Part shown: positions 1 to 64,000 of the stretch, piece after piece
Layout: each line of letters opens with the position of its first letter
How positions within the stretch are numbered: the stretch's first letter is position 1
NCBI GenBank assembly: GCA_023250155.1
Contig: JAHFBG010000005.1
Coordinates: 89,057 to 153,056, forward strand
From: Candidatus Melainabacteria bacterium
Lineage (GTDB): Bacteria > Cyanobacteriota > Vampirovibrionia > 2-02-FULL-35-15
DNA length: 64,000 nt
Direction of reading: 5' to 3'
Position numbers and translations under genes: made by a program
The notes under the pieces: generated by a model
Seen by the model: the letters and a program-made list of their open reading frames with translations, nothing else
Databases searched by the model: none
What the model was told of the DNA's origin: nothing

Positions 1-1001
1 AATCAAACAAACAAAATGAGATAAAACAATATTTCCAAGAGACCATTGTGCTCCTGAACAAAGCTAAAGAAGAAGCTTTAGAAAATAAAACCAAATTTCA
101 AAAACACTTACCTTTAATCATAAAATCATATGGGCTGGATTATAATTCACTTCTTACAAGAATAGCGTTTCTTGAAGCCTCTTCCCTATGTCTTGAATTA
201 AAACAAGATCATAAAATCGGGCTATCTATTTTAGAACCCTACATAAAAAACATAAAGAAAACAGATCCTAGAATTATAGAGCTATACACGCATTTTTTAA
301 ATGAAGATGGAAGATATAAAGAAGCAAGAGACGTATTGCTTAAAACAAACTCTATTTATCCAAAAACACCTTTTATTCTAATGGCTCTTGTTGATTTATT
401 TTCAAAGTATGAAAATGATTTCAATAGTGCTGAAAAATATTTATTAGAAGCTTTAAAACTGCTGCCTTATGATAAGGATATTTTATTAAAAGCTTTAGGC
501 TTCTATCAAGGATATAAAGATCCATCGGTCACTGCAAGATATGCATATCTATATGGACTTAGAGCACAGTCAAAACCTGCTTATGAACAAGCACTATCAC
601 TATATCTAAATCTTGGAGATATAAATAAGGCATCTACAATAGCTTCAAAACTATTAAAACTTGATCCTAATGATCCAGAACTTCTTTATTTCGTCAGTAT
701 GTTTTATTATAAAGTAAAAGATTTTAAAAAAGCAATTTCACTACTCAGCAATGGATATGAAATCTGTAGAAGAACCAATATCAGTGATGTTCTTAGACTA
801 GAAATTGGCTATACTTTATCCAGGCTTCACTTACAAACAGGAAATAAAAATGCTGCAATAATTATTGCAAGAGATATACCTCAACTAGCTACAACTACAG
901 AAGATCTTAAAAAACTAGCTGTATTATATAACTCACTTGGATTAACTGACTATTTAAATTACTGTTTAAACAAATTTAAACTTCTAAACAAAACAAATTA
1001 G
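1..1001 (+). CDS. C-terminal TPR portion of a TMTC/PMT-like (membrane GT-C + TPR) protein; reading frame is open to the window start, so the N-terminal membrane domain probably lies upstream
   Basis: The frame has no stop back to nt 3. The 317-aa product aligns with the C-terminal TPR half of the downstream 800-aa paralog (KHLPLIIKSYGLDY / KIPLILKSYGLDY; RYAYLYGLRA in both). Confidence 0.5.
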   Translation, partial: SNKQNEIKQYFQETIVLLNKAKEEALENKTKFQKHLPLIIKSYGLDYNSLLTRIAFLEASSLCLELKQDHKIGLSILEPYIKNIKKTDPRIIELYTHFLNEDGRYKEARDVLLKTNSIYPKTPFILMALVDLFSKYENDFNSAEKYLLEALKLLPYDKDILLKALGFYQGYKDPSVTARYAYLYGLRAQSKPAYEQALSLYLNLGDINKASTIASKLLKLDPNDPELLYFVSMFYYKVKDFKKAISLLSNGYEICRRTNISDVLRLEIGYTLSRLHLQTGNKNAAIIIARDIPQLATTTEDLKKLAVLYNSLGLTDYLNYCLNKFKLLNKTN

Positions 1002-1003
1002 AA

Positions 1004-3406
1004 ATGAATAAAGAAATAAAACAAAAAAACTTTAGAACTTTAGTTGATCTGTTTATTTGCATAGTTATTGTTTTAGTCTTATTTATACCTACAATAAGTA
1101 GACCTTGGATCTCTTATGATGAGAGAGGCATCACTAATGAGTTGTATCTGCCCATACCAACCTCTTTCCAAGAGATATACGAGATTATTGAAAGTTTTGG
1201 TTTAAATTATAGTGTAACTTCTTCAAATACCCTCTACAGTTCAAATTACATAACAAGAACATGTCCACTAAGTACAATCTTAACGCTATCAGTTTTATAT
1301 CTATTTAAGAGCAATTCAATTTACTATCACCTAATGAATTTGTGCTTACATTTAATAACTACTTGTCTTATTTTTATTATTTTAAAGAACTTGCTAAAAG
1401 CCTGTCCAAGACCGTTGATAATTCTTTTAACAATTCTCTGGGGAATTCATCCAGTAGAACTAGAGTCAGTATTATTATCAACAAACTTTGGAGCACTTAT
1501 ATCTTACATGTTCTTTTTTATCTTTCTATTAGACTTCTTAAAAAACAAAGAAAAAAATAAGTCCATTCTTCGACAATGCTTAATACCTCTACTCTTCATG
1601 ATTCCAATGCTCACCAATGAATATATAATCACACTCCCTCTTGTTCTATTTACATTCTCATTCTATGAAAATTATAAAAATAATGATTTTAGAAAAGCTA
1701 TTTCTTTAACCATCATTCACACTAAGCCTTATTTTATTGGACTATTTATATACATACTTTATTTCTTTTTTATATCTCACTACAGTATAAGCCAAACTTC
1801 AAACCATAACTATTTTCTTCTGTTAATAGAACGGGGTTTTTGGCTTTCTCCTCAAGTATTTTTTCACTTGATTAAGCTTGTTTTCTTTCCATTCAAGCTC
1901 TCAATTGATCAAGGAGTCTTTGTAACACTTGGAAAATCTTTATTTGACCCTTATTCTATTTTTTGTATTTTATTTATGTCTATTTGGCTTTTTGTACCAT
2001 TGATATTTTTTCTATCAAAAAGAAAACTAGAAAATCTATTTCTTTTAACCTGGTCTTTTTTCTTTGCTCTATTACCATTTCTACATATTCTTATGCCATC
2101 GTATACCCTTGCTGCAGAACGATATCTTTATGCTCCGTTAGCAATAATGATCATAGGGGTAGGAATCATGTTAAATGAAAACATCCATAAGTACGGGTCC
2201 CGCCCACAAAGTGGGCGAGGCTCGCTCGAAAACCGAGTGGCACGACCCGCACCTACTAGTAAGGGCATACTGCAGTATGCCCTTACACTAATCATAGTGC
2301 TTTGTTTCATGCGCTCATATATTCGAACACAGGACTGGAAAAATGATTTCACTCTTGCCAATTCAACTATTCAAATCACTGACAACTTACTGTTAAAAGG
2401 TATAAGAACACAAGACCTAGGACAAACATTTTTAAAATCAAATCCCAATAATCTTACTAAAGCTTATAAACACTTCACGAAAGCTCAAGAATACTTCTAC
2501 CAAGCCATAGAAAAACTAAAACAAGAAAAAAAAGAAAATCCAAAGATACCACTCATTCTAAAAAGCTATGGACTTGATTATGATTCTCTTAGTGTAAAAG
2601 CTATATATCTAATCTGTGTTGAACCGTTTAACAACAATTCAGAAAATAAAAAAGACTATGAAGATGCCTTGAGAATTCTTATCCCTTATTTAAAACACAT
2701 TAAGATCTTTGATCCACGCACGCTGGAACTCTATGCAAATCTCTTAATAAAAAATAATGATCTAGAAAGTGCAAAAAAGATTTTTCTTTATGCTTACAAT
2801 AAATACCCAACCCAGCAAACATTGCTAATTTCACTAATTCGGTTAAATAGAGATATTGAAAGAAACTTACCCGAAGCAAAAAATTATCTCTTAAAAGCTT
2901 TAAGGTTGTATCCTTATTCAAAAGATATATTGTTCGAAGCAGTAAGATACTATCAGACAGAGAACAATTTAGAAGAATATTCTAGATATGCATATTTATA
3001 TGGACTACGAGCTCACTCTGCTTTTACTTATAGAGAAGCACTTACAGGATTTTTAACTCTTGGAACTCTTGATAAAGCCAAACAAGCTGTAGAAAAACTC
3101 TTGAGACTTGATCCAAGCAATCCAAGAACTTTATATCTTGTAAGTAGTTACTATATAAAAATACAAAACTATGATCTAGCCATTACACTACTAAATCAAG
3201 CATTAACACTTAATCAAAATAAAGACAAACAACTCGAATTTGATTTAAATAACTTATTAGCTAACTTATATCTGGCTCAGGGAAGCATAGAACAAGGCAT
3301 TCACCACATAATAGAAGCATTAAATATAGACAAAGAAAATATAGTCAATAAAAACAAAATGAATGAACTAATTAAAAGATATAGACTAAACCTACATGTA
3401 CCTTAA
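1004..3406 (+). CDS. Polytopic membrane protein with C-terminal TPR repeats, TMTC/PMT-like GT-C glycosyltransferase candidate; carries an in-frame GC-rich repeat insertion
   Basis: N-terminal multi-TM domain with a D-E (SYDERG) motif in the first loop. Conserved FWLSPQVFFHLIKLVFFPF block shared with ORFs 12653..14908 and 31935..33962. C-terminal TPR-like helical repeats. Confidence 0.55.
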   Translation: MNKEIKQKNFRTLVDLFICIVIVLVLFIPTISRPWISYDERGITNELYLPIPTSFQEIYEIIESFGLNYSVTSSNTLYSSNYITRTCPLSTILTLSVLYLFKSNSIYYHLMNLCLHLITTCLIFIILKNLLKACPRPLIILLTILWGIHPVELESVLLSTNFGALISYMFFFIFLLDFLKNKEKNKSILRQCLIPLLFMIPMLTNEYIITLPLVLFTFSFYENYKNNDFRKAISLTIIHTKPYFIGLFIYILYFFFISHYSISQTSNHNYFLLLIERGFWLSPQVFFHLIKLVFFPFKLSIDQGVFVTLGKSLFDPYSIFCILFMSIWLFVPLIFFLSKRKLENLFLLTWSFFFALLPFLHILMPSYTLAAERYLYAPLAIMIIGVGIMLNENIHKYGSRPQSGRGSLENRVARPAPTSKGILQYALTLIIVLCFMRSYIRTQDWKNDFTLANSTIQITDNLLLKGIRTQDLGQTFLKSNPNNLTKAYKHFTKAQEYFYQAIEKLKQEKKENPKIPLILKSYGLDYDSLSVKAIYLICVEPFNNNSENKKDYEDALRILIPYLKHIKIFDPRTLELYANLLIKNNDLESAKKIFLYAYNKYPTQQTLLISLIRLNRDIERNLPEAKNYLLKALRLYPYSKDILFEAVRYYQTENNLEEYSRYAYLYGLRAHSAFTYREALTGFLTLGTLDKAKQAVEKLLRLDPSNPRTLYLVSSYYIKIQNYDLAITLLNQALTLNQNKDKQLEFDLNNLLANLYLAQGSIEQGIHHIIEALNIDKENIVNKNKMNELIKRYRLNLHVP
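2191..2288. repeat. GC-rich nested-palindrome element inserted in frame in a CDS (encodes ..SRPQSGRGSLENRVARPAPTSKGILQYAL..)
   Basis: Local GC spike in AT-rich CDS. Hairpins cgggtc..gacccg, cgcccac-aaa-gtgggcg, and perfect palindrome agggcatactgcagtatgccct. Shares the tcccgccca..ggcgaggctcgct core with the insert in the UbiD gene at 62501..62605. Confidence 0.5.
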
Positions 3407-3466
3407 AACAAGATTGTTTAAAGATGCTTGTTGCTTTTATGATTATCAAATTTAATCATCTGTAAG

Positions 3467-5749
3467 TTAAAAATATTTTAAGACACAATTATGAATTGTA
3501 GCTTGCTGCTTTAAAATATCTTCACTAAAGGCATTAACAAATAACTTGTTTTTCTTAATCGTATGATCTATTTCCATGATCCGCTTCAGATACTTCGTAG
3601 CATCGATTTCACTTTGAAATAAAAGCATTACTTTAGTATTATAAGATTCTGGAAAAATAGCTACTTTTTCACTCAAATATACATTAAAAGTCCAATAAGC
3701 TCTCCTAGGAAAAGTAGAAATATATTTTTCTTGATCTGTAAATTCCAATAACATTGCTTTTGCATTAGGCAAATATTTATCTTCTATCTCAATAAGAGGC
3801 TTTAGCACACCTTCTTGAATTAATTTTTCAATCAATCCTAAATCAACAAATGGAGCTGTTCTACTATCTAAAAACAACCACTTAATATTTAATTCTTTTA
3901 TTAAATAGGGATCTAATGTTTGTAGCAAAGTAATATACGTTGCTTTTCTAGATAAGCTTGAGCCATTAATAGAGTAACAAGGTATCCCTACATAACCAAA
4001 TGGTAAAGAATTTATAGACAATCCACATTCATTGCTTTGTGAATGTTTTTGTAGATACTCAACAATTTCAGTAAATGATTTATCTGCATCTAATTTCCCC
4101 CTTAAGGATAATAATAAATTAGTTGAACTATTAAAAGTACTATCATGTAACCCAAGTTGAATTTTATTTATAAAATCATGATTTAAATAAATAGACGGGG
4201 AAAATATGCCACCTAAGACCAATGTTATAACTGGCTGGGAAATTATTATTACAACAAACAATATATTTTTGAATGTATTTAAAAATCTCACCCGCATTAC
4301 AAATGCCATATTGAATATACACAGTATAAATAAGCAAGTTAAAAGCTCATGTGCAGGATGATAAAGCCTTAAAATGTCTGGGGGAGAAGTCTTTATTAAG
4401 ACAAAAAATGGAATAATATATGAAATCAAAATAAATGACAGAATAAAATTTGTCCAAACAAAATTCTTTCGAATTAACCAGTAAACTACAAATATTGAAA
4501 ATATAAACTGTAACCCTAGTTCACATAAAAAATCCCATGAGAAAAAATTTATAATTCTATGATGATTTAAATCACCAAATCTACCAAAGACCTCAAATTG
4601 AAATGGGTTGGATTTTAGAAGATAGATAAAGAAATCTGGAATATAAGTATAATTTTGACTTATTATTGTAGTTGCTAAACCATTAAAAACTATAATTGCT
4701 ATAAAACAAATCAAACAAATCAGATTCTTAAGAACTAATGACTTGTAATTTGATTGGTTTTTAAATATCAGAAAGAGCATAGAAGACAATAATAAAGAAG
4801 CCATAAAAATATAAAGTATCCACTCTGCTGAATGAAATAACGCCAAAGAGGTAATGAGTATTGGTATTAAGTAAATAAAACTTGAAGTCTTACTTACAAA
4901 GTTAAAATACAAAAAAAGAAGTAGTAAAAAGAACTGAACACCTAAAGTAATTGATGCAAACATAATTCCAGCACTACCTAAATCACTCATGAAGCTTCCA
5001 TGCATTCCAAGAGCACAGACAGATTCAAATAAAGACCAGCTATTAGTAACAGGTTCAATTTTAAAAATATATCGAATTAATGAATCCAGCCAAAGTAAGT
5101 TCCCCGCAAAATAAAAAGCAATACTCCCGGCTAAAGCTTGCAAAAATGATTTTCCCTCTGTAAAAAAATAAACGATGGCAAAGCAAGAGAAAAAGATCAC
5201 AACTACTGAGGTAAGAACTACAAAATGAAATGAATTCAAAACACTAATATGCATGAGCTTAGACAATAATGCACTATATATATCAAAACCATAATGATAT
5301 GGAATAAAAATAGAAGGCCATGAGTATGTCCCTGTGGGAAATTTATCACTTGTAACAAAAAAAGATGCCTGTGAAAGATGGTACCCAAAATCCCAAATAG
5401 ATGACTTATTCAAAGTTAAGTAAGTGAAAAATAAAATAAAGGTACATATTATACTTAAAATTATTAGTTGTTTAAATTCTAATGTATTCTCAAATTTGAA
5501 AACTTTTTCCTTAAAAAAAAGTCCTACTGTAATCGAAATTAAAAATAAAATTAAAATCGATACTAAAGTAGCATTCTGTACACCAATGAAATAAGCCAAG
5601 CTATAAATTAATATTAAAAAAGATGCTGTACCAAATACAAAAGAAAAAGGAAATAAATAAACAATAGAGCTTATATCAAGCAAAGTTCTTAATACAACCC
5701 ATCCAAAAAAAGGTAATATTAAAAATAACAATGAATAAATAGTTATCAT
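3467..5749 (-). CDS. Large polytopic membrane protein, paralog A of a three-member family; putative GT-C-type glycosyltransferase with C-terminal soluble domain
   Basis: 760 aa, many TM helices. Conserved loop (IWDFGYH vs IHDQAWH / IHDKEFH) and C-terminal LDPxLxxELNIKW motif shared with 5803..8121 and 8121..10421. Confidence 0.45.
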   Translation of the reverse strand: MITIYSLLFLILPFFGWVVLRTLLDISSIVYLFPFSFVFGTASFLILIYSLAYFIGVQNATLVSILILFLISITVGLFFKEKVFKFENTLEFKQLIILSIICTFILFFTYLTLNKSSIWDFGYHLSQASFFVTSDKFPTGTYSWPSIFIPYHYGFDIYSALLSKLMHISVLNSFHFVVLTSVVVIFFSCFAIVYFFTEGKSFLQALAGSIAFYFAGNLLWLDSLIRYIFKIEPVTNSWSLFESVCALGMHGSFMSDLGSAGIMFASITLGVQFFLLLLFLYFNFVSKTSSFIYLIPILITSLALFHSAEWILYIFMASLLLSSMLFLIFKNQSNYKSLVLKNLICLICFIAIIVFNGLATTIISQNYTYIPDFFIYLLKSNPFQFEVFGRFGDLNHHRIINFFSWDFLCELGLQFIFSIFVVYWLIRKNFVWTNFILSFILISYIIPFFVLIKTSPPDILRLYHPAHELLTCLFILCIFNMAFVMRVRFLNTFKNILFVVIIISQPVITLVLGGIFSPSIYLNHDFINKIQLGLHDSTFNSSTNLLLSLRGKLDADKSFTEIVEYLQKHSQSNECGLSINSLPFGYVGIPCYSINGSSLSRKATYITLLQTLDPYLIKELNIKWLFLDSRTAPFVDLGLIEKLIQEGVLKPLIEIEDKYLPNAKAMLLEFTDQEKYISTFPRRAYWTFNVYLSEKVAIFPESYNTKVMLLFQSEIDATKYLKRIMEIDHTIKKNKLFVNAFSEDILKQQATIHNCVLKYF

Positions 5750-5802
5750 AAAGTCATATCAATTATTGCTTATTTATAATATAGTGTCAAAATAGGTAAA
5801 CA

Positions 5803-8121
5803 ATGGCACTATCAATCTTAATAACAATCTGTTTTTTTTCAATTTGCACATGTTTTGGATTTTTTTATTTGAGCAAAATTTTGAAAATTAATTCTTTGCT
5901 CTTTTTAATATCATTCTCTACTTCACTAGGCATAAGTTCTTATATTTTTCTTTGTCATCTTTTATCATTTATCATGGGACCTTCAAAAGCTTCAGAGATA
6001 TCTTTATGTGTGTTATTAGCCCTAACTATAATAATATTTCTAACTTGCAAAATAAAAGAAAAACTATTCTTAGAATTTAGCAAAAATAAATTTGGTTACA
6101 TCATATTAATCACAATAATTATAATTGCATGCACTTTTTCTGCAATATATAAGCACAGTATTCATGATCAAGCATGGCATATCCCTCTTGCACAAAGCAT
6201 TTACAAAAACTCTATTTATCCACTAAGAGATTTTTTAAGACCTGATTATGCTCTTATTTATCATTTTGGCGGAGATCTCTTTAGCGGAGCCATAAATCAT
6301 CTTTCTAAAATTGGTATCTTTAATTCTTTTGAGGTAACATCTAGCATTTGTGGTGGCATAACATTCCTAAGCTTGTTTTGTCTAGCTTGGATACTAACTA
6401 AAAAATATAAGTTATCTTTAATTTCAGCATTTTGTTGTTATTTTGGCTCAGGCTTACTCTGGTTAAATGCTCTTAGTACTTATACTACCAAGAACACATC
6501 TAATCTAAGTTTCATAGAAATATTCTTATCGAAAGGTATATATGGGTACATTTATAATTCACCATCTATAACTACTTTTTCATCCTCATCTAGCCTAGGA
6601 TACCCCATCCTGATTTTATGTTTTTTCTTGTTCTACATATTAACTAAGAAAAATAATTTGAAAGATTCCATTCTCTATATTCTTAGCTTGCCTATCTGTT
6701 TATTATCACTTAGCCTTTGTGCAGGCTGGTTATGCTTATCATTTCTAGCCAGTATATCCCTATACTTATTAATAATACTTTTAACAACCCTTATAAAAAA
6801 GAGAAAGATCCCTAGTCTGGCATTCGGCGTTTTTACAATGCTTTTTGTTTTTATTCTTCTGAATATTTTTTTTAGAAATGAAATGTACTCACAAGACCAA
6901 TTTCTTGGACGTTCAAATATTTTCAATATTGTCCTTAAAGAAAATCCATTTACAGTAACTGCTTGGAGCAGTGGGGAGGTATTCACCAAAACTATCTCAT
7001 GTTTTAGCTGGGATTTTATTCAGTCTTTTGGTTTAAGTCTTATACTCTTACCTATAGTTTTTATTTATTTATTAAAGTATAAAAATAAATTCTCTATATT
7101 GCTTTTTCTAGTACCACTTTTAACAATGCCACTGCCCCTATTATTTGAGTTCAAGCTAAGTCCTGTTGACTTTAATAGGCTGTTTGGTTTTGGAAATATC
7201 ATGCTTATACTTTTAACAACAACTGGAATTGGTTTACTTTATAAGAACTTTACTAATAATAAGCTTCTTCTTATAACTTATGTCATGTTCTTTTGTCTCT
7301 CATCACTTGCTGGATTATTAATTGGTGTTTTATTTTGTCCACAAATGTATTCAGATGCAGTCTTTACCAAGACTGCATTGCACAACCTTAGCAAAACAAA
7401 TTCCTTCGATGATTTATTCAAATTTCAAACAGAAATAACTAGAGACGCTCTAATGTCAAAATATTTATTCTCAGATAAATATAAAAGTGAGGTTAACTTC
7501 TTTACAAAATATGGTATGTCTTCTGATGTTGCTATAAGTAGTATCCCAGGTATTCCAATTTATTCTGGAGTTTATACTCTTATTCCATCAATGATGTATG
7601 GGCTAAAGAGTCAAATCTATTCTGGCTTTGACAATATTTATCCAACAGTTATTACTACACTAGATCCACATTTATTAAATGAACTGAATATAAAATGGGT
7701 GGGATATGATGAAGTATCAAAGAAAAAACTTCCTAAAGAAACACTTGACTTTCTAAATGACAGAAATATATTCATGTTGGTTTATTCAAGTCAAATCGAA
7801 CCAGATCCTAAGAATAAAATCTCTTATCAAATATTTCAAGTGAGTAACTTAACAAATCAATTACAAAATTATAAAAGACAAGCAGGATGGATACTGGTAG
7901 ATAAGGAAGGTAACCCAATTGAAATCATACAAAAACTTTATCCTAACATTAGCTTGTTTACTACAGAAAAAAATGCTCTTCAATACTTAAAAAAACTCAT
8001 ATCTCAAAATTTAAATCTTAAAACACAACTAATTACTGCACAACCAATTATTATTAAAATCACGCAAGAACAATTAGCTCAAAGTGGCTTATCTATAAAA
8101 TTAGAGGAGCATATTAATTAA
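5803..8121 (+). CDS. Large polytopic membrane protein, paralog B; putative GT-C-type glycosyltransferase
   Basis: 772 aa. Same architecture and motifs as paralogs A and C. Stop overlaps the next start (TAATG). Confidence 0.45.
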   Translation: MALSILITICFFSICTCFGFFYLSKILKINSLLFLISFSTSLGISSYIFLCHLLSFIMGPSKASEISLCVLLALTIIIFLTCKIKEKLFLEFSKNKFGYIILITIIIIACTFSAIYKHSIHDQAWHIPLAQSIYKNSIYPLRDFLRPDYALIYHFGGDLFSGAINHLSKIGIFNSFEVTSSICGGITFLSLFCLAWILTKKYKLSLISAFCCYFGSGLLWLNALSTYTTKNTSNLSFIEIFLSKGIYGYIYNSPSITTFSSSSSLGYPILILCFFLFYILTKKNNLKDSILYILSLPICLLSLSLCAGWLCLSFLASISLYLLIILLTTLIKKRKIPSLAFGVFTMLFVFILLNIFFRNEMYSQDQFLGRSNIFNIVLKENPFTVTAWSSGEVFTKTISCFSWDFIQSFGLSLILLPIVFIYLLKYKNKFSILLFLVPLLTMPLPLLFEFKLSPVDFNRLFGFGNIMLILLTTTGIGLLYKNFTNNKLLLITYVMFFCLSSLAGLLIGVLFCPQMYSDAVFTKTALHNLSKTNSFDDLFKFQTEITRDALMSKYLFSDKYKSEVNFFTKYGMSSDVAISSIPGIPIYSGVYTLIPSMMYGLKSQIYSGFDNIYPTVITTLDPHLLNELNIKWVGYDEVSKKKLPKETLDFLNDRNIFMLVYSSQIEPDPKNKISYQIFQVSNLTNQLQNYKRQAGWILVDKEGNPIEIIQKLYPNISLFTTEKNALQYLKKLISQNLNLKTQLITAQPIIIKITQEQLAQSGLSIKLEEHIN

Positions 8122-10421
8122 TGTTTTGTTATATAAAGTTTTTTTTATTTTTAATTTCTATTTGTGGCTTTGGTTTTACATCTTTAGTTCAAGTGAATAA
8201 AATAAAATCACTTGTCTTGTTAATTCCATCTTCTATCATAATGGGTACAGCCTCATATTTATTTCTTACTCACATTCTTTCTTTCATTATGGGTCCACAA
8301 TCTGCTTGCATAGTAAGTTTATTAGTTTTAATTGTTTGTACAATAACACTTTTAATTACAAAAAGGAGAGAGTTTTTAAAAATAGAGAATGAATTTACAA
8401 AGAATCAACTTATAAGTTTAATCCTCCTTGCAATATCAATATGTACTCTTACCTGGCTTGCTACAAGCAAGTTTGGTATCCATGACAAAGAATTTCATAT
8501 TCCTGTCGCACTGTCTATATTTCACAACAATATTTATCCTCCAAAAGATTTTTATAGACCTGAATATCTTTTACTCTATCATTATGGGGGAGACATATTA
8601 GCTGGTGCAATAAATCATATTTGCAAGATAGAAATTCTTTCTTGTTATGAATTAACCTCAACAATTTTTAGTGGAACAACATTTTTGTGTTTTTTTGCAC
8701 TGGCTTGGCTAATAACAAATAGTTTTCAAATATCAATTCTTAGTGCATTTTGTACTTATTTTGGCGGTGGACTTTTATGGCTGGACGCTATTATACGATA
8801 TCTCTCAAACACACTACCTGCAAACTCTTATAAATGGGATTTTCTACAAACCCTTTTAAATATTGGCATCCATGGAGGAATAATTGATGCTCCATCTGTT
8901 GGCACATTTGTATCTACAAGCAGCTTTGGTAATCCTTTGCTAATTTTCTCATTGATACTTTTTTGGAAATTCTTCAATGAAACCAATATTAAAATTCAGA
9001 TTGCAAATTTAATCTTTTTAACCATTTCTCTATTTAGTCTGTTCATCACTGCTGAATGGCTTTACATGACGTTTTGGGCAGGAATCATACCATTCTTACT
9101 ATTTCAAGCATTTAAGAGAAAAAATCTTGGTATGAGTGTTGTATTACTTATATCATCAATAATTCTTAATAAAACCCTTGGAAATGCTTTATTCCTACAG
9201 GATTCTATTCATCATCTTGGTCGTGCAAATATTTTTAACATCGGTATAAAAGAAAAATTGTTCTGGGTTACAAGTTGGGGGAGGCTTAGTGATATAACAA
9301 ATGAGTATAGAGAACTATCTTGTTTTTCATGGGATTTTATATCTGAGTTTGGCTTAAGTATGATTCTATTTCCACTTGTAATCATTTATTTATTTAAAGA
9401 AAGAAATAAACTTGCAATTCTTTTATTTCTATGCTCAATATTCACTATGTCACTACCCGTTATTATAGATTTTAAAATAAACCCTGTTGATGCTAATAGA
9501 TTTTTCGGGTTTGGAAACTCCATGTGTGTGATGTTAATTATAATTGGCATAAATAAAATCTTTAATTCCTATACACTTAAAAAGTTTATAGTTAGTGTTA
9601 GCATTATCGGATTTACATTGTCTCCAGTCACAGGACTAGTTCTTAGCTCAATTTTTAGTCCTTATATTTATCTAAGTAAACCGTTTGTCCATCATGTTTT
9701 TAATGAATTGAAAAAAGTTAAATCAATTGCAGAACTACAAGTTAACTTGTTAGCTTTAAATACATTGTTTTCGCAAAATTACAGATTCTATACACTCTAT
9801 CAATTTAAAAATATAATACAATTCTTAAAAGAACATAGCAAGCCAAATGATGTTGCAATTAGTAGCTCTACAGATATTTCTTTATATGCAGGTATTTATA
9901 CTTTAATACCTGCCAATGCATGGCTTTATAAGGATCTTTTATATTCACCATTTGACAGCATTTATTTAACTACACTTACTACTCTAGACTATCATCTATT
10001 AAATGAGCTAAATATTAAGTGGGTCATTCTCAGTAATCGAGCTAAACATAATCTCCCACAAGAAACTCAAAAGAAACTATTAGACAATGATATTTTAAAC
10101 TTAGTTTACATAGATAAGAATAATGATCTTGAAGTATATTACGTAAAAGCTCTAAGGAATATACTTCAAAATACTCCTCGTCAGACCGCTTGGTTATTAG
10201 TAAATAAAACTGGTAACCCTATTGAACCCAACATTCTACAAGAGAATAAAATTTCTTTATTTTCTACTTCATTTAATGCACTATCATATTTAAGCCAATT
10301 AATTAAATTGAAACTTATTGAAAAAAATGAATTGGTCACATCACAAGCTGTTGAGATAAGTAAACTTGAAGAACAAATAAATAAAGGTAATCTAGGAATC
10401 GCCCTGGATAGAAGATTTTAA
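8121..10421 (+). CDS. Large polytopic membrane protein, paralog C; putative GT-C-type glycosyltransferase
   Basis: 766 aa. The YHxGGD..GAINH block and LDYHLLNELNIKWV motif are shared with paralog B. Translationally coupled to paralog B. Confidence 0.45.
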   Translation: MFCYIKFFLFLISICGFGFTSLVQVNKIKSLVLLIPSSIIMGTASYLFLTHILSFIMGPQSACIVSLLVLIVCTITLLITKRREFLKIENEFTKNQLISLILLAISICTLTWLATSKFGIHDKEFHIPVALSIFHNNIYPPKDFYRPEYLLLYHYGGDILAGAINHICKIEILSCYELTSTIFSGTTFLCFFALAWLITNSFQISILSAFCTYFGGGLLWLDAIIRYLSNTLPANSYKWDFLQTLLNIGIHGGIIDAPSVGTFVSTSSFGNPLLIFSLILFWKFFNETNIKIQIANLIFLTISLFSLFITAEWLYMTFWAGIIPFLLFQAFKRKNLGMSVVLLISSIILNKTLGNALFLQDSIHHLGRANIFNIGIKEKLFWVTSWGRLSDITNEYRELSCFSWDFISEFGLSMILFPLVIIYLFKERNKLAILLFLCSIFTMSLPVIIDFKINPVDANRFFGFGNSMCVMLIIIGINKIFNSYTLKKFIVSVSIIGFTLSPVTGLVLSSIFSPYIYLSKPFVHHVFNELKKVKSIAELQVNLLALNTLFSQNYRFYTLYQFKNIIQFLKEHSKPNDVAISSSTDISLYAGIYTLIPANAWLYKDLLYSPFDSIYLTTLTTLDYHLLNELNIKWVILSNRAKHNLPQETQKKLLDNDILNLVYIDKNNDLEVYYVKALRNILQNTPRQTAWLLVNKTGNPIEPNILQENKISLFSTSFNALSYLSQLIKLKLIEKNELVTSQAVEISKLEEQINKGNLGIALDRRF

Positions 10422-10557
10422 AGTGTTATAACAATCTCAATGGTCTTTATAAATGCGCTTAATGACATATTATCCTAAAAATTTCTGCGGGAAACTCCAA
10501 ATTTAATCTATTGATATAATGTTATTTTAAATCTAAGGGTTAATATAGGTCAAAAAC

Positions 10558-11679
10558 TTGATTTCATATTTAAAAAATTTAAAAGATAAGGTAGACCGCC
10601 AAGTTGGTTCTGACTTTGTACAAAGAATTCTTCAATACCAAGGTGCAAAAGGATTAGTGAATCTTGTTAATGTTTCACTTACAGCTCTTCAGGAAGAACA
10701 GCCACCAAGATTAAATTATTTGCCCCCTTGTTTATTTGTAGAGGTAACAAACAGATGTAATCTTACATGTCCTACTTGCCAGCTTGGCACTGATGAAGCA
10801 TATAGAGGTTATAACAAAGGTGATATAAGTTTTGAGAACTTTAAAAAAGTCATTGATCAAATACCTTCTCTTGTTTATGTAACACTACAAGGTGTTGGTG
10901 AACCTCTTTTAAATAAAGACATTATGAAAATGATCCGACATTGTACTGATAGAGGAATTGCTACTTATATAAACACAAATGGCACAATACTTACTGAAAC
11001 AAAATCTCGCGAGCTTATTGAAGCTGGCTTATGCAATCTTTCAATATCAGTAAACAGCTTTAATGAAGATGTCTTTGCCAAAACAAGAAGTGGGGCATCT
11101 ATTACAAAAATCGCAGAAAACATTAAAAAATTTATAGAAATAAAAAGAAGTCTAAATTCAAAAAAACCAATTGTTTCTTTTAGATCCATACTAATGAAAG
11201 AAACTGAGCCTCATATGGAGGAATTGATTTTAAAATCAAGTGAGCTTGGAGTAGATGTATTATATATCCAGCTTTTTATCAGTATGATAGCAGACAAAAG
11301 TCTCATGGAATCTTCACTATCAAAAGATGAGGTTGAAAGCTTTTCAGAAAAGCTTGAGCAATGGAAGAAACAAGTTAAGAATCTTGAAATTGTTACTGAA
11401 AGTTTTGGCAAATCATCTAACAATCTAGGACAATGTAAGCTTCCATGGTTCAGTCCAAATGTAACTGCTGAAGGGTATGTTACACCATGCTGCACCATCA
11501 GCAATCCAAGCATTATAAATATGGGCAATGTTTTTGAAACCCCTTTTGAACAAATTTGGAATTCAGAAAAATTTGTAGAGTTTAGAGGGGGCTTCTATAA
11601 GAAGCAGCCTACAGTATGTACAGGCTGTCCTAGCTATATATTAAAATCGGCTTCTAATGGAAAGCCTGTCTACAATTAA
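10558..11679 (+). CDS. Radical SAM enzyme with C-terminal SPASM-type Cys cluster
   Basis: CNLTCPTC (CxxxCxxC) near the N-terminus, GVGEPLL. C-terminal Cys-rich region (CKLPW..PCCTIS..CTGCP). Confidence 0.65.
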   Translation: MISYLKNLKDKVDRQVGSDFVQRILQYQGAKGLVNLVNVSLTALQEEQPPRLNYLPPCLFVEVTNRCNLTCPTCQLGTDEAYRGYNKGDISFENFKKVIDQIPSLVYVTLQGVGEPLLNKDIMKMIRHCTDRGIATYINTNGTILTETKSRELIEAGLCNLSISVNSFNEDVFAKTRSGASITKIAENIKKFIEIKRSLNSKKPIVSFRSILMKETEPHMEELILKSSELGVDVLYIQLFISMIADKSLMESSLSKDEVESFSEKLEQWKKQVKNLEIVTESFGKSSNNLGQCKLPWFSPNVTAEGYVTPCCTISNPSIINMGNVFETPFEQIWNSEKFVEFRGGFYKKQPTVCTGCPSYILKSASNGKPVYN

Positions 11680-11684
11680 GCCTC

Positions 11685-12656
11685 ATGAGAAAATATACTT
11701 TTCTCATTATCAAACTAGTTCTCTTTGTAGGAATTTGTACTTGGATAGTTAAGTCAGTCAATATCACAGAATCACTTAATGTACTAAAAAAAACAAACCT
11801 GCTTTATTACTTAATAGCTTTTTTATTAAGTAATCTATCCAATATTTTTCTAACAATAAAATGGCATCGATTATCAACACCACTAAATATAAAAAGCAAT
11901 TTTTGGGAGTTATTATGTTTGAATTATATTTCCGTCTTTTATAGCATTTTTATTCCTGGGCAAGCCTCTGGAGAGGTGATTAAAGGACTAAAATTGATAA
12001 AAAAAGAGGGGTCTCATCAAACCATCTGGGTACCAATATTTATCGATAAGATAACCAATGTTTTAATCGTGTTTATAATAGGGTCCATTGCTACTTTATT
12101 AGATAGTAATTTCAGAAAAAATACAAGCTTAGTTATTTTACTTATTACAATAACAGCATTACTAGTGCTTTTGACTTTAATTCTATTCAGTGAAAATACA
12201 ACAAAAATTGTAGATTTTCTAAAAAAAATCCTCATTAATATCCTAACTATATTTAAACTGAATACTCAATTTATTAAAAACTTTTCAGTGGATTATTTTG
12301 AAAATTATAAAAAACAAGATTTAATTCTCTTAGAAACATTAATGTGGAGCTTATTTATAAAAATTCCTCCTGTTTTTTCTTTGTATTTTTTAGCTTTGAG
12401 TTTAAATATTGATTTGAATATAATCCAATCCGCATGGCTATTTTCACTTGTTTCTGTCGTAAGCCTATTACCTATAAGTTTTTCAGGGCTTGGTGTTAGA
12501 GAAGGGACTATAATTGTTTTACTATCAAAAATTGGAATACCAAATTCATTCAGCTTGAGTTTGTCTATGCTAATCTTTACTACAGGAATATTAATGGGAC
12601 TAATAGGAGGAGCACTAGAGCTGGTTTCTAGCTTTAGACTATTTAAGTCAAAATGA
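11685..12656 (+). CDS. Integral membrane protein of the flippase-like / lysyl-PG-synthase-TM-like family (UPF0104-like)
   Basis: About 8 TM helices and no soluble domain. Sits in a glycan locus. Its 3' end overlaps the next gene (ATGA). Confidence 0.4.
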   Translation: MRKYTFLIIKLVLFVGICTWIVKSVNITESLNVLKKTNLLYYLIAFLLSNLSNIFLTIKWHRLSTPLNIKSNFWELLCLNYISVFYSIFIPGQASGEVIKGLKLIKKEGSHQTIWVPIFIDKITNVLIVFIIGSIATLLDSNFRKNTSLVILLITITALLVLLTLILFSENTTKIVDFLKKILINILTIFKLNTQFIKNFSVDYFENYKKQDLILLETLMWSLFIKIPPVFSLYFLALSLNIDLNIIQSAWLFSLVSVVSLLPISFSGLGVREGTIIVLLSKIGIPNSFSLSLSMLIFTTGILMGLIGGALELVSSFRLFKSK

Positions 12657-14908
12657 GTAAAAAGTCTTGGTTCATTAACAACTATCACATTTGGATTCCT
12701 CTTCTAATAACATTTTTAATATATGCAATTTCCCTAATCTACGGATTTAGAAACTTCGATGAAGACATTTTAATAAAGAACTTTTACACACATAAAACAT
12801 TTCAAGAATATATTGAGAAATTTTTTTTAGTTCATGCTGGTGGTGCATCTAAAGCACATGGGTTTTCATTTTCAGGGGTACAGAATACTCATGTGTGTTT
12901 TCTTGGAATGCCAACCATTTATCTGGTGGCTTATCTCTTTAAAGCAAATCCTTTCTTATATCATTCATGGAGCTTGCTGTTACACTCTATTGCAGTAGTC
13001 TTTTTGGTGTTATTTGCACATCGATTAACTCAAGATAAAAAGATTGCAATGTTTACAGCATGCGCCTGGACATTACATCCTACAAATGTAGAGTCAATCA
13101 TTTGGGCTACAAACTGGTTACAGTGCTTAGGAGCAGGATTTTATTTTTTCATCTTGTGGTGGATCACATCAATCATTCATAGTGACATGCCGTGGCATGT
13201 CACTACGCGACAAACCTTTTCAATAATGCTTTTCACTACCATAGCAATTTTATTCACCGAGCACACCATTACCATACCAATTGCAATTTTTGTAACTACT
13301 TTCTATCTCTTAAACAATTTAAAACAAAAAAATGCTTTGCAAAATTCTATAAAAACAAGCTTACCATCATTTGTTGTAATATTTAGTTATTGGCTTATAA
13401 GAAATCTAATGATTTCAAAAGCAATACAAACATCTTCAAGTAATGGGTTTCATGAACTCTTGAATAGACTGCTCTTTTTAACTCCACAAGTTTTTATACA
13501 TCAAATAAAGCTTGTTTTATTTCCAGCAAATCTAACAATTGATCAATTGGATTTATTACATTTAGATCAATCATACTTCAGGAGCTATCACCTAATCTGC
13601 CTAATAACAATTGCATTAATTGGAGTAAGTATATTTCTTCTTAGAAAGAGTTTTCCATTCTTATCTTATGGACTACTGATGTACACGGTAACTCTCTTAT
13701 CTTTTATTCAAATCATTCCACTTTACTCTATGTCAGCTGAAAGATACAACTATTTTGGCTCTGCATTTATTGTCCTTGGAATTATAAGTACAATATTTCA
13801 ACTTAATAAATTTAAAAAAACAGCTCCTTATATAGCTATTTTATGGTGTTTAATACTAGGCATAAGAGGTGAGTTTAGAATATGGGACTGGAAGGATAGT
13901 AAAACACTATTCCGTAGCACAATCAACACAAGCAAATCATTCTTAAAGAAAGGGATTTGGACTTATAACCTTGCTATTTGTGAAGAAGATATAGAGAAAA
14001 AGAAAGTATTATTAACAGAGTCAAATATACTGTTGAAGCGGTTTATTCAACAACCTACAAAACGTTATGAGATTGACAAAAGCGTTGGTTTAATCCTTAC
14101 AAAGTATGAATTAGATCCTGAATCACTACTAGCAAAAGCCTCTGACAGAATAGCTACTAACTATGAAATCTTAGGAGATAAAAAAAATCAATTAAAATAT
14201 CTAAACAAAGCATTAAAATACTCAAGACCTAAATCCCAATCCAGAAGCTTAATCTATAAAAATCTTGGGACTTACTATTTTCAAGAAAGTAATTATAAAA
14301 AATCATTAGATTACTATTTTAGGAGTTATGAAATCTCACCTAATCCTACAATTTCATATGCTATAAGCATTTGTTATCTCAAGCTAAACGATTTTAACAA
14401 CTATGAGAAGTACTTAAAAGAAGCAGCTTCTGTAATTTCTCCATATAATGTTTCACCATTTAAAACCTATGGACAGTTTCTAGAACTAGAAAAGCATGAC
14501 TATGCAAATGCTCTTAAATACTATAAGATAGCAAGTTTACTTGAAAACAATGTTGAGCCTTATATCTTACTTAGTTCTCTTTATTTAAAACAAACTCAGA
14601 TTAATAAAGCCTATGAAATTATAAAGAATGGACTTCATAGTTTTCCAGAAAATCCTACACTCATTTATTTTCGAGGAACGGTAAATTTAAATAAAGGTAA
14701 AATTAATGATGGGCTACAAGATTTAATCAATGTAATTAAAAAAACTGATACTTCAAATGATATTAAAATCGAGGCTTGCCATATTCTTGTTAACCTATTT
14801 CTTAACCAAAATGATTATAATAATGCTAAAAAATATAATGATTTGATTCTATCCATAAATCCCAACGATAAAGAAGCTAATGAGTTAAAAAGAACTGAAA
14901 TTTATTGA
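12653..14908 (+). CDS. Polytopic membrane protein with C-terminal TPR repeats, TMTC/PMT-like GT-C candidate
   Basis: FDEDIL in first loop. FLTPQVFIHQIKLVLFPANLTIDQ block paralogous to the 1004 and 31935 ORFs. TPR-like C-terminal half. Confidence 0.55.
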   Translation: MSKKSWFINNYHIWIPLLITFLIYAISLIYGFRNFDEDILIKNFYTHKTFQEYIEKFFLVHAGGASKAHGFSFSGVQNTHVCFLGMPTIYLVAYLFKANPFLYHSWSLLLHSIAVVFLVLFAHRLTQDKKIAMFTACAWTLHPTNVESIIWATNWLQCLGAGFYFFILWWITSIIHSDMPWHVTTRQTFSIMLFTTIAILFTEHTITIPIAIFVTTFYLLNNLKQKNALQNSIKTSLPSFVVIFSYWLIRNLMISKAIQTSSSNGFHELLNRLLFLTPQVFIHQIKLVLFPANLTIDQLDLLHLDQSYFRSYHLICLITIALIGVSIFLLRKSFPFLSYGLLMYTVTLLSFIQIIPLYSMSAERYNYFGSAFIVLGIISTIFQLNKFKKTAPYIAILWCLILGIRGEFRIWDWKDSKTLFRSTINTSKSFLKKGIWTYNLAICEEDIEKKKVLLTESNILLKRFIQQPTKRYEIDKSVGLILTKYELDPESLLAKASDRIATNYEILGDKKNQLKYLNKALKYSRPKSQSRSLIYKNLGTYYFQESNYKKSLDYYFRSYEISPNPTISYAISICYLKLNDFNNYEKYLKEAASVISPYNVSPFKTYGQFLELEKHDYANALKYYKIASLLENNVEPYILLSSLYLKQTQINKAYEIIKNGLHSFPENPTLIYFRGTVNLNKGKINDGLQDLINVIKKTDTSNDIKIEACHILVNLFLNQNDYNNAKKYNDLILSINPNDKEANELKRTEIY

Positions 14909-15018
14909 TTTTACAAAAGCCTTACAATGTGTTATAAGTTATACAACTTAGAAAAAGTAAGCTATGCAATATACAACAATTTCTGTTAGGTGATTTCTAA
15001 CATTTAATAACCCAATTC

Positions 15019-17382
15019 ATGAAAATCAGCCAATTAATAGGCTCAGCAATACTAAGTACCACTTTTATCGTGGGCTCACAAAGTATTTCTGCAGGTGAAA
15101 AAGATAAACAGCCATCAAAAACCTTAACAGAAAAGAGACTCCAACCTCCACCTAAAATAAAAATAGCCTTAGACCAATTTGATATTACAAAACAAGAAAT
15201 TGTAGATGAGTTATTTAAGAATTTTGAAGATGTAAAACTCGGCAAAAGTGAAAGAGAAGAAATATCTAAATTTTTTAATGACAAGCTACAAACAATAGAT
15301 CGACCTACTGAGTCTTTTACGAAGGGATGTTTTTTATTGTTAGAGCTTTCTCGCAATGAACGAAATCATCATCAAAAATTTATTGAGTGGCTAAACCTAC
15401 AAGCAGAACAATCAATTCGCGATAAATCAAAAGAAAAGCAAAAAATCATAGAAAGTGCTATTAGAGAAGAATTGCGCATGGTAATAAAAACATTGAATCA
15501 TATTGAGCTCTCTAAATCTTTGGTTATACCTTATACAAAACTAATAAAAGAAAATAATTCTAATGCAGACTTTCTAAAGAATGGGATACGAGTTTATGAC
15601 CAATTTAAATCAAGAGGAAGTAAAGAAATCAATGACAACTCAATAGCACTACTTGACAATATCATAGAAGGATTATTAAAACTTCCGCGAAATGAACAAA
15701 AAGAACTTAAAGCTCAGATTCTTTTACTCCCTCAAAATAGTAATTTTCAGTCTGATAATGAAGCAGAACAAAACAGGCTTGTAGAACGATTATCAAAAGC
15801 ATTATGTAAGAATAAAAATGTTGATACCGATGGATTGATACAATTAACTGATTCATTTTTATATAAGGTTCCTTATCTTGGTTCAACTCAAACAGCAACA
15901 AAATGGCATCCTTATACACTCTATAAACTAGTCAATGATAATAAAGAATATTTTGAAAAAAATATTAAAAATATTACTGAAACAACTCAAGATTCTAAAG
16001 ATGAAAAGGCTAGATTAAAGGCAAGAGATGAGCTTCTACAAGCCTATATAACCTTCCAACATATTCCTAGAATAAAAAAGCTTTCTGATACTTACATTAA
16101 TATAGATCCAAAACTTGTTAGTCTTGAAAACTTAGGTAAGCTACAAAAAGAAGTAAGTACTTGGTATAACGATAAGCTAGAAAGACCAATGTTTAAAAGT
16201 ATTGTACAAGCATTAGAAAGTGAATCTGTAGAAACAACTACTTCAAGTAATGGAATACGATATGCTAAAAATGAAAGCTGGAGAGATCTTAACAAACACT
16301 TAGAAATCATAGTGAGGGTTAATCCTGAGCTAAAAAATGAATTTCGAGATGTCTTAATTAAAAGACTTGAAAATGATAAGAGTCCACAAAATAGAGAAAT
16401 GGTATATGAAACAATTAAAAACATATTGTATAACCAAGCATTTATAGAACACCCTCCACTAATGAATCTTATAAAAAAAGGAATTGCTGAGGAATCATCA
16501 AATGGAGCTTATCTCATTGGAGAACTGCTGCCTTCTGGTTGGCGTCCTCACTCATTTGTCAATGCATTTGAAAACTATGATGTAATTAAAGAATTAGACC
16601 CAAAAGAAGTGTCAGCAATTGATGCTATCAAATTTGATCTTATTCGTACTGTAAGTGGTGACACTGATTTATACAAAATTTATCTACCGCGACATTCTTT
16701 TGAACCAACAAAAGATAAAACAATAGATCCTAAAACGCTTAGTGCTATCTTACAACTTAGAGAAAATGCATACATTGCACTTTCTTCTATTAATCTACAC
16801 AGCCTTGAAGCAAGGGCTCATGATAAAAGAATTGATTACCTTGAAAGAAGAATTGAAAGGGTTGGAACCATTCAAACGCTTACCCCAACATGGGGAAAAC
16901 AAGCTGCTTCTCTTACCATGCTTTATCTTCAATATAGCGATACTGTCTTACCTGAAAGCGAAGGTAAAATTTACTTTGAATCAAAGTTAGATTTTTTAAG
17001 GGGAAAATTTTTTGATGGTATTACAAAAACATATGAAATAGAAGGTGAGAAAAAAAAATACACAACTATACCCTTTTTCAATGCAGTATTAGAAAGTGAG
17101 TTCATCAGATTAAACCCAGATGAAAATAGAAAAATTATCGACCAGCTTTATCGTCAAAAAGCTACAAATGCAGAAATTAGAGATCAAATTTTCAGACAAG
17201 AATCAAAACTTCAAAGAAGATATATTGAAATGAAACAAACATTTGCATTAAATTTTTTAACTCTTTTATGTGAGCGTGACCACACAAAGTTTAATGAATA
17301 CCTGCCTTATCTACAAAGACTAGGATATAGAAATGATGAGATTAGAGAAGTAGTAGCTATGTTTCTTGAAACGAAGGACTGA
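15019..17382 (+). CDS. Secreted α-helical protein, member 1 of a two-paralog family (function unknown)
   Basis: N-terminal signal-peptide-like segment (…ILSTTFIVGSQSISA|GE). The C-terminal third aligns with ORF 18935 (LDFLRGKFFDG / LDFLREKFFEG; YEIEGEKKKYTT). Confidence 0.5.
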   Translation: MKISQLIGSAILSTTFIVGSQSISAGEKDKQPSKTLTEKRLQPPPKIKIALDQFDITKQEIVDELFKNFEDVKLGKSEREEISKFFNDKLQTIDRPTESFTKGCFLLLELSRNERNHHQKFIEWLNLQAEQSIRDKSKEKQKIIESAIREELRMVIKTLNHIELSKSLVIPYTKLIKENNSNADFLKNGIRVYDQFKSRGSKEINDNSIALLDNIIEGLLKLPRNEQKELKAQILLLPQNSNFQSDNEAEQNRLVERLSKALCKNKNVDTDGLIQLTDSFLYKVPYLGSTQTATKWHPYTLYKLVNDNKEYFEKNIKNITETTQDSKDEKARLKARDELLQAYITFQHIPRIKKLSDTYINIDPKLVSLENLGKLQKEVSTWYNDKLERPMFKSIVQALESESVETTTSSNGIRYAKNESWRDLNKHLEIIVRVNPELKNEFRDVLIKRLENDKSPQNREMVYETIKNILYNQAFIEHPPLMNLIKKGIAEESSNGAYLIGELLPSGWRPHSFVNAFENYDVIKELDPKEVSAIDAIKFDLIRTVSGDTDLYKIYLPRHSFEPTKDKTIDPKTLSAILQLRENAYIALSSINLHSLEARAHDKRIDYLERRIERVGTIQTLTPTWGKQAASLTMLYLQYSDTVLPESEGKIYFESKLDFLRGKFFDGITKTYEIEGEKKKYTTIPFFNAVLESEFIRLNPDENRKIIDQLYRQKATNAEIRDQIFRQESKLQRRYIEMKQTFALNFLTLLCERDHTKFNEYLPYLQRLGYRNDEIREVVAMFLETKD

Positions 17383-17450
17383 AAGCATCACTTGCTCTAT
17401 CATGTAACATATCTTAAATACAAATAAGTCTTTAAAAAAACTTTATCTTT

Positions 17451-17476
17451 CTGTAACTCCTGGTTACAGTTTTTTT
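17451..17476 (+). terminator. Rho-independent terminator after ORF 15019..17382
   Basis: ctgtaac-tcctg-gttacag hairpin followed by T7. Confidence 0.5.
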
Positions 17477-17535
17477 AAAGCTACCGGGGTATACTCCATA
17501 GGTGTAGGCTAAATATAACTTTTTAGGGGTATAAT

Positions 17536-17877
17536 ATGAATACAACAATGAATGATCCTATTGAACAAAGAGTAAAAACACTAGAATTGAAAGTCGAGTT
17601 TCTTGAAAATTGGAAAAATACTCCTTTTATTCAAGTAACACTTCCAGTCATACTTTCTATTTTCTTGGCTACTTCCTGGAATAATTTTGGATTTACATCC
17701 ATTGATAAAAGATTTGACTCGGTAGAGAAGGGGATGAATAAACTATCATACAGAATTGGAAAGGTAGAAAATCGACTAGGTAAAGTAGAAAACCGATTAG
17801 GTAAAGTAGAAGATCGACTAGACAAAGTAGAGAATCGACTAGGTAAAGTAGAAGTCAAAATCGAAAGACTTAACTAG
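17536..17877 (+). CDS. Small membrane-anchored coiled-coil protein with five tandem heptads (KVENRLG)
   Basis: One central hydrophobic helix. The C-terminus is a 21-nt tandem repeat at 17757..17860 encoding GKVENRL x5. Confidence 0.4.
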   Translation: MNTTMNDPIEQRVKTLELKVEFLENWKNTPFIQVTLPVILSIFLATSWNNFGFTSIDKRFDSVEKGMNKLSYRIGKVENRLGKVENRLGKVEDRLDKVENRLGKVEVKIERLN

Positions 17878-18715
17878 ATTTTATTACTGCATTTGAATTA
17901 AGTTCTTTATAATCAAGCTCTTGATTATCAGACTCAATAAGATATTTTTTAAAAGCATCAGTACCAGGAATAGGTTTATATTTTTTTGAAACTATACTTA
18001 TATCTCTTAAGAGATAATTTTCAAACTCTTCTTTAATAAAATACTGTTTCCTTTTATCTTCAATTATATGAAAGCAATTTCTTTCTAAGTACCTCTCTAA
18101 AAGTTTTTTTTCATCTGCTGCAATCACAGCAAGCACAAATAGCCATAAGTGATCAGTTGTTGCGCCTGCATTATATAACTTCTCACAAGTAGAAGCACCT
18201 ATTCCAAACATTCGATAAATAGCTGGTCGTTCAATTCCATCTCGAAAGATTAGTCTTATTGTTTCTTTTTTCTTTTGTTGTAATTCATTAAACTTTTCTT
18301 CAATCTCTGTATCAGCAATAACGGAGTAAAGATATCGTTCAAGCTCTTCATCAGCTTGTTTCCATCCTCCATCTTCTAGGATAGAAATACAATCCATAGT
18401 CAAATGTTTTATAGGACAGTTTCTTTCAACTCTATTAACCGCAGCATCATAATAAAGCCTGATTTGTTCAGAAGATGCAGAAGCACCTATTAGTTCTGCA
18501 ACTCCTTCTTCAAAGTCTTCTATAGGTAAATCATTTCTATGAAGGTAATTTATTATATGATCATATAACTCAGAATCATCATATAAACTAGTGGATAGAG
18601 AAATTAATTCCCAAATTGTTGTATCACTGAACTTATCAAAAGACTGATATGAAGAGTATTTAGGAAGTGAAGGAAAAGTATCTACTTTTTGTATAGAAAC
18701 ACTCATAAAGTACAA
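17870..18715 (-). CDS. Hypothetical protein, 281 aa, no recognisable domain
   Basis: Long ORF with coding-like composition. Divergently arranged to ORF 18935. Confidence 0.35.
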   Translation of the reverse strand: MYFMSVSIQKVDTFPSLPKYSSYQSFDKFSDTTIWELISLSTSLYDDSELYDHIINYLHRNDLPIEDFEEGVAELIGASASSEQIRLYYDAAVNRVERNCPIKHLTMDCISILEDGGWKQADEELERYLYSVIADTEIEEKFNELQQKKKETIRLIFRDGIERPAIYRMFGIGASTCEKLYNAGATTDHLWLFVLAVIAADEKKLLERYLERNCFHIIEDKRKQYFIKEEFENYLLRDISIVSKKYKPIPGTDAFKKYLIESDNQELDYKELNSNAVIKSS

Positions 18716-18934
18716 ATATTATAGTTTATTCTTAGAGTAGTTGTTCACCTGATTTTATTACAAGCAATAGTCCTTATTCACTCCAGGTGAACAGTTTTAC
18801 TTCTTATGATAAAGTTAGAGGTTAAACATCTTAAACATGTATTTCCATCATTGTTTGACATTAAGATCTTAATTGTGTTATAAATCTTTCAGTTAAATTT
18901 TTATATTTAAGAAGGCAATTATAAGAAATAAATC

Positions 18935-21754
18935 GTGATAAGTAAAATCACTCCAAATAGATTAATAGGTTCCCTAGTACTAGGTTCAGCTTTTATTGTG
19001 GGTTCACAAGGCATATCTGCAGATAAAAAAGAAAGTCCAAAAGTTTTGAATGAGAAAGGTGACAAATCCTTACCTAAACAAAATATAACATTAGACAAAT
19101 TAACTCTTTCAAAAGAAGTATTACAAGAAAAACTATTTAAACAAGTTGAAATATTAAAACCAGGTACAAAAGAAAGAAAAGAAGTACTTGAGATTTTAAA
19201 ACAAAAAGCTGTTTTTGAATTTGAATCTCCAAACAGAAATGAGATTGGGAAAAAGCTAATCCAACTTATGGAGAAAAATAAAAATGCAGAGAGTTGGAAA
19301 GATTTAGCATCAACTATTTTAGATATAATGGAGAAACAAGCATTAGAAAATAAAGAAATTTTACGTGTTGATAACTGGACGGGTAAGGTCGATAAAATAA
19401 AACTCAATGAAGAGTTAATGACTCCATTTGCTAAATGTTTAATATCTGCCTTTGATGATAAATCTCCTGAAGAGTTAAAGACACAAGCTCAAGTTCAAAT
19501 AATCAATTTAATATATCCACCTTTTATATATAAAGAACCTTTCAAAGAATTTCATAAAATACTATTTCAAGAAATAAGTAACGTTCCAGAAGACAAACAA
19601 AAAGAAGTAGCAGTAAAGCTTCGTGACATCACTGGCATTCACTTCAACCATATGGCACATTTACAAAAGCATGAATATACTATCGTGTGGGAATTAGCTA
19701 GAACAATAGCACCTTCCTGTGAAACTATTTTAAAAACAAATTTAAAACTCCTAGCAAGTGATGATTTGACAAAAAAAACTATAGCAACAGATAACTTAAT
19801 AGCTTTAAATAATGTTTTTAGTTTTTCATCGTCAAGATCAGTTTTACATAGAGAAATGAATGCTGTTAAACATATGGATCAGTTTTTCAAAGGAACACTA
19901 ACAAAAGATCCTAAATTACTAAGCACTCAAGAACTAGAAGTCACTATTAAAGCAAGTCAAGCTCTTCTTGAGCTATGTAGTGAAAATCCAATTGAATACC
20001 ATAAATCATATCAAAGCTGGCTACAAAAACAGATTGATAATATACTCATAGATACTTCTAAAGAAAAGCAAATTCTTATAGAAGATGCCATAGCACATGA
20101 GGCAAATCGCAGTTATCTCCACCCACCAGAAATAAGAAAAGAATTTCAACCACTTATAGAAAAATACACAAAACTAACCGTACAGAATTTAGATAATCCT
20201 TTATTTCTAGGTAAAGCTTTAGATACATTTATCATATTCAGGGATCGTATAGTGAACTCATCATACGACATAGACCCTAAAATAAAAAATAACCTTAGTG
20301 AATCTACTATCAACTTATTGGATTTTATAATTGATGGAATTAACAAACTCCCAGAAAGTAAAGAGAAAACTCTTCTTAGGAGTCATATACTTTCAATACC
20401 AGCTTACTTAAGCGCTGAAGAAAAAGCCAAACAAAATAAACTCATTGAAAAGCTCTCTGATTTTTACTGTAAGCAACCTCATAATATAGAAGAGTTTTTA
20501 CAAGTTAGAGGATCCTTATTATATGAAGATCTTACATCTAGCTGGTCTCCTTATATGCTTCATAGTTTTGTATCTAAGAATTTAGACTATTTCGAAAAGA
20601 ATACTAATCAAATTCTTGAATCGCACAAAAAGGCTAAAGAGCCAGAGCATAAGCTATCTACTAGAATCCAAGTACTAGAGCTCTATAAATTCTTTTCAAG
20701 ATTAGAAGAGTCTGAGAATTTGGATGTGTGGTTAAAAACAAGAAATCTAAAAACTCGTTATGAGTTAGGTTCAAAAGAATTACAACCTCTAATATTGAAA
20801 ACAAGTTCTTTCTTTAAAGAAAAACTAGAAAGGCCTTTGTTTAAAATCATCTTATCTGAGATTGACAATGAAACAGTAAAAAGTAAAAAAACAAAAAGTG
20901 GGCAAATCCTTACAGACAATGTAACCTGGAAAGCATTAAACCGAGAACTCCAAATCTTAGTAAAGCTAAGACCATCACTAAGTAGTGAAATCAGAGAAAC
21001 TATAGTTAAGAGATTAAAAAAAGACTCAGATCCACACATCCGCGAAATGTGTTATGAAACTTTAAGAGCTACATTGTCTCGTGAACATAATATTGATAAA
21101 GATCTAATGAGTATTTTAAAAGATGGTATAGCTAAAGAAACCTCACCAGAAGCTATTCGTGGCATAAGTAAAGTTTTATCTGAATATTATATTCTTAGCA
21201 ATAAAAAAGATGGCTCATATTTTAATCCATTTAGAGATCTTTCAAAAGTAAAAGACATAAAATACGAAGAAGTCTCACCCCTATTTACTATTACCTTAGA
21301 CGCTATTCGTATATTAGGAGGAGATGGTGATTTGTTCAAAGCATATCTTCCTCACCATACATTTAAACCTGAAAAGGATGGAAGCATAAATAAAGATGAT
21401 CTTAAAGCCATATTACAGCTTAGAAAAAACGCATTTCTTACCCTTGCAAATACTGGAATTAATATTTCTACATCTGCACCAGACTATAGAGATAGTGTAA
21501 TGAACTATCTGGAAAGAAGATTAGAGAGATATGCTCCTCCAGATGACTTGATAAAAATCTGGGGAGAAGAAGCCACTGCTTTAATAAAAATTTACTCTAC
21601 CCTTGATTCAACAACAAAAAGCAATTCAGAGATTCAATTTAATTCTAAGCTTGATTTTTTAAGAGAAAAGTTTTTTGAGGGCACTCCTACATACTATGAA
21701 ATTGAAGGAAAAAAAAACTATACATCTCAATTCCACTATTCAACCATATCCTAG
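18935..21754 (+). CDS. Secreted α-helical protein, paralog 2 of the 15019 family; N-terminal 939 codons end at a frameshift in an A9 tract
   Basis: GTG start and signal-peptide-like N-terminus. Homology to paralog 1 continues past the stop in the -1 frame. Confidence 0.5.
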   Translation: MISKITPNRLIGSLVLGSAFIVGSQGISADKKESPKVLNEKGDKSLPKQNITLDKLTLSKEVLQEKLFKQVEILKPGTKERKEVLEILKQKAVFEFESPNRNEIGKKLIQLMEKNKNAESWKDLASTILDIMEKQALENKEILRVDNWTGKVDKIKLNEELMTPFAKCLISAFDDKSPEELKTQAQVQIINLIYPPFIYKEPFKEFHKILFQEISNVPEDKQKEVAVKLRDITGIHFNHMAHLQKHEYTIVWELARTIAPSCETILKTNLKLLASDDLTKKTIATDNLIALNNVFSFSSSRSVLHREMNAVKHMDQFFKGTLTKDPKLLSTQELEVTIKASQALLELCSENPIEYHKSYQSWLQKQIDNILIDTSKEKQILIEDAIAHEANRSYLHPPEIRKEFQPLIEKYTKLTVQNLDNPLFLGKALDTFIIFRDRIVNSSYDIDPKIKNNLSESTINLLDFIIDGINKLPESKEKTLLRSHILSIPAYLSAEEKAKQNKLIEKLSDFYCKQPHNIEEFLQVRGSLLYEDLTSSWSPYMLHSFVSKNLDYFEKNTNQILESHKKAKEPEHKLSTRIQVLELYKFFSRLEESENLDVWLKTRNLKTRYELGSKELQPLILKTSSFFKEKLERPLFKIILSEIDNETVKSKKTKSGQILTDNVTWKALNRELQILVKLRPSLSSEIRETIVKRLKKDSDPHIREMCYETLRATLSREHNIDKDLMSILKDGIAKETSPEAIRGISKVLSEYYILSNKKDGSYFNPFRDLSKVKDIKYEEVSPLFTITLDAIRILGGDGDLFKAYLPHHTFKPEKDGSINKDDLKAILQLRKNAFLTLANTGINISTSAPDYRDSVMNYLERRLERYAPPDDLIKIWGEEATALIKIYSTLDSTTKSNSEIQFNSKLDFLREKFFEGTPTYYEIEGKKNYTSQFHYSTIS

Positions 21755-22038
21755 AATATGAATTTATAAAATTAAATCCACAGGAAAACAGAAAAATCAT
21801 TGATGAAATATACAGAACTCCTAAGACAGGTGAACAAGTGAGAGAGATGATTTTTAAAGAAGCACCTAGACTACAAGGCAAGTATCTAAAGATGAGACAA
21901 GATTTTGCATTGACTATTCTAAACACCTTAGCTGACAGTCCACATACAAGTCTTAGTACCCATGCAGATTATTTAAGATTAATGGGTTATAGAGACTATG
22001 AGTTAAAAGAAGCTTTAGAAAATTTTATTCCGCAGTAG
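21716..22038 (+). pseudogene. Out-of-frame C-terminal continuation of paralog 2 (..IPLFNHILEYEFIKLNPQENRKIID..MGYRDYELKEALENFIPQ)
   Basis: Matches the paralog 1 C-terminus (IPFFNAVLESEFIRLNPDENRKIID…LGYRNDEIREVV). One extra A in the A9 run at 21709..21717 would fuse it to 18935..21754. Confidence 0.5.
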
Positions 22039-22043
22039 TTAAA

Positions 22044-22160
22044 AAAAGCATCTTTCATTCCACAGTGCCCTCCCTCAACTCCTCTGACCATTAACTAAGC
22101 GTTAACGGTTCCCCTCGGGGCATTCGGGAGTGGCACTGCTACATCATGCTTTTTTTTACA
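22044..22160 (+). repeat. Copy A of a ~110-nt nested-hairpin repeat element ending in a T-tract; probably acts as a terminator
   Basis: aaagcat…agtgccctccc…ccattaactaagcgttaacgg…cccctcgggg…gggagtggcact…atgcttttttt. Second copy at 23077..23185. Confidence 0.5.
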
Positions 22161-22226
22161 CTTAATCTATCCCAGACCTACTAACAAATCTCTTTTACCA
22201 ACTTCATGTTAATATAATCAACAATT

Positions 22227-23042
22227 ATGGTCATAACAGAAGAAAAAACAAGCAAATCAATTAACGAAAGAGAAAACGCTGTAAGACAAACAAGCACAAT
22301 AAGCTTAAACCTTTTTAATTATTGTTTTTTGATTTATTATTATTTAGTAAAAGAGATTAAAAAAAATGCTCATTATGCTAAAGGAGTATTGCTTGATGTA
22401 GGATGTGGATCTTCTCCATTTCAAAACTATTTTCTACCTCACATAGAAAAATATTTAAAACACGAACATCCCCTTGCTGTAAAACCAAACATTGAATATG
22501 ACTATCTTTCAGAACTACCAGAAATAAACGCACCCACAAATTCAATAGATACAATAATTTCATTCTCAGTTTTAGAACATGTAAGCGAACCATTTGAAGC
22601 CATAAAGGAGTTTAAAAGAATTTTAAAAGATAATGGAGTATTCATGATATCTGTTCCACAGTATTGGCATCTTCATGAAGAACCCCATGACTATCTTAGA
22701 TTTACAAAACACGTACTGAGAGAAAAAATTACTAAATTAGGTTTTAAGATCTTATACATGAAAGAAGAAGGAAAGTCTTTTGCTACTGTAGGCCAGGCTT
22801 TTTGTAATGCAATTATTTTAATGTTTGAATTAAAACATGTTAAAAATATTGTTAATTTTCTATCAGGAAAAAAAGTAGATAATATTGGGAAAAGTATTAT
22901 TTATGCTATTTACAAATCTCCTTTAATTCTTTTAGCAATTATCCTAATACCACTTATCAATTTAATCTTTTTAACCTTAGATCAAATACTAGGTAGCCCA
23001 AGAGATACTATTGGGTATTTTGTTATTGCAAGAAAAGTTTAA
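22227..23042 (+). CDS. Class I SAM-dependent methyltransferase (type 11-like)
   Basis: LLDVGCGSSPF motif I, FSVLEHV motif. Flanked by two copies of the structured repeat. Confidence 0.55.
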   Translation: MVITEEKTSKSINERENAVRQTSTISLNLFNYCFLIYYYLVKEIKKNAHYAKGVLLDVGCGSSPFQNYFLPHIEKYLKHEHPLAVKPNIEYDYLSELPEINAPTNSIDTIISFSVLEHVSEPFEAIKEFKRILKDNGVFMISVPQYWHLHEEPHDYLRFTKHVLREKITKLGFKILYMKEEGKSFATVGQAFCNAIILMFELKHVKNIVNFLSGKKVDNIGKSIIYAIYKSPLILLAIILIPLINLIFLTLDQILGSPRDTIGYFVIARKV

Positions 23043-23076
23043 ATGTATTAACTGGTATTGCATCTCTGAATACAAA

Positions 23077-23185
23077 AAGCATCTTACACTCCATATTGCC
23101 TTCCCTCAGCCCCTCCGACCATTAACTAGGCGTTAACAGTTCCCGTCGGGACATTCGGGAATGGCAATATTAAATCGTGCTTTTT
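23077..23185 (+). repeat. Copy B of the nested-hairpin repeat element
   Basis: About 85% identical to copy A. Differences are compensatory in stems (agtgcc/ggcact becomes attgcc/ggcaat; ctccc/gggag becomes ttccc/gggaa). Confidence 0.5.
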
Positions 23186-23251
23186 GTATTTAGTTATTTA
23201 GCCATCATTGACTTTTTAACAGACCCTGTAATTTGTTGTATATTAATATCC

Positions 23252-24346
23252 ATGAAAGCAGTTATTCTAAGCGGTGGTTCTGGACAAAGATTAGCACCAC
23301 TTACAAACACAATTACAAAACAACTTTTACCTGTTGCAAATAAACCAACATTGTTTCACATATTAGATCTAATCAAAGAAGAAACGCCAATAAAATCTAT
23401 CTGTGTCGTTGTCAGTGAAGAGTATGGTCATAAGGTAAAAGAAACCCTCTTGAACTCAGAACATGCAAAATACTTTGAGTTTGATTTTGTGTTTCAAGAC
23501 AAACCCCTTGGTTTAGCTCATGCTGTGCAGATTACAAATATGCATATGGGTGAAGAACAATTTCTTATGTTTCTTGGAGACATCTTAATAAACAAAGGAG
23601 AGCTAAAAGCTGCCTATGAACAGTTTATAAAAAACAAACCTGAAAGTCTTGTTTTAGTAAAAGAGGTTGAAGACCCAAGACCATATGGAATAGCTGAAGT
23701 TACAAATGGCAAAGTCACAAAGCTTGTAGAAAAGCCTCAGGACCCTAAATCTAATTTATGCTTGTCTGGAATTTATCTTTTTAATCCTTCCATTTTTTAT
23801 GCTATTGCAAATATAAAACCTAGCTATAGAGGTGAACTTGAAATAACGGATGCTGTGGATTTTCTAATACAACAAAAAAACACAGTAGAGTACTACATTA
23901 TAAAAAGCTGGTGGTTTGATGTAGGTACACCTGAAAACATGTTAAAAGGTAATGAGGTTTTATTAAATAACATTTCAAATACCATTAATTCAAAACTTAA
24001 CAATACTGTCAAAATACAAGGAAAAGTATCGATAGATCAAAATGTCATCATTGAAGATTCTGAAATAGTAGGTCCTGTAATCATTGCAAAGAATGCTCAC
24101 ATAAAGGGTTGTAAGATAGGTCCTTATGTAAGCCTTGGTGAAAGTGTCACATTAAAAAACACAAAAGTTGAAAACTCAATAATTAGAGAAAACTCTAGGG
24201 TAAAAAACTTCACAAGGATAATTTCAAATAGTGTTCTTGGAAAAAATGTAGAATTGGCTCTTGAAGACAATACTCAAGCAGTAAGCGGAAACAGCAAAAA
24301 GGTAAAAGTAATTTTAGGAGATGATACAAAATGCACATCATTGTAA
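23252..24346 (+). CDS. Sugar-1-phosphate nucleotidylyltransferase, RmlA-like long form with C-terminal left-handed β-helix
   Basis: MKAVILSGGSGQRLAPLT…KQLLPVANKP N-terminus, G1P-thymidylyltransferase-like. C-terminal hexapeptide-repeat region. Likely true start at Met 23252, not 23177. Confidence 0.7.
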   Translation: MKAVILSGGSGQRLAPLTNTITKQLLPVANKPTLFHILDLIKEETPIKSICVVVSEEYGHKVKETLLNSEHAKYFEFDFVFQDKPLGLAHAVQITNMHMGEEQFLMFLGDILINKGELKAAYEQFIKNKPESLVLVKEVEDPRPYGIAEVTNGKVTKLVEKPQDPKSNLCLSGIYLFNPSIFYAIANIKPSYRGELEITDAVDFLIQQKNTVEYYIIKSWWFDVGTPENMLKGNEVLLNNISNTINSKLNNTVKIQGKVSIDQNVIIEDSEIVGPVIIAKNAHIKGCKIGPYVSLGESVTLKNTKVENSIIRENSRVKNFTRIISNSVLGKNVELALEDNTQAVSGNSKKVKVILGDDTKCTSL

Positions 24347-25314
24347 CTGGTGGTTTAGGTTTTATTGGTTCAAACTTCATTAGACATCTCATCAATGAGA
24401 ATAAAGATATTTTCATTACAAATATTGATGCCCAGACTTATGCAGGAAGGCTTGATAATTTACAAGATATTGAAAAACACAAGAACTATCAGTATTTTAA
24501 GGGAAACATTCAAGACTATGATTTCATTCAAAATATAGTTAGAACTTATAAGCCTGATGCCATAATTAATTTTGCTGCTGAAACCCATGTAGACAGAAGC
24601 ATTACAAAAGCACAACCTTTTATTGAAACAAATATTATTGGCACTCACACGCTGCTTGAAGTAGCACTTAAAGAAAAGCTAAAAAAATACATCCAAATAA
24701 GCACTGATGAAGTCTATGGCTCAATTAATCCACCAGACAAATTCACTGAAACAAATTTAATCAAACCAAATAGTCCATACTCAGCCAGCAAAGCCTCAGC
24801 TGATCACTTAGTCAGAGCATACAATAAAACATATGGCTTAAACACTGTAATCATAAGATGTTCAAACAATTTTGGTCCTTATCAATTCCCTGAAAAAGTG
24901 ATCCCATTATTTATTTCCAATGCTATAGAAAATAAAAAAGTCCCTGTCTATGGTGATGGTTTAAATGTAAGAGATTGGATTTATGTCTTAGATTTCTGTT
25001 CAGCTATTTCACTGATTCTTGAAAAAGGGAAATCTGGTGAAGTCTATAATGTAGGTGGTGATTATGAAACAACAAACCTAGAACTCACAAAAACTATTCT
25101 TAAAAGACTGGAAAAAACAGAAGAATTAATAAACTATGTAGAAGATAGACTAGGACATGATCGTAGATATGCCATGGACACTACAAAAATCAGCACAGAA
25201 CTTGGCTGGAAGAAAAAACACGATTTTAATGAAGCACTAGATTTAACTATAGATTGGTATAAGAAAAACACAGTGTGGGTTGAAAGAAGAACTAAAGCAT
25301 CTGTAGTTAGATAA
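24331..25314 (+). CDS. rfbB: dTDP-glucose 4,6-dehydratase
   Basis: TGGLGFIGSNF Rossmann motif, STDEVYG, YSASKASADHLVRAY catalytic YxxxK. Overlaps the upstream gene by 16 nt. Confidence 0.85.
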   Translation: MHIIVTGGLGFIGSNFIRHLINENKDIFITNIDAQTYAGRLDNLQDIEKHKNYQYFKGNIQDYDFIQNIVRTYKPDAIINFAAETHVDRSITKAQPFIETNIIGTHTLLEVALKEKLKKYIQISTDEVYGSINPPDKFTETNLIKPNSPYSASKASADHLVRAYNKTYGLNTVIIRCSNNFGPYQFPEKVIPLFISNAIENKKVPVYGDGLNVRDWIYVLDFCSAISLILEKGKSGEVYNVGGDYETTNLELTKTILKRLEKTEELINYVEDRLGHDRRYAMDTTKISTELGWKKKHDFNEALDLTIDWYKKNTVWVERRTKASVVR

Positions 25315-25421
25315 ATACAACATGAATCCCAGATTGCTAAACCTATTAATCAAAGAAGGAGAAGGCTTAACCACTGAGTTCAAAGAAAAAATCACATCTA
25401 ACAATATATTTATACCCATTC

Positions 25422-25452
25422 TTGAGTTATAAAACCCTAGTTTATAACTCAA
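25422..25452. terminator. Bidirectional hairpin between convergent rfbB and asnB-like genes
   Basis: Perfect 11-bp stem ttgagttataa / ttataactcaa with 7-nt loop. Confidence 0.35.
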
Positions 25453-25511
25453 TATCTTTAAAAAATTCCTTAAACCCTCTAACATTTCCAGGGAATTGTT
25501 TCTCTAAAACA

Positions 25512-27509
25512 CTAAGCTAAAACAGCTTTAGTGATCTTACGCCCATCTATTTTTCGTTTCAAGAGCTTTTCAACAACTGGTTTAGATGGTTTATACATAG
25601 AAGATTTTATGAAGTTTTTATAAAGCAACACGGTGGATAAAAGAAAGATAAATGTTTGATTCTCTCTGTGACTTATTTGATTTTTTGGTGTATTTTTTAA
25701 TTTTTCAATTAACTTAAGTACAAAATCCGAATTTATAAAATCAATCTTTTTTAACTCATTCTCAGATAATACACAAGACAGATAATCAATCGGTTTATCA
25801 GTGTGTAAAAAAGCAGCTGCATCTGGTGATCTATATGCATGTTTAGATTTTTCTATAACGCTCTTTGGAATACAACCTTTAAAAGCTTGCTTTAGAATGT
25901 ATTTTTCTTCTACATCATTTCTTAACTTTAAATCTATAGGCAAAGAACATGCAAAATTTACAACATTTGGATCTAAAAATGGCAACCTGCTTTCTACACC
26001 ATGTGAAAAGCTCATCCTATCACCCTGGGTAGACAAAAGATATCCAGCTAACATTGTTCTTGACTCTAAATACTGAGACTTTTGTAATTTTGTTAAGTGA
26101 TTAAACTCATCCTTATGCAAATCTAAATATTTTTTTAAACAGTTAAGTCCATCTCCCAAAGAAGATAAGATACGAGTATTAAAGCTAGAACTATTAAATC
26201 TTGTTTCATGCGAAAACAACCCAGGTATTTTTTCATCTACTGATCTATCATAAAGAGCCATAAGTTTAGGAGCATTTTCCTGAAAGAATTCCTCATAAGG
26301 ATTTAATATTTGTAGACGAGATTTCTTTTCTTCACTAGATAAACTATTCCATGAGATTCTTAATAATGTTTCTTTAAATAAATCATATCCTAAAAAAAAC
26401 TCATCTGATCCTTCGCCAGTTAAAACGACTTTTATTCCTTCTTTTTGTACCATTTTAGATAAAAGATACATTGGAACAAAAGCTGTTCTAAAGACAGGTA
26501 CCTCTGCATGCCAAAGTGCACTTAAAAAAGATTCTCTAATGTGATCATTGGTAACACACAAACTACTATGCTTTGTACCCAGATATTCGCTGACTTCTTT
26601 TTGATATTTTGACTCATCAAATAGAGGATCTTCAAAAGCAATTGAAAAAGTCCTTACAGTGTGATTTGAAAGCTTTGTAGCAAGGTATGTTGTAATCGAA
26701 GAATCAATACCCCCACTAAGGTAAGTACCAACTTCTACATCACTCCTCAAACGGATTTTGACACTATCTGACAGAACTTCTCTGGTTCTTTCAATAGCTT
26801 CATCTTCAGAGCCAGAAAAAGTAGATGTTTTAAAATCCAGAAGATAATAAGGTTCAATTTTTGCAGAGCCTTTTTCATCTACTAAAACATAGCTTCCAAT
26901 TGGTACCTGATGAATATTTTTATATACAGTTTGATCTGGCAATGAGGTCCAGATAGTAAATGCTGAGCGTAATTGATCAAGATCAAAATCTATTTCTATA
27001 TTCTTATGAGGAATAAATGATTTTATTTCAGAAGCAAAATACCATTGTCCATTAAGATTTGTATAATATAACGGTCTTTCACCAAACTTATCTCTTACTA
27101 AATAAAGCTTACATTCTTTTTTGTCATAAATTGCAAATGCAAAGCCACCGTTTAGTTGAATAAATGACTTTTCGCGCCAAGCTATAAAAGCATTTAATAC
27201 AACTTCTGTATCAGAGTTCGTTCTAAATACATAACTAAGTTCTTCTAACTCGCTCCTTAGTTCTTTATAGTTATAAACTTCACCACTATAGACTATCCAG
27301 TAACGCTCAGAAACATCTGAAATAGGTTGTTGACCTGAAATTAAATCAATAATACTAAGCCTGGCTGTTCCAAAAGCAACTCTATCATCAAAGTAATATC
27401 CCATTTCATCTGGGCCACGATGAGTGATCATAGAGAGCATTTCACAAATCAACTCTGGATAAGTCTCTGGACTTTCATTAATATTATAAAATCCAACTAT
27501 TCCACACAT
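25512..27509 (-). CDS. Asparagine synthase (glutamine-hydrolysing)-like amidotransferase, WbpS-type in glycan clusters
   Basis: MCGIVGF N-terminal nucleophile, class II glutamine amidotransferase domain, SGGIDSS PP-loop. Confidence 0.8.
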   Translation of the reverse strand: MCGIVGFYNINESPETYPELICEMLSMITHRGPDEMGYYFDDRVAFGTARLSIIDLISGQQPISDVSERYWIVYSGEVYNYKELRSELEELSYVFRTNSDTEVVLNAFIAWREKSFIQLNGGFAFAIYDKKECKLYLVRDKFGERPLYYTNLNGQWYFASEIKSFIPHKNIEIDFDLDQLRSAFTIWTSLPDQTVYKNIHQVPIGSYVLVDEKGSAKIEPYYLLDFKTSTFSGSEDEAIERTREVLSDSVKIRLRSDVEVGTYLSGGIDSSITTYLATKLSNHTVRTFSIAFEDPLFDESKYQKEVSEYLGTKHSSLCVTNDHIRESFLSALWHAEVPVFRTAFVPMYLLSKMVQKEGIKVVLTGEGSDEFFLGYDLFKETLLRISWNSLSSEEKKSRLQILNPYEEFFQENAPKLMALYDRSVDEKIPGLFSHETRFNSSSFNTRILSSLGDGLNCLKKYLDLHKDEFNHLTKLQKSQYLESRTMLAGYLLSTQGDRMSFSHGVESRLPFLDPNVVNFACSLPIDLKLRNDVEEKYILKQAFKGCIPKSVIEKSKHAYRSPDAAAFLHTDKPIDYLSCVLSENELKKIDFINSDFVLKLIEKLKNTPKNQISHRENQTFIFLLSTVLLYKNFIKSSMYKPSKPVVEKLLKRKIDGRKITKAVLA

Positions 27510-27514
27510 GATTT

Positions 27515-28549
27515 CTAAATCTCGCTAAGTGCTAGCCCAACCTTATCCATTTGGTCTGTTAATTCGGAGAAATCAGGGATTTCAGTTACTTTTTTAAGAC
27601 CTAGCTCTCTATCCATCAATCCATATCTAACCTGTTCTGCAACTTCAAATTCATATGCATGAAATTTGTGTTTTTTATAGTGAATGGCAACTCCTAAATC
27701 ATTCAGCAAGCAGTTGCTGGAATTTCTTCCAGTATCTTGTGGTTTAATCCAACCTAAGTCTTTAATTGCAGTAATGATATCTTCTTCACCTATTGAAAGA
27801 GTAAGCATAGGATTAATGATAGTTACAGAGTTTCTATTTGCATTTGAAATTAAACTATCTTTGATAAAGAAAAATTTACTTGAACCTTGTCCAAATAAAC
27901 TATTATATTTCTCTAACAATGGCTTCTTTAATTGTTCTCTTTGTATTAAATTCATATTTAGCATAGAAGCATTTTTTGGCACCTGCCCACCAATATAACC
28001 ACCAGCTACAATTGGAGCTTCATGCAATAGTGCAAGCTTTATCATATAGTTGTTTATTAAATTTATACATGAATTACAAACAGAACTCACTCTTTTAATA
28101 GCAGCTTGATTTTGAACACCACCAGTTGTGATACTTGTTTTATACATATTCATCATAAAACTAGGTGCGGGTTTAAACATTAAAAAATCTACCCCCAAAG
28201 CTTCAGTAACTATGTAACAATTTTTTACCGCCTGTGAAGACATAAAATCATTGTCAATGGTAACTGCCAAACAGTTTAAATTATAGTGTTTAGTAAGATG
28301 CATTAAAGTATATGTAGAATCTTTACCACCACTATAAGCTACAATACAGTCATATTCACCTTTTCCTCTACTTTTCTCAATTTCAGCTTCCATTAAAGCT
28401 TGTAGTTGATTCCTCTCAGACTCAAGATCTTTTGAATCAGGGGTTTCTTGGCAGTACTCGCAAAGTCCTTTTTCATTAAAACTTATATTCGGAAAAGTCT
28501 CTGGAATAGTACATCTAATACAGCGTTGTAACTCACTGGCTTTTTTCAT
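27515..28549 (-). CDS. N-acetyl sugar amidotransferase (PP-loop ATPase, WbpG/WbuX-like)
   Basis: N-terminal Cys-x2-Cys…Cys-x2-Cys zinc ribbon (CIRCTIPETFP…CEYCQ) followed by AYSGGKDSTY PP-loop. Confidence 0.65.
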   Translation of the reverse strand: MKKASELQRCIRCTIPETFPNISFNEKGLCEYCQETPDSKDLESERNQLQALMEAEIEKSRGKGEYDCIVAYSGGKDSTYTLMHLTKHYNLNCLAVTIDNDFMSSQAVKNCYIVTEALGVDFLMFKPAPSFMMNMYKTSITTGGVQNQAAIKRVSSVCNSCINLINNYMIKLALLHEAPIVAGGYIGGQVPKNASMLNMNLIQREQLKKPLLEKYNSLFGQGSSKFFFIKDSLISNANRNSVTIINPMLTLSIGEEDIITAIKDLGWIKPQDTGRNSSNCLLNDLGVAIHYKKHKFHAYEFEVAEQVRYGLMDRELGLKKVTEIPDFSELTDQMDKVGLALSEI

Positions 28550-28805
28550 TTGTTTTATCCTTTACAAATTTAGTTAATGCATTTAAAGATCTTATAGAAT
28601 CTGATAGCAGTTCCTCATCTATTACTTTAATCTTATATTTCTTTTCAAGAAACAGAACCAACTCTACACAACCAAAAGAATCAATAACTCCAGACGAGAA
28701 AAGATCTGTATCTGGCGTAACATTTACACCATCAAAGTTAAAGAGGAATTGTTTTGTCAAATAACTTTCAATCTCTTTTTTTGCTTCATCTGTTTTAATT
28801 AGCAT
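28533..28805 (-). CDS. Acyl carrier protein-like
   Basis: 90 aa. DLFSSGVIDSFGCVELVLFLEKKYKIKV matches the ACP DSL/phosphopantetheine-site helix II pattern. Confidence 0.55.
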   Translation of the reverse strand: MLIKTDEAKKEIESYLTKQFLFNFDGVNVTPDTDLFSSGVIDSFGCVELVLFLEKKYKIKVIDEELLSDSIRSLNALTKFVKDKTNEKSQ

Positions 28806-28836
28806 TTATTACCTCATTTGAAAAGCGAATTTTTTA

Positions 28837-29559
28837 CTATACCCACATATGGTAGTAATACTCTTTTTTCCTTAGTTTTGTAAATCCAAGTCGATTAAAA
28901 AAATTCATTGAAACTAAATTATCTTCATAAAACCTAGTGGCTAAAGTGGTTACAGTAGTGTTGTCCTTTATTGATTTTATATTGTCTTTGACTAATTGCA
29001 AAGGTGCAAAACCAATACGATAAGTTGGTTTAACTAAAAGTTCTTGTAGAAAAAGTAAATCATCGCTTGTAATTCGTAAGAAATGAAACCCTTCTAACTT
29101 ATTTTCTTTAGAGAAAAGTCCTAATGAGTATTTTGGGTAGGTATTAGCCAAATGCTTGAGTATTGTTAGCTTATGCTCTAGAACTGTTTCTTTTTTAATT
29201 TTTATATCTTTGGAATATCTGTTTGGTGGATAAATATCTAAAAGTTCTTTAACTTCATTCCAATTAGAATTGTCAAGCTCTTTAACCTTAAATAAAGATG
29301 GAATGTTTTCTATGTTCTTCCAAACCTGATTTATATCTGCTTCAACCTCATGTATAACACCTACATAAGAAAAACCATTTAGTTCCACAGGTTCTAACGA
29401 ACTAAGAACTATAAGATTATAATTATTTTGTTGTGCAGCTTCTGAAATAAGTTTCTCATCTTCTTTTTTAAGATTTCTAAAATCTTCTAAAGTCAAATTA
29501 CCAACCTTTGGTGCAATAACCCCTGAATCAAACGAATTTTCTTCAATTTTAAACTTCAT
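28837..29559 (-). CDS. Hypothetical protein, possibly GNAT-fold N-acyltransferase
   Basis: 240 aa. C-terminal ATRFYEDNLVSMNFFNRLGF resembles the GNAT motif. Adjacent to ACP and amidotransferases. Confidence 0.3.
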   Translation of the reverse strand: MKFKIEENSFDSGVIAPKVGNLTLEDFRNLKKEDEKLISEAAQQNNYNLIVLSSLEPVELNGFSYVGVIHEVEADINQVWKNIENIPSLFKVKELDNSNWNEVKELLDIYPPNRYSKDIKIKKETVLEHKLTILKHLANTYPKYSLGLFSKENKLEGFHFLRITSDDLLFLQELLVKPTYRIGFAPLQLVKDNIKSIKDNTTVTTLATRFYEDNLVSMNFFNRLGFTKLRKKEYYYHMWV

Positions 29560-29831
29560 ATTAATACCTAAACAAACAACGATTAACTAATTCTAGCACT
29601 CTAATTTTAAGAAGGAAATTTTTCTATCTACCGCCGATTTTTTCGCTGCGCTCCCAAAACCGGCTTTCCTTAGTGCTTCCGGTCTGCTATTTATAATACC
29701 TTACAGATTTTACCGAATAAATCAGATAAAATCTTACCTTATAAGTTGTTTACTTAAAATTATTATGCTAGTTAGGTAATAACAATAAATTCATCAAGAC
29801 CTTTTCTTTAGAAGGTTATTTGCTTTAATTC

Positions 29832-30752
29832 TTACAAACCTATCTGACTTGAAATCACATATAAAGGACGTTTCTTTACTTCAGAAAAAGTCTTACCAAG
29901 ATAGATTCCTATAATTCCAAGAATAGTTATTATTACACCGGACAGGAAATACAGTGAAACAAATAAGCTTGTCCAACCTGTTACAGGAGATCCAAGAAAT
30001 ATAGCTCTAAGTAAAATATAGGTACCATAAACAAATGCAATAAAAGACAGACTAAAGCCAAGCATAGTAACAACTCTTAGTGGTTTGTCTGAATAAGAAA
30101 TAATTGTCCCAATAGCTAGATGAATCATCTTTCCTAAAGTATAGGTACTAGAACCCTCAGTTCTTTTACCATGGATCACATCAATACTTGCAGTTGAAAA
30201 CCCTGTCCATTGAACAAGTCCATGAATGTATCTGTTTTCTTCTCGAATCTGTTTCAAGTTTTCTACAACCTTCCTTGAAAGTATCCTAAAAGCACCAACT
30301 TCTGAATCACAATTCATATCGGTTAAATAATTAAAAACTTTATAAAATAACCAGTTTTGAAAAACCTTTATTAAAGAGTCTTTTCTTTTTCCACGTCTTG
30401 CTAAAACCACATCAAAACCTTCTTTAGCTTTGTTATAGAGCTTTATAATCTCTTCTGGGTTGTCTTGTAAGTCACAGTCTATAATAACAACCCATTCTCC
30501 CTTACATGTATCAAGACCAGCAGTAATTGCATTATGCTGCCCAAAATTTCTTGATAGTCTTATGCCTTTTACTCTGCTGTCTTTTTTAGAACTTTCTATT
30601 ATTGATTCCCATGAATTATCTGGGCTACCATCATCTATTAAAAGTATTTCAAAATCATTAGTAATCTTGCTCAAAGTCTCAATGAGTTGAGCCACTAAAA
30701 TATCTACCATCTTCTTTGCTTTATATACAGGGCTAACTACACTTATATCCAT
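29832..30752 (-). CDS. Polyprenyl-phosphate glycosyltransferase, GT2 (ArnC/GtrB-like) with C-terminal TM helices
   Basis: VVSPVYKA…IDDGSPD…LSRNFGQ…IDCDLQD motifs. Two C-terminal TM segments. Confidence 0.75.
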   Translation of the reverse strand: MDISVVSPVYKAKKMVDILVAQLIETLSKITNDFEILLIDDGSPDNSWESIIESSKKDSRVKGIRLSRNFGQHNAITAGLDTCKGEWVVIIDCDLQDNPEEIIKLYNKAKEGFDVVLARRGKRKDSLIKVFQNWLFYKVFNYLTDMNCDSEVGAFRILSRKVVENLKQIREENRYIHGLVQWTGFSTASIDVIHGKRTEGSSTYTLGKMIHLAIGTIISYSDKPLRVVTMLGFSLSFIAFVYGTYILLRAIFLGSPVTGWTSLFVSLYFLSGVIITILGIIGIYLGKTFSEVKKRPLYVISSQIGL

Positions 30753-30765
30753 AAATAGTTTCTAC

Positions 30766-31932
30766 CTAACTTGCTAACTCCTTACTTAATAGAACTTTTC
30801 CTCTTAAGAATGATCCTATACTATCAATTACATAATCTTGTTCTTCCTCTGTCATATCATTATAAAAGGGTAATCTAAGAAGTCTTCTACTAATATTCTC
30901 AGTAACAGGCAAATCTCCTTCTTTAAATCCTAATTGTAATCCCATTGGTGATGAGTGGAGAGGGACATAATGAAAAACACTTGTTATTCCCTGCTGTTTT
31001 AAATGGTTAATCAAATCATTTCTCTGTATCTCATTTTCAAGCATAATATAAAACATATGATAGTTTGACACACAATCGTGAGGAATAACTGGTAGTTGAA
31101 TTTTTCCTTCTTTTTCTAAATCGTGCAACCCCTTATAATATCTATCAAAAATATTTTTACGAATGCTGTTTATCTTATCCATATTTTCAAGCTGTGCATA
31201 TAAAAAAGCAGCCAATACATCTGAAGGAAGATAAGAGCTACCAATATCTACCCATGTATACTTATCTATTTCACCCCTAAAAAACTTGCTTCGATTTGTT
31301 CCTTTTTCTCTAACTATTTCAGCACGTTCTATAAATCTTTCGTCATTTATTACTAAAGCTCCACCCTCACCACAAATAAAATTCTTAGTTTCATGAAAAC
31401 TATAACAACCAAATGTTCCTATAGTTCCTAAGAAATTATTCTTGTACATAGCATTAACACCTTGTGCAGCATCTTCAACTACATAGAGATTATGCTTCTT
31501 TGCTATGTCATTAATTTTATCCATGTTACAGGATACTCCTGCATAATGCACAGGAACAATCGCTTTAGTTTTTGATGTGATTTTTTCTTCAATTAAACTT
31601 TCATCTATGTTTTTTGTGTCAAGCCTTATATCTACAAAAACAGGTTTTGCTCCACGCAGCATAAAAGAATTTACTGTAGACACAAAAGTATAAGAAGGTG
31701 CTATCACTTCATCTCCCTCTTTTAAATCTATAAGAATAGAAGCTAATTCTAATGAATGTGTACATGAGGTAGTCAATAAAACTTTCTTTGCACCAAATAC
31801 CCTTTCCATAAGGTCATGGCATTTTTTAGTGTACAAACCATCACCTGAAATCTTTCCACTTAAGACAGAACTTTTAATATATTCAAGTTCAAGTCCTGTA
31901 AATGATGGCTTATTAAATGGTATTTTTTTCAT
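30766..31932 (-). CDS. DegT/DnrJ/EryC1/ArnB-family PLP-dependent sugar aminotransferase
   Basis: Typical family length (388 aa) and motifs, including a conserved Lys region (SFHETKN). Confidence 0.85.
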   Translation of the reverse strand: MKKIPFNKPSFTGLELEYIKSSVLSGKISGDGLYTKKCHDLMERVFGAKKVLLTTSCTHSLELASILIDLKEGDEVIAPSYTFVSTVNSFMLRGAKPVFVDIRLDTKNIDESLIEEKITSKTKAIVPVHYAGVSCNMDKINDIAKKHNLYVVEDAAQGVNAMYKNNFLGTIGTFGCYSFHETKNFICGEGGALVINDERFIERAEIVREKGTNRSKFFRGEIDKYTWVDIGSSYLPSDVLAAFLYAQLENMDKINSIRKNIFDRYYKGLHDLEKEGKIQLPVIPHDCVSNYHMFYIMLENEIQRNDLINHLKQQGITSVFHYVPLHSSPMGLQLGFKEGDLPVTENISRRLLRLPFYNDMTEEEQDYVIDSIGSFLRGKVLLSKELAS

Positions 31933-31934
31933 AC

Positions 31935-33962
31935 TTATACTTTACTACTTAATAAAGAATCAATCTCATATAGTCTAGCTTTTGCTTTATCACTAAAGGG
32001 GTTTAACCGTAACATAATACGAAGTGTTTGTTTAGCTTCTTCATACATCTTATTTTCTACAAATATTCTAGCAGCTTGATAATACAATTCCTCTCCCGTT
32101 ACAAAAAGAGCTTTATCATAAGAAATACTTTTTTCTAAATAGGATAAAGCTTTATCATTATTGCCTATTTTACTATAAAACAACCCAGCAAAAAGATATG
32201 GAAAGGATGACTTCGGATTTAGTTTGATATAGTTTTCTACTAAAGGTATAGCTTCATTATATTTTTTGGTTCTTAACACAATTTCAATAAACGTAGTATT
32301 GTAAGAAAGTTGAAACTTAGGATTATTGATTATAGCCTGCTTTGTAGCTTCCCAAGCCATATCCCACTTGTTTACTCGTACCAAGAAGCTTGCAATTTCA
32401 TTCCATCCAATATAATTACCTTTTACCACTAATGCAGAATCAAAAGCCTTACTTAGATCATCAAAACGTTTTGTTTCTACAAGAAAATTAAATATTAATC
32501 TATAAACCAAGTAATTATATTGCATTTGCATTGGTCCATAGCTAATTGCAAGACTAGGTTTAAGATCTAGGAATTTATCAAGCCAATCTTCAATAATAGA
32601 ACCTTTACTTAAAAAGCCAGATAGTCTATCTAATTCATTTTGTTTTCTTGCTTGCTCTATAGCAAGCTTAACCCATAATGGCTTATTCCATACAGGGGCT
32701 TCTTTAACACAATATACAAACTGATTTAGAAAATCTTTGCTAGATGGCATATAGTATAAAGTTCTACTAATCAAAAAACAAAATAAAGAAAGACAAATCA
32801 ATAAAACAAGCTTACGTTTAACTATTGATTTTGTTAACAATCCAAATAAAGCCAAAGTTAAACCTAAACTTGGAATGTATAAATATCTTAAAGCCACTAT
32901 TGAAAACAAAGGAATTATTTGAATTACTAATAACATAGAAATTAAAAACCATATTATACCTATGCTAAATAAAGGAATTGTTCTAAAAAATACTATTGCA
33001 AAAATTATTAAAGCAATTACAATACACTGGCAAAATATACTATATGGGCTCAATAAAGAATCACCTACCATATACCACTCAGCAGCACTGTCAACTAACC
33101 CGTATGGACAGAAAAATAGTTTTAAATAATGAACAAGTAATTGAGGAGAAAACCAAACTGCTCTAAATAAGATATCTTTCATTGAACCTATTTCCATCCA
33201 CCTGGTTACTAGATTTGCACTTTCTATCAAACCACCATTAGTCGCTAGATACCTTACTAAAAAATAAACAGGATAAATTGAAATTATTGAAAATAATAAT
33301 GAGAGATTTCTTTTTGTGATCAATTCTTCTCTCTTTAAAAAACAGAGAATAAAAAACAACAAAATAGGAAAAAATAAAAAATACTCTACAGACATTATCC
33401 CAAGAAGAAAAAATATATTACCTACTAACATTAGTAAATAACTTTTATATGTAATATTTCTATCTGCTACCTTTAAGTAAAGTAAAAAATAACTTAATAT
33501 AAAACCAAATCCCATTATCCCTGGACCAACTACAAGCCTAGTTAACTGTTGTTGATTAACAGGGTGTATTGTCCACAAAGAAACAATTAAAACTGATATT
33601 AATTTACTGCTAGTAATCCGACAGAATAAAATTGTAGCTAATACACAAACGATACATTGTGCAAAATATTGATAAAGATGAAAACCAAATGGAAAGGCAT
33701 TTTTACCAAAGAAAAAATTGATCAAAAAACACTGCAAACAATGAACTGGCATATAATGATCAGATACCATCCCTGTAACAGAATAAAAGGATTTAATCAC
33801 TAATTGAAAGTCCTTTGTCTGTGGAGTAATTACAAAGGAATCATCACCCCATGCTTGTCCAAAATAAATTGATTGATAATATAAAAAGCAAAACAATAAA
33901 GATGGAATGAGAAAATAATATTTTTCCAATACTCTCAAAATATAGCTTGTAATGATTTTCAT
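31935..33962 (-). CDS. Polytopic membrane protein with C-terminal TPR repeats, TMTC/PMT-like GT-C candidate
   Basis: WGDDSF first-loop acidic motif. VWFSPQLLVHYLKLFFCPYG block paralogous to the 1004 and 12653 ORFs. TPR C-terminus. Confidence 0.55.
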   Translation of the reverse strand: MKIITSYILRVLEKYYFLIPSLLFCFLYYQSIYFGQAWGDDSFVITPQTKDFQLVIKSFYSVTGMVSDHYMPVHCLQCFLINFFFGKNAFPFGFHLYQYFAQCIVCVLATILFCRITSSKLISVLIVSLWTIHPVNQQQLTRLVVGPGIMGFGFILSYFLLYLKVADRNITYKSYLLMLVGNIFFLLGIMSVEYFLFFPILLFFILCFLKREELITKRNLSLLFSIISIYPVYFLVRYLATNGGLIESANLVTRWMEIGSMKDILFRAVWFSPQLLVHYLKLFFCPYGLVDSAAEWYMVGDSLLSPYSIFCQCIVIALIIFAIVFFRTIPLFSIGIIWFLISMLLVIQIIPLFSIVALRYLYIPSLGLTLALFGLLTKSIVKRKLVLLICLSLFCFLISRTLYYMPSSKDFLNQFVYCVKEAPVWNKPLWVKLAIEQARKQNELDRLSGFLSKGSIIEDWLDKFLDLKPSLAISYGPMQMQYNYLVYRLIFNFLVETKRFDDLSKAFDSALVVKGNYIGWNEIASFLVRVNKWDMAWEATKQAIINNPKFQLSYNTTFIEIVLRTKKYNEAIPLVENYIKLNPKSSFPYLFAGLFYSKIGNNDKALSYLEKSISYDKALFVTGEELYYQAARIFVENKMYEEAKQTLRIMLRLNPFSDKAKARLYEIDSLLSSKV

Positions 33963-34915
33963 TTTGTTGCAACTATAAGTAAAGAACTACCAAAAGGAAA
34001 CCGCATACCAATTTTAATGAGTATTGTTTCAAGATTCAATATTACTTCAAAAACTGTATTTAAAATAGTATTTAACTTAAACTCAGAATAAAGATCAAAT
34101 TTACCATTTAGCAATTTCAACCTCATCCTGGATAGTGTAATAAAAGGTAGTAAAAATGCTACAAAAGATGTCGAAGTTAGAACTTTAAATCCAGCATTTT
34201 CTATCTTAGTTTTTAATTCATTGATTCCATATCGCCTCTTGTGAAAGCTTACTTCATCAACCTTACTCCATAAGAATTTATGTTGTGGAACTGTTAAAAT
34301 CAACCCACCACCAGGCTTAATTGCTTTGTACATTTGCTCCAAAACTTCTTCATCCTCTTTAATATGTTCTAAAACATCAAACGCTCCCATTACATCAAAC
34401 TCTTCTTTAAATGGTATTAATCTAGCATCCATTTGAAAGAACTTAGCCTTAGTTCTTTTCTTAGCAAACTCCAATCCTTCTTTAAATATCTCACTTCCAT
34501 ATAAATCTAAATCAGGAAAAGCTTTTTCAATTCCAGAAAGAACAAAACCTGTTCCACAACCTACTTCAAAGAAATCTGTTGCATGTGGAAAATATTTACC
34601 TAAAGTCCATACTATTAACTTGTTTCTACTACAAAACCAAAAATTAGATGCTTCCAAGCTTGCTAGATTTTCAAAATAACCAGAAGCAAAACCTTCATTA
34701 GCTTGTGAAGAATCATTTGAAAAGAAAAGAAAACCGTTATTGCTTTGTGGCTCATATCCACAAGCTGGACAAATCCAATTATTTCTTTCAAAGTCTTTTT
34801 TACAACTTATACAAACCTTCATATTAGTTTTATCTTCTACCCCAAACTTAAACTTCACTAATAACATCAAATCCTTTAAAGCAATAAGTTTTTTTATTGT
34901 ACCAAGAATACTCAT
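33959..34915 (-). CDS. SAM-dependent methyltransferase with N-terminal zinc ribbon
   Basis: CISCKK…CPACGY zinc ribbon, EVGCGTGF motif I, FDVLEHI. True start may be the internal Met (MKVCISC). Confidence 0.6.
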   Translation of the reverse strand: MSILGTIKKLIALKDLMLLVKFKFGVEDKTNMKVCISCKKDFERNNWICPACGYEPQSNNGFLFFSNDSSQANEGFASGYFENLASLEASNFWFCSRNKLIVWTLGKYFPHATDFFEVGCGTGFVLSGIEKAFPDLDLYGSEIFKEGLEFAKKRTKAKFFQMDARLIPFKEEFDVMGAFDVLEHIKEDEEVLEQMYKAIKPGGGLILTVPQHKFLWSKVDEVSFHKRRYGINELKTKIENAGFKVLTSTSFVAFLLPFITLSRMRLKLLNGKFDLYSEFKLNTILNTVFEVILNLETILIKIGMRFPFGSSLLIVATK

Positions 34916-34979
34916 AATTACTAATTTATAGTTCGTGGTTCATGATGAACTATGAACTATTGATGAAGCTATTAAGATA

Positions 34980-36725
34980 TTAATTCCTCTCATATACAGC
35001 ATAAATATCAGCACCATTACTTGATGAGTCATTGACTTGTATCTCAGTCTTTATATGATAATTCTTTAATAAAAAAGAGTTTAACCAATTTAAAAATAAC
35101 TTCATCTTTTCAAGATGCCAGTCTTGTAGATGTACAGAATGAGGTAAAACTATAATCTTTGGCGGCATGCTCAAAAAGTCTTTCTTTACAAGCTCAATAC
35201 TATTATCAATGTATTGTTTATATGAAAAATACTCAGAAACTGCAGTAGTAGAACACAACCTTTTCATATAAACATACATAGTAATTGGAAAATATACAGC
35301 TTGGGCTTTACTGTTCGGCAAATCCAATATATAAACTGTATCTTTTTTATTTGGTATAAAACTATTAATTAAATCAGCAACAATAGGTACATAGTATACC
35401 CTGTTTGGATTCTTTTCTTTTCTTGTGACAGGATCTTCAAATGATTCTGGCTGATAAAACATATTCAATTTAACACTTTCACTAATTTGGTTTAATAATG
35501 CAGGAGTCACTAAATATAATCTATGTATAAAAAAGACAATAACAAGTCCAAATACTAAAATCTTTAAAAATTTGACTGAAGGAAAATAGTTAAAAATATC
35601 TTGAATTAACAAGATAAGAAAGATTGACACTGGTACCCATACTAAGATGTAGTAATAAGCACCATAACCACCAGGCGCTATGACTGCACAAATATTTCCA
35701 AAACTCCATATACTTATAAGTACAATAAATATATGAGAAGGATTGCTTGAACGAGTAAAACAAGATCTAAGTCCTATAAAAACCATGCCAAACAAAGATA
35801 TACCAAGCAATAAAAGATTGCTTAATATAGATTGTGCATTGTGGACAGTTGAAGAAACATCTCTTCTTAAAAACATATGAATGCTAGAAACAAATGATTG
35901 AGCTGATTTTACAGCATCATCACTATAGACTCCTACATCAAAACATCTATGCCAATAAGCCACTAAATCTACTTTGTAGAGATAGATTCCTAGATTAAAT
36001 AACAATAAACCAAGCAACATTCCACCAAACAAACAAAACAAATTGCTACTGTTTTTCTTAATTAGCTCTCTTTTAAAGATTGTCAAATACACTAACCAAC
36101 ACATATAAGCAATGAGCAATACACCACCACTAGCTTTAAACATAATAGGCATAGAAGCAAATAGACCTGCAAGCACAGATAGTAAAAAAGCGTTTGTACC
36201 CTGTATAGCTTTAAGTAAAGAAAAAAATGACAACAAAGAAAATAAAACAATAAAATACTCTGCTTCCAATGTAAAAGCAGATTCAAATTCGTGTTTCAAT
36301 CCCCATCCTCCAATGGGTGTTAGCTGAACTAGTATCCAAACTAATACAGCTAATCCTACATAAAACTCACTGGTAAACAAAGTCTTGCATATTAAAAACA
36401 TTAAAATACCAATCATTATTACAATAAAGGTTTGAATAAAATGAACTACAATAATAGACCACGTACCAAATCCAAACAGTTTCAATACCAATGCATAAAC
36501 TAAAATCAACAAAGTCAAACAAGGTCTTTCTGGTGGATGAAAATGTAATCCATTTAAATAGTGTTGCCCCCAAATAAAATAAAAACCTTCATTTTGACTG
36601 CTGCAAAGAACTGAGAGATTAAATGGTAACTTTAGTAAAAAGTAAAACACCAATGAACCAATAAAAATATAAGTACCTAATCTATTGTAGAAATCTTTAT
36701 TTAAAGCTGGTTTGAACATATTCAA
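34980..36725 (-). CDS. Polytopic membrane protein (about 12 TM), possibly a GT-C-like glycosyltransferase
   Basis: 581 aa, highly hydrophobic, in glycan locus. No clear DE motif (QNEGFY), so family is uncertain. Confidence 0.35.
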   Translation of the reverse strand: MNMFKPALNKDFYNRLGTYIFIGSLVFYFLLKLPFNLSVLCSSQNEGFYFIWGQHYLNGLHFHPPERPCLTLLILVYALVLKLFGFGTWSIIVVHFIQTFIVIMIGILMFLICKTLFTSEFYVGLAVLVWILVQLTPIGGWGLKHEFESAFTLEAEYFIVLFSLLSFFSLLKAIQGTNAFLLSVLAGLFASMPIMFKASGGVLLIAYMCWLVYLTIFKRELIKKNSSNLFCLFGGMLLGLLLFNLGIYLYKVDLVAYWHRCFDVGVYSDDAVKSAQSFVSSIHMFLRRDVSSTVHNAQSILSNLLLLGISLFGMVFIGLRSCFTRSSNPSHIFIVLISIWSFGNICAVIAPGGYGAYYYILVWVPVSIFLILLIQDIFNYFPSVKFLKILVFGLVIVFFIHRLYLVTPALLNQISESVKLNMFYQPESFEDPVTRKEKNPNRVYYVPIVADLINSFIPNKKDTVYILDLPNSKAQAVYFPITMYVYMKRLCSTTAVSEYFSYKQYIDNSIELVKKDFLSMPPKIIVLPHSVHLQDWHLEKMKLFLNWLNSFLLKNYHIKTEIQVNDSSSNGADIYAVYERN

Positions 36726-36805
36726 TCAACACTATTATAATGGGAGCTTATAAGAAAATGTGAATTTGTTTTGCCCTATACAAATAAGGTATAATTTACT
36801 AACTA

Positions 36806-38020
36806 ATGTCTAAAAGCTTAAAAGTCTTAATGGTAAACTACGAATTCCCTCCTATAGGTGGTGGGGGCGGTACTACCACACGTTTCCTAGCTAAGTATAT
36901 GGTAAGACTTGGATTAGATGTTTCTCTGATTACATCAAAACCAGGAAATGACAACACTCTAATTCATCCTGATGGATTTAAAATTTATTATGTAGGTCCT
37001 ACAAGGACCAATCACACTACTACCTATATATCAGAGCTAGCACGTTTCATGGGAACAACTATTTTCTATGCAAAAAATCTTATTAAAACCATAAATCCAG
37101 ACATCATACATTGTTTTTTTGCAATACCCTGTGGAGCATTTGGGCTTTATTGTAAAAAGACTTTCAATATTCCATATATAACTTCTACCCTGGGTGCTGA
37201 TGTTCCTGGTTTTAATATAGGAGATAAAAGATTAAATGCTTATCACTTTTTAACACAATCTCTTACAAAATCAATCTGGAACAATTCATCTTTTATAGTA
37301 GCAAACAGCTCATCACTAAAAGAACTCTGTGAAAAGTTTATGCCAAGCCTTTCATTAAAACATCATTCAATCACTAATGGCGTTGATACAGAAGTGTTTT
37401 ACCCAAGCTCATTACACAACACACCTGAAAACAATATCGTAAAACTACTATTCGTTAGTCGATTAAGCTCACAGAAAGGTGTTGAAACATTAATCAAAGC
37501 ATGTGGAATATTGCTTCAACGAAAAGTTTCAAACTTCAAATTAACTATTGTTGGTGATGGTCCATTAAAAGATAGAATGTTTTCATTGATTAATGAGTAT
37601 AAATTAAAAGATAAAATTGATTTCCTGGGATGGGTTAGGCTTGAAGAACTACCAGATATTTACAGAGACTCTAATGTTTTTATTTTGCCATCTGTTATGG
37701 AAGGTATGCCTAGCGTAGTTCTACAAGCCATGGCTTGTGGGCTTCCCATCATAGCTTCTAAAGTAAAAGGTTTTGAAGAGGTCTTAGAGGAAAATGTAAA
37801 TGGTTTATTAGCTGAGTATAATGATGAAATAGCTTTTGCTAATGCCATTGAACAATTAATAAAATCACCTGACTTATTAAACAAAATGTCTAAAAACAGT
37901 TTTGAAAAGTCTAAGCAGTTTTCATGGAAAACAATTGCTGAAAGATATTTAGAGCTTTATGAAAAGGCTTTATACACTACTATAAAGTCAAAAGAAGTGG
38001 CACCTGCTATTTCTTCCTAA
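36806..38020 (+). CDS. Glycosyltransferase family 4 (GT-B)
   Basis: N-terminal EFPPIGGGGG loop. C-terminal E..G.P..EAMA-like motif (MEGMPSVVLQAMACGLPIIAS). Confidence 0.75.
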   Translation: MSKSLKVLMVNYEFPPIGGGGGTTTRFLAKYMVRLGLDVSLITSKPGNDNTLIHPDGFKIYYVGPTRTNHTTTYISELARFMGTTIFYAKNLIKTINPDIIHCFFAIPCGAFGLYCKKTFNIPYITSTLGADVPGFNIGDKRLNAYHFLTQSLTKSIWNNSSFIVANSSSLKELCEKFMPSLSLKHHSITNGVDTEVFYPSSLHNTPENNIVKLLFVSRLSSQKGVETLIKACGILLQRKVSNFKLTIVGDGPLKDRMFSLINEYKLKDKIDFLGWVRLEELPDIYRDSNVFILPSVMEGMPSVVLQAMACGLPIIASKVKGFEEVLEENVNGLLAEYNDEIAFANAIEQLIKSPDLLNKMSKNSFEKSKQFSWKTIAERYLELYEKALYTTIKSKEVAPAISS

Positions 38021-38909
38021 CAGTAAGAACAATCGGAGTGTACATCTGAAAAGCATTTAAAACATCTGCTACTAAAAATGATATTTTTAATTTTTGTACT
38101 AACTGTACAAGTGGTCTAATAGTACGAAGTGAAGCCCAGTCACTATAATTTCCTATAGTCAAGCGATTTTTAAATATATCTTTCCCCCAGCTTAAAACCT
38201 TAGCTTTGTCACTAATCTCTTTTAAGATTTCTCTAATGCTAAATGGGCTAATTAGTTGTAAAGTATCTATGTAATCAGGATTTTGACCAATTAGTTTAAT
38301 ATAAATCTTAGCTAAAAATCTATTCGTTAAGCATGGCCAAAGTACTCCATAATGCCCTTCCCAAAATGAAAAATAATTTGGGACTACAAACTGCAAATAA
38401 CCACCAGGTCTTAAAATACGAAGTGATTCTCTTAGTACAAGCCTTGGATCTTTTACATGTTCAAGCACATTTGTAGAGTAAACTAAATCAAAACTATTGT
38501 CTTCAAATGGTAACTCTTCAGCAAACCCTTTCACCACTATATCTTTAGGCAGGTTATATTCTTCCAGTAATGCTTTTGATATTTCATTGAAGGGTGAAAA
38601 CTCATCTTTTGATGGCTCTACACCATAAGCATCAATATTGTATTTTGTTCTAGCTGTTATTAAAAAAGTACCAACACCTGCACCAATTTCTAAAAGTTTT
38701 TTCCCTTGAAAACTATAAGACTCCTGTTTATTTACTTCTGACTGAAATAACTCAATTTGCTCTATAGCTCTTTCAGAAGTTAAGAACTCAGCCGCAACTA
38801 GCCTAGTATCTCTACTTAAAAGCTCACCAACTGATTCTTTTAAAGCTACTGCTAATTTATCTACTATTGATTTATCTTTTGAAATTAAGGTAACCATTAT
38901 CTCTTTCAT
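38007..38909 (-). CDS. SAM-dependent methyltransferase
   Basis: LEIGAGVGTF motif I, VYSTNVLEHV, RPGGYL. Confidence 0.6.
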   Translation of the reverse strand: MKEIMVTLISKDKSIVDKLAVALKESVGELLSRDTRLVAAEFLTSERAIEQIELFQSEVNKQESYSFQGKKLLEIGAGVGTFLITARTKYNIDAYGVEPSKDEFSPFNEISKALLEEYNLPKDIVVKGFAEELPFEDNSFDLVYSTNVLEHVKDPRLVLRESLRILRPGGYLQFVVPNYFSFWEGHYGVLWPCLTNRFLAKIYIKLIGQNPDYIDTLQLISPFSIREILKEISDKAKVLSWGKDIFKNRLTIGNYSDWASLRTIRPLVQLVQKLKISFLVADVLNAFQMYTPIVLTVRKK

Positions 38910-39032
38910 TATGACTCAAGCAACGTGTATATTCAAGAGTAAAGAATGTACATTCTTCTTAACCAAGTTAAAAGTAAATACTAGGAACCTAGAGAACAAC
39001 ACAATCAACAATACAAGTATAATAATTAAGTC

Positions 39033-40115
39033 ATGAAAGAAAAAATGCTTAAGTATCTTTGTTGTCCTGAATGTAGCTCTAATATAGAGTTAGCTAGACA
39101 TAAAGGAATTGACTCAACAAATCATATCACTGAGGGTGAATTAGTTTGTACTGGATGCAAAAATACTTATCCCATTATAAGTGGCGTGCCATTTTTCTGT
39201 TTAAATACAGATGATAAAACAGTAGACTTAAATAGAAAGAATTTTGCCAGTGAGTGGAACTACTTTACATCCTCAATGGGAGATAAAAATGAACAGCTTG
39301 CAAAAGATGAATTAGAAAGTTATTTTTCTCCATTTGTTCAGTTTAAAGATTTAGAAGATAAGAGTGTTCTTGAAGGTGGTTGTGGTGGTGGAAGATTAGT
39401 TTATGCAGCAGCAAAATACTCAGGGGCAAAAGAGATAATAGGCGTTGACTTATCAAATGCAGTAATAACAGCTTTTAAAAACACCAGACATCTCCCTAAT
39501 GTTTCAATTATTCAGGCAGATATTACAAATCTACCTTTTAAAAAAGATAAAATGTTTGATTTTATTTATTCTGTTGGTGTATTACACCACATGCCAAATC
39601 CATATTTAGGTTTCAGCTCTTTAGTAGAACATTTAAAAAAAGATGGCAAGATCCTTGCCTGGGTATATGGAAAAGAAGGAAACTCACTATACATAAACTT
39701 TGCAGACCCAATAAGGAAACTAATCACTTCAAGGTTTCCATTTAAAGTAAATCTTTACTTATCATGTTTTATATCACTTATCGTATGGGGCATCATATTA
39801 GGTTTTTATTCTCCACTCAATTTAATATTGAAAGAAAAAAATACTAATAAAGTCTTACCTTTTAATGAATACTTTAACTATTTTAGAAAAAGAGGATTTA
39901 AAGATTTTTGGAGAACTGTTTTTGATAAAATGGTTCCAACAATTTCATACTATATTTCGCATGAAGAATTTAAAACTTGGTTTGAAAAAAGCAATCTAGA
40001 ATATGAAACATATTTTCGAAATGGGCATAGCTGGACTGGGATTGGAAAATCTGCTGTAGGTCTGAGTCGCGACTCAGACCTACAGCAACATGGGTTTAAA
40101 ACAACGTATAAATAA
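39033..40115 (+). CDS. SAM-dependent methyltransferase with N-terminal Trm112-like zinc-ribbon
   Basis: LKYLCCPEC…CTGC zinc ribbon, VLEGGCGGGRL motif I, VGVLHHM. The C-terminal tail is encoded by a 34-nt palindrome. Confidence 0.6.
   Translation: MKEKMLKYLCCPECSSNIELARHKGIDSTNHITEGELVCTGCKNTYPIISGVPFFCLNTDDKTVDLNRKNFASEWNYFTSSMGDKNEQLAKDELESYFSPFVQFKDLEDKSVLEGGCGGGRLVYAAAKYSGAKEIIGVDLSNAVITAFKNTRHLPNVSIIQADITNLPFKKDKMFDFIYSVGVLHHMPNPYLGFSSLVEHLKKDGKILAWVYGKEGNSLYINFADPIRKLITSRFPFKVNLYLSCFISLIVWGIILGFYSPLNLILKEKNTNKVLPFNEYFNYFRKRGFKDFWRTVFDKMVPTISYYISHEEFKTWFEKSNLEYETYFRNGHSWTGIGKSAVGLSRDSDLQQHGFKTTYK
40054..40087. repeat. 34-nt perfect palindrome (17-bp arms, no loop), GC-rich, inside the 3' end of the methyltransferase CDS
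   Basis: gctgtaggtctgagtcg|cgactcagacctacagc read directly. Confidence 0.6.
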
Positions 40116-40254
40116 ACGGTGCTAATGCTGAACCTTCAGTAAAAACAATTAAAGCACCAAGCAAAACTAAAAAAACAATAATAGGAGTTAACCACCATTT
40201 TTTTCTTGTCTTTAAAAATTCCCAGAACTCTGAAACGATTGAAAGATTGCTCAT
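40096..40254 (-). CDS. Small membrane protein (52 aa), SxtK/DUF5989-like, not in the ORF track
   Basis: Reverse-strand ORF translates to MSNLSIVSEFWEFLKTRKKWWLTPIIVFLVLLGALIVFTEGSALAPFIYTLF. This matches the conserved small partner of carbamoyltransferase/SGNH gene sets. Confidence 0.5.
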   Translation of the reverse strand: MSNLSIVSEFWEFLKTRKKWWLTPIIVFLVLLGALIVFTEGSALAPFIYTLF

Positions 40255-40260
40255 AATTTC

Positions 40261-41628
40261 TTATCCCTTAGTATAAAAAACATTCTTAGTCACTAAAAAA
40301 TTATAAACGTATTTTGCAATTTCATGGGACATTTCAGGAGAATAATGATCTATGTCTATATACAATGGTTTTTTCATATTTTCCTGTATATCAGCCAGCC
40401 ATAAGAAATCATTTCCCATATTATGCTTCTTAATAAAGTCTTCCATATAAGCATAACCATACTTAGAATACATAAACCTACCAAATCCCTTACCTGCAAA
40501 TATATGATATTTCAAATCATATTTATAAGTAGGAACGGGTTGCCATATGAAAAATGTTTTTACATTGAAATGTTCACCTATTAGTTCAATGATTTTCTTA
40601 TTCATTACATATCTTTCAACTACAGTTCTTATCATAGGTAAATCATTGTACTCAGACTCACTACTAACAGCTCCTTTTATTTTTGCTTCACCCTCATGTC
40701 CTTTTTTAAAATTTTTGATGGCTGAAAGCAAAGGTAAACTAAGCAAATCAGTACCTTTATCTTCCATAAATTTTCTTAGGTTTTCTGTAAACAATGGCTC
40801 ATCACTATAATAATAAAAATCATTTAAACCATCTATGAAAATCGCAACATCTGGCTTTACACCTGATGTTATAAGCTTTTCAAATAGTATTCTTTCTTGT
40901 GATGAAAAGTAATGACCTCGTCCAAAGTTATAAATATAAGCATTTTTCTTTGAGTTCTGATTCCCACAAAGCTCTTGTAAATAAGAAGCAATGGTTTCAT
41001 TGTCAGGAACACCATAATTAAACGTAGTTGACCCACCAAATAAAAAAATATTTAAGTTTTTAGGATCAGGCGGCCATGGACCTTGATTTTTTGTAACTCT
41101 AAAACCATTTTCACTTACATTAACATACTTACCTTTACATGCCCTCTCTTTAAACTGTGTATAAGGCTCATAAACATAAGGTCTAGACCATGTTTCATAT
41201 AAGAATTTGGGTATCTCTGACTCTTTCAAAGTAGCATACAAAGGTATAAGTTCTTGCCTATATCCTAAAAAAATCTGCTCTCTATAATAAGCCGCATCTT
41301 TAAGTAAAGAAAAGCCATACAAAACACCGTTAAAAAATATAAACAATAAAATCGAGCTAACAATTGTTATTGCAGAATATTTATAATACTGCCCCATCTT
41401 TTTCAGTGACAAGAAACTACTTTTCAAAAAGACAATAACAAATCCTAATACAATTAGACTCAGGCTTATTAGCTCTAAAGGGATTCTATAACTTAACTCT
41501 ACGATTGCATATGGTGAAACAAATTTTTCTAATACAAAGCGACTCGATATTATACCCAAGAAAATAAAAAATATTCCGACTATGGTTTTTAAGTTTTTCA
41601 TGCTTGCCTCATTAGAACTGTCTTTCAT
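40261..41628 (-). CDS. Membrane-anchored SGNH/GDSL-like hydrolase or O-acyltransferase (AlgX/AlgJ-like)
   Basis: N-terminal TM. FLFGGSTTF (GDS-like block), IFIDGLND (GxND), C-terminal DIDHYS (DxxH). Confidence 0.45.
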   Translation of the reverse strand: MKDSSNEASMKNLKTIVGIFFIFLGIISSRFVLEKFVSPYAIVELSYRIPLELISLSLIVLGFVIVFLKSSFLSLKKMGQYYKYSAITIVSSILLFIFFNGVLYGFSLLKDAAYYREQIFLGYRQELIPLYATLKESEIPKFLYETWSRPYVYEPYTQFKERACKGKYVNVSENGFRVTKNQGPWPPDPKNLNIFLFGGSTTFNYGVPDNETIASYLQELCGNQNSKKNAYIYNFGRGHYFSSQERILFEKLITSGVKPDVAIFIDGLNDFYYYSDEPLFTENLRKFMEDKGTDLLSLPLLSAIKNFKKGHEGEAKIKGAVSSESEYNDLPMIRTVVERYVMNKKIIELIGEHFNVKTFFIWQPVPTYKYDLKYHIFAGKGFGRFMYSKYGYAYMEDFIKKHNMGNDFLWLADIQENMKKPLYIDIDHYSPEMSHEIAKYVYNFLVTKNVFYTKG

Positions 41629-42055
41629 AGTTTAACTTATTGAATGATTCTTTTTTTCTTTTTATCCAGTATGTTTGTAACTCTTTATTAAATCTTAGAT
41701 TTAAAGAATCTTTTGAAGTCATTTTATTTAAGAGACCAAGTGGTGTAACCACAACATAAAATAAAAGACATAAAATGACTCTTGTCATAACAGCACCAAT
41801 AATAAGTCCTACTGCCATCCAGATTTTTTGAATGGGTTTAAGAATAATAGGAATTAACAATCCTGATAGTATAAAAAATAATGACAAAATAAAGAAATAA
41901 ATATAATGCTCTTTATGTCTCCACCACAGGCTTCCACCAATGAAGCCAAATACAACACCAACTACTATTCCAAACTCTCTTAACTCTTTCTTTCCACTTT
42001 TTATATTTTTAATTTCTTCTAAAATCATCTTCTTTTCCTTCTTAGTCACGATCAA
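41612..42055 (-). CDS. SxtJ-like small membrane protein
   Basis: 147 aa, 3 TM. Sits between carbamoyltransferase and SGNH genes as in SxtI/J/K-type modules. Confidence 0.4.
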   Translation of the reverse strand: MIVTKKEKKMILEEIKNIKSGKKELREFGIVVGVVFGFIGGSLWWRHKEHYIYFFILSLFFILSGLLIPIILKPIQKIWMAVGLIIGAVMTRVILCLLFYVVVTPLGLLNKMTSKDSLNLRFNKELQTYWIKRKKESFNKLNYERQF

Positions 42056-42071
42056 TCGTATCCCTCCTATA

Positions 42072-43889
42072 TCAATCTAACTCAAACTCTTTTTGCCAAT
42101 GAATATCTTCTTCTAATGGCTTTTGCTCTTTTTTATCTACAAGAAAATTGCCCATGATTAAGTAATCCATATTCGTTCTCATAAAGCAAAGATACGCTTC
42201 TTCTGGAGTACAAACAATAGGCTCTCCTCTAACATTAAACGAAGTGTTTATTACCACTCCACAACCATCCTTTTCATTTAGCTTGGAAATCATTTTATGA
42301 TATAAAAAATTGTCAGCCTTATCTACAGTCTGAACACGTGCAGAGTAGTCTACATGGGTCACTGCAGGAATAGTAGATCTGGCAATATTCAGCTTATCAA
42401 TTCCAAAAAGACTTTCTTCATCTTTTGTCATTTTACGTCGTATTTCTTCTTTTACTGGAGCGACTAGAAGCATATAAGGACTTTCAGAAGATAAATCAAA
42501 ATAATCTTGCACTTTTTCTTTTAAAACAGACGGTGCAAATGGTCTAAAACTTTCTCTAAATTTTATTTTTAAATTCATTTGTTCCTGCATCTTTGGAGAT
42601 CTGGCATCACCTATAATCGACCTAGCACCAAGGGCTCTAGGACCAAATTCCATTCTCCCTTGAAACCACCCTATTACTTTCTCACCACTAATTAACTCAG
42701 CAACCTTTCCTGCAATCTCATTGTCACTTAATTCAATATAAGGAATGTTTTTTGTTTTTAAGAAATTCTGTATATAGTTCTTATCAAAACCAGGTCCAAG
42801 ATATGAACCTTTCTGAGAGTCTTTTTTTCCACTTGCAATTCTTTTATTTCCAAGGTACTGATACCAAACAAACAATGCAGCACCTAAAGCACTACCAGCA
42901 TCTCCGGCTGCTGGCTGTATCCATATATTTTTAAATGGACTATCACGTAATATTCTTCCATTTCCTACACAGTTCAAAGCCACACCACCAGATAAGCACA
43001 AGTTTTTTAATCTTGTTTCTTTATGAGCATATTTAGCCATTCTAAGCATAATCTCTTCAGTGACTTCCTGTATCGATCGTGCAATGTCCATGTCTTTTTG
43101 AGTAAGCTTAGTCTCTGGTTTTCTTGGTTTGCTATCAAACAATTTACTAAATGCAGCATTGGTCATAGTAAGCCCAACACAATAGTCAAAATACTTCATG
43201 TTCAATCTAAATGATCCATCTTCTTTTAAATCTACTAATTCACTTAAAATAAGGTCTTTGTATTTTGGCTCTCCATACGGTGCTAATCCCATAAGCTTAT
43301 ATTCACCAGAGTTGACCTTAAACCCTGTATAGTATGTGAATGCAGAATATAATAATCCTAATGAATGGGGGAATTTTATCTCTGAAAGCAACTCTATTGA
43401 ATTATCTCTACCAATTCCCATGCTAGTAGTTGCCCATTCACCAACTCCATCCATGGTTAATATCGCTGCTTCTTGGTATGGCGATGGAAAAAAAGCACTG
43501 GAAGCATGAGACTCATGATGTTCTGGGAATATAAGCTTTCCACCATAGTTAAGTTCTTTTTGAATAAACTCTTTCATCCACAACTTTTGTTTTATCCAAA
43601 GAGGTATTGCTTTTAGAAAAGACTTTATACCAAACGGTGCATATGTCAAATATGTTTCTAAAATACGCTCAAATTTAATAAATGACTTCTCATAAAATGC
43701 TACAAAATCTAAATCAGATACTTGTATTTTTCCTTCTTGTAAACAATACTGAATAGCATTCCTTGGAAAAGCTGCATCATGTTTCTTTCGTGTGAATCGC
43801 TCTTCCTGAGCAGCCGCCACAATAACACCATCCTGCACCAAACAAGCTGCACTATCATGATAAAAAGCTGAGATTCCTAATATATTCAT
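42072..43889 (-). CDS. Carbamoyltransferase (NodU/CmcH family)
   Basis: MNILGISAFYHDSAACLV N-terminus (YrdC/Kae1-like fold), 605 aa, C-terminal carbamoyltransferase domain. Confidence 0.85.
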   Translation of the reverse strand: MNILGISAFYHDSAACLVQDGVIVAAAQEERFTRKKHDAAFPRNAIQYCLQEGKIQVSDLDFVAFYEKSFIKFERILETYLTYAPFGIKSFLKAIPLWIKQKLWMKEFIQKELNYGGKLIFPEHHESHASSAFFPSPYQEAAILTMDGVGEWATTSMGIGRDNSIELLSEIKFPHSLGLLYSAFTYYTGFKVNSGEYKLMGLAPYGEPKYKDLILSELVDLKEDGSFRLNMKYFDYCVGLTMTNAAFSKLFDSKPRKPETKLTQKDMDIARSIQEVTEEIMLRMAKYAHKETRLKNLCLSGGVALNCVGNGRILRDSPFKNIWIQPAAGDAGSALGAALFVWYQYLGNKRIASGKKDSQKGSYLGPGFDKNYIQNFLKTKNIPYIELSDNEIAGKVAELISGEKVIGWFQGRMEFGPRALGARSIIGDARSPKMQEQMNLKIKFRESFRPFAPSVLKEKVQDYFDLSSESPYMLLVAPVKEEIRRKMTKDEESLFGIDKLNIARSTIPAVTHVDYSARVQTVDKADNFLYHKMISKLNEKDGCGVVINTSFNVRGEPIVCTPEEAYLCFMRTNMDYLIMGNFLVDKKEQKPLEEDIHWQKEFELD

Positions 43890-45565
43890 CGTGAGTGATC
43901 TATTTGATAGATTACAACATGTTCCTGTTCATTGTATCCAAGCGGCTTATACATCCCATTTAATATAGGTTTACCTTGGATAATAAGATCTTTATTGTTT
44001 TGAAGTAACCAGTCACTAGATCTTAAAAACAAGTATTCAATTGGCTCTGGTAAAATCTTATTAACTTGCATTAATTGATCATTTGTAGCATCTTTAAAGA
44101 TCTGAATGACTGGATAAGTCACATAAGTAGTATGTATTCCATCGTTAAAGTATATAAACCGAGGTCTTGATCCACCTAATACCTGTTCAATTAATTCAGC
44201 TCTTCGTTTAGCTGGAATATGATAGTAATCTTCATTATAAACATATTGAACTATTGTTGATATAAAAAGAGGGGAGTAAATAAATATAAACAAGAGTGAC
44301 ACCAATGCATTCAGTATTTTAGGATGTAATTGCTTAAAAGATTTAACATATTCACTATTTGCTCTAAATACAATTACTACTAAACAAAGATAAACAGGTA
44401 AATAGTAGTAATTATAACGCCAAATATTTGAATGATATGACCTAAATAAAACATCAAAAATTAAATTAAAACTAATTATAGAAGAAAAGGAAAATAAAAC
44501 AAAAATTCTTTGAATAGAAGAAAGATACCTCCATCCAGAAAATGACAATAGGAACACCAAGAAAAGCATCAGAATATATAGTCCTAAAAATACAAAACAG
44601 GAAGTTAGATGTAGTATTTCACCTGTATATGGAAGATAATTTGTAGGGTAAATAAAATAAGGTAAAATAATCATTTTAAAAAAGTAAATAAGGTTTTTAA
44701 TTACATTGCCTGTAAAATCATTAAAATACCCACCTAAAAAATTTGCATATACCTGAGTAAGATCTTGTTCTGGTGAAAAGTTCATCATGGGTGCAACAGG
44801 AAGAAATATAAATTTGTTGGCAATACAAAAAAGAATCACAAATAAGCCAAAAGAAGAAGCTAAAAAAGCAAAAAATGGGATTTTTGTATTGATCATTTTC
44901 CCAGTAATATTTGTCCTATAAGCCGCTACTATAAAACAAAGTATTCCAAAGAAATAACCTATATACAAGCTCTTATATAAAAATAAAATCAATAAAGAAA
45001 GTGAGATTTTAAGTATCGTCCAAAAATTAAATGCACCTTTATCATAATCTTTAAAAATTAAATAAACAAATAAACAAAGCAACAGGCATCCACACTGTTC
45101 CATCATTGCAGTGTCACAATTTTTTAAAATACCCGGAGTAAATAAATATGAGAGAGAAACAATAAAAGCCAATTTATGACTATCTTTTACAAGAGTTAAA
45201 ATAATAAAATACATTAGTATGCAAACACCAAGTCCACATAACCAATTAGCAAAATAAGCTACATACATTGACACTCCAAAGATTTTAAAAAATATTGCTA
45301 AGAAAACAGAATAGAGTGGGTAGTTAATAATATGTGTAGGATAACCATACTTTATAAGACCCATTATGGTATACGACCTTGCTTCAAAATCACCATCCTG
45401 AGCTATTCCTCTGGCTATAGACATATAATTCACTTCATCCCAGCCAAGTTTTTGCTCAAATAGAACTTGAACAACGACATAAGTTATTAACCAGATTAAT
45501 ATAATTAGTGAAACATAAACAATGTTTTTTTTGTCAGGCATTAATTTTGTTTTCATTTCTAGCAA
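43886..45565 (-). CDS. GT39/GT83 (PMT/ArnT-like) GT-C glycosyltransferase
   Basis: KLGWDEVNY DE motif in first loop, then YxxxxxxxGW/MxxxxxxxxG pattern. About 11 TM. Confidence 0.6.
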   Translation of the reverse strand: MLEMKTKLMPDKKNIVYVSLIILIWLITYVVVQVLFEQKLGWDEVNYMSIARGIAQDGDFEARSYTIMGLIKYGYPTHIINYPLYSVFLAIFFKIFGVSMYVAYFANWLCGLGVCILMYFIILTLVKDSHKLAFIVSLSYLFTPGILKNCDTAMMEQCGCLLLCLFVYLIFKDYDKGAFNFWTILKISLSLLILFLYKSLYIGYFFGILCFIVAAYRTNITGKMINTKIPFFAFLASSFGLFVILFCIANKFIFLPVAPMMNFSPEQDLTQVYANFLGGYFNDFTGNVIKNLIYFFKMIILPYFIYPTNYLPYTGEILHLTSCFVFLGLYILMLFLVFLLSFSGWRYLSSIQRIFVLFSFSSIISFNLIFDVLFRSYHSNIWRYNYYYLPVYLCLVVIVFRANSEYVKSFKQLHPKILNALVSLLFIFIYSPLFISTIVQYVYNEDYYHIPAKRRAELIEQVLGGSRPRFIYFNDGIHTTYVTYPVIQIFKDATNDQLMQVNKILPEPIEYLFLRSSDWLLQNNKDLIIQGKPILNGMYKPLGYNEQEHVVIYQIDHSR

Positions 45566-47270
45566 TTGCTCCTATAGCTGGCTCTTGTAATCTATAAACA
45601 ACAACTTTATTCTCTAAATCTACCCCATAATATACATAAGAGTTATCAACTATAGGTTGTCCTTTTAATATGTTAGCTTCATTTTCTTTAAATAGTGGAT
45701 TTTCTGGCTGAAGAAATAAAAACTCTATAGGCTTTGGAAGTTTGTGATTTATAAGTTTAAGCTGATCATTAGACATATCCATTAAAACAACTCTCATTGG
45801 ATATAAATCCCAATTGGTATGCTGTCCAGTATTGAAGTAAATAAACATAGGATTTATATTTCCAACAAATTTTCTTACTATTTCAGCATTTTTATGTGCA
45901 ATACCATGATATAAATCTTTATTCCATTGAGAGATTCTCAAGGCATCTAAATTGAGTGGAACATATACAAGTAGAATAAATATCAAAGCAATAACACTAC
46001 TGCCTTTTTTATATTCACACATAAAAGGTAAAAAATATTTTCTGTTGACCCATAAAATGATTCCTGATGAAATTAAAAGCAATGGTACATAAAGTAAATT
46101 ATACCTACACCTAACACCAATACAACTACCTGCAATTAAATTAAAAATAGTATTTAAGATCAAAATTGAAGTTATTGTAAGAACAATAAAAGCTCTATGT
46201 ACAGGCAAAAGCTCTTTCCATGATAGAAATAAAAAAACTACGATATAGATGAAAATTAAATAATATAATCCAAATTCAAGCCAAGCCGGACTAAAATTAT
46301 ACATTGCTTCTGTATCCATTCCTAAGACTAACATTGGAAACCTTGGGAAATAATATATAACCACATTTTGAATAAAGCCACTAAAGTTATTAATTGCATT
46401 ATTAATAGGATTATGAAAAAAGCCACCTGCAAAATCTGCATACGTACCCAAGATTTCTGTCTTTCTATCAAAGTTCATCATAGGTGCTAAAGGAAGAAAA
46501 ATATATTTTGTAAAAATAAAATAAATACTTGAAAACACACCAAGATAAATAAATAGATGTGCATACCAAGGTCGTTTTGTTTTAACACTTAATCCCATTT
46601 GTTTCACATTACAAAGCATAAAAATAAGAATAATAAAACCAAAAACAATACCGATAAAAAGACTCTTAAAGAAATAAAGCCATATAGCTGCTATTGCCAG
46701 CAAGACTATATTAATCTTACCTTTTGAAATATCTTTAAATATAAAATAAGTAAAAATAGACACTAAGGCACAACCTGGAACCTCCATCATCGCTGAATCA
46801 CAATAGTCCACAATCCTAGGTAAAAATAAAAAAGTTATTCCTGTAAAAAAAGAAAACAGTCTATGATTAGTCATTAATAGCATAGTTAAATAAACAAAAA
46901 TACAAACCACTAAACCACAAAGCCATGTTGAAAAGTAAGCTACATTAATCGATGTTCCAAATAGTTTAAAAAAAATGGCAAGATATGTAGAGTAAACAGG
47001 ATAATGATGAGTATGCTGTGGAAAAGGATATTTAATCGTGCCTAAAACGGTCGTAGTTCTAGTACTGAAATCAAAATCTTTTACTATGCCTTTAGCAGTA
47101 GATAAATAACTGTTTTCATCCCATACAATTTTTTGCTCCCAACAAAGTGTACAAATCACATATATAATCAGCCAAATAAAAAAAATTAAAGCAGGGTATA
47201 AATATTTGGCTTTATCATTATCTATAGAAAATACCTTTTCTATAGGATTCTTACCCACATTACTTATCAT
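45534..47270 (-). CDS. GT39/GT83 (PMT/ArnT-like) GT-C glycosyltransferase, tandem paralog
   Basis: KIVWDENSY DE motif. Collinear similarity to 43886..45565. 32-nt overlap with it. Confidence 0.6.
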   Translation of the reverse strand: MISNVGKNPIEKVFSIDNDKAKYLYPALIFFIWLIIYVICTLCWEQKIVWDENSYLSTAKGIVKDFDFSTRTTTVLGTIKYPFPQHTHHYPVYSTYLAIFFKLFGTSINVAYFSTWLCGLVVCIFVYLTMLLMTNHRLFSFFTGITFLFLPRIVDYCDSAMMEVPGCALVSIFTYFIFKDISKGKINIVLLAIAAIWLYFFKSLFIGIVFGFIILIFMLCNVKQMGLSVKTKRPWYAHLFIYLGVFSSIYFIFTKYIFLPLAPMMNFDRKTEILGTYADFAGGFFHNPINNAINNFSGFIQNVVIYYFPRFPMLVLGMDTEAMYNFSPAWLEFGLYYLIFIYIVVFLFLSWKELLPVHRAFIVLTITSILILNTIFNLIAGSCIGVRCRYNLLYVPLLLISSGIILWVNRKYFLPFMCEYKKGSSVIALIFILLVYVPLNLDALRISQWNKDLYHGIAHKNAEIVRKFVGNINPMFIYFNTGQHTNWDLYPMRVVLMDMSNDQLKLINHKLPKPIEFLFLQPENPLFKENEANILKGQPIVDNSYVYYGVDLENKVVVYRLQEPAIGAIARNENKINA

Positions 47271-48153
47271 TAAAAATCCTTTTTTTCATTAGGACAGCAA
47301 TTAAACCTAAAGAAAGTGTAAAGAGTGCAATGCCTTGTACAATAACATAAACCATAATCCCAAAAGAAACACTTAAACCTTCTGTAAAAACAGGAACTAG
47401 CAATGCTACCAAACCTAACATACTAATCACTCCTGCAATTAACATAAACAATTTAATAGGATTATAAAGTGTAATAGTCTCAGTTAGAATTTGTGCAGAT
47501 CTTAAAATATCTCGAACATACCTTACTTTAGACTTTCCGATACGTGGTCTGTATTCAATGGGAAAATAATATACAGATAAGCCTTCAAGAATAAAAATCA
47601 GTGTAGTAGACAATGAAAAAGAAAATCCACTAGATGTATGTGGAAAATATTTTATAATGGTTGATTTTCTAAATACTCTAAGACCAGAGTTTACATCAAG
47701 GATCTTTTCTCCTGCCACGAACTGAGCTAATTGTTTAAAACAATATCTTGAAAGTTTTTTTAAGAAAGGGTCAAAGCTTTTTAAATTTGTTCTTTTCCCA
47801 ATAATCAAGTCATATCCTTCTTCAAGTTTTTTCATCATCAGTAAAATGTCTTCAATAGGATATGTGCCATCAGCATCTGTAATTGCAATAATATCTCCAG
47901 AGGCAGCAGCAATACCTTTCTTTATAGAAAATCCATAACCTTTATTGTAAGGATTTCTAACAAGCTTAATATCTGCTCGATTTTTTAAAATCTCATGAGT
48001 ACCATCAAATGAGCCATCATCTACAATTACTATTTCCCATAAAACTTTTCCTAATAAGAATTTAATCTCATCTATTGTTTTTTCAATCGCACCTCTCTCA
48101 TTAAAACAAGGAATTACAAGTGAAATTTTTTCTGTTTTGTCTGCTTTTTCCAT
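47260..48153 (-). CDS. Polyprenyl-phosphate sugar synthase, GT2 (Dpm1/ArnC-like)
   Basis: ISLVIPCFNE…VDDGSFDGT…ITDADG motifs. C-terminal TM helices. Overlaps downstream GT39 by 11 nt. Confidence 0.8.
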   Translation of the reverse strand: MEKADKTEKISLVIPCFNERGAIEKTIDEIKFLLGKVLWEIVIVDDGSFDGTHEILKNRADIKLVRNPYNKGYGFSIKKGIAAASGDIIAITDADGTYPIEDILLMMKKLEEGYDLIIGKRTNLKSFDPFLKKLSRYCFKQLAQFVAGEKILDVNSGLRVFRKSTIIKYFPHTSSGFSFSLSTTLIFILEGLSVYYFPIEYRPRIGKSKVRYVRDILRSAQILTETITLYNPIKLFMLIAGVISMLGLVALLVPVFTEGLSVSFGIMVYVIVQGIALFTLSLGLIAVLMKKRIFNDK

Positions 48154-48375
48154 TGTATTTTTTAATTATATTATAAGAAGGTATTACTCATCTTACTTAA
48201 CACTTTTAGACTTTGTATATCAATATCACTTATCTCATCAACAGTATTTATAGTCATTCAATTCATTATATCTAAGGGTTACCTATTTTTTAATGCTAAT
48301 AGTTAAATACATTTCTGTTATAATGTTTTTTGCTAAAATTAAGTACTCTTCTATAAATATAAAGAAAAAAATAAA

Positions 48376-49107
48376 ATGCCAGCATTTACACTTAAAAACT
48401 CAAAACCCGGCGAAGACTTCATTTTATGGAATGAAGAGATGTCCAGGACCTATAACCAAGAAGAGTACTATGAGAAGTCTAATTTTGCCATAATATGGAT
48501 TGAAAAAAAAAGATTGGCTGCAATAAGTAGTTTAATTAAAAACCACTTAGAACAAGCTAACCTCACAGATCCAACAATCCTAGAAGTAGGATGTGGGACT
48601 GGTCAGGTCCTTGAAGAGATTGCACATAAAATAAAAACTAAAAACTTGATTGGAATAGATCCTTTAGAACATTGGTTAAAAAAGGCTAAAGAAAAGCTCA
48701 ATGGCAAAGCTAAGTTAATGAAGGGGTTTGGAGAAGATCTTCCATTTGAAAATAACTCTATAGACTATATCGTTTGTACAGAAGTTTTAGAACATGTAAT
48801 AGATCCAAAAGTTGTTTTAATGGAATTTAACAGGGTTTTAAAAAAAGAAGGCTTAATAATAATTTCAATACCAAATGAAAAATTAATAAATAATTTAAAA
48901 GAGTTAATAAATTCTTTTAAGCTTTATAACAAGCTATTTCCAAACATTCAAAAAGACAATGATTGGCATATACACGATTTCGATTTAAAGCTACTAAATC
49001 ATTACATTCCAGATAAATTAGAAATCCTTCCACCTATACACTTTATTCCTCATTACTTCACACCACTTAGATATGTAATAGCTCTTCGAAAGAAAACTGC
49101 TAATTAA
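48376..49107 (+). CDS. SAM-dependent methyltransferase (type 11)
   Basis: LEVGCGTGQVL motif I, VCTEVLEHV, LKKEGLII. Confidence 0.65.
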   Translation: MPAFTLKNSKPGEDFILWNEEMSRTYNQEEYYEKSNFAIIWIEKKRLAAISSLIKNHLEQANLTDPTILEVGCGTGQVLEEIAHKIKTKNLIGIDPLEHWLKKAKEKLNGKAKLMKGFGEDLPFENNSIDYIVCTEVLEHVIDPKVVLMEFNRVLKKEGLIIISIPNEKLINNLKELINSFKLYNKLFPNIQKDNDWHIHDFDLKLLNHYIPDKLEILPPIHFIPHYFTPLRYVIALRKKTAN

Positions 49108-49129
49108 AGTAAAGCCTATACTTTCCAAA

Positions 49130-50923
49130 TTACATGCCACCACTTTTGTTTTGAGAATTGATAATTAAAAATCTTTCAAAATCTACTGGCTGACCAAATA
49201 AAAAATTTACCCCAAATTGTGTCTGTTGGCGAAGCGCATCCCAATTCACCAATAGTTTAAAATCTTTTGGTCCAACCTTTGCTCTAACTTGTCGTTCTAT
49301 AAGTTCATCTGCTTTTACATTATAAGTCCCATAGCCACCTAATGTAACCCATTCAGTTAGCTTTACATCACCATCGAGAGAAACACTTTGCATACCTTGA
49401 ATAAATTGATCATAAAACAATGGTGATTTACCACTTACATATCCTTGATCATAACCAATCTCAAATGTAGCAGGGCCCACCGTGTTGTCTAATAAAGGAC
49501 CTCCTGTAAATATTCCTTGGAAATCCCCCGTGGAATATGCCCTGAAAGCATTTCTAGTTCTAACTCTTAGAGCAGTATTGAATTTTTCAGCACCTAGTTT
49601 AAATATAGGCTTACTCACTAATGAAATTTGTTCTTCTGTTTTAAATGCAGTATTTTGAAAATTCATTTGATCTCCAGAACCTTTTAAAAACTGTTGGTAG
49701 CGTGATGGCAAAATACCCGGGCTACTTTGTACCCAGCTACCAGCAGTTCTAAAATTTATACCGGATTCTGAAAATGGAACTTTGATTTTCCTCTTATCTA
49801 CCAATTCAACATTTATTTGTGCCAATGTACTACCTAAAAAACCATCATCAAGGTAATAGTTATAAGCACTGCGAAACTCTGTATGCCTCCCAAATCTTTG
49901 TCTAAATTGACCAATAAAACGTTGTTTCAAAGAACCATAGGAACCCTCTAAAATTGTAGATGGTCCATAAAAACCAACCATACCACCAAACCCTAAAGCA
50001 TTACTTGAACCAAGCTGCCCAAATGGAGATAAAGAAAGAATATGGTAGTCTGTAACATTCAAATTAAATGTAGGACCAAAAGCAAGTCCACCCAATGCTC
50101 CTTGTGTACCAAAAGTAGGAGCAATTAATGGTGCAGTTCTAACTTTTGGATCTGAATTAACAGTAGTCGTAAATTTAGGAGTGACAGGAAGAGAAAAATT
50201 CTGAAAGTGTACTCTTGCTCCATACACAGTTAGGTTATTGATTTTTTTAGAGTTATCATAAACAATCTTTTCTGCAGTGACCCTATACTTTGGAGACTTT
50301 GATACATCATCCCATACAGGTCGTGCTTTTGAAGCTCTTGATTGTTTTTGGCTATAAAATGTACGAGGATGCTTTCTTGCACCAAATCCTTGAGCTACCC
50401 TAATAGGTTCATCCAGTCTCAATCTTCCATGTTCATATTCAATTTTATCGTCTGGTGAACTAGCTACATTTCTTGATCTAATTACAGCCCCTTCTAAAAC
50501 AGTCTTTGGCTGAGTTAATAAGTATTTGTTTGATGTTACATCAAATTTAAAAGAATCTCCAACTGTAACTATCCCACCACGTGTAATTTTAATATTTCCT
50601 TTTGCTTCCACATGCTGATCTGAGCCATAATAAATAATTTCATCAGCTTCAAGTTTTGCTCCCTGATCAACAATGTGTGCAGTTGCCATACCATATGTAA
50701 TATAAACATTAGATTCATGATCATATTCAACATCATCACCCTCAAGTTCAAGATAAACAGCTTTTGCCTTTAAGGTAGTATCTGAGGATTGATTTCCAAC
50801 TACTGATTGCTGATTGTTTTTTTTATGGAATGGATTTTTTAAAATACTTGCTCTTACTTCTACAGGAAGCACAAAGATAAAAGAAAAAATTAAAACAACC
50901 AATAAATAAGTTTGCTTTTTCAT
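49130..50923 (-). CDS. Outer-membrane β-barrel protein with LptD/OstA-like N-terminal domain (tentative)
   Basis: Signal peptide (MKKQTYLLVVLIFSFIFVLPVEVRA). Gly/Ser-rich amphipathic β-strand composition with aromatic residues near the C-terminus. Confidence 0.4.
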   Translation of the reverse strand: MKKQTYLLVVLIFSFIFVLPVEVRASILKNPFHKKNNQQSVVGNQSSDTTLKAKAVYLELEGDDVEYDHESNVYITYGMATAHIVDQGAKLEADEIIYYGSDQHVEAKGNIKITRGGIVTVGDSFKFDVTSNKYLLTQPKTVLEGAVIRSRNVASSPDDKIEYEHGRLRLDEPIRVAQGFGARKHPRTFYSQKQSRASKARPVWDDVSKSPKYRVTAEKIVYDNSKKINNLTVYGARVHFQNFSLPVTPKFTTTVNSDPKVRTAPLIAPTFGTQGALGGLAFGPTFNLNVTDYHILSLSPFGQLGSSNALGFGGMVGFYGPSTILEGSYGSLKQRFIGQFRQRFGRHTEFRSAYNYYLDDGFLGSTLAQINVELVDKRKIKVPFSESGINFRTAGSWVQSSPGILPSRYQQFLKGSGDQMNFQNTAFKTEEQISLVSKPIFKLGAEKFNTALRVRTRNAFRAYSTGDFQGIFTGGPLLDNTVGPATFEIGYDQGYVSGKSPLFYDQFIQGMQSVSLDGDVKLTEWVTLGGYGTYNVKADELIERQVRAKVGPKDFKLLVNWDALRQQTQFGVNFLFGQPVDFERFLIINSQNKSGGM

Positions 50924-50995
50924 AAGTCTAAGTACTAATTATATTCTACGAGACATATGTAAAGATTAAGAAGTGCCATACGCTATTATACTCAT

Positions 50996-52234
50996 GTGAT
51001 TCTAAAGAAGTTAAAACTTACCAATTTTAGGAATTACTTAGATTTCGAGGAAGGATTTCATCATTTAAAAACCATTATTATTGGCCAAAACGCACAGGGT
51101 AAAAGTAATATACTTGAAGCTATTAACATTCTTGCTACTAGTCAATCTGATAGAGCAGAAAAAGATAGTAATCTCGTATATTGGAATAAAGAGTACGCTC
51201 TTATATTTGCAAATATTAAAACAAAAGAAGATGACTTAGATATTGCTCTGCAAATAAATTCAACAGGAAGAAGAAAACTTAAAATGAATGGTGTAGCAAA
51301 AAAGGCTCCACAAGCCGATCTTGTAGGAAATTTTTTCAGTGTAATGTTTTCTTGCGATGATTTATATCTTATTAAAGGCTCGCCATCGATTCGAAGAAAC
51401 TGGATTGACAATGTATTATTTCAGCTTGACACAAAATACCATAAAGCTCTTCAAAACTATCAAAAATCAGTAGTTCAAAAAAACGCTCTTTTAAAAAAAG
51501 CACAAGAAGGCAACCTGTCAAGAAAAGCATTAAAGGAACAATTAGATATTTGGAATGAGCAAATTTTAAACTTTGGCACAGAGGTCATTTATACCAGAAT
51601 AAATTTTATAGCCGATCTACAACCCATAGCAAAAGACTTCCAGGACAGGATTTCAAAACAAACTGAAGATTTAGATATGATTTACAAGTCAACAATTCAG
51701 AACTTAGCACTCAGCACTCAGCTATCAGCTATCAGCACAGAAACAGAGAAGCAGGAGACAGGAGACAAGAAACAGGAAACAGAAGACAAGAAGATCATGC
51801 CTCATGCCTCATGTCTCAATCCCCAATCCTTGAGAGAATCCTTCAAACAAGCTCTTGATAAGTCCTTTGACGAAGAGTTAGCCCGTGGTCAGTCAGTAAT
51901 AGGTCCACATAGAGATGATTTAATATTTCTAATAAATAAAAAAGAAGCTAAATCATTTGCAAGCCAGGGACAACAAAGATCCTTTGTACTTTCTATAAAA
52001 CTTGCTGAGTTACAGATTATTGAAAACAGGAAAGGTGAAATCCCTGTTTTACTTTTAGATGATGTATTTGCAGAATTAGATGAAAGTAGACAGGATTTTC
52101 TATTACATAATTTGCCTAAAAATATACAAATTTTTTTAACTACAACTCATCTAAGTGATGTTCAAAAGGAGTTTTTACAAGAGGCACAAATATTAGAAGT
52201 AGAAGCAGGTAAAATAAAAGTAAAACATTTATAA
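50996..52234 (+). CDS. recF: DNA replication/repair protein RecF, with a ~45-aa low-complexity insertion
   Basis: LKLTNFRNY…GQNAQGKSNILEAI Walker A, C-terminal LLLDDVFAELD Walker B. Extra STQLSAISTETEKQETGDKKQETEDKK..PHASCLNPQSL segment. Confidence 0.85.
   Translation: MILKKLKLTNFRNYLDFEEGFHHLKTIIIGQNAQGKSNILEAINILATSQSDRAEKDSNLVYWNKEYALIFANIKTKEDDLDIALQINSTGRRKLKMNGVAKKAPQADLVGNFFSVMFSCDDLYLIKGSPSIRRNWIDNVLFQLDTKYHKALQNYQKSVVQKNALLKKAQEGNLSRKALKEQLDIWNEQILNFGTEVIYTRINFIADLQPIAKDFQDRISKQTEDLDMIYKSTIQNLALSTQLSAISTETEKQETGDKKQETEDKKIMPHASCLNPQSLRESFKQALDKSFDEELARGQSVIGPHRDDLIFLINKKEAKSFASQGQQRSFVLSIKLAELQIIENRKGEIPVLLLDDVFAELDESRQDFLLHNLPKNIQIFLTTTHLSDVQKEFLQEAQILEVEAGKIKVKHL
51706..51835. repeat. 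In-frame low-complexity microsatellite-like insertion in recF (cagcactcagctatcagctatcagc; ggagacaggagacaagaaacaggaaacagaagacaag; atgcctcatgcctcatg; ctcaatccccaatcc)
   Basis: Direct repeats read directly. Shares the tcaatcc motif with the UbiD insert. Confidence 0.45.
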
Positions 52235-52242
52235 TAAGTACA

Positions 52243-52584
52243 ATGCTTGAAAATACTTTCGACAAAAAAACAAAAAGACAAAAAAGTAATCTCACAAAAA
52301 TAAGTGAATTAATTACCGTTGTTAAGGAAAATCTTGGCATTGAGCAAAGCTTAAAAGTAAAAGCATTAAAAGAGTTGTGGCCTTTAGTTACAAGTTTCAA
52401 CATTTCAAAACAAAGTCAGCCAGCATATTTTGACAGAGAAAACAATCTTGTCATTTCAGTAAAGAGCGGGACTCTTGCAGTAGAACTGTCTATGCAAAAA
52501 AGTAGTATTTTAGAGCGTTTAAAACAAGCAACAAAAGACACAAGCATTACTTTTAAGGATATTAGGTTTATAAATAGGTCCTAG
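52243..52584 (+). CDS. DUF721/DciA-like protein (putative helicase loader) in the canonical recF–gyrB slot
   Basis: 113 aa. Position between recF and gyrB. ELWPLV…LVISVKSGTLAVELSMQKSSILERL pattern. Confidence 0.5.
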   Translation: MLENTFDKKTKRQKSNLTKISELITVVKENLGIEQSLKVKALKELWPLVTSFNISKQSQPAYFDRENNLVISVKSGTLAVELSMQKSSILERLKQATKDTSITFKDIRFINRS

Positions 52585-52679
52585 GGGGCTTTATATACAA
52601 CAATTGTTTTACAGATAGTTTTTTATCTAATGAAATGATAAAATAAGAGTTCATAAAATAAAAGCTCAACAATTAAACT

Positions 52680-54695
52680 ATGTCAAAAATAGACACTGCA
52701 AAAGATAAAGAACTACAAGGAAATGGCTCCTATTCAGCAAGTGATATTGAGGTTTTAGAAGGATTAGATGCTGTAAGACGTCGACCTGGTATGTATATTG
52801 GTGGTGTTGATCAAAAAGCTTTACATCATTGTGTCTATGAAATCGTGGACAATTCCATTGATGAAGCTTTAGCTGGCTATTGTACAGATATTAAAGTTTC
52901 TATAAATACTGATGATTCTATTACTGTAGAAGATAATGGACGAGGGATTCCTGTAGAAAAGGTTTCAAAGACTGGCTTATCTGGCGTTGAGACGGTTTTT
53001 ACCGTATTGCATTCTGGAGGAAAGTTTGGAACTAATGCTAGCTACAAAGTTTCTGGTGGTCTTCATGGAGTAGGAGCATCTTGTGTAAATGCAGTTTCTA
53101 CTAAAATGCAGGTAGAGGTTTACAGAGATGGGCAGATCCATTTCGTTGAATTTTATGGTGATAATTCAGATGGAATTGCAGGACTTAGCAAAAAATCTCT
53201 TAAAGTAACAGGAAGAACTGATAAAAGAGGAACTAAAGTTACCTTTTGGCCTGACCCAAAAATCTTTAAAGAACAAGAGACCGGTAAAATGCCTATTTGC
53301 AATAGAGAGGTAATAGCTGCAAGACTACGTGAAATGGCATTTTTAAATAAAGCATTAAAAATAATTTTTACTGATGAAAGACTTCAAAAATCTGATCCCC
53401 ATTATGAAGAGACTTTCTTTTATGAAGGTGGGATTAAAAGCTATGTCCAGTTATTGAATTCTACAAAGCCTTGTCTCCACAAAGAAGTTATTTATTTTGA
53501 AAGCACTAAGGAGGATGTTGTAGCTGAAATTGCAATGCAGTATACAGATACTTACAGTGAGTCAATTTTTGCCTTTGCAAACAATATTAACAATCCTGAT
53601 GGAGGTACACATCTAACAGGCTTTAGAAATGCTCTAACAAGAATTATAAATGATTATGCAAGAAAGTCAGAACTATTAAAAGAAAACGATCAAAACCTCG
53701 TGGGTGAAGATGTTAGAGAAGGACTAACTGCAATCATTTCTGTAAAAGTCAAAGACCCACAGTTTGAAAGCCAAACCAAAGTCAAGCTTTTAAACAACGA
53801 AGTTCAAACTGCTGTAATATCTATTTTAGGTCAAGAATTAAAAGACTGGCTAGACAGAAATCCAAAAGAGTCAAAAATTATTATCCAAAAAGCAATGCAA
53901 GCTAGAGATGCTCGTGAAGCAGCAAGAAAAGCTAAAAACCTTATACGAAGACAATCTGTACTAGAGTCTGCTGGTGGACTTCCAGGAAAACTTGCTGACT
54001 GTACTAGTAGAGATCCTGAGCGATGCGAAGTATTCATAGTAGAAGGTGATTCGGCAGGCGGTTCAGCTAAGCAAGGTCGCGACAGAATGTACCAAGCTAT
54101 TCTTCCGCTTAGAGGAAAGATATTAAATGTTGAGCGAGCAAGAATTGGAAAGATTTATGACAATACTGAAATCCAAGCATTAATTCAAGCCATTGGTTTA
54201 TCTACCATTGGAGATGACGTGCTTAGACCAAATATCGATGAGTTGGACTTGGATAAGATAAGATATCACAAAGTTATAATAATGACAGATGCCGATGTAG
54301 ACGGAGCTCATATTAGAACGTTACTTTTAACCTTCTTTTTTAGATATGCAAGACCTATCATTGAAAATGGATATATGTTTATTGCTCAACCACCTTTGTA
54401 TAAAGTTGAAAAAAATAAAAAGGTTACCTACTGCTACAACGAACATCAGCTAGAATTAGCAAAAGCAGAATTAGGCGACAAAGCAAGCATACAGCGATTT
54501 AAAGGACTTGGAGAAATGATGCCAGAACAATTATGGAATACTACAATGAATCCTGAAAAAAGGACATTAAAACAAGTTTCTTTTGAAGATGCAGCGGAAG
54601 CAGATAGAATATTTGATGTTTTAATGGGAGATGCTGTAGGTCCAAGACGTGAATTTATAGAAGAGCATGCGGGTTTAGCCATTCTTGATGTTTAA
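52680..54695 (+). CDS. gyrB: DNA gyrase subunit B
   Basis: GHKL ATPase motifs (YEIVDNSIDEALAGY, GLHGVGASCVNAVS), Toprim EGDSAGGSAKQGRDR, PLRGKILNVE, C-terminal GLGEMMPEQLW. Confidence 0.95.
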   Translation: MSKIDTAKDKELQGNGSYSASDIEVLEGLDAVRRRPGMYIGGVDQKALHHCVYEIVDNSIDEALAGYCTDIKVSINTDDSITVEDNGRGIPVEKVSKTGLSGVETVFTVLHSGGKFGTNASYKVSGGLHGVGASCVNAVSTKMQVEVYRDGQIHFVEFYGDNSDGIAGLSKKSLKVTGRTDKRGTKVTFWPDPKIFKEQETGKMPICNREVIAARLREMAFLNKALKIIFTDERLQKSDPHYEETFFYEGGIKSYVQLLNSTKPCLHKEVIYFESTKEDVVAEIAMQYTDTYSESIFAFANNINNPDGGTHLTGFRNALTRIINDYARKSELLKENDQNLVGEDVREGLTAIISVKVKDPQFESQTKVKLLNNEVQTAVISILGQELKDWLDRNPKESKIIIQKAMQARDAREAARKAKNLIRRQSVLESAGGLPGKLADCTSRDPERCEVFIVEGDSAGGSAKQGRDRMYQAILPLRGKILNVERARIGKIYDNTEIQALIQAIGLSTIGDDVLRPNIDELDLDKIRYHKVIIMTDADVDGAHIRTLLLTFFFRYARPIIENGYMFIAQPPLYKVEKNKKVTYCYNEHQLELAKAELGDKASIQRFKGLGEMMPEQLWNTTMNPEKRTLKQVSFEDAAEADRIFDVLMGDAVGPRREFIEEHAGLAILDV

Positions 54696-54771
54696 TTCCT
54701 TAACCAATAAAAAGTTTAATTTTTTATGTATTGATTATAGTACTTAAGTACGGTATTATTTTTACTAATTT

Positions 54772-55473
54772 ATGATAACCAGAATACCAAACCAAACTCC
54801 AAATTTGGATCTAAACCAACGCACGAGAAAATATCTTGAGTTGGTAAGTCACTCCCATCCTGACGAATTAAAAAAACTTGGTGTAGATACTACTAACCTT
54901 GATAAATTAAATGGTGAAGCTGTAAAAAAGTTTGCAATGCTTGTAAAACCAATTCAAATCCAGGCTTTCTGTGAGCTATTAAAAACTTTCAATACTCATG
55001 AACTTGCAGAAATGACAAACCCTAATACAGGAGTTGTCCATATAAATGAAAGAATTGTTGCAGCACAACTCTTAATCGAAAAAGGAATTTCACCTGAGGA
55101 TAGACAACTTGAGTTAGATATCGTTAAGGATGAAGAGGATTTTCCAATAGCAGGCAGCAACTATGATAAAGATACAAAAGAAAATGATGGATTATTAAGA
55201 GCGGAACTTGTTGAGGCACTTATAAAATCTGGCGACAAAAGTCATGAGCTTATAGAAGCACTTAAAGAAATACTAAATAATATGATAGCTGAACCGTCAT
55301 TATCTAAGATTCTTGAAAATGGCTTAAATACAAAAAATCATAATTTTTATTTTACCGCCTTTTTATACTTCTTATCGGAACTATATCATCTTGACAAGAA
55401 ATCTGCCGAAGAAATAATGAAACCATTTGGTATTTCAAAGGAAAGTCTTAATCCTGGATTTATCTCTAATTAA
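54772..55473 (+). CDS. Hypothetical protein (233 aa)
   Basis: ORF with coding-like composition only. Confidence 0.35.
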   Translation: MITRIPNQTPNLDLNQRTRKYLELVSHSHPDELKKLGVDTTNLDKLNGEAVKKFAMLVKPIQIQAFCELLKTFNTHELAEMTNPNTGVVHINERIVAAQLLIEKGISPEDRQLELDIVKDEEDFPIAGSNYDKDTKENDGLLRAELVEALIKSGDKSHELIEALKEILNNMIAEPSLSKILENGLNTKNHNFYFTAFLYFLSELYHLDKKSAEEIMKPFGISKESLNPGFISN

Positions 55474-55733
55474 TAGTGATGTAATTTACAATCAACTTTG
55501 TAATCATTCTTGTGCTTTTTACATATTGATTTTAAGTCTTTCTGTTACTACCTACCGCTCGTTTCGCACGAATGCTCAACTCGCTCTTCTTTCACATCGC
55601 TTTTTGGTGAATAAATCACACAAAAAACTTAGTTATGCTCTTATACACTGTAGCTAAGTAGTAACTCTTTCTGTTAAACTCTTTAAAAGATGAGTAGTTA
55701 TGCTGATTTATCTATTCTGGAAAGGCAATATAA

Positions 55734-56741
55734 ATGGTAGAAACCCTTGTAAAAAAAGAAACGAGTGAAAATCCCTTATTAACACATATGAATGGAAAAC
55801 GAACAGTAAAAATATTTTCAGGCCGAGCAAATGTACCTCTTTCTACGGACATTTGTAATTATCTAAACTTACCGCTTGGGAAAATAAAAATAGATCCTTT
55901 TTCTGATGGTGAGTTATACGTTCAGATACAAGAAAGCGTACGTGGTTGTGATGTATTTGTAATCCAGCCTACATGCCCACCCGTAAATGAAAATATAATG
56001 GAGCTTTTAATTGTAATTGACGCACTAAAGAGAGCTAGTGCAGAAAAAATTACACTAGTAATGCCTTACTATGGTTATGGTAGACAAGACAGAAAAGCTG
56101 CTGGCAGAGAAGCTATTACAGCAAAACTTGTAGCAGATTTACTTGGTCAAGCTGGTACGACAAGAATACTTGCATTAGATTTACATGCTACACAAATAGT
56201 AGGATTTTTTGATGTTCTTGTAGATCATTTATTTGCAACACCTGTATTAGTAGATCACATAAAGTCATTAAATTTAAAAGATATTGTTGTAGTAAGCCCT
56301 GACGTAGGTGGCGTAACAAGAGCTAGAGCGTTTGCTAAAAAATTAAACGATGCTCCTATTGCTATTCTTGATAAAAGAAGACCAGTAGATAAACACAATA
56401 CAGTTGAAGTCATAAATATCATCGGAGAAATTAAAGGTAAGACTTGCATCATAGTAGATGACATGATTGATACAGCAGGGACCATTACCCAAGGTGCAGA
56501 GCTCTTAGCTAAAGAAGGTGCTAAAGAAGTCTTAGCTTGTTCTACACATGCTGTTTTATCTGGTCCAGCAAAAGATAGAATTGACAAATCTCCATTAACT
56601 ACTTTAATAGTAACAAACTCAATACCAGTACCATCTGAAAGAAAACCTAAAAAATTAACGACATTAAGTGTAGCTGGTTTACTTGCTGAAGCTATTAAGA
56701 GAATTCATCTAGATGACTCTGTTAGTGAGATGTTTGAATAG
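55734..56741 (+). CDS. prs: Ribose-phosphate pyrophosphokinase
   Basis: FSDGELYVQIQESVRGCDVFVIQPT; PRPP-binding loop IVDDMIDTAGTI. Confidence 0.9.
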   Translation: MVETLVKKETSENPLLTHMNGKRTVKIFSGRANVPLSTDICNYLNLPLGKIKIDPFSDGELYVQIQESVRGCDVFVIQPTCPPVNENIMELLIVIDALKRASAEKITLVMPYYGYGRQDRKAAGREAITAKLVADLLGQAGTTRILALDLHATQIVGFFDVLVDHLFATPVLVDHIKSLNLKDIVVVSPDVGGVTRARAFAKKLNDAPIAILDKRRPVDKHNTVEVINIIGEIKGKTCIIVDDMIDTAGTITQGAELLAKEGAKEVLACSTHAVLSGPAKDRIDKSPLTTLIVTNSIPVPSERKPKKLTTLSVAGLLAEAIKRIHLDDSVSEMFE

Positions 56742-56920
56742 TACAGTGTGTCTGTACGCATGGACTTAACCATATAAGATATAATACTTTATGTTTTCTC
56801 ATTAGAGACAATAAAAAGTAAATTCTAAGCAAAGGATGTTGCGATGAGCAATATTCTTTGCGTCGAGAGGGAAAAGGAAAAATCTTGTTTGATCCGAGAT
56901 TTTTCCGATTAAAAAGAAAA

Positions 56921-56992
56921 GGGCAGTTAGCGCAGTGGTAGCGCACCTCGTTTACACCGAGGGGGTCATAGGTTCAAATCCTATACTGCCCA
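56921..56992 (+). tRNA. tRNA-Val (anticodon TAC)
   Basis: Hand-folded cloverleaf: acceptor GGGCAGT/ACTGCCC, D arm GCGC-AGTGGTA-GCGC, anticodon arm CCTCG-TTTACAC-CGAGG, T arm ATAGG-TTCAAAT-CCTAT. No encoded CCA. Confidence 0.8.
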
Positions 56993-57011
56993 AGTTTTTA
57001 TATAGCGCTCT

Positions 57012-57040
57012 GCATTTCATAATGAAATGCTTCGCTTTTT
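57012..57040 (+). terminator. Rho-independent terminator after tRNA-Val
   Basis: gcatttcat-a-atgaaatgc hairpin followed by ttcgcttttt. Confidence 0.5.
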
Positions 57041-57254
57041 GTGATTTCATTTCACGACGTTCCGGTTTTTCGCTTATGGAAAAACCTACACTTGGGATTT
57101 TGCTATAACAATCTTCATAAAATAGGTTAACGACCTTAACCTAGAATACAGATTCTAGAAATCTTAAATCAATATAAATAATTCACCTTAACCACTCTTT
57201 GTATTGTGAAATATAACCTATATAAATTAATACTATTGTGAAAGGATTTTTTAA

Positions 57255-60224
57255 ATGAACAAGTATATTCCAGCCAAATTATTTTTATCTTTTATATTAA
57301 TGGTCCAGTTATTGGTCTTACAAAATTTTTATCCTTTATATTCTCAAGCAGCGATGCCAACCTGTAGTGGAACCACAGCTGTATGCCCTTCTGGCCAAAC
57401 TGCGGTTTGTACAAATGGCCATGTTGGTACAGCAAAGTGTGTAGCACAAATTTATGGTGCACCTTATATACCAGGCTGTGAAACAGAGACTGCTTTCTAT
57501 ACTGATGATGCTAATTGTGTTAGCTCATCAACTACTAGCTCATCAACTACTAGTTCATCGACCACAAGCTCATCAACTACCAGCTCTACTAGTGGAACAT
57601 TGTCGATTACAAGTAATTCCCCTTTACCAAATGGCTCATTAAATACTTCTTACTTTAATTCACTTCAAGCTACAGGTGGTTCCCTTCCATATACCTGGTC
57701 ATGGGTTACTGGTTTCCTGCCAAGTGGTTTATTATTTACTACAAACGGTATATTGAACGGTACTCCTACTCAATCTGGTACTTTTACTCCTACCTTTAGA
57801 GTTACTGATTCTTTTAATCAAACTGCTCAACGAACTTTTTCTCTTACTATTGGAGCTCCTATATCAATTACAAGCAGTTCTGTTTTACCTAACGGTACAT
57901 CAAACTCTTTTTATTCTAATACACTTCAAGCTACTGGCGGCACTCTTCCTTACTCCTGGACATTTATTGCAGGTACTTTACCTAGTGGTTTATCATTTAG
58001 TTCTAATGGTGTTTTAAGTGGTACTCCTACTCAATCGGGTACATTCACTCCTACCTTTAGAGTTACTGATGCTTTTGGACAATCCAGCCAACAAACCTTC
58101 TCCCTTACAGTAAATTCTTTTCTGTCAATTACAACTAATGCTTTATCTAATGGTACTTTAAACTCTTTTTATTCCAATACACTTCAAGCTACTGGCGGCA
58201 ACCTTCCTTATACCTGGGCATTTATTGCAGGTACTTTACCTAGCGGTTTATCATTTAGTTCTAATGGTGTTTTAAGTGGTACTCCTACTCAATCGGGTAC
58301 ATTCACACCTACCTTTAGAGTTATTGATGCCATTGGACAATCTAGCCAAAGAACTTTCTCTCTTACTGTAAATTCCTCCCTATCAATTACAACTAGTGCT
58401 TTATCTAATGGTACTTTAAACTCTTTTTATTCCAATACACTTCAAGCTACTGGCGGCACTCTTCCTTACTCCTGGACATTTATTGCAGGTACTTTACCTA
58501 GTGGTTTATCATTTAGTTCTAACGGTGTCTTAAGTGGTACTCCTACCCAATCTGGTACTTTCACTCCTACCTTTAGAGTTACTGATGCTTTTGGACAATC
58601 CAGCCAACAAACCTTCTCTCTTACGGTAAATTCTTCTCTGTCAATTACAAGTACTACTTTATCTAACGGTACTTTAAACTCTTTTTATTCCAATACACTT
58701 CAAGCTACTGGCGGCACTCTTCCTTATTCTTGGTCATTTATTGCAGGTACTTTACCGAGTGGTTTATCATTTAGTTCTAATGGCGTTTTAAGTGGCACTC
58801 CTACTCAATCTGGTACATTCACTCCTACCTTTAGAGTTACTGATGCTCTTGGTAGCACTTTTCAAAGAACTTTCTCTCTTACTGTCAATTCTTCTCTATC
58901 AATTACAACTAGTGCTTTATCCAATGGTATTTTAAATACTTTTTACTCTTATACAGTCCAAGCTACTGGCGGTACTCTTCCATATAGCTGGTCACTTATT
59001 GCTGGTACTTTAGCAAGCGGTTTATCGTTTAGTTCAAATGGTATTGTAAGTGGTACTCCTACTCAAACAGGTACTTTTACTCCTACCTTTAGAGTTATTG
59101 ATGCCCTTGGACAGTCTAGCCAAAGAACTTTCTCTTATACCATTGCCTTACCATTATCTATTACAACTAGTCCTACCCTACCTAATGGTTCTCTAATTGC
59201 TTCTTACTCCAATACACTTCAAGCTACTGGTGGTACTCTTCCTTATACCTGGTCATTTATTGCTGGTACTTTACCTAGTGGTTTATCATTTAGCTCAAAT
59301 GGGGTTGTAAGTGGTACTCCTACTCAAACAGGCACATTCACTCCTACTTTTAGAGTTACTGATGCTCTTAGTCAATCTAGTCAACGAACTTTCTCCATTA
59401 CTGTAGATTCTTCTCAATGCCCTGTATGTCCACTTGGTTCTCCATTAGTACAATGCTCTAATACTTGTACACAACAAGTTATTAATTGTGAAGGAATGAG
59501 CTATACAAATAGCTGTGACTTCCAAATGAGTTATTGCGGCTGTATCCCAACAACATCTTCAAGCAGCTCATCATCTTCTTCAAGCAGCTCTTCTGGAGGG
59601 GTTTGTCAAAGACCTTGTGGAATAGGTTGTTGTACATCTAATCAACTCTGTGTTGTATATGATCCTTGTATGGGGAGTCCTGGTTGTTTAGCACCTATTG
59701 TTCAATATTGTGCTTCACCAACCGGTGGTGCAGTCAACCTCCCATTCTGTTCATATGGAAGTGTAATGTGTGATGTGGGTTCACCGTTGTGTTCTTCAGG
59801 AAGCAATCTTCCTATCTGTGGTTCAACACTAGGATTTACTGGTGACTTAGCTGGTCCTGCATGTACAAATCTAACAACAACAGTATTAAATGTAGGAAAT
59901 GTCTCTTGTTCACAACAACCTCTAAGCAGACTTTCTCTTGATAATGATGTTACTTGTAATAAGAACAAGCTGTGTCCATCAGGGAAGCGATATAGAGCTT
60001 GTAGAGAAGATAGAACAACATGTAAGTGTGTTTGTCCATTTAGAATTAGAGGACAAAAAGTTACACCTACTTGTAATTCCACAGATACACCAATCTGTTC
60101 AAAAGGCTTAACACCTAAGTGCGGAAATGAAAACAATATTCCATTCTGCTCTAAAGGAAAACTATTCTGTGTAGAACCAACTGCACAATCGATAGATTTA
60201 ACTGATACTATTGAGTGTAAGTAA
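57255..60224 (+). CDS. Secreted surface/adhesin-like protein: signal peptide, Ser/Thr-rich linker, ~7.5 tandem He_PIG/cadherin-like Ig repeats, poly-Ser tract, Cys-rich C-terminal domain
   Basis: MNKYIPAKLFLSFILMVQLLVL signal sequence. SSSTTSSSTT linker. ~81-aa repeats with LP.G..F...G.LSGTPT..GTF.PTFRV.D motif. S13GG tract. Many Cys in the last 230 aa. Confidence 0.65.
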   Translation: MNKYIPAKLFLSFILMVQLLVLQNFYPLYSQAAMPTCSGTTAVCPSGQTAVCTNGHVGTAKCVAQIYGAPYIPGCETETAFYTDDANCVSSSTTSSSTTSSSTTSSSTTSSTSGTLSITSNSPLPNGSLNTSYFNSLQATGGSLPYTWSWVTGFLPSGLLFTTNGILNGTPTQSGTFTPTFRVTDSFNQTAQRTFSLTIGAPISITSSSVLPNGTSNSFYSNTLQATGGTLPYSWTFIAGTLPSGLSFSSNGVLSGTPTQSGTFTPTFRVTDAFGQSSQQTFSLTVNSFLSITTNALSNGTLNSFYSNTLQATGGNLPYTWAFIAGTLPSGLSFSSNGVLSGTPTQSGTFTPTFRVIDAIGQSSQRTFSLTVNSSLSITTSALSNGTLNSFYSNTLQATGGTLPYSWTFIAGTLPSGLSFSSNGVLSGTPTQSGTFTPTFRVTDAFGQSSQQTFSLTVNSSLSITSTTLSNGTLNSFYSNTLQATGGTLPYSWSFIAGTLPSGLSFSSNGVLSGTPTQSGTFTPTFRVTDALGSTFQRTFSLTVNSSLSITTSALSNGILNTFYSYTVQATGGTLPYSWSLIAGTLASGLSFSSNGIVSGTPTQTGTFTPTFRVIDALGQSSQRTFSYTIALPLSITTSPTLPNGSLIASYSNTLQATGGTLPYTWSFIAGTLPSGLSFSSNGVVSGTPTQTGTFTPTFRVTDALSQSSQRTFSITVDSSQCPVCPLGSPLVQCSNTCTQQVINCEGMSYTNSCDFQMSYCGCIPTTSSSSSSSSSSSSSGGVCQRPCGIGCCTSNQLCVVYDPCMGSPGCLAPIVQYCASPTGGAVNLPFCSYGSVMCDVGSPLCSSGSNLPICGSTLGFTGDLAGPACTNLTTTVLNVGNVSCSQQPLSRLSLDNDVTCNKNKLCPSGKRYRACREDRTTCKCVCPFRIRGQKVTPTCNSTDTPICSKGLTPKCGNENNIPFCSKGKLFCVEPTAQSIDLTDTIECK
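57597..59410 (+). repeat. Tandem ~243-nt coding repeats (~7.5 copies); some units near-identical at nucleotide level
   Basis: Repeat units 2 and 4 encode identical peptide stretches (TLPYSWTFIAGTLPSGLSFSSNGVLSGTPTQSGTFTPTFRVTDAFGQSSQQTFSLTVNS). Confidence 0.7.
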
Positions 60225-60329
60225 AACTCCAGCCAATAGCAAATTGGGGAATTAAACAAAGAGGAATCTACTCACAGATAACGTTAGTAGATTCTTCATT
60301 TTGTTCAGAGTGACTTTACTGGTTTATAA

Positions 60330-61667
60330 TCAATACTTATCTCGTAATACTTCTTCTTGCTCTTCGCGAGGTATTTCTTCATTTGTTAATTCGCCAGAAA
60401 TACTCTTTGTTCTTATAATACTTGCACCTATAGAGCTTAGTTTCTGATCCAGATTTTCATAACCACGATCCAGATGGATTAGTCCTGTTACTTCAGTTTT
60501 ACCTTCTGCTATTAAGCCTGCTACAACTAAACCTGCTCCCCCACGTATATCACGAGCTATTATTTTCGTACCACTTAGTTTTTTGACTCCATTAATTACA
60601 GCAACGTTATTGCTTACTTTTATGTCTGCTCCCATCCTTACCAATTCATTTATATTAGCAAAGCGTTCTTCATAGATAGTTTCTTTTATTGTACTTGTAC
60701 CATTGGCTACAGAAAGCGGTACTGTAATTAGTGCCTGAACATCTGTAGGAAAGCCTGGATACCATCCTGTGCTAATGGTTACTGCATTAAGTTTTTTTGT
60801 GTTTGGCTTAGTTTTCAATGTATACGGATCTATTATTTCAACTAATGCACCAGCCTCCTGTAACTTACTTAAGGTAGCTTGTATGTGTTCTATATTTATA
60901 TTTTTCAATACAAGCTCTCCACCTGTACATATTCCAGCCATTAAATAAGTACTAGCTTCTAACCTATCTGAAATAGCTGTATATTCAGTAGAATGTAATT
61001 CTTTTGGGCTTATTCCTTTAATTGTAATTTGGTGTGTTCCAGCTCCTTGAATTTTTGCTCCCATAGAAATTAAGAAGTTTGCAAGATCTGTTATTTCTGG
61101 ATCACAAGCTGCATTTTCAATAATCGTTTCCCCATCTGCTAAAACACTTGCAAGCATAATATTTTCAGTAGCACCATTACTTGGTAAATCAAGGTAAACT
61201 CGTGTACCTGTTAACTTGTTTGCATGGGCAATCATATACCCTTGATCAAAAACAATCTCAGCTCCTAAAGCTTTCAACCCCTTTTCATGAAGATCCAGTC
61301 TGCGAGCCCCTATTTGACACCCACCTGGTAATGCTACTTTTGCTTCCTTAAACCTTCCAACTAAAGCACCTAAAACATTGAACGAAGCCCTCAATCTATT
61401 TACTAGTTCGTTCGGTGCAAATGAACCAGAAATTTCAGAGCTATCAATTTCTAAAGTACTATTTTTAAACTTAACTTTTGCTCCTAAAAATTCTAAAACC
61501 TCTAACATGCTGTATACATCAGCAAGATTTGGTACATTTTTTATGTAGACAGAGCCTGGGTAAAGCAGTGATGCAGCCATTTGTTTTAAAACAGCATTTT
61601 TAGCACCAGCAACGGTTAATTCACCTGATAATTTATTTCCACCAGTTATGACTAATTTTTCTTCCAT
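60330..61667 (-). CDS. murA: UDP-N-acetylglucosamine 1-carboxyvinyltransferase
   Basis: MEEKLVITGGNKLSGELTVAGAKNAVLK N-terminus, 445 aa, EPSP-synthase-like fold length and motifs. Confidence 0.9.
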   Translation of the reverse strand: MEEKLVITGGNKLSGELTVAGAKNAVLKQMAASLLYPGSVYIKNVPNLADVYSMLEVLEFLGAKVKFKNSTLEIDSSEISGSFAPNELVNRLRASFNVLGALVGRFKEAKVALPGGCQIGARRLDLHEKGLKALGAEIVFDQGYMIAHANKLTGTRVYLDLPSNGATENIMLASVLADGETIIENAACDPEITDLANFLISMGAKIQGAGTHQITIKGISPKELHSTEYTAISDRLEASTYLMAGICTGGELVLKNINIEHIQATLSKLQEAGALVEIIDPYTLKTKPNTKKLNAVTISTGWYPGFPTDVQALITVPLSVANGTSTIKETIYEERFANINELVRMGADIKVSNNVAVINGVKKLSGTKIIARDIRGGAGLVVAGLIAEGKTEVTGLIHLDRGYENLDQKLSSIGASIIRTKSISGELTNEEIPREEQEEVLRDKY

Positions 61668-61783
61668 TTTTATTTCCTTTTAATTACCTGGCCAAATTAA
61701 CACAAATAGGCATTGTAGCATTTATTCCTATTTATTTTAACTATTCCACAGATTCTTTATACCCCGATTTATAATGAAAAGCT

Positions 61784-63436
61784 ATGGCCTACAGAGATCT
61801 TAGAGAGTTCTTAAATAAACTTGAGGAGCTAAATGAACTTCAAAGAATAAGAGTTCAGGTTGACCCTTATTTAGAAGTCTCTGAAATTACAGATAGGGTC
61901 TCAAAGGGTATACATGAGAAAAACAAAGCCTTACTTTTCGAAAATATTAAAGGGTATCAGATTCCAATATTGATTAATACCTTAGGCTCTTATAAAAGAA
62001 TGAATCTAGCTCTTGGTATTAATTCCTTTAAAGAGATTGCTCAAAGGATTGAAAAGTTCCTTGAAAAGAAAGTACCTGACAATCTTATTGGCAAATTAGG
62101 TATGCTGCCAAAATTAATAGAACTAGCCTCAATCCCTCCCAAAATGACTAAATTTGCTCCATGCCAAGAAATAGTGATTACAAATCCAGCTGAGCCTATG
62201 TTAGATAAGCTCCCTATTATTACAGCATGGCCTGAAGATGCAGCCCCTTTTATTACACTTACAGTAGTTATTACTAAAGATCCAAAAACAGGTGTTAGAA
62301 ACATTGGAATGTATAGGCTTCAAAAGCTCAACAATAGTACTACCTGCATGCACTGGCATAAGCATCATGATGGAGCACAAAACTATTTAGAAACAGCTAT
62401 TGAATCCCAGTTAAATCAAGTTAAAGATACTTTGTGTAAGGAAGTAAGTGCTATTGAAAACGAAAAAGCTCTAGAAGAATTTGTTGGTATAATGAGCAAT
62501 CCGCGGTCAGCGGTCAACAATCAGCCAACAGCTTCTACTCAATCCTCAATCCTCCCGCCCAATGAGGCGAGGCTCGCTGGAAGCGGCAATCCTCAATCCT
62601 CCCGTAAAATGGAAGTAGCTGTAGTTATAGGCTGTGATCCTAGTGTTATGTACGCAGCATCAGCACCTCTTCCACCAGGAATAGATGAGTTTCTATTTGC
62701 TGGATTTTTAAGAAGTTCACCAGTAGAACTTATTAAGTGTAAAACAATAGATGTTGAAGTTCCTGCAACAAGCGAAATAGTCCTAGAAGGATATGTAGAT
62801 TTAGATGAACTTACTACTGAAGGTCCATTTGGAGATCATACAGGCTTTTACAGTATGCCAGCCTTATTCCCAAAATTTCATATTACAGCAATGACACATA
62901 GAAAAGATCCTATTTATTCAACCATTATTGTAGGAAAACCTCCTATGGAGGATTGTTATATGGGTAAAGCAACAGAACAAATTTTCTTACCTTTAATTAG
63001 AGTGTTTTTACCTGAAATTGTAGATATGAATTTACCATTTGAAGGCGTATTTCACAATTGTGCAATAGTAAGCATAAAGAAAAAATACCCTGCACATGCA
63101 AAAAAAGTAATGAGTGCTATTTGGGGTATAGGACAATTAATGTTTACAAAATATGTTATCGTCGTAGATGATGATATCAATGTTCATGATTTATCTGAGG
63201 TGGCATTTAAAGTTTTTGCAAATACTGATCCCAAGCGTGACTCAATGTTTAGTGAAGGACCTACCGATATATTAGATCATGCATCTACCATATCGTCTAT
63301 CAGTGGCAAGATGGGACTAGATGCTACAAGAAAATGGAAATCAGAAGGATATACCCGTCAGTGGCCTTCTGAAATGACCATGGATTCTAAGACCAAAGAT
63401 CTTGTATCAAATCGATGGAATGAGTACGGTTTATAA
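61784..63436 (+). CDS. UbiD-family (prenylated-FMN-dependent) decarboxylase with ~45-aa in-frame GC-rich insertion
   Basis: N-terminal YRDLREFLNKLEE…, FENIKGY; central and C-terminal UbiD blocks. 550 aa, longer than typical UbiD because of the SNPRSAVNNQPTASTQSSILPPNEARLAGSGNPQSS insert. Confidence 0.8.
   Translation: MAYRDLREFLNKLEELNELQRIRVQVDPYLEVSEITDRVSKGIHEKNKALLFENIKGYQIPILINTLGSYKRMNLALGINSFKEIAQRIEKFLEKKVPDNLIGKLGMLPKLIELASIPPKMTKFAPCQEIVITNPAEPMLDKLPIITAWPEDAAPFITLTVVITKDPKTGVRNIGMYRLQKLNNSTTCMHWHKHHDGAQNYLETAIESQLNQVKDTLCKEVSAIENEKALEEFVGIMSNPRSAVNNQPTASTQSSILPPNEARLAGSGNPQSSRKMEVAVVIGCDPSVMYAASAPLPPGIDEFLFAGFLRSSPVELIKCKTIDVEVPATSEIVLEGYVDLDELTTEGPFGDHTGFYSMPALFPKFHITAMTHRKDPIYSTIIVGKPPMEDCYMGKATEQIFLPLIRVFLPEIVDMNLPFEGVFHNCAIVSIKKKYPAHAKKVMSAIWGIGQLMFTKYVIVVDDDINVHDLSEVAFKVFANTDPKRDSMFSEGPTDILDHASTISSISGKMGLDATRKWKSEGYTRQWPSEMTMDSKTKDLVSNRWNEYGL
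62501..62605. repeat. GC-rich repeat element inserted in frame in the UbiD gene; contains a ctcaatcctcaatcctcccg direct repeat and the shared tcccgccca…ggcgaggctcgct core
   Basis: Sequence read directly. The core matches the element at 2191..2288. Confidence 0.5.
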
Positions 63437-63438
63437 CA

Positions 63439-64000
63439 ATGTATTTTTTACTTCACCCTATTTCATCGATCAATCACCTAGTTGCAAGAATTGTAACTGA
63501 TCAGCTTTCAGTTTTAGCATCCCTGATTTTTTTTATCTTCTTATCATTAAATTATAAAAAGCCTTTCTGGCAAAAAGCTGACGACGATATTAAACTATGG
63601 AGTAACGAATCAAAAGACTCTTTTTTAAAGAAGCGTTCTGAAGATTTTGCACTTTTTGGCAATGCAATTTTTCATATCTTGTTTTCAGTAGTATTGGCTA
63701 TTCTTTTTTTTATTGTAAAGCATAGTACTAGCGAAGTTTTTCCAATTCTATTTGTTCTTATTTTTTCCTGGGGATTAAACAGATTAACGAAATTGATTTA
63801 TAAGAGAGAAAGACCAGAATACTCTTCAAATGTGGTAAAACGACGATTGAGCTATTGTTTCCCAAGTGGACATGTAATGGCAAGCATATCGATTTATTTT
63901 TTTAGTGCTGTTATTTTACAAAATCATATTTCTTTTATACCTTGGTATTTAATTGCACTATTAGTCTCATATTTTGTAATTATGTCAAGGATTTATTTGA
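63439..64000 (+). CDS. PAP2-family phosphatase (phosphatidic acid / undecaprenyl-pyrophosphate phosphatase-like), 3' truncated by window end
   Basis: KLIYKRERP, PSGH and SRIYL motifs (KxxxxxxRP / PSGH / SRxxxxxH) in a multi-TM protein. Not in the ORF track because there is no stop in the window. Confidence 0.6.
   Translation, partial: MYFLLHPISSINHLVARIVTDQLSVLASLIFFIFLSLNYKKPFWQKADDDIKLWSNESKDSFLKKRSEDFALFGNAIFHILFSVVLAILFFIVKHSTSEVFPILFVLIFSWGLNRLTKLIYKRERPEYSSNVVKRRLSYCFPSGHVMASISIYFFSAVILQNHISFIPWYLIALLVSYFVIMSRIYL

Follow-up and report, generated by a model that had tools for sequence, protein, structure and literature searches.

Short tandem repeats with a unit of seven nucleotides are known from cyanobacteria, in which the STRR1 unit is reportedly CCCCAGT, a finding attributed to Mazel et al. 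in 1990. The SDR of Nostoc punctiforme, attributed to Elhai et al. (2008, Genome Research 18:1484; cited in PMC3116915), are reportedly very small dispersed elements of tens of nucleotides that form hairpins and occur embedded in tandem heptameric repeats and within other small repeats. Known contingency loci have long perfect tracts, which vary among strains as well as within populations. The GGGGA(C/T)T heptamer repeats of Nostoc/Anabaena PCC 7120 are mostly intergenic, although in Anabaena about one array in three is located within a gene (Rehm et al., 2015, PMC4692102). A heptanucleotide tract is reported to drive the phase variation of HMW1A in Haemophilus influenzae (PMC8262952), and RPEs are described in PMC10969869 as palindromes of ~100–150 bp, belonging to defined dispersed families, that lie in frame in unrelated housekeeping genes.

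Here, a recF gene of Melainabacteria was analyzed in a window of 64 kb (the whole stretch of DNA under study, to which all positions refer) and was found to contain 19 consecutive heptanucleotides. As in the cyanobacterial STRR and GGGGA(C/T)T repeats (PMC4692102), the unit has 7 nt, and the imperfect head-to-tail arrays comprise few to several units, those of cyanobacteria being present at many loci. AATCCCC, the complement of Nostoc GGGGATT, was found once in Array D of the recF tract and several times in the recF loop of a relative (L084), and the UbiD-type units AGTCCTC and AATCCTC are one base off the complement of GGGGA(C/T)T. By contrast, Arrays A–C of recF have other units (TCAGCAC, AGGAGAC, and TCATGCC), which are not of the G4 type, units of different types follow one another without a break in register, and the repeats reside in the genome of a non-photosynthetic member of the Melainabacteria with a GC content of 31%. 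Unlike the mostly intergenic Nostoc arrays, those found in this clade lie in ORFs and in frame, with one exception (CTTACCA x4.3 in L086, which may immediately precede the actual start of recF). The segment in recF probably consists of lineage-specific, in-frame compound heptanucleotide tandem repeats of the cyanobacterial type, which have built up in an insertion-tolerant loop on the surface of RecF domain II, and would represent tolerated repeat DNA, not an active on/off switch.

The recF Gene and the RecF Protein

The gene and its functional motifs were located as follows.

50996–52234, + strand: recF, coding for 412 aa from a GTG start codon (ORF list, TIGR00611, PDB RecF 5z67)
51083–51106, + strand: Walker A codons, GQNAQGKS, aa 30–37 (from the translation)
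51713–51811, + strand: codons of aa 240–272, modelled as disordered (AlphaFold2, 41-sequence alignment)
51962–51979, + strand: ABC signature codons, SQGQQR, aa 323–328, 3' of the repeat tract (from the translation)
52049–52063, + strand: Walker B codons, LLLDD, aa 352–356 (from the translation)

The product of recF matched TIGR00611 with 309.7 bits (E 2.4e-92, cut-off 172) over profile positions 1–339 of 339, and the RecF of PDB entry 5z67 with an E-value of 2e-51. Walker A, a signature of the SxGQQR type and Walker B were all detected in the expected order and were invariant in 41 relatives, in Walker A at G30 and N32–K36; one ENA contig (L081) encodes a RecF with D356H in Walker B. The order recF, DciA-domain gene, gyrB was shared by the window and every close relative fetched. 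The ORF is a genuine RecF in which all of the ATPase motifs are intact. It resembles the RecF proteins of Thermoanaerobacter tengcongensis and Deinococcus radiodurans (5z67, 2o5v; PMC5794780), two-domain ABC-type ATPases that carry these three motifs, and can be aligned with them along its full length, the loop excepted. The difference from the T. tengcongensis protein (5z67) is found there: residues 232–278 of the query stand in place of chain residues 228–240, so that the loop of domain II is longer by ~34 aa.

The original prediction had placed the extra segment between Walker A and Walker B, a statement that is true yet uninformative. In the AlphaFold2 model, the tract site is placed in a loop of domain II between a strand (226–231) and a helix (276–289). 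The flanks were modelled with high values (10-residue mean pLDDT of 90 for 221–230 and 94 for 281–290), and pLDDT was below 50 for aa 240–242 and 244–272 with the 41-sequence alignment. The tract codes for approximately aa 235–278, within the 52-aa loop Y230–F283, and the insertion keeps the frame and is situated on the surface of RecF, a conserved protein. Its peptide is polar, of low complexity and modelled as disordered. A phmmer search with the 46-aa insert peptide gave no matches among 1.84 billion representative proteins, and for this reason the reading of the insert as a conserved peptide or domain was dropped; a conserved structured domain at the site, which had been considered as the opposite outcome, is not what the pLDDT values and this search indicate.

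Composition of the Repeat Tract

The repeats were resolved into four arrays, all of them in the same register.

51697–51829, + strand: whole repeat tract, 19 heptanucleotides, single register, 133 nt (TRF, unit list, lag-7 test)
51697–51738, + strand: Array A, TCAGAAC TTAGCAC TCAGCAC TCAGCTA TCAGCTA TCAGCAC (TRF period 7, TCAGCAC x6.0, 80% matches)
51739–51794, + strand: Array B, eight purine-rich units, AGAAACA GAGAAGC AGGAGAC AGGAGAC AAGAAAC AGGAAAC AGAAGAC AAGAAGA, encoding KQETGDKKQETEDKK
51795–51815, + strand: Array C, TCATGCC TCATGCC TCATGTC (TRF period 7, 94% matches)
51816–51829, + strand: Array D, TCAATCC CCAATCC, including AATCCCC and encoding LNPQS, by which (CTCAATC)n is recognized at the peptide level

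The units fall into four classes, six being TCAGCAC-like, eight purine-rich and AGGAGAC-like, three TCATGCC and two CAATCC, the family of Array D being that of the UbiD arrays described below. In the region of Array B, TRF called a period of 7 at 51752–51788 (CAGGAGA x5.3), and this array can alternatively be read as a 21-nt repeat x2.7; the call over Array C extended from 51795 to 51818 (TCATGCC x3.4). Harmonics with periods of 14 and 21 were obtained besides the period of 7. Across the 133 nt, identity at lag 7 was 65%, compared with 26–32% at lags 5, 6, 8, and 9. At lag 7, the highest-scoring segment of 35 nt reached 29/35, a value equalled by none of 100 first-order Markov simulations of the window, whose maximum over lags 4–12 was 26. 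The lag-7 threshold was reached nowhere else in the 64 kb, and the recF tract is the sole strong period-7 signal of the window. GC content was 45% in the tract and 31% in the remaining recF. When reiterated on the coding strand, all of the units but TTAGCAC are free of stops in all three frames; on the opposite strand, most of the TCA-type units give stops.

The TRF arrays, the register of 19 heptamers and the match to the RecF profile bear out the original prediction of an in-frame, repeat-encoded, low-complexity insertion in recF, and all four of the repeat strings quoted in it were located. The array for which a start at 51706 had been given is real, but since the tract is read in one register from 51697 to 51829, it begins slightly further 5'.

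The Loop in Related Genomes

The loop of 52 aa was compared with that of 76 close relatives, in which the median was 20 aa and the range 8–45 aa; among more distant Melainabacteria, it had 6–63 aa. RecF has 412 aa in the window and 365–411 aa in the family, and its total length correlated with that of the loop (r = 0.81). The domain II loop is the chief length-variable site of RecF in the clade. Repetitive DNA of other kinds was found at the same place: GTCATTGCGAGG...TTCGCAATGAC in L082/P0007, a perfect 30-nt palindrome in L087/P0036, 20-nt palindromes in L088 and L090, perfect in both and set apart from each other by compensatory changes, and GGGAATA x2.6 together with CCCCAAT-type x4.3 in L084/P0034. 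The palindromic elements belong to dispersed families. Since the loops of sister species contain other repetitive DNA, several independent insertion or expansion events have taken place at this site. An "empty" recF allele of the window species was not found, the nearest relative being ~71% identical.

RPEs (PMC10969869) are similar in being in-frame repetitive DNA at fold-compatible sites that adds a peptide, here in the recF loop, in the UbiD linker and in an ORF of 800 aa. The recF tract differs from them in being non-palindromic, in lacking another copy in the window and in consisting of tandem heptamers, and the analogy fits the palindromic elements of the relatives' loops better. A hairpin or MITE reading of the tract itself was discarded: its DNA fold had −9.8 kcal/mol (z = +0.57 versus shuffles), and the best inverted repeat (I1) had 23 nt with 74% complementarity. 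Such a reading holds for the recF loops of relatives, unlike the window tract.

The length of the loop could also be regarded as adaptive, a charged flexible peptide (…TETEKQETGDKKQETEDKK…) having been selected for altered contact of RecF with DNA, RecR or RecO. The frame is intact over 133 nt, the loop exceeds those of all 76 close relatives, and long acidic loops were detected at the same RecF position in other Melainabacteria (P0081, P0088, P0098, and P0105). This linker hypothesis is nonetheless highly improbable, as the peptide sequence is conserved in no relative and is predicted to be disordered, its composition is set by the DNA repeat, with a 7-aa periodicity that comes from 3 x 7 nt, and RecF relatives with loops of 8 aa retain all of the motifs.

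Stability of the Tract

The tract was base-for-base identical in the window, in the Logan assembly SRR14366787 (identical over 4939 nt) and in the ENA assembly ERZ27276474, in which the one SNP relative to the window along 7082 nt does not fall in the tract. In this comparison of strains, which comprised 2–3 genomes and assemblies only, no one-unit truncating recF variant was seen (window and two further assemblies). Additionally, RecF sequences that cluster at 90% identity or more showed no differences in loop length. Present-day slippage or phase variation is not supported.

The segment had been presented as microsatellite-like, possibly hypervariable or slippage-prone, in which changes in repeat number keep or break the frame. 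The frame is lost with a change of one or two units, with stops at aa 277 or 290, 5' of the signature and Walker B, and is kept with three; the unit is 7 nt, and the tract is no microsatellite in the general sense. Hypervariability stands as variation in length between species (8–52 aa in the close family, 6–63 aa farther away), and slippage at present is not supported, given the degenerate arrays and the identical assemblies. The comparison of alleles that had been proposed as a check accordingly yielded length variation among the loops of relatives, but none among the three assemblies or in the clusters of at least 90% identity.

An active contingency locus was also considered, in which slippage of heptamers during replication would switch RecF off by truncation and on again, modulating recombinational repair across the population. 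The unit length is no multiple of 3, the stops lie ahead of the signature and Walker B, so that a one-unit change would give a null allele, and the site varies in length between species. A precedent for phase variation by heptanucleotides exists in HMW1A of H. influenzae; like the tract of that locus (PMC8262952), that of recF is a tandem heptanucleotide, in which a one-unit change would truncate the protein. Against the switch, the longest perfect runs have 2.0–2.7 units, and the arrays show 80–94% matches; the tract is located mid-gene in a housekeeping repair gene; it is shared exactly by three assemblies, one of which carries a SNP elsewhere; length variants are missing from the clusters of at least 90% identity; and relatives have non-repetitive or palindromic DNA at the site, which a slippage switch leaves unexplained. 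Such runs appear far too short for efficient slippage as in known contingency loci, and the recF locus differs from these loci in both the shortness of its perfect runs and the identity of the three assemblies. A contingency locus is thus considered very unlikely.

The UbiD Arrays and the Double-Hairpin Element

A second heptamer locus of the window was found in the UbiD gene, together with a small element of which another copy is located near the beginning of the window.

62538–62601, + strand: UbiD heptamer array (AATCCTC)x4, interrupted by a 33-nt GC-rich double-hairpin element at 62555–62587 (TRF, excision test)
2200–2241, + strand: double-hairpin element, second copy, contained in frame in the 800-aa ORF 1004–3406 and nested within another hairpin

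TRF detected CTCAATC x2.4 at 62538–62554 and CAATCCT x2.1 at 62587–62601, confirming that the tcaatcc motif is common to the recF tract and the UbiD insert, as originally proposed. When 62555–62587 was cut out, four perfect AATCCTC units were restored, with no target duplication. The second copy of the element is followed by a perfect 28-nt palindrome at 2257–2284. Arrays were also present in the UbiD genes of relatives, as perfect (CTCAGTC)x4.4 in L093 and as a mixture of CTCAATC, CTCAGCC and CTCAGTC in L092, and in PmbA/TldD of L093, a double-hairpin element of 30–33 nt lies exactly inside a heptamer array, again without target duplication. Two heptamer-array loci were counted in the 64 kb of the window (recF and UbiD) and two in 21.6 kb of L093 (UbiD and PmbA). 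The survey covered ~64 kb of the window genome and tens of kb from close relatives, and since the loci of relatives were all obtained via recF or UbiD, the apparent clustering of arrays in this pair of genes is subject to bias. Moreover, ORFs of the (LSPQSSV)n type, the peptides encoded by (CTCAGTC)n, were found in Trichocoleus and Coleofasciculus.

The double-hairpin element is a more novel side finding than the recF tract. More than 100 copies were detected in metagenome contigs, and low-GC instances of the element numbered 86. The 30–33-nt element in UbiD, PmbA and the 800-aa ORF behaves in the manner reported for the SDR of Nostoc punctiforme; the likeness concerns the UbiD insert, the recF tract having no such core, and the hosts here include many low-GC uncultured bacteria. 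At the gathering threshold, Rfam gave one tRNA alone in the window, and an Rfam E-value search of 12 element-bearing loci gave nothing at the element; a literature search on the core motif returned irrelevant matches only. The D-loop of tRNAs was proposed as a target of the element from two contigs (L096 and L149) in which an intact tRNA-Lys adjoins a tRNA fragment; these represent the same kind of locus and were therefore counted as one event, and the idea was rejected. A general association of the element with heptamers was likewise rejected, being weak among the metagenome matches: 3 of 102 flanks exceeded the strict threshold, and lag-7 identity was 0.31 versus 0.27–0.29 in left flanks. 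Given this weak enrichment, the link is taken to be clade-specific or occasional.

These elements raise the question of whether the recF tract, or parts of it, were brought in as or with a small non-autonomous element, either a double hairpin of the UbiD type or a MITE-like palindrome, instead of being amplified locally. Palindromic elements of dispersed families occupy the recF loop of relatives, the double-hairpin element is found precisely within the heptamer arrays of UbiD in the window and of PmbA/TldD in L093, its copies are numerous, and the tract exceeds the rest of recF in GC content. In L109, an unrelated contig, 18 nt of Array B (GACAAGAAACAGGAAACA) directly follow the element on its 3' side; this identity with the flank of a mobile-looking element hints that the tract may, at least in part, have been imported and not amplified on site. 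On the other hand, neither a copy of the tract nor a shared 13-mer or longer was found in the rest of the 64 kb, where the candidates for dispersed copies were chance-level 9–12-mers alone, and the 18 nt in L109 were the sole match. The tract also lacks a hairpin signal and the double-hairpin core, its peptide is unmatched, and the enrichment of heptamers beside the core is weak. Import as the origin of the tract is therefore rated as unlikely.

Origin and Implications

Tolerated heptanucleotide repeats in the domain II loop remain the preferred reading. The arrays would have arisen from local amplification of CTCA-NNN-type heptamers, by slipped-strand or template-switch events, or would have been imported with a small mobile element. 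Selection would then have retained just the frame-preserving, stop-free versions, and point mutation may later have eroded the arrays to at most 2.7 perfect units. The resulting peptide may have no specific function, as its disorder and lack of conservation suggest, and RecF would remain functional since neither the Walker motifs A and B nor the signature are part of the loop.

On a wider scale, it is conceivable, although tentative, that Melainabacteria and many low-GC uncultured bacteria share with Cyanobacteria a two-part repeat system, formed by heptamer arrays (typically of four units) and the 30–33-nt double-hairpin element (CCGCC-loop-GGCGAGG / CTCGCY-loop-RGCGGC). The element would enter the arrays precisely, and elsewhere would be inserted between TC and A, in neither case with a duplication of the target, a mode of insertion that would fit single-strand transposition of the IS200/IS605 or RAYT-like kind. 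Such a system might survive preferentially in coding regions and continuously remodel loops on the surface of housekeeping proteins, and the tract in recF would be one of its old, decayed products.

Since recF is intact and its oddity is probably a tolerated disordered loop, annotation pipelines and structure predictors should take it neither for a frameshift or fusion nor for a new domain. Heptamer repeats resembling the cyanobacterial type are present in the non-photosynthetic sister lineage too, within genes and in frame. In RecF domain II and in the UbiD linker, repetitive DNA of several kinds has entered the same permissive loops on repeated occasions, which makes these sites natural markers for strain typing. 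The filled sites, together with the restorable "empty" ones, offer a concrete system for studying the movement of very small repeats and their tolerance by proteins.

An intact recF gene carries a compound heptanucleotide tract

The recF product was matched end to end by the TIGR00611 RecF equivalog model (309.7 bits, cut-off 172) and also matched solved RecF structures (5z67, E = 2e-51). Nearby genes are gyrB and one encoding a DciA-domain protein. No variation was observed in the Walker A, ABC signature and Walker B motifs across 41 RecF relatives, and RecF is intact. The source names of the relatives placed the organism in the Melainabacteria/Vampirovibrionia, and the GC content of the window is about 31%.

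RecF and the arrays of the repeat tract
50996..52234, plus strand: recF reading frame, 412-aa product
aa 30-37: Walker A, GQNAQGKS
aa 323-328: ABC signature, SQGQQR
aa 352-356: Walker B, LLLDD
within 51697-51829: array A, six TCAGCAC-like units
within 51697-51829: array B, eight purine-rich, AGGAGAC-like units
within 51697-51829: array C, three TCATGCC units
within 51697-51829: array D, TCAATCC and CCAATCC

A single difference, G to C at 52061 (recF codon 356), was found in a contig from an independent assembly (L081, ENA ERZ27276474) and changes the Walker B motif (D356H); it is either a real population variant of the ATPase site or an assembly error.

The original prediction described a microsatellite-like insertion in recF, and every repeat string that it quoted was found in the sequence. 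Tandem Repeats Finder detected three period-7 arrays together with 14- and 21-nt harmonics, and the stretch from 51697 to 51829 was read as 19 heptamers in a single uninterrupted register. Across these 133 nt, 65% identity was measured at lag 7, compared with 26-32% at lags 5, 6, 8 and 9. The highest-scoring 35-nt segment reached 29/35, while 100 Markov simulations of the window gave at most 26 over lags 4-12, and nowhere else in the 64 kb was such period-7 strength reached. Therefore, the tract was confirmed, as compound heptanucleotide arrays rather than as a generic microsatellite. Its GC content is 45%, against 31% in the remainder of recF. The units show a strand bias: on the coding strand, reiteration of all units but one would be free of stops in the three frames, and reiteration of the TCA-type units on the opposite strand would bring in TGA. 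Apart from the tract, only one place in the window gave a strong signal at lag 21, a 21-nt tandem repeat (×4.3, GTAGAAAATCGACTAGGTAAA) at 17764-17853 that presumably encodes a 7-aa protein repeat.

The tract lies in a RecF loop that is hypervariable between species

In the alignment, residues 232-278 replace residues 228-240 of T. tengcongensis RecF. An AlphaFold2 model built from the alignment of the 41 relatives (mean pLDDT 81.8) placed the tract between a strand (226-231) and a helix (276-289), with pLDDT below 50 across residues 240-272, so that in the model the tract occupies a disordered loop. Under the naming scheme of the TTERecF paper, this loop belongs to domain II (lobe II), upstream of the signature-bearing strand and loop, and differs in place from the αD/αE position at which the coiled coil of Rad50/SMC emerges. 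The 46-aa insert peptide (IQNLALSTQLSAISTETEKQETGDKKQETEDKKIMPHASCLNPQSL) gave no match at E ≤ 0.001 in 1.84 billion representative proteins and is thus not a conserved domain.

Among 76 relatives (56-71% identity, 365 to 411 aa), nearly all of the RecF length variation fell in the loop between Y230 and F283, whose length correlated with total length (r = 0.81). The segment of the window, with 52 aa, was the longest (family median 20 aa, range 8-45), and the loop measured 6 to 63 aa in more distant Melainabacteria. The loop DNA of six relatives contained repetitive DNA whose kind varied with the lineage. An in-frame palindromic element (GTCATTGCGAGG…TTCGCAATGAC) was found in L082/P0007 (contig/protein), a shortened remnant of it in L086, and a perfect 30-nt palindrome nested within an element of this type in L087/P0036; the peptides of P0003, P0010 and P0015 (VIA…NDK) point to further remnants. 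Heptamers were present in L084/P0034, where GGGAATA (×2.6) faces CCCCAAT-type units (×4.3). The two nearest relatives carry perfect 20-nt palindromes, GCGAGGCTCCGGAGCCTCGC in L088/P0002 (1458-1477 of L088) and GCGAGGTTGCGCAACCTCGC in L090/P0011 (850-869 of L090), and the differences between the two are compensatory across both arms, which means that the palindrome as such is maintained. Moreover, the loops of P0017 and P0003, proteins 82% identical, differ by 16 aa. Several independent events have thus made the site hypervariable from one species to another, and three or more kinds of repeat DNA have independently colonised it in sister lineages. The hypervariable segment proposed earlier therefore holds at this level (8-52 aa in the close family). 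In L086, a heptamer array (CTTACCA ×4.3, 1884-1913) was also seen at the extreme 5' end of the called P0028 recF reading frame; it is probably upstream of the true recF start and accounts for the apparent N-terminal extension of P0028.

The second part of that proposal, present-day slippage, was not borne out. An active, phase-variable contingency locus would be consistent with the effect of gaining or losing one unit in any of the arrays, which introduces a stop at aa 277 or 290; since these stops precede the signature motif and Walker B, such an allele would be null, and a change of three units keeps the frame. However, the longest perfect runs are of only 2.0-2.7 units, and an unchanged tract was recovered in three assemblies, namely the window, a Logan assembly from SRR14366787 (identical over 4939 nt) and ENA ERZ27276474 (one SNP in 7082 nt, outside the tract). 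Variants in loop length were likewise missing from the examined clusters of at least 90% identity. A working switch is thus highly improbable, and the data, from few assemblies, fit an old, decaying array.

Similar repeats are found in UbiD and in Cyanobacteria

The tcaatcc motif had been noted in both recF and UbiD (61784..63436), and this remark proved a real lead, as the UbiD arrays have the form CTCA+NNN in common with arrays A, C and D of recF, and LNPQS, the peptide signature of (CTCAATC)n, was found in RecF (CLNPQSL) and in UbiD (NPQSS, QSSIL). The UbiD linker of about 65 aa is missing from E. coli UbiD and is hypervariable among relatives, many of which carry in frame the same palindromic family as the RecF loops, with peptides such as RHCEE…RRSNLTSVMEIASPSARNDVS. 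At its 3' end, directly before RKMEVAV, heptamer arrays were present in several species: a perfect (CTCAGTC)×4.4 in L093, CTCAATC CTCAATC CTCAGCC CTCAGTC in L092, and CTCAATC ×2.4 and CAATCCT ×2.1 in the window, where they flank a 33-nt GC-rich block. The palindromic family (GTCATTGCGAGG…TCGCAATGAC) reads VIARS…EIAS…NDK or, in another frame, RHCEE…RRSNL…MEIASP.ARNDVS.

Palindromic family in related Melainabacteria, in frame
L082 3713-3806, L086 2664-2693, L087 935-1002: RecF loops
P0129, P0134, P0139, P0142, P0148, P0164, P0175: UbiD linkers

Upstream of UbiD in L093 (8507-9844, minus strand), one gene was called as two reading frames (301 and 86 aa, 170-nt gap), both matching the EPSP_synthase-family Pfam. 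The gene is probably MurA, and a frameshift, a sequencing error or an insertion are possible causes of the gap.

Arrays of the heptamer GGGGA(C/T)T are dispersed over the chromosome of Anabaena PCC 7120, about one third of them intragenic and with a preferred number of four units (Rehm et al., PMC4692102). On the other strand these units read AATCCCC and AGTCCCC; the former was found in recF array D and in L084, and AATCCTC and AGTCCTC, the units in UbiD, each differ by a single base. Additionally, a peptide search with the products of (CTCAGTC)n and (CTCAATC)n retrieved small hypothetical reading frames of LSPQSSV or LNPQSSI repeats, those named coming mostly from Trichocoleus and Coleofasciculus, both filamentous cyanobacteria. 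The heptamer habit therefore appears to be common to Cyanobacteria and their non-photosynthetic sister group.

A double-hairpin element is found within some heptamer arrays

The GC-rich block of UbiD is a copy of a double-hairpin element of 30-42 nt (CCGCC-loop-GGCGAGG / CTCGCY-loop-RGCGGC).

Copies of the double-hairpin element
window 62555-62587: UbiD, 33-nt block
window 2200-2241: 800-aa reading frame (1004..3406)
L093 12610-12639: PmbA/TldD, 30 nt, CCGCC-GTA-GGCGAGGCTCGCC-AAG-GGCGGC

Insertions are in frame in genes, between TC and A, without target duplication. In two cases the element is exactly within a four-unit heptamer array: excision of 62555-62587 from UbiD left four perfect AATCCTC units, again without duplication, and excision of the 30 nt from PmbA/TldD restored (ATCAACC)×4. 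A metagenome scan for TCCCGCC-N3-10-GGCGAGGCTCGCY yielded at least 120 stretches (L094-L213), with more than 100 copies of the element, many inside long reading frames. Among the matches listed, 86 instances in contigs of ≤50% GC showed two adjacent hairpins with variable, self-complementary extensions; nested pairs numbered 72 of 84 possible in hairpin 1 (21.7 ± 4.1 in shuffled sequences) and 90 of 145 in hairpin 2 (23.9 ± 5.2). In several, a CTCGCY arm ending in C or in T was paired with an RGCGGC arm beginning with G or A, respectively. Where contigs had ≤46% GC, 29 of the 46 instances among the matches listed were in spans of 150 or more codons without a stop. Rfam holds no family for the element, and a literature search for the motif returned nothing relevant. 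It resembles the small dispersed repeats reported from Nostoc (Elhai et al. 2008). In novelty, the double-hairpin element ranks above everything else observed, the recF tract included.

In the 800-aa membrane/TPR reading frame, the element is itself in the loop of another hairpin (2191-2252, GGGTC…GACCC) beside a perfect 28-nt palindrome (2257-2284, GTAAGGGCATACTGCAGTATGCCCTTAC), and the block has 68% GC, against 31% in the genome. In two related contigs (L096 405-567 and L149, about 4650-4830), an incomplete copy of tRNA-Lys adjoining an intact one carries the element at the position of its D-loop (AGCTC^AGTGG). In the window itself, a pair of similar GC-rich blocks (60% GC; 22065-22156 and 23083-23165, …CCTCTGACCATTAACTAAGCGTTAACGGTTCCCCTCGGGGCATTCGGGAGTGGCAC…), separated by about 1 kb, had no Rfam match at the gathering threshold and may represent a structured RNA or an element that is repeated. 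A 258-nt tandem repeat (window 57657-59415, ×6.8, 83% matches), presumably a repetitive domain array of a large protein, is preceded by a 15-nt repeat (57521-57586, ×4.4), and GC rises to 36-39% in this region.

Import of the recF tract, or parts of it, as mobile DNA was considered in this context. In L109, an unrelated contig of 50% GC, the element is read in frame within a gene for a class I aminoacyl-tRNA synthetase (IleRS-like, with HIGH- and KMSKS-type motifs in translation), directly followed by GACAAGAAACAGGAAACA, 18 nt that are identical to array B and encode GDKKQET in both proteins. This match speaks for import, and a chance origin of it is unlikely (estimated probability around 1e-5 across the flanks that were examined). 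By contrast, the tract showed no hairpin (z = +0.57), no second copy within the window and no recurrence of its peptide in the 1.84 billion representative proteins. A discrete mobile element was rejected for the recF tract on these tests, and import in any form is improbable, though less so than an active switch.

Proposed origin and significance of the tract

The recF feature is thus best read, with fair assurance, as tolerated in-frame heptamer repeat DNA in a permissive RecF loop. The arrays may have arisen by local amplification or arrived with small elements; selection would spare only those that are in frame and stop-free in permissive loops, point mutation would later erode them, and the encoded peptide would be a passenger. 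The feature is real and of already-known kinds, namely tandem heptamer arrays and repeat DNA that lies in frame within housekeeping genes. It is of moderate interest, and of somewhat more because a single loop has been colonised repeatedly and because a double-hairpin element is associated with such repeats.

Follow-up and report, generated by a model that had tools for sequence, protein, structure and literature searches.

Fibrillar adhesins have been described as consisting of a stalk, an adhesive domain and an anchor, and nearly half of the fibrillar-adhesin-like proteins have no known anchor (PMC8286594). A 989-residue protein encoded in the stretch of DNA analysed here, which is 64,000 nucleotides long and is referred to as the window, has a stalk in the sense of this framework (PMC8286594), formed by seven He_PIG domains. 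The protein resembles He_PIG fibrillar adhesins in featuring a signal peptide, a long He_PIG array, low-complexity linkers and terminal non-repeat domains. In contrast, it has no known adhesive or anchor domain, and the Cys-rich modules at its two ends are represented in neither Pfam nor NCBIfam.

Other described systems are similar in part. The T9SS cargo proteins of Bacteroidota are unrelated secreted or surface proteins of one lineage that share one conserved domain (Por_Secre_tail) at the extreme C terminus, as do the 989-residue protein and its relatives, which share a C-terminal Cys-rich domain (CTD). Unlike the T9SS domain, however, the CTD is twice as long, contains 18 Cys residues and has no Por_Secre_tail/TIGR04183-type match in Pfam or NCBIfam; moreover, the organism is a Melainabacterium, and T9SS genes were not seen. 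In peritrophin-type CBM14 proteins and the Jacob lectins of Entamoeba, Ser/Thr spacers set apart arrays of small, Cys-rich modules that bind carbohydrate. Several proteins of the CTD family alternate 6-Cys modules with Ser/Thr or poly-Ser spacers, an apparent likeness of layout. Kazal-module proteins are a further parallel, as one family member (P0021) features genuine Kazal domains and a Cys region of the 989-residue protein (region A) is weakly similar to them. Unlike CBM14, hevein and Kazal proteins, the 989-residue protein has no Pfam match of these kinds, and the CTD fold has no PDB counterpart. Chlamydial OmcB/OmcA and planctomycetal YTV proteins are lineage-specific, exported and very Cys-rich envelope-associated families of diderm bacteria. 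The CTD family is likewise lineage-specific, very Cys-rich and present in a diderm host, where it may also be envelope-associated, but no sequence or domain similarity to these proteins was detected, and its Cys residues are even in number and fixed in each module.

A GyrB sequence 87% identical to that of Melainabacteria bacterium RIFCSPLOWO2_02_FULL_35_15 identifies the organism as an uncultured Melainabacterium. Melainabacteria are the diderm and non-photosynthetic sister group of Cyanobacteria. All but a handful of them are uncultured, and we know of no account of how they build or decorate their surface; a literature search on Cys-rich proteins of Melainabacteria returned nothing relevant. 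Signs of a diderm envelope are the lpxI and MlaD genes of relatives and, in the window itself, a weak match to LptD_N that stays under the Pfam cut-off.

The features of the locus are reported in Table 1. The ORF of the original prediction is real, with an ATG start preceded at 8 nt by a Shine-Dalgarno-like sequence. The leader consists of a K-containing n-region, a hydrophobic core and a terminal Q-[SN]-F-x-P-x-Y-[SG] motif, here QNFYPLYSQA, and from the -3/-1 rule we infer cleavage after S-Q-A. The same leader is carried by P0002, P0004, P0005, P0010, P0012, P0019-P0022, P0026, P0029 and L003. Two other readings of the protein were discarded: a lipoprotein, as the first Cys lies 1-6 residues past the conserved Y-[SG] without a lipobox, and an autotransporter, as the barrel domain is absent.

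Table 1 Features of the gene encoding the 989-residue protein and of its surroundings. Positions are those of the window.
Feature	Position	Strand	Basis
tRNA-Val (anticodon UAC), 262 nt upstream of ORF	56921..56992	+	ARAGORN; Rfam RF00005, 74 bits
Terminator-like hairpin and T run after tRNA-Val	57012-57030		terminator scan
Shine-Dalgarno-like AAAGGA, 8 nt before ATG	57241..57246	+	sequence reading
Complete ORF, 989 aa and stop, ATG start	57255..60224	+	ORF listing; identical on ENA contig ERZ27280021 k141_2415248
Sec-type leader, aa 1-32	57255..57350	+	sequence; same leader in family members
N-terminal 6-Cys module, aa 35-88 (Cys 37, 44, 52, 62, 75, 88)	57357..57518	+	alignment A3, hhalign, AF2
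Ser/Thr linker (SSSTT)x4-SSTSGT	57519..57599	+	TRF period 15, 4.4 copies, 57521-57586
Seven tandem He_PIG (PF05345) Ig-like domains, 86-87 aa each	57600..59414	+	Pfam, TRF, unit table
He_PIG unit starts	57600, 57861, 58122, 58380, 58638, 58896, 59154	+	
Cys region A, aa 722-763, 8 Cys	59418..59543	+	hhalign; Pfam
Poly-Ser tract S13, aa 768-780, then GG (to aa 782)	59556..59594	+	sequence
Cys region B, aa 784-819, 8 Cys, CxxxCGxxCCxxxxxCxxxDPCxGxPGCxxPxxxYC	59604..59711	+	phmmer, sequences
CTD, aa 828-989, 162 residues, 18 Cys, ends ...IDLTDTIECK	59736..60221	+	HMMER, alignment A1, AF2
CTD subdomain 1, aa 828-886, 6 Cys; variable loop; subdomain 2, ~aa 907-989, 12 Cys counting C901			
Stable hairpin (core arms GAATCTACT / AGTAGATTC), then U-rich run	60255..60305	no strand	RNA fold, sequence

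The main novelty of the protein is the CTD. The family is defined, according to alignment A1, by a ~160-aa domain at the extreme C terminus with 18 Cys in fixed columns and the motifs CGSxxG[FL]xGxxxGPGC, CREDxxxCxCxCxF and a terminal IDLxDx[IV]xC[KR]. The 989-residue protein matches the A1 profile over its full length (hmmsearch, 188 bits, E=2e-57, aa 828-989) and features 18/18 Cys. A word-index search for homologues of the C-terminal 274 aa returned one relative only, and the family was revealed by an exhaustive HMMER search of 1.84 billion representative proteins, which yielded 39 matches, 36 of them at E<=1e-10. The 36 members found so far are clusters at 50% identity, and the strongest 34 matches all run to the C terminus or to within ~7 residues of it. 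A locus search from 5 sequences identified at least one CTD locus in GTDB species genomes, the sole match there being a Melainabacteria MAG, and at least three in JGI metagenomes; these counts are lower bounds, since the search uses only two peptide patterns. Family paralogues occur both in these samples and in genomes of related members of the lineage. Judging from these sequences, the CTD family is a small, lineage-restricted set of modular, putatively secreted proteins.

The number and position of Cys residues are conserved. In alignment A1, 26 of the 27 CTDs agree in all 18 Cys columns and contain no further Cys, and the remaining one lacks exactly C74 and C96 (C901 and C923 in the protein). 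This paired loss is what would be expected if C901 and C923 formed a disulfide, and nine disulfides, C901-C923 included, are predicted for the domain. Cys numbers are even in each module of the protein (6, 8, 8 and 18) and are fixed in each module, suggesting that disulfides are intramolecular rather than intermolecular. An AF2 model built from the 27 sequences (pLDDT 92.2, pTM 0.85) predicts a compact two-subdomain fold. No sequence match to the CTD was found in Pfam, NCBIfam or PDB, and no structural match in PDB or BFVD (predicted viral structures), making the modelled fold a candidate new fold. The Cys-rich end had been described as unusual for bacteria, and it does prove to be an uncatalogued domain; the EGF or knottin-like resemblance that had been noted corresponds to no such sequence family or fold match. 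The count of more than 40 Cys in the last 230 residues was too high, since 28 are found there and 40 in the entire protein, divided between the N-terminal module (6) and aa 722-988 (34).

The family leader (here QNFYPLYS) is followed by the N-terminal 6-Cys module, which is matched by the A3 profile over aa 35-90 (71.6 bits, E=3.5e-21). This module is homologous to CTD subdomain 1 according to profile comparison and modelling: in an hhalign comparison of A3 with A1 all six Cys are in register (probability 95.8%, E=7.5e-9), and in the AF2 model of the module (pLDDT 93.9) the seven strands follow one another in the same order. The A1 and A3 profiles revealed no second copy of either CTD or N-terminal module within the window. 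The two small Cys regions upstream of the CTD are less well defined. Region A has no Pfam match at E<=1, Kazal included. In hhalign it aligns over 29 columns, at a probability of 86%, with the Kazal parts of P0021 and P0026, a weak resemblance; it is possibly a degenerate Kazal-like module. Region B also directly precedes the CTD in P0002-P0005, and a similar module is present in P0038; the phmmer alignments that reach it start at query residues 65-68 (P0003-P0005) or 13 (P0002). Of the two low-complexity tracts that had been singled out, S13GG is present at aa 768-782, whereas the repeat encoding the SSSTT linker has a period of 15 nt rather than 12. Both had been put forward as candidate O-glycosylation sites, for which the ~50 kb of glycan-biosynthesis genes in the window would be the one circumstantial pointer.

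What lies between the leader and the CTD varies extensively. Pfam identified He_PIG domains in P0003, matrixin-like domains in P0007 and P0011 and Kazal domains, above the Pfam thresholds, in P0021, and nothing known in others; helical repeats and arrays of small Cys modules are further passenger types. Positional orthologues in three genomes share a downstream lpxI/SNase neighbourhood, and in two of them (L003 and L018) the flagellar rod operon lies ahead of the gene and the genes for CCP and Asp kinase come after it. These orthologues have kept the leader and the CTD and have unrelated middle regions.

The CTD may be read as an attachment or targeting module because leader and CTD are constant and the passenger between them is freely swapped. 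The explanation that we favour, while rating it somewhat short of an even chance, is that the 989-residue protein is a Sec-exported, disulfide-locked, modular surface fibre of the fibrillar adhesin type, and that the CTD is a shared module for attachment or targeting to the envelope. After Sec export and leader cleavage, the mature chain would consist of the 6-Cys module, the flexible Ser/Thr linker and the rod of seven He_PIG domains, followed by two small Cys modules with poly-Ser between them and, last, by the 162-residue CTD with 18 Cys and nine disulfides. The rod is presumably of the order of tens of nm in length, as estimated from the size of Ig-like domains. The CTD would bring differing passengers to one shared location in the cell envelope or on it, and the 6-Cys module would lie at the far end of the fibre. 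The original assignment as a surface protein agrees with this reading: the Sec-type leader, the He_PIG stalk, the even Cys number per module and the paired Cys loss all suggest an extracytoplasmic, adhesin-like protein. Searches of Pfam at E<=1 and of NCBIfam revealed no known anchor (LPxTG, SLH, CHU_C, Por_Secre_tail, LysM, autotransporter/YadA barrel and RTX/LapG were considered), and the C terminus, ...IDLTDTIECK, has neither an LPxTG motif nor a hydrophobic tail. No known adhesive domain was found, as Pfam matches are confined to the repeats. In the CTD itself there is neither a membrane segment, hydrophobic or amphipathic, nor a motif recognisable as binding the wall or LPS. The neighbouring 1696-aa protein (L005), which has the leader, the N-terminal module and He_PIG domains and lacks a CTD, indicates that the CTD is not required for such proteins.

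Alternatively, the CTD and the 6-Cys modules may be lectin-like modules that bind a ligand, probably a glycan, rather than anchors, a possibility that we rate as unlikely, if worth serious consideration. The homology between the N-terminal module and CTD subdomain 1 would place related modules at both ends of the He_PIG rod, and the protein would be either a bivalent cross-linker or an adhesin with the CTD at its tip, the ligand being the own surface polysaccharide or the wall of prey, host or neighbour cells. About 50 kb of the 64-kb window is a glycan-biosynthesis region. Binding would also suit at least one member, P0008, which consists of leader and CTD and nothing else; the lack of a passenger would be strange if the CTD served purely for anchoring or sorting, and suggests that it has a separate function. 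Similarly, P0009, P0019-P0022 and P0035 contain several internal 6-Cys modules and CTD subdomain 1 copies, with Ser/Thr spacers in between. Subdomain 2, however, occurs once per protein and at the extreme C terminus only, a constraint not expected for a freely shuffled binding module. In addition, the modules show no likeness to Pfam carbohydrate-binding families or to any PDB fold, and a CTD located at the tip would leave the mature protein without any identified anchor.

A broader form of the attachment reading, which we regard as doubtful, is that leader, 6-Cys module and 18-Cys CTD make up a previously undescribed display or anchoring system specific to a clade of Melainabacteria (Vampirovibrionia) and based on a disulfide-rich fold with no known structural relative. 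In these non-photosynthetic sisters of Cyanobacteria, such a system would do what LPXTG/sortase or the T9SS C-terminal domain does elsewhere. Should the CTD be an anchor or sorting module, it would represent a new principle of envelope targeting in diderm bacteria and provide a handle on the surface proteome of the Melainabacteria lineage; should it be merely another lineage-specific domain of unknown function, the gain in annotation would be modest. In either case, one hypothetical protein becomes part of a defined family, with leader, 6-Cys module, variable passenger and 18-Cys CTD, and the A1 profile is able to annotate the 36 clusters identified to date. None of the domain libraries searched contains the CTD.

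The CTD could also be a signal for secretion or sorting by a dedicated outer-membrane export machine, to be removed or processed afterwards, by analogy with the T9SS C-terminal domain or the pre-peptidase C-terminal (PPC) domain of secreted proteases. Its strict C-terminal position downstream of unrelated cargo, proteases included, would fit such a role, as would the conserved extreme C terminus, IDLxDx[IV]xCK, with optional basic tails. We consider this improbable, given that no Por_Secre_tail, T9SS or PPC model of Pfam or NCBIfam is matched, that known sorting domains are much smaller and simpler than a domain of 162 aa and nine disulfides, and that CTD-only proteins would be cargo-less. Neither candidate machinery nor a conserved partner gene was seen adjoining the genes of the family.

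The repeats of the protein are of an ordinary, commonplace type, to judge from their sequence. As predicted, they are Ig-like and tandem: Pfam identified seven stretches of PF05345 (E=7e-90, 296.1 bits; gathering threshold 24), and TRF found 6.8 copies of 258 nt (score 2182). A full-length search was dominated by He_PIG proteins, more than 5,500 of which are 36-48% identical over the repeat and cover at most ~69%, and mostly ~61%, of the protein, essentially the repeats alone. No orthologue of the whole protein was found in this search. The array contains seven units with a period of 258-261 nt, rather than about 7.5 repeats of 243 nt. The description of the repeats as near-identical holds for some of the units, which are up to 92% identical, but not for others, identity falling to 72% in DNA and 63% in protein (maximum 92% in both). 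Units 2 and 4, said to encode identical peptides, do share 72 consecutive identical residues, but are 92% identical overall and differ at 8 synonymous codons.

Near-identical tandem repeats that recombine could make the protein a contingency-type surface antigen, varying in copy number, length or antigenicity. The tandem array of seven related units, of which units 2-5 are 86-92% identical in DNA, lends itself to this idea, as does the rapid turnover of passengers between positional orthologues. We nevertheless hold such variation to be hardly probable. No two units share an uninterrupted stretch of identical DNA longer than the 89 nt common to units 2 and 4, and the 8 silent differences over 72 identical residues in this most similar pair point to an older duplication under purifying selection rather than to recent homogenization, contrary to the predisposition to copy-number change that had been proposed. 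Length variation was not borne out either. ENA contig ERZ27280021 k141_2415248 is 100% identical to the window over the whole gene and has seven units, and L016, an independent assembly of the same organism from a second sample, is 99.99% identical up to its end at position 57809 of the window, inside unit 1. This break could reflect repeat heterogeneity, but short-read assemblers are expected to break contigs in repeats; homologue searches and the comparison of the two assemblies revealed no allele with another copy number. Assembly collapse was discarded as well, since the assembler worked with a k of 141, above the longest shared run (89 nt), and the ENA contig matches the window exactly across the gene.

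The gene is located after a tRNA-Val gene, as originally reported. Relatives with 87-89% GyrB identity retain the order recF-dciA-gyrB-orphan-prs and carry different genes beyond prs; in L009 and L010, tRNA-Val is also present after prs, and gene order breaks directly behind it. The claim of an insertion hotspot thus stands as far as this break is concerned, but the genes beyond the 989-residue gene (murA and a ubiD-like gene) likewise differ from those of relatives, which suggests a rearrangement breakpoint rather than an insertion. Codon usage is native (GC3 0.19, in a genome range of 0.17-0.26), the higher overall GC being due to amino-acid composition (GC2 0.59). It is therefore very improbable that the gene, despite its start 262 nt from tRNA-Val and the break in gene order at that point, arrived recently as part of a genomic island inserted there, as no integrase or other mobile-element gene is found among the ORFs within ~6 kb on either side, and paralogues are present in the same samples and in related genomes.

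In a promoter scan, sigma-70-like sites were fewer than in shuffled sequences, and none was found upstream of the gene; the tRNA was the sole Rfam match in positions 56700-60400. The hairpin downstream of the gene (-25.8 kcal/mol, z=-2.83; equalled in stability by 0/200 shuffles) is located between the gene and the convergent murA, and is probably a terminator common to both.

The 989-residue protein encoded by ORF 57255..60224 is a modular surface or secreted protein, and the domain family represented by its cysteine-rich termini is lineage-restricted and previously undescribed. The gene is genuine, and the original prediction of a surface-protein ORF with tandem repeats holds as to the feature itself; the repeat period, the linker period, the cysteine count and the term "identical units" require correction. 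Rather than about 7.5 repeats of 243 nt, Tandem Repeats Finder revealed a longer period and fewer copies, and the linker consists of 15-nt, not 12-nt, repeats (see table). Read domain by domain, the array comprises seven units, each of 86–87 residues, spanning 57600-59414. The protein contains 40 cysteines, 6 at residues 37-88 and 34 at residues 722-988; the last 230 residues, to which more than 40 had been assigned, contain only 28.

Features of the 989-residue protein gene and its surroundings (window coordinates unless indicated)
Feature	Position	Strand	Details
ORF, 989 aa	57255..60224	+	
AAAGGA	8 nt 5' of the ATG	+	sequence reading
Tandem repeat	57657-59415		period 258 nt x 6.8 copies, score 2182; Tandem Repeats Finder
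15-nt repeat	57521-57586		Tandem Repeats Finder
S13-GG	aa 768-782		
Stable hairpin, then U-rich run	between ORF and convergent murA		z=-2.83
tRNA-Val(UAC)	56921-56992		
Upstream neighbours			recF, dciA, gyrB, 233-aa orphan, prs, tRNA-Val
Orphan, 233 aa	54772-55473		between gyrB and prs
Downstream neighbours			murA (-), ubiD-like gene
UbiD-like decarboxylase	61784-63436		
At least six paralogues, ~750-800 aa	1004-3406, 5803-8121, 8121-10421, 12653-14908, 15019-17382		
	3467-5749	-	
C-terminal TPRs	1004-3406, 12653-14908		two of the paralogues
	31935-33962	-	675-aa protein
DUF2298 membrane-protein match	8121-10421		
Radical SAM/SPASM protein	10558-11679		
NDP-sugar enzymes	23177-25314		
Asn synthase	25512-27509	-	
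Carbamoyltransferase	42072-43889	-	
PMT_2-like GT-C enzyme	45534-47270	-	
GT2	47260-48153	-	

Seven He_PIG (Ig-like) domains were detected by Pfam (E=7e-90), overlapped by weaker PKD and Big matches. These repeats are ordinary. At 36–48% identity they recur in over 5,500 proteins spread across many phyla, and any of these with a name bears the label "putative Ig domain-containing protein"; the matching proteins cover at most ~69%, and mostly ~61%, of the protein, which is essentially the repeats alone.

The C-terminal domain (CTD, residues 828-989) is of a different kind. The C-terminal 274 residues have no Pfam match at E<=1, the full-length protein retrieved nothing relevant in NCBIfam, and the CTD profile found no match at E<=10 among PDB sequences. 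phmmer, run exhaustively against 1.84 billion representative proteins, returned 39 matches, 36 of them at E<=1e-10, and in all 34 strongest matches the alignment reaches the end of the protein or stops within about seven residues of it. Alignment of 27 complete copies defined a domain of ~160 residues in which 16 cysteines are invariant and 2 nearly so, with the conserved motifs CGSxxG[FL]xGxxxGPGC and CREDxxxCxCxCxF, and an IDLxDx[IV]xCK terminus to which a basic tail is often added. Exactly 18 cysteines, in the same columns and with no extras, are present in 26 of the 27 sequences; the sole exception is devoid of exactly C74 and C96 (C901 and C923 in the present protein), and such joint absence is what the loss of a disulfide pair would look like. 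The fold is confidently predicted and has no match in the libraries searched; given this and the Pfam result, the proposed resemblance of the cysteine-rich end to EGF or knottin modules is not upheld.

Family members share a Sec-type leader ending in Q-[SN]-F-x-P-x-Y-[SG], and most feature an N-terminal six-cysteine module. The profile of this module matches CTD positions 3-58 with all six cysteines in register (hhalign probability 95.8%, E=7.5e-9), and its AF2 model (pLDDT 93.9) has seven strands in the same succession as CTD subdomain 1; the protein therefore starts and finishes with related modules. The passengers between the two ends vary: He_PIG domains (P0003; P numbers denote relatives from the CTD search), a matrixin-like HExxH protease (P0007 and P0011), Kazal domains (P0021), long helical repeats (P0002, P0004 and P0005), and arrays of small cysteine modules spaced by Ser/Thr or very long poly-Ser. 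Between the repeats and the CTD of the present protein, region A (residues 722-763) is weakly Kazal-like (hhalign probability 86%), and region B (residues 784-819) is an extra module also found in P0002-P0005.

From the leader, from cysteine counts that are even and fixed, and from the paired disappearance of two cysteines, we infer that the protein is exported and contains intramolecular disulfides. The organism is probably diderm, judging from the lpxI and MlaD genes of relatives and from an LptD_N-like match in the window, which is weak and below the Pfam cut-off. A constant CTD under interchangeable passengers, enzymes included, is characteristic of modules that serve for shared anchoring or targeting, as LPXTG tails, T9SS C-terminal domains and autotransporter barrels do. 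Among fibrillar-adhesin-like proteins, nearly half lack a recognised anchor (PMC8286594). In view of this precedent and of the CTD pattern, we tentatively prefer, at a little under an even chance, a fibrillar-adhesin-like surface fibre tethered through the CTD; the anchoring role of the CTD, taken specifically, is more doubtful. The main alternative, in which the cysteine modules would bind ligands or glycans and the CTD would be an adhesive tip or cross-linking end, is somewhat unlikely: it is favoured by P0008, which consists of the leader and CTD alone, and by the internally repeated copies of subdomain 1 in some members, but subdomain 2 is strictly C-terminal, favouring anchoring or sorting instead. 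Cleavage of the CTD as a secretion signal is quite improbable. The boldest reading, a hitherto undescribed means by which Melainabacteria would display proteins on their envelope, is unlikely.

The preceding 50 kb (window 1-50000) is a large glycan/surface-polysaccharide biosynthesis region. Its genes (see table) are the one circumstantial pointer to O-glycosylation of the Ser/Thr tracts, a purely putative modification. Apart from the matches in the table, the ~750-800-residue paralogues have no Pfam match; if they were GT-C enzymes with TPR ends, they would presumably recall protein O-mannosyltransferases.

Three genomes carry a CTD-family gene (L003 5149-6489; L018 8001-9836; L005 8001-10955) with the same downstream lpxI and SNase genes. 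In L003 and L018, it adjoins a divergently transcribed flagellar rod operon upstream (fliE, flgB, flgC, flgF and flgG); downstream lie genes for cytochrome c peroxidase and aspartate kinase. These positional orthologues retain the leader and CTD and have unrelated middles; the shared neighbourhood may simply be conserved synteny. Directly downstream of P0003, a 1696-residue protein (L005 11285-16375) has the leader, N-terminal module and He_PIG, with a Kelch-like end and no CTD; the leader and N-terminal module thus form a cassette in wider use than the CTD. A 422-residue exported neighbour of P0033 (L018 9854-11122) has different small cysteine modules at its N- and C-termini. A wider repertoire of cysteine-capped secreted proteins is suggested for this lineage.

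P0001 (contig L002), P0002 and P0003 derive from the same two samples as the contigs of the present organism. In the second-sample member L002 1-2024, cysteine modules are spaced by poly-Ser totalling more than 300 residues, and one in-frame stop lies inside a poly-Ser run; the gene could be split or a pseudogene, or this low-complexity region could have been misassembled. Two CTD-family genes occur in tandem on the JGI contig L012 (2-418 and 487-1371), from metagenome 3300025311, which is also the source of a relative with 87% GyrB identity. The family is rare, as pattern-limited searches found a single locus, belonging to a Melainabacteria MAG, among 185,579 GTDB species genomes, plus three loci in JGI metagenomes.

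The proposed copy-number change, with length or antigenic variation, is not supported. Repeat units are 72–92% identical in DNA and 63–92% in protein, with 89 nt as the longest identical DNA stretch between any pair; units 2 and 4, the most similar pair and said to encode identical peptides, share 72 consecutive residues, yet differ at 8 synonymous codons within them. ENA contig ERZ27280021 k141_2415248 holds the exact gene and is 100% identical across 15.4 kb. The second-sample contig (ERZ27276474), 99.99% identical over 9.66 kb, breaks inside unit 1, at window 57809, and copy-number variation therefore retains a small probability; the assemblies agree, and no variant allele was found.

The window has a G+C content of 31.6%. 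Its GyrB matches that of Candidatus Melainabacteria bacterium RIFCSPLOWO2_02_FULL_35_15 at 87% identity, and proteins from Caenarcaniphilales and Obscuribacterales at ~62–66%. Relatives with 87–89% GyrB identity keep the order recF-dciA-gyrB-orphan-prs; what follows prs is different in each of the three genomes (sites compared: window 56921-57255, L009 14193-14300 and, through its gene table, ERZ27296333), and the genes beyond the ORF in the window are likewise not those of relatives. L009/L010 likewise have tRNA-Val, directly 3' of which gene order breaks. This site is a recurrent rearrangement breakpoint, at which no mobile element is visible. No evidence points to a foreign origin of the gene; its GC3 is 0.19 vs 0.17–0.26 in other genes, and no integrase was found among the neighbours; the raised G+C of the gene is due to a GC2 of 0.59, reflecting its Ser/Thr/Gly/Pro/Cys composition. 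The orphan has no Pfam match, and its positional counterparts in relatives are 237–238 residues long. In the UbiD-like decarboxylase, the central UbiD domain is matched in two stretches, so that an insertion seems to split it; in translation, this insertion is apparently of low complexity and a few tens of residues long, with approximate limits at residues ~215-270.

Follow-up and report, generated by a model that had tools for sequence, protein, structure and literature searches.

A gene for a UbiD-family decarboxylase in a Candidatus Melainabacteria bacterium contains a GC-rich patch that is translated in frame, and the locus therefore raises the question of what exactly was inserted into this gene, where the insert begins and ends, and by what route it may have arrived. 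The gene was studied within a stretch of 64,000 nucleotides of contig JAHFBG010000005.1 (hereafter, the window). To our knowledge, Rickettsia is the main group in which palindromic "selfish" insertions have been described in frame. Our preferred explanation, to which we assign a probability of roughly 0.7, is that the patch combines a variable UbiD loop, a heptamer array, and a 33-nt insert belonging to a dispersed, nuclease-linked repeat family.

The host ORF codes for 550 amino acids with the Pfam domains UbiD_N, UbiD, and UbiD_C, its protein matches E. coli UbiD (2IDB/5M1B) at E ~1e-114, and its AlphaFold model agrees with 2idb_A at a TM of 0.79. All residues that are invariant in 46 aligned orthologues (N173, H194/H195, E302, E346, D351, and H352) are kept, and these, together with the three domains, place the protein in the UbiD family; we take the conserved residues to be metal/prFMN-binding and catalytic. 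The gene order MurA-UbiD-PAP2-PmbA is the same in relatives, of which the nearest available UbiD orthologue is only 77% identical. Since the source is a metagenome-assembled genome, an assembly chimera has to be weighed, as does a chance likeness of two GC-rich stretches. The exact 550-aa protein, however, is present with identical DNA in three separate ENA metagenome assemblies, which makes an artefact unlikely, and the statistics of the shared core and the more than 100 related copies elsewhere (see below) also argue against this explanation, the probability of which we consider negligible. The features of the gene and of its patch are as follows.

61784 to 63436, + strand: UbiD-family decarboxylase gene, host of the insert (ORF, 550 aa)
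62396 to 62602, + strand: clade-specific hypervariable loop, residues ~205-273, between the HHDGAQNY motif and the RKMEVAV strand
62503 to 62516, + strand: mini heptamer repeat, GCGGTCA twice, part of the GC-rich patch, read from the sequence and below the TRF score threshold
62538 to 62554, + strand: left part of the heptamer array, (CTCAATC)2 CTC (TRF period 7, 100% match)
62555 to 62587, + strand: inserted element, a GC-rich double hairpin CCGCCCAATGAGGCGAGGCTCGCTGGAAGCGGC, 33 nt, 11 aa (PPNEARLAGSG), in frame
62557 to 62569, + strand: hairpin A of the insert, CGCC/GGCG
62566 to 62578, + strand: core 13-mer of the insert
62572 to 62587, + strand: hairpin B of the insert, GCTCGCT GGA AGCGGC
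62588 to 62601, + strand: right part of the heptamer array, AATC CTCAATC CTC, then CCGT (TRF and orthologue comparison)

The initial annotation had proposed that the whole patch (62501-62605) is a GC-rich in-frame insert adding ~45 residues to UbiD. An in-frame insert in a UbiD-family gene is indeed there, and the GC content is 58% at 62500-62599 compared with 31.6% for the whole window; the patch is composite, however, and the inserted element accounts for only 33 nt of it rather than ~105 nt, i.e., for 11 added residues, the rest being ancestral loop. The predicted translated peptide at the insert is SSILPPNEARLAGSGNPQSSR. The boundary is ambiguous by 1 nt. The ends of the insert coincide with the consensus ends of the repeat family described below, and the insert resembles the 33-nt members at loci L027, L071, and L078.

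The loop in which the insert sits is ~7 residues long in E. coli UbiD, and the HMMER match to the query splits at residues 204/274. It is 50-100 aa long and unalignable in sequence in the 46 orthologues, and every UbiD orthologue of the window's Melainabacteria-like clade has such a loop. With pLDDT values <50 at residues 193-202, 210-257, and 259-271 of the AlphaFold model, the region around the insert is predicted to be disordered, and it is hypervariable clade-wide. This prediction, together with the intact conserved residues, bears out the earlier view that the insert lies in a loop; the 11 added residues are probably neutral for UbiD. The UbiD loops of other lineages bear different GC-rich palindromes, and in one of them (L169) a 12-bp palindrome has the same element, inverted, at its centre.

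A direct repeat, CAATCCTCAATCCTCCCG, brackets the core at 62540 and 62587 and had been regarded as a target-site or terminal duplication. The repeat is present as claimed, but its exact length is 18 nt (0.01 expected) and not that of the 20-mer quoted. This exact bracketing, and the CCG that the repeat includes beyond the heptamer units, would suit a MITE-like element of ~100 nt in which the 18-20-nt repeat represents the ends or a target-site duplication and which added ~45 residues. Orthologues without the core, however, show this heptamer array at the corresponding codons, i.e., uninterrupted in L004, L005, and L006 and, generally, as 1-4 units of CTCAATC/CTCAGTC at the same place, so the supposed duplication is instead two pieces of one array. 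Excision of the 33 nt at 62555-62587 gives (CTCAATC)4 and a P0004-like frame, TQSSIL-S/N-PQSSRKM; the 47-nt spacing of the direct repeat, by contrast, is not a multiple of three and would leave a pre-insertion gene that reads ...ILP and then stops. Neither the second copy in the window, near 2200, nor ~100 family members elsewhere have flanks of the CAATCCTCAATCCTCCCG type, the 33-nt boundaries agree exactly with the ends of the family consensus, and, in place of the terminal inverted repeats and target-site duplication that characterize MITEs, we found only CCGC/GCGG termini. A MITE-like origin is therefore very improbable in our estimation.

Heptanucleotide tandem repeats, STRR, occur in heterocystous cyanobacteria, and a period-7 array likewise flanks the UbiD element, a likeness which covers the flanks only. 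The unit sequences differ, and the arrays found here lie in coding regions of non-photosynthetic cyanobacterial relatives; both RecF of the window and PmbA of L005 contain further heptamer arrays.

The features around the second copy are the following.

2191 to 2252, + strand: outer stem GTACGGGTC / GACCCGCAC around the 2200-2241 core, giving a three-way junction
2200 to 2241, + strand: second family copy, a double hairpin of 42 nt within the gene of a TPR membrane protein (1004-3406), translated in another frame (RPQSGRGSLENRV)
2260 to 2285, + strand: perfect 26-nt palindrome beside this copy, TAAGGGCATACTG followed by CAGTATGCCCTTA (from sequence and fold)

That this copy and the UbiD insert have a core in common, as had been noticed from the outset, was confirmed: TCCCGCCCA plus GGCGAGGCTCGCT is found exactly twice in the 64 kb, for which 0.07 matches are expected for a 13-mer at <=2 mismatches. 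At the site of the 2200 copy, a loop between hydrophobic segments, ~20 residues are missing from two orthologues (P0122, P0123) and from the paralogue P0124, which is from the same 174-kb contig. Two copies in different frames, and orthologues of both host genes that lack the insert, agree with the earlier suggestion of independent insertion of one DNA element. We also considered that the repeat might be a protein module and rejected this, because both reading frame and strand vary when the window copies and the wider family are taken together. The 2191-2252 region folds at -53.9 kcal/mol with z = -7.7. The right arm of the neighbouring palindrome is host coding sequence (QYALT), and P0124 has YALT there too. 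The UbiD insert has all three blocks that define the family, with hairpin B intact and hairpin A down to 4 bp, and by itself its fold is no more stable than that of shuffled sequence (z ~ -1).

The family was defined by a 5' block CCGCCCA, a central GGCGAGGCTCGC, and a 3' (A/G)GCGGC, with two hairpins. Its general form is CCGCCCA-(self-complementary loop)-TGGGCG-AG-GCTCGC(C/T)-(self-complementary stem-loop)-(G/A)GCGGC, 30-54 nt in all. A genome scan gave 17 matches of low or mid GC across phyla and a metagenome scan gave at least 120 loci; the hosts are more than 100 low-GC contigs, mostly of Patescibacteria and Melainabacteria with a few other low-GC lineages, and the copies are dispersed at low number per genome. 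Three groups of matches were set aside, i.e., ~20 Streptomyces matches of the genome scan (high-GC, one conserved gene), high-GC matches of the metagenome scan (chance or gene-specific), and two matches in viral contigs, which are attributed to chance (GC-rich contigs with surrounding sequence unlike the family form). Length is a multiple of three in 74 of the 87 parsed copies (85%, p ~3e-23). The variable part of hairpin A has 102 nested pairs versus 28.5±5.4 in shuffles, and that of hairpin B 238 versus 41.7±7.8, so that covarying stems accompany a conserved core in both hairpins; please note that the core looks more conserved than it is, owing to the exact-match search pattern. On the 5' side, C occupies -1 in 82 of 85 copies and T occupies -2 in 62 of 85 (YTC), and the family shows no target duplication. 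The UbiD insert has the same traits (33 nt, 5' flank CCTC, no target duplication).

Most copies with a long spanning ORF sit inside housekeeping genes. When spanning ORFs were tested with Pfam, 17 of 20 proved to be housekeeping or core-metabolism genes: PNPase, PheT, AcsA (twice), DnaG (twice), PolX, GatB, CysRS, a Mur ligase, trigger factor, IF-2 (twice), HolA, L11, SSB, and a multi-domain oxidoreductase. Because the GC-rich core is free of stop codons in every frame and the lengths are divisible by three, a copy inserted into a tolerant gene loop is simply translated. Copies occur in both orientations and all six reading frames, with 37 opposite to the host gene and eight on its strand (p ~1.5e-5); others are found on the transcribed strand of spacers in rRNA and tRNA operons, and L125 has BIME-like mosaics of different hairpins. 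In L047, L066, and L092 the element at first seemed to interrupt a functional tRNA; this reading was discarded, for the real tRNA is intact downstream, and what surrounds the element is a partially duplicated tRNA 5' end.

Would such a hairpin need to be mobile? It could instead be a conserved functional motif (a protein- or RNA-binding site), or a product of local slippage or template switching, that is retained by selection. The invariant core and covarying loops are compatible with this, as are the copies in operon spacers and the perfect palindromes made from host sequence beside the 2200 copy; moreover, IF-2 of three genomes and DnaG of two have an identical core at matching residues, which could reflect functional conservation and not selfish spread. 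On the other hand, at three loci a copy is present in one genome and absent from close relatives, the copies stand in unrelated contexts as well as in both orientations and all frames, and part of the core conservation is due to the search pattern. Searches of Rfam gave one tRNA only for the whole window at gathering thresholds, noise only for the UbiD element region at E <=10, and no family at the element in sixteen element-bearing loci. The clearest case of presence and absence is the PmbA gene of L005, in which a 30-nt copy inside (CATCAAC)4 corresponds to a clean 10-aa gap in the window-type L001 and L006. Such differences between related genomes indicate that the family has moved, as the initial annotation had supposed, and we regard a non-mobile functional hairpin as quite unlikely.

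A candidate enzyme comes from the neighbourhood of the copies. In an unbiased all-against-all clustering of 1,614 ORFs from 102 loci, in which Pfam identification covered the GIY-YIG cluster and some host genes, a small GIY-YIG ORF appeared in seven loci; altogether the gene is present in only nine of the 102 element-bearing loci. It codes for a single-domain protein of ~85 aa and lies beside tRNA genes in Patescibacteria, with the element directly 3' of it and adjoining its stop codon in L041, L029, and L156. A protein search alone collected 53 homologues, of which 20 have xFPP(I) as their C-terminus. This is the translation of GGnTTC followed by CCGCCCA, i.e., element and nuclease gene overlap at the 3' end of the latter, and four homologues read on into the core; DNA of the independent loci L170 and L171 confirms the arrangement of nuclease plus element. 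In Patescibacteria a duplicated tRNA 3' fragment is interrupted by the element within its T-loop (GGTTC^GA). The proteins have Pfam matches to GIY-YIG only, nothing above cut-off in NCBIfam, and as best PDB relative the UPF0213 protein 1ZG2 (E=6e-6); they may fall in the Ssn clade (cd10448) or with UPF0213. A search of the 64-kb window and of ~70 kb of Melainabacteria loci for a GIY-YIG ORF found none, so the link to the nuclease rests on Patescibacteria.

The GIY-YIG gene could also be a mere neighbour, with the element being REP- or PATE-like and moved in trans by an HUH Y1 transposase (RAYT or IS200/IS605 TnpA). REP/BIME repeats with RAYT and IS200/IS605 ends are likewise short GC-rich imperfect hairpins with strand bias and mosaics and without target duplication; two subterminal hairpins with an extrahelical base in each, the lack of terminal inverted repeats, the short 5' target YTC, the 37-to-8 strand bias, and the mosaics of L125 would all suit this mechanism. 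However, no recurrent transposase-sized family was flagged among the clustered ORFs (most of the genomes being incomplete), and no Y1 transposase was found near family copies. The sole small ORF family recurring beside the element is GIY-YIG, with whose 3' end it overlaps in over a third of the independently ascertained homologues. The GTAG motif of REPs is absent, the 5' flank being YTC, and REPs are extragenic and species-specific, whereas the present family is largely intragenic and common to several phyla. Y1-driven movement is thus unlikely in our view.

Closer parallels are found in Ssn, GIY-YIG single-stranded-DNA nucleases with NTS/SRM hairpin repeats (Chenal et al. 2025, PMC11893778). 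In both systems, here in Patescibacteria, a single-domain GIY-YIG protein of ~80-95 aa (SsnA in the published case) is encoded beside its own GC-rich hairpin repeat of 20-50 nt, and both have dispersed solo repeats, an oriented repeat, and an insertion-sequence-like layout of gene plus repeat. The differences are considerable. The present motif consists of two adjacent hairpins with a CCGCCCA...GGCGAGGCTCGC...GCGGC core and has no GTCAT leader; none of 99 family members, 12-nt flanks included, matches the published SRM pattern HGTCWYN(0-2)YYVSBRHN(0-5)WNVSBRGN(0-2)RNCYNB. There are few copies per genome rather than the hundreds of NTS, and many of them are intragenic, in frame, and of multiple-of-three length, whereas only 2% of NTS are in genes (PMC11893778). 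The unit here is also located at tRNA genes, splitting the duplicated T-loop. The window has a lone match to the SRM pattern, at 52449, which is unrelated.

Rickettsia palindromic elements (RPE) are comparable in another way: they too are palindromic, lie in frame in housekeeping genes where they are translated as extra surface peptides, occur in RNA genes and spacers as well, and have no transposase inside the element. In-frame palindromic insertion in conserved genes is thus common to both. RPE are, however, ~105-146 bp long and confined to Rickettsia (Ogata et al. 2000, reviewed in PMC3184786); at 30-54 nt the present family falls below the ~100-150 bp size range, it is strongly GC-rich in AT-rich hosts, spread over several phyla, and GIY-YIG-linked. 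A full-text literature search found no description of the double-hairpin element.

Taking these data together, we propose that the GC-rich patch in UbiD consists of three layers. The first is the long, unconserved, predicted disordered loop after HHDGAQNY, clade-wide in UbiD orthologues; the second, the (CTCAATC)n tandem array at the loop end, just before R-K-M-E-V; and the third, one 33-nt double-hairpin copy that has entered this array after ...CCTC, in frame and without target duplication. The short copies are probably solo, non-autonomous derivatives of the nuclease-plus-hairpin unit, which the GIY-YIG nuclease may mobilise. Spread would proceed as single-stranded hairpin DNA, via nuclease-initiated cut-and-repair or copy, with preferred integration at YTC^R sites; by analogy, such a single-stranded route may parallel that of Ssn nucleases with NTS/SRM repeats or of RAYT transposases with REP. 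Going further, it is conceivable, if still doubtful, that the double hairpin and the small GIY-YIG gene form an undescribed mobile unit, in which an Ssn/UPF0213-type ssDNA nuclease would serve as transposase. Such a unit would integrate in DNA hairpin loops (tRNA T- and D-loops, palindrome centres, and YTC^R sites) and would shed 30-54-nt "translation-proof" solo copies that accumulate in essential genes of Patescibacteria, Melainabacteria, and other lineages.

Compared with the Rickettsia insertions, the family described here is a much shorter in-frame repeat, found over several phyla inside L11, IF-2, DnaG, PNPase, aminoacyl-tRNA synthetases, and UbiD, and tied to a small GIY-YIG nuclease gene at tRNA genes. 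Its sequence, its candidate target preference, and its candidate enzyme can serve to test what Ssn-type nucleases do outside Neisseria and whether they spread their own repeats. In uncultivated bacteria, protein alignments and annotations are inflated and distorted by inserts of this kind, which also mark insertion-tolerant loops.

The UbiD-family gene of the window, with three UbiD Pfam domains and a match to E. coli UbiD at E ~1e-114, contains a GC-rich island, and the 64 kb has just two others; the 100-nt stretch 62500-62599 is 58% GC versus 31.6% for the window. Exactly two places in the window, this one and the island near 2200, have TCCCGCCCA followed 4 or 7 nt further on by GGCGAGGCTCGCT; the 13-mer of this core would by itself be expected to match 0.07 times even at two mismatches, so the initial annotation was right that the two islands have a core in common. 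It is translated as PPNEARLAGSG in UbiD and as RPQSGRGSLENRV in the gene near 2200, and since the reading frames differ, what the two copies have in common is DNA, not a peptide. The identical 550-residue protein, with identical DNA, is present in three separate ENA metagenome assemblies, which makes an assembly artefact unlikely as the source of the insert.

Position of the two copies in the window
61784-63436, plus strand, UbiD-family ORF, 550 residues
62555-62587, 33-nt GC-rich insert in this ORF
2200-2241, other copy, in the TPR membrane-protein gene 1004-3406

The core in UbiD is flanked on both sides by an exact 18-nt direct repeat, CAATCCTCAATCCTCCCG. The repeat itself, which had been read as a target-site or terminal duplication bounding an element of about 105 nt, holds; the duplication reading does not, and the element is in fact 33 nt long. 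We compared the DNA of three UbiD orthologues at the insert site: one has (CTCAGTC)4 directly 5' of the R-K-M-E-V codons (L005), another has CTCAATC CTCAATC CTCAGCC CTCAGTC (L004), and the third has one heptamer unit at the same place (L006). The window reads (CTCAATC)2 CTC [33 nt] AATC CTCAATC CTCC, and once CCGCCCAATGAGGCGAGGCTCGCTGGAAGCGGC (62555-62587) is cut out, the array is a perfect (CTCAATC)4 again and the peptide reads TQSSIL-N-PQSSRKM, whose counterpart in the relative P0004 is TQSSILSPQSSRKM. From this comparison and from the tandem-repeat analysis (TRF), the direct repeat is the two halves of a heptamer array older than the insert that split it. The alternative, that 47 nt were inserted together with a target duplication of 18 nt, was considered and rejected, as the ancestral frame would hold a stop codon. 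The RecF-like ORF at 50996-52234 also has heptamer arrays, three of them back to back and in frame inside this housekeeping gene (51697-51818; (TCAGCAC)6, (CAGGAGA)5 and (TCATGCC)3.4), and intragenic STRR-like heptamer arrays appear to be habitual in this genome. A 258-nt tandem repeat at 57657-59415 (6.8 copies, 83% identity) is unrelated to the UbiD insert and is assumed to encode a domain repeated along a large protein of surface type.

A scan for the exact pattern in one genome per GTDB species matched 38 loci, about 20 of them one conserved Streptomyces gene and 17 in low- to mid-GC MAGs (Saccharibacteria, several Parcubacteria lineages, two Melainabacteria, a Brocadiaceae and others); a slightly different pattern gave at least 120 loci in metagenomes. 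The low-GC matches follow a common design, (Y)TC, CCGCCCA - loop - TGGGCG - AG - GCTCGC(C/T) - stem-loop - (G/A)GCGGC, i.e., a double hairpin. Both ends of the UbiD insert coincide exactly with the family boundaries and it closely resembles other 33-nt members (e.g., L027, L071 and L078); there is good support for its being a complete, solo member of a dispersed family of double hairpins. The length is a multiple of three in 74 of 87 parsed copies (30-54 nt; p ~3e-23). The variable parts of hairpins A and B hold 102 and 238 nested pairs, against 28.5±5.4 and 41.7±7.8 in shuffles, self-complementarity strong enough to indicate that the hairpins are kept through sequence change. Of 85 copies, 82 have C at -1 on the 5' flank and 62 have T at -2, and the 3' flank is weakly rich in A/G. 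No Rfam family matches the element, and a full-text literature search found no description of the family. Elsewhere in the window, two intergenic copies of about 115 nt (22040-22154 and 23071-23185, 84% identical, each with an ORF immediately downstream) adopt the same long-stem fold (z = -5.8 and -4.9) with compensatory changes and have no Rfam match even at E<=1; they are a candidate for a new cis-regulatory RNA without an Rfam family.

The added length of UbiD, put at about 45 residues and attributed to the element, is mostly an ancestral variable loop. Between HHDGAQNY and RKMEVAV, all 46 aligned orthologues have 50-100 unalignable residues (the homologues of the 550-residue protein are annotated as Melainabacteria or Obscuribacterales); E. 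coli UbiD has about 7 in the equivalent stretch. The AlphaFold model (mean pLDDT 72) matches 2idb_A with a TM of 0.79; pLDDT is below 50 at residues 193-202, 210-257 and 259-271, and the insert (residues 258-268) is in coil with a block-mean pLDDT of ~30. Clade-invariant columns include N173, H194/H195, E302, E346, D351 and H352, which align with conserved E. coli UbiD motifs and serve in metal/prFMN binding and catalysis. The insert is thus predicted to lie in a loop outside the catalytic core, as first supposed, and the model gives no sign of a pseudogene. The same loop holds the same element, inverted, in the centre of a 12-bp palindrome in one orthologue (L169), and in two others (L167, gene 2001-3683, and L168, gene 2001-3539) that place is taken by long GC-rich palindromes of another type, GCGTCATTGCGAGGAG...CTCGCAATGACG and TGTCATTCTGAGCGAAGCGAAGAATC..., which read as RHCEES...ARNDV and CHSERSEES in the protein. 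These loosely resemble NTS/SRM repeats, but the strict SRM pattern is unmatched. With such varied insertions across lineages, the loop is a tolerant landing site that is used repeatedly.

Within Melainabacteria, presence and absence differ at three loci. The window has the element at the UbiD site, which is empty in L004, L005 and L006. PmbA of L005 has a 30-nt copy inside (CATCAAC)4, and PmbA of the window-type contig L001 and of L006 lacks it with a clean 10-residue gap. The TPR membrane protein is filled in the window, and its relatives P0122 and P0123 and the in-contig paralogue P0124 lack ~20 residues. A perfect 26-nt palindrome (2260-2285) adjoins the copy in this gene; the right arm belongs to the host's coding sequence (QYALT, common to a paralogue) and the left arm is an inverted copy of it, which suggests an inverted duplication or template switch at the insertion site.

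Stop-free frames of at least 175 codons span 45 of the 87 parsed copies, and the CCGCCCA strand is usually antisense to the frame (37 vs 8).

Host genes of the copies, identified by Pfam unless stated
PNPase, PheT, acetyl-CoA synthetase (two loci)
DnaG, two genomes (L117 and L029), same residue position
PolX, GatB, CysRS
a Mur ligase, trigger factor
IF-2, three genomes (L123, L080 and, from sequence, L132), same position in switch I between DYIRK and GGITQ
HolA, ribosomal protein L11, SSB

The IF-2 and DnaG copies have identical cores and different loops; they are either old inherited insertions under constraint or the mark of a hot spot. Other copies are found 5 nt ahead of lepA, in a 23S-5S spacer and beside tRNAs, and one locus (L125, 3700-6400) has four within 7.4 kb, set between genes in BIME-like mosaics of several other GC-rich hairpins.

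Clustering of all ORFs of at least 90 codons from the 102 low-GC loci gave, besides host genes, one recurrent small family (7 loci), a single-domain GIY-YIG protein of ~85 residues (Pfam E 1e-12 to 1e-21), which among solved structures is closest to the UPF0213 protein 1ZG2. In Patescibacteria this gene directly follows a tRNA gene, tRNA-Gly(CCC) in L170-L172.

Patescibacteria GIY-YIG units
L170, 1422-1900
L171, 1428-1911
L156, 3000-3460
L041, 6430-6900

In L041, L029 and L156 the gene's stop codon adjoins the double hairpin or overlaps with it, and the layout, tRNA 3' end - gene - GGTTC[element]GAnTCC...ACCA, means that the element splits the T-loop (GGTTC^GA) of a duplicated tRNA 3' fragment; the C-terminal GFPPI is encoded by the gene-element junction. 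An independent, protein-only search returned 53 homologues, 20 of which end in xFPP(I), the translation of GGnTTC|CCGCCCA, and 4 read on into GRGS, GEAR or ARLA, the three frames of the core. The DNA of two homologues with this tail, L170 and L171, has the full element downstream of the gene; L172, a homologue without the xFPP tail, has a half element upstream instead. Three further loci (L047, L066 and L092) have the element in the D-loop (TAGCTC^AG) of a duplicated tRNA 5' fragment, with an intact tRNA following downstream. Another GIY-YIG gene lies between two tRNA-Ser copies (L132, 1700-2400); a different double hairpin (GCCAGGTCATCCGACCTGGC GCCCAGTCGGATGACTGGGC) interrupts the T-loop of the upstream copy, an arrangement that suggests that several pairs of nuclease and hairpin follow one target logic. 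No GIY-YIG gene of this kind was found in the limited Melainabacteria sequence examined; from the association in Patescibacteria we infer that a small GIY-YIG nuclease spreads the element.

Single-domain GIY-YIG proteins of the SsnA type cut single-stranded DNA site-specifically, each beside its own hairpin repeat (NTS/SRM); NTS are rare in genes (2%), and the NTS-ssnA-NTS layout was likened to an insertion sequence (Chenal et al. 2025, PMC11893778). The gene-repeat pairing is similar here; however, the published SRM pattern matches 0 of 99 family members, which are double hairpins of low copy number at tRNA loops, largely intragenic and with lengths in multiples of three. Rickettsia palindromic elements, the classic in-frame palindromic inserts (reviewed in PMC3184786), have three times the length and occur in a single genus only. 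Hairpins, lack of duplication and strand bias recall REP/RAYT and IS200/IS605, and no Y1 transposase was identified among the recurrent neighbour clusters, most of them unannotated. The UbiD insert is real and more than a two-copy oddity, with its anatomy corrected to 33 nt, heptamer-array flanks and an ancestral loop.
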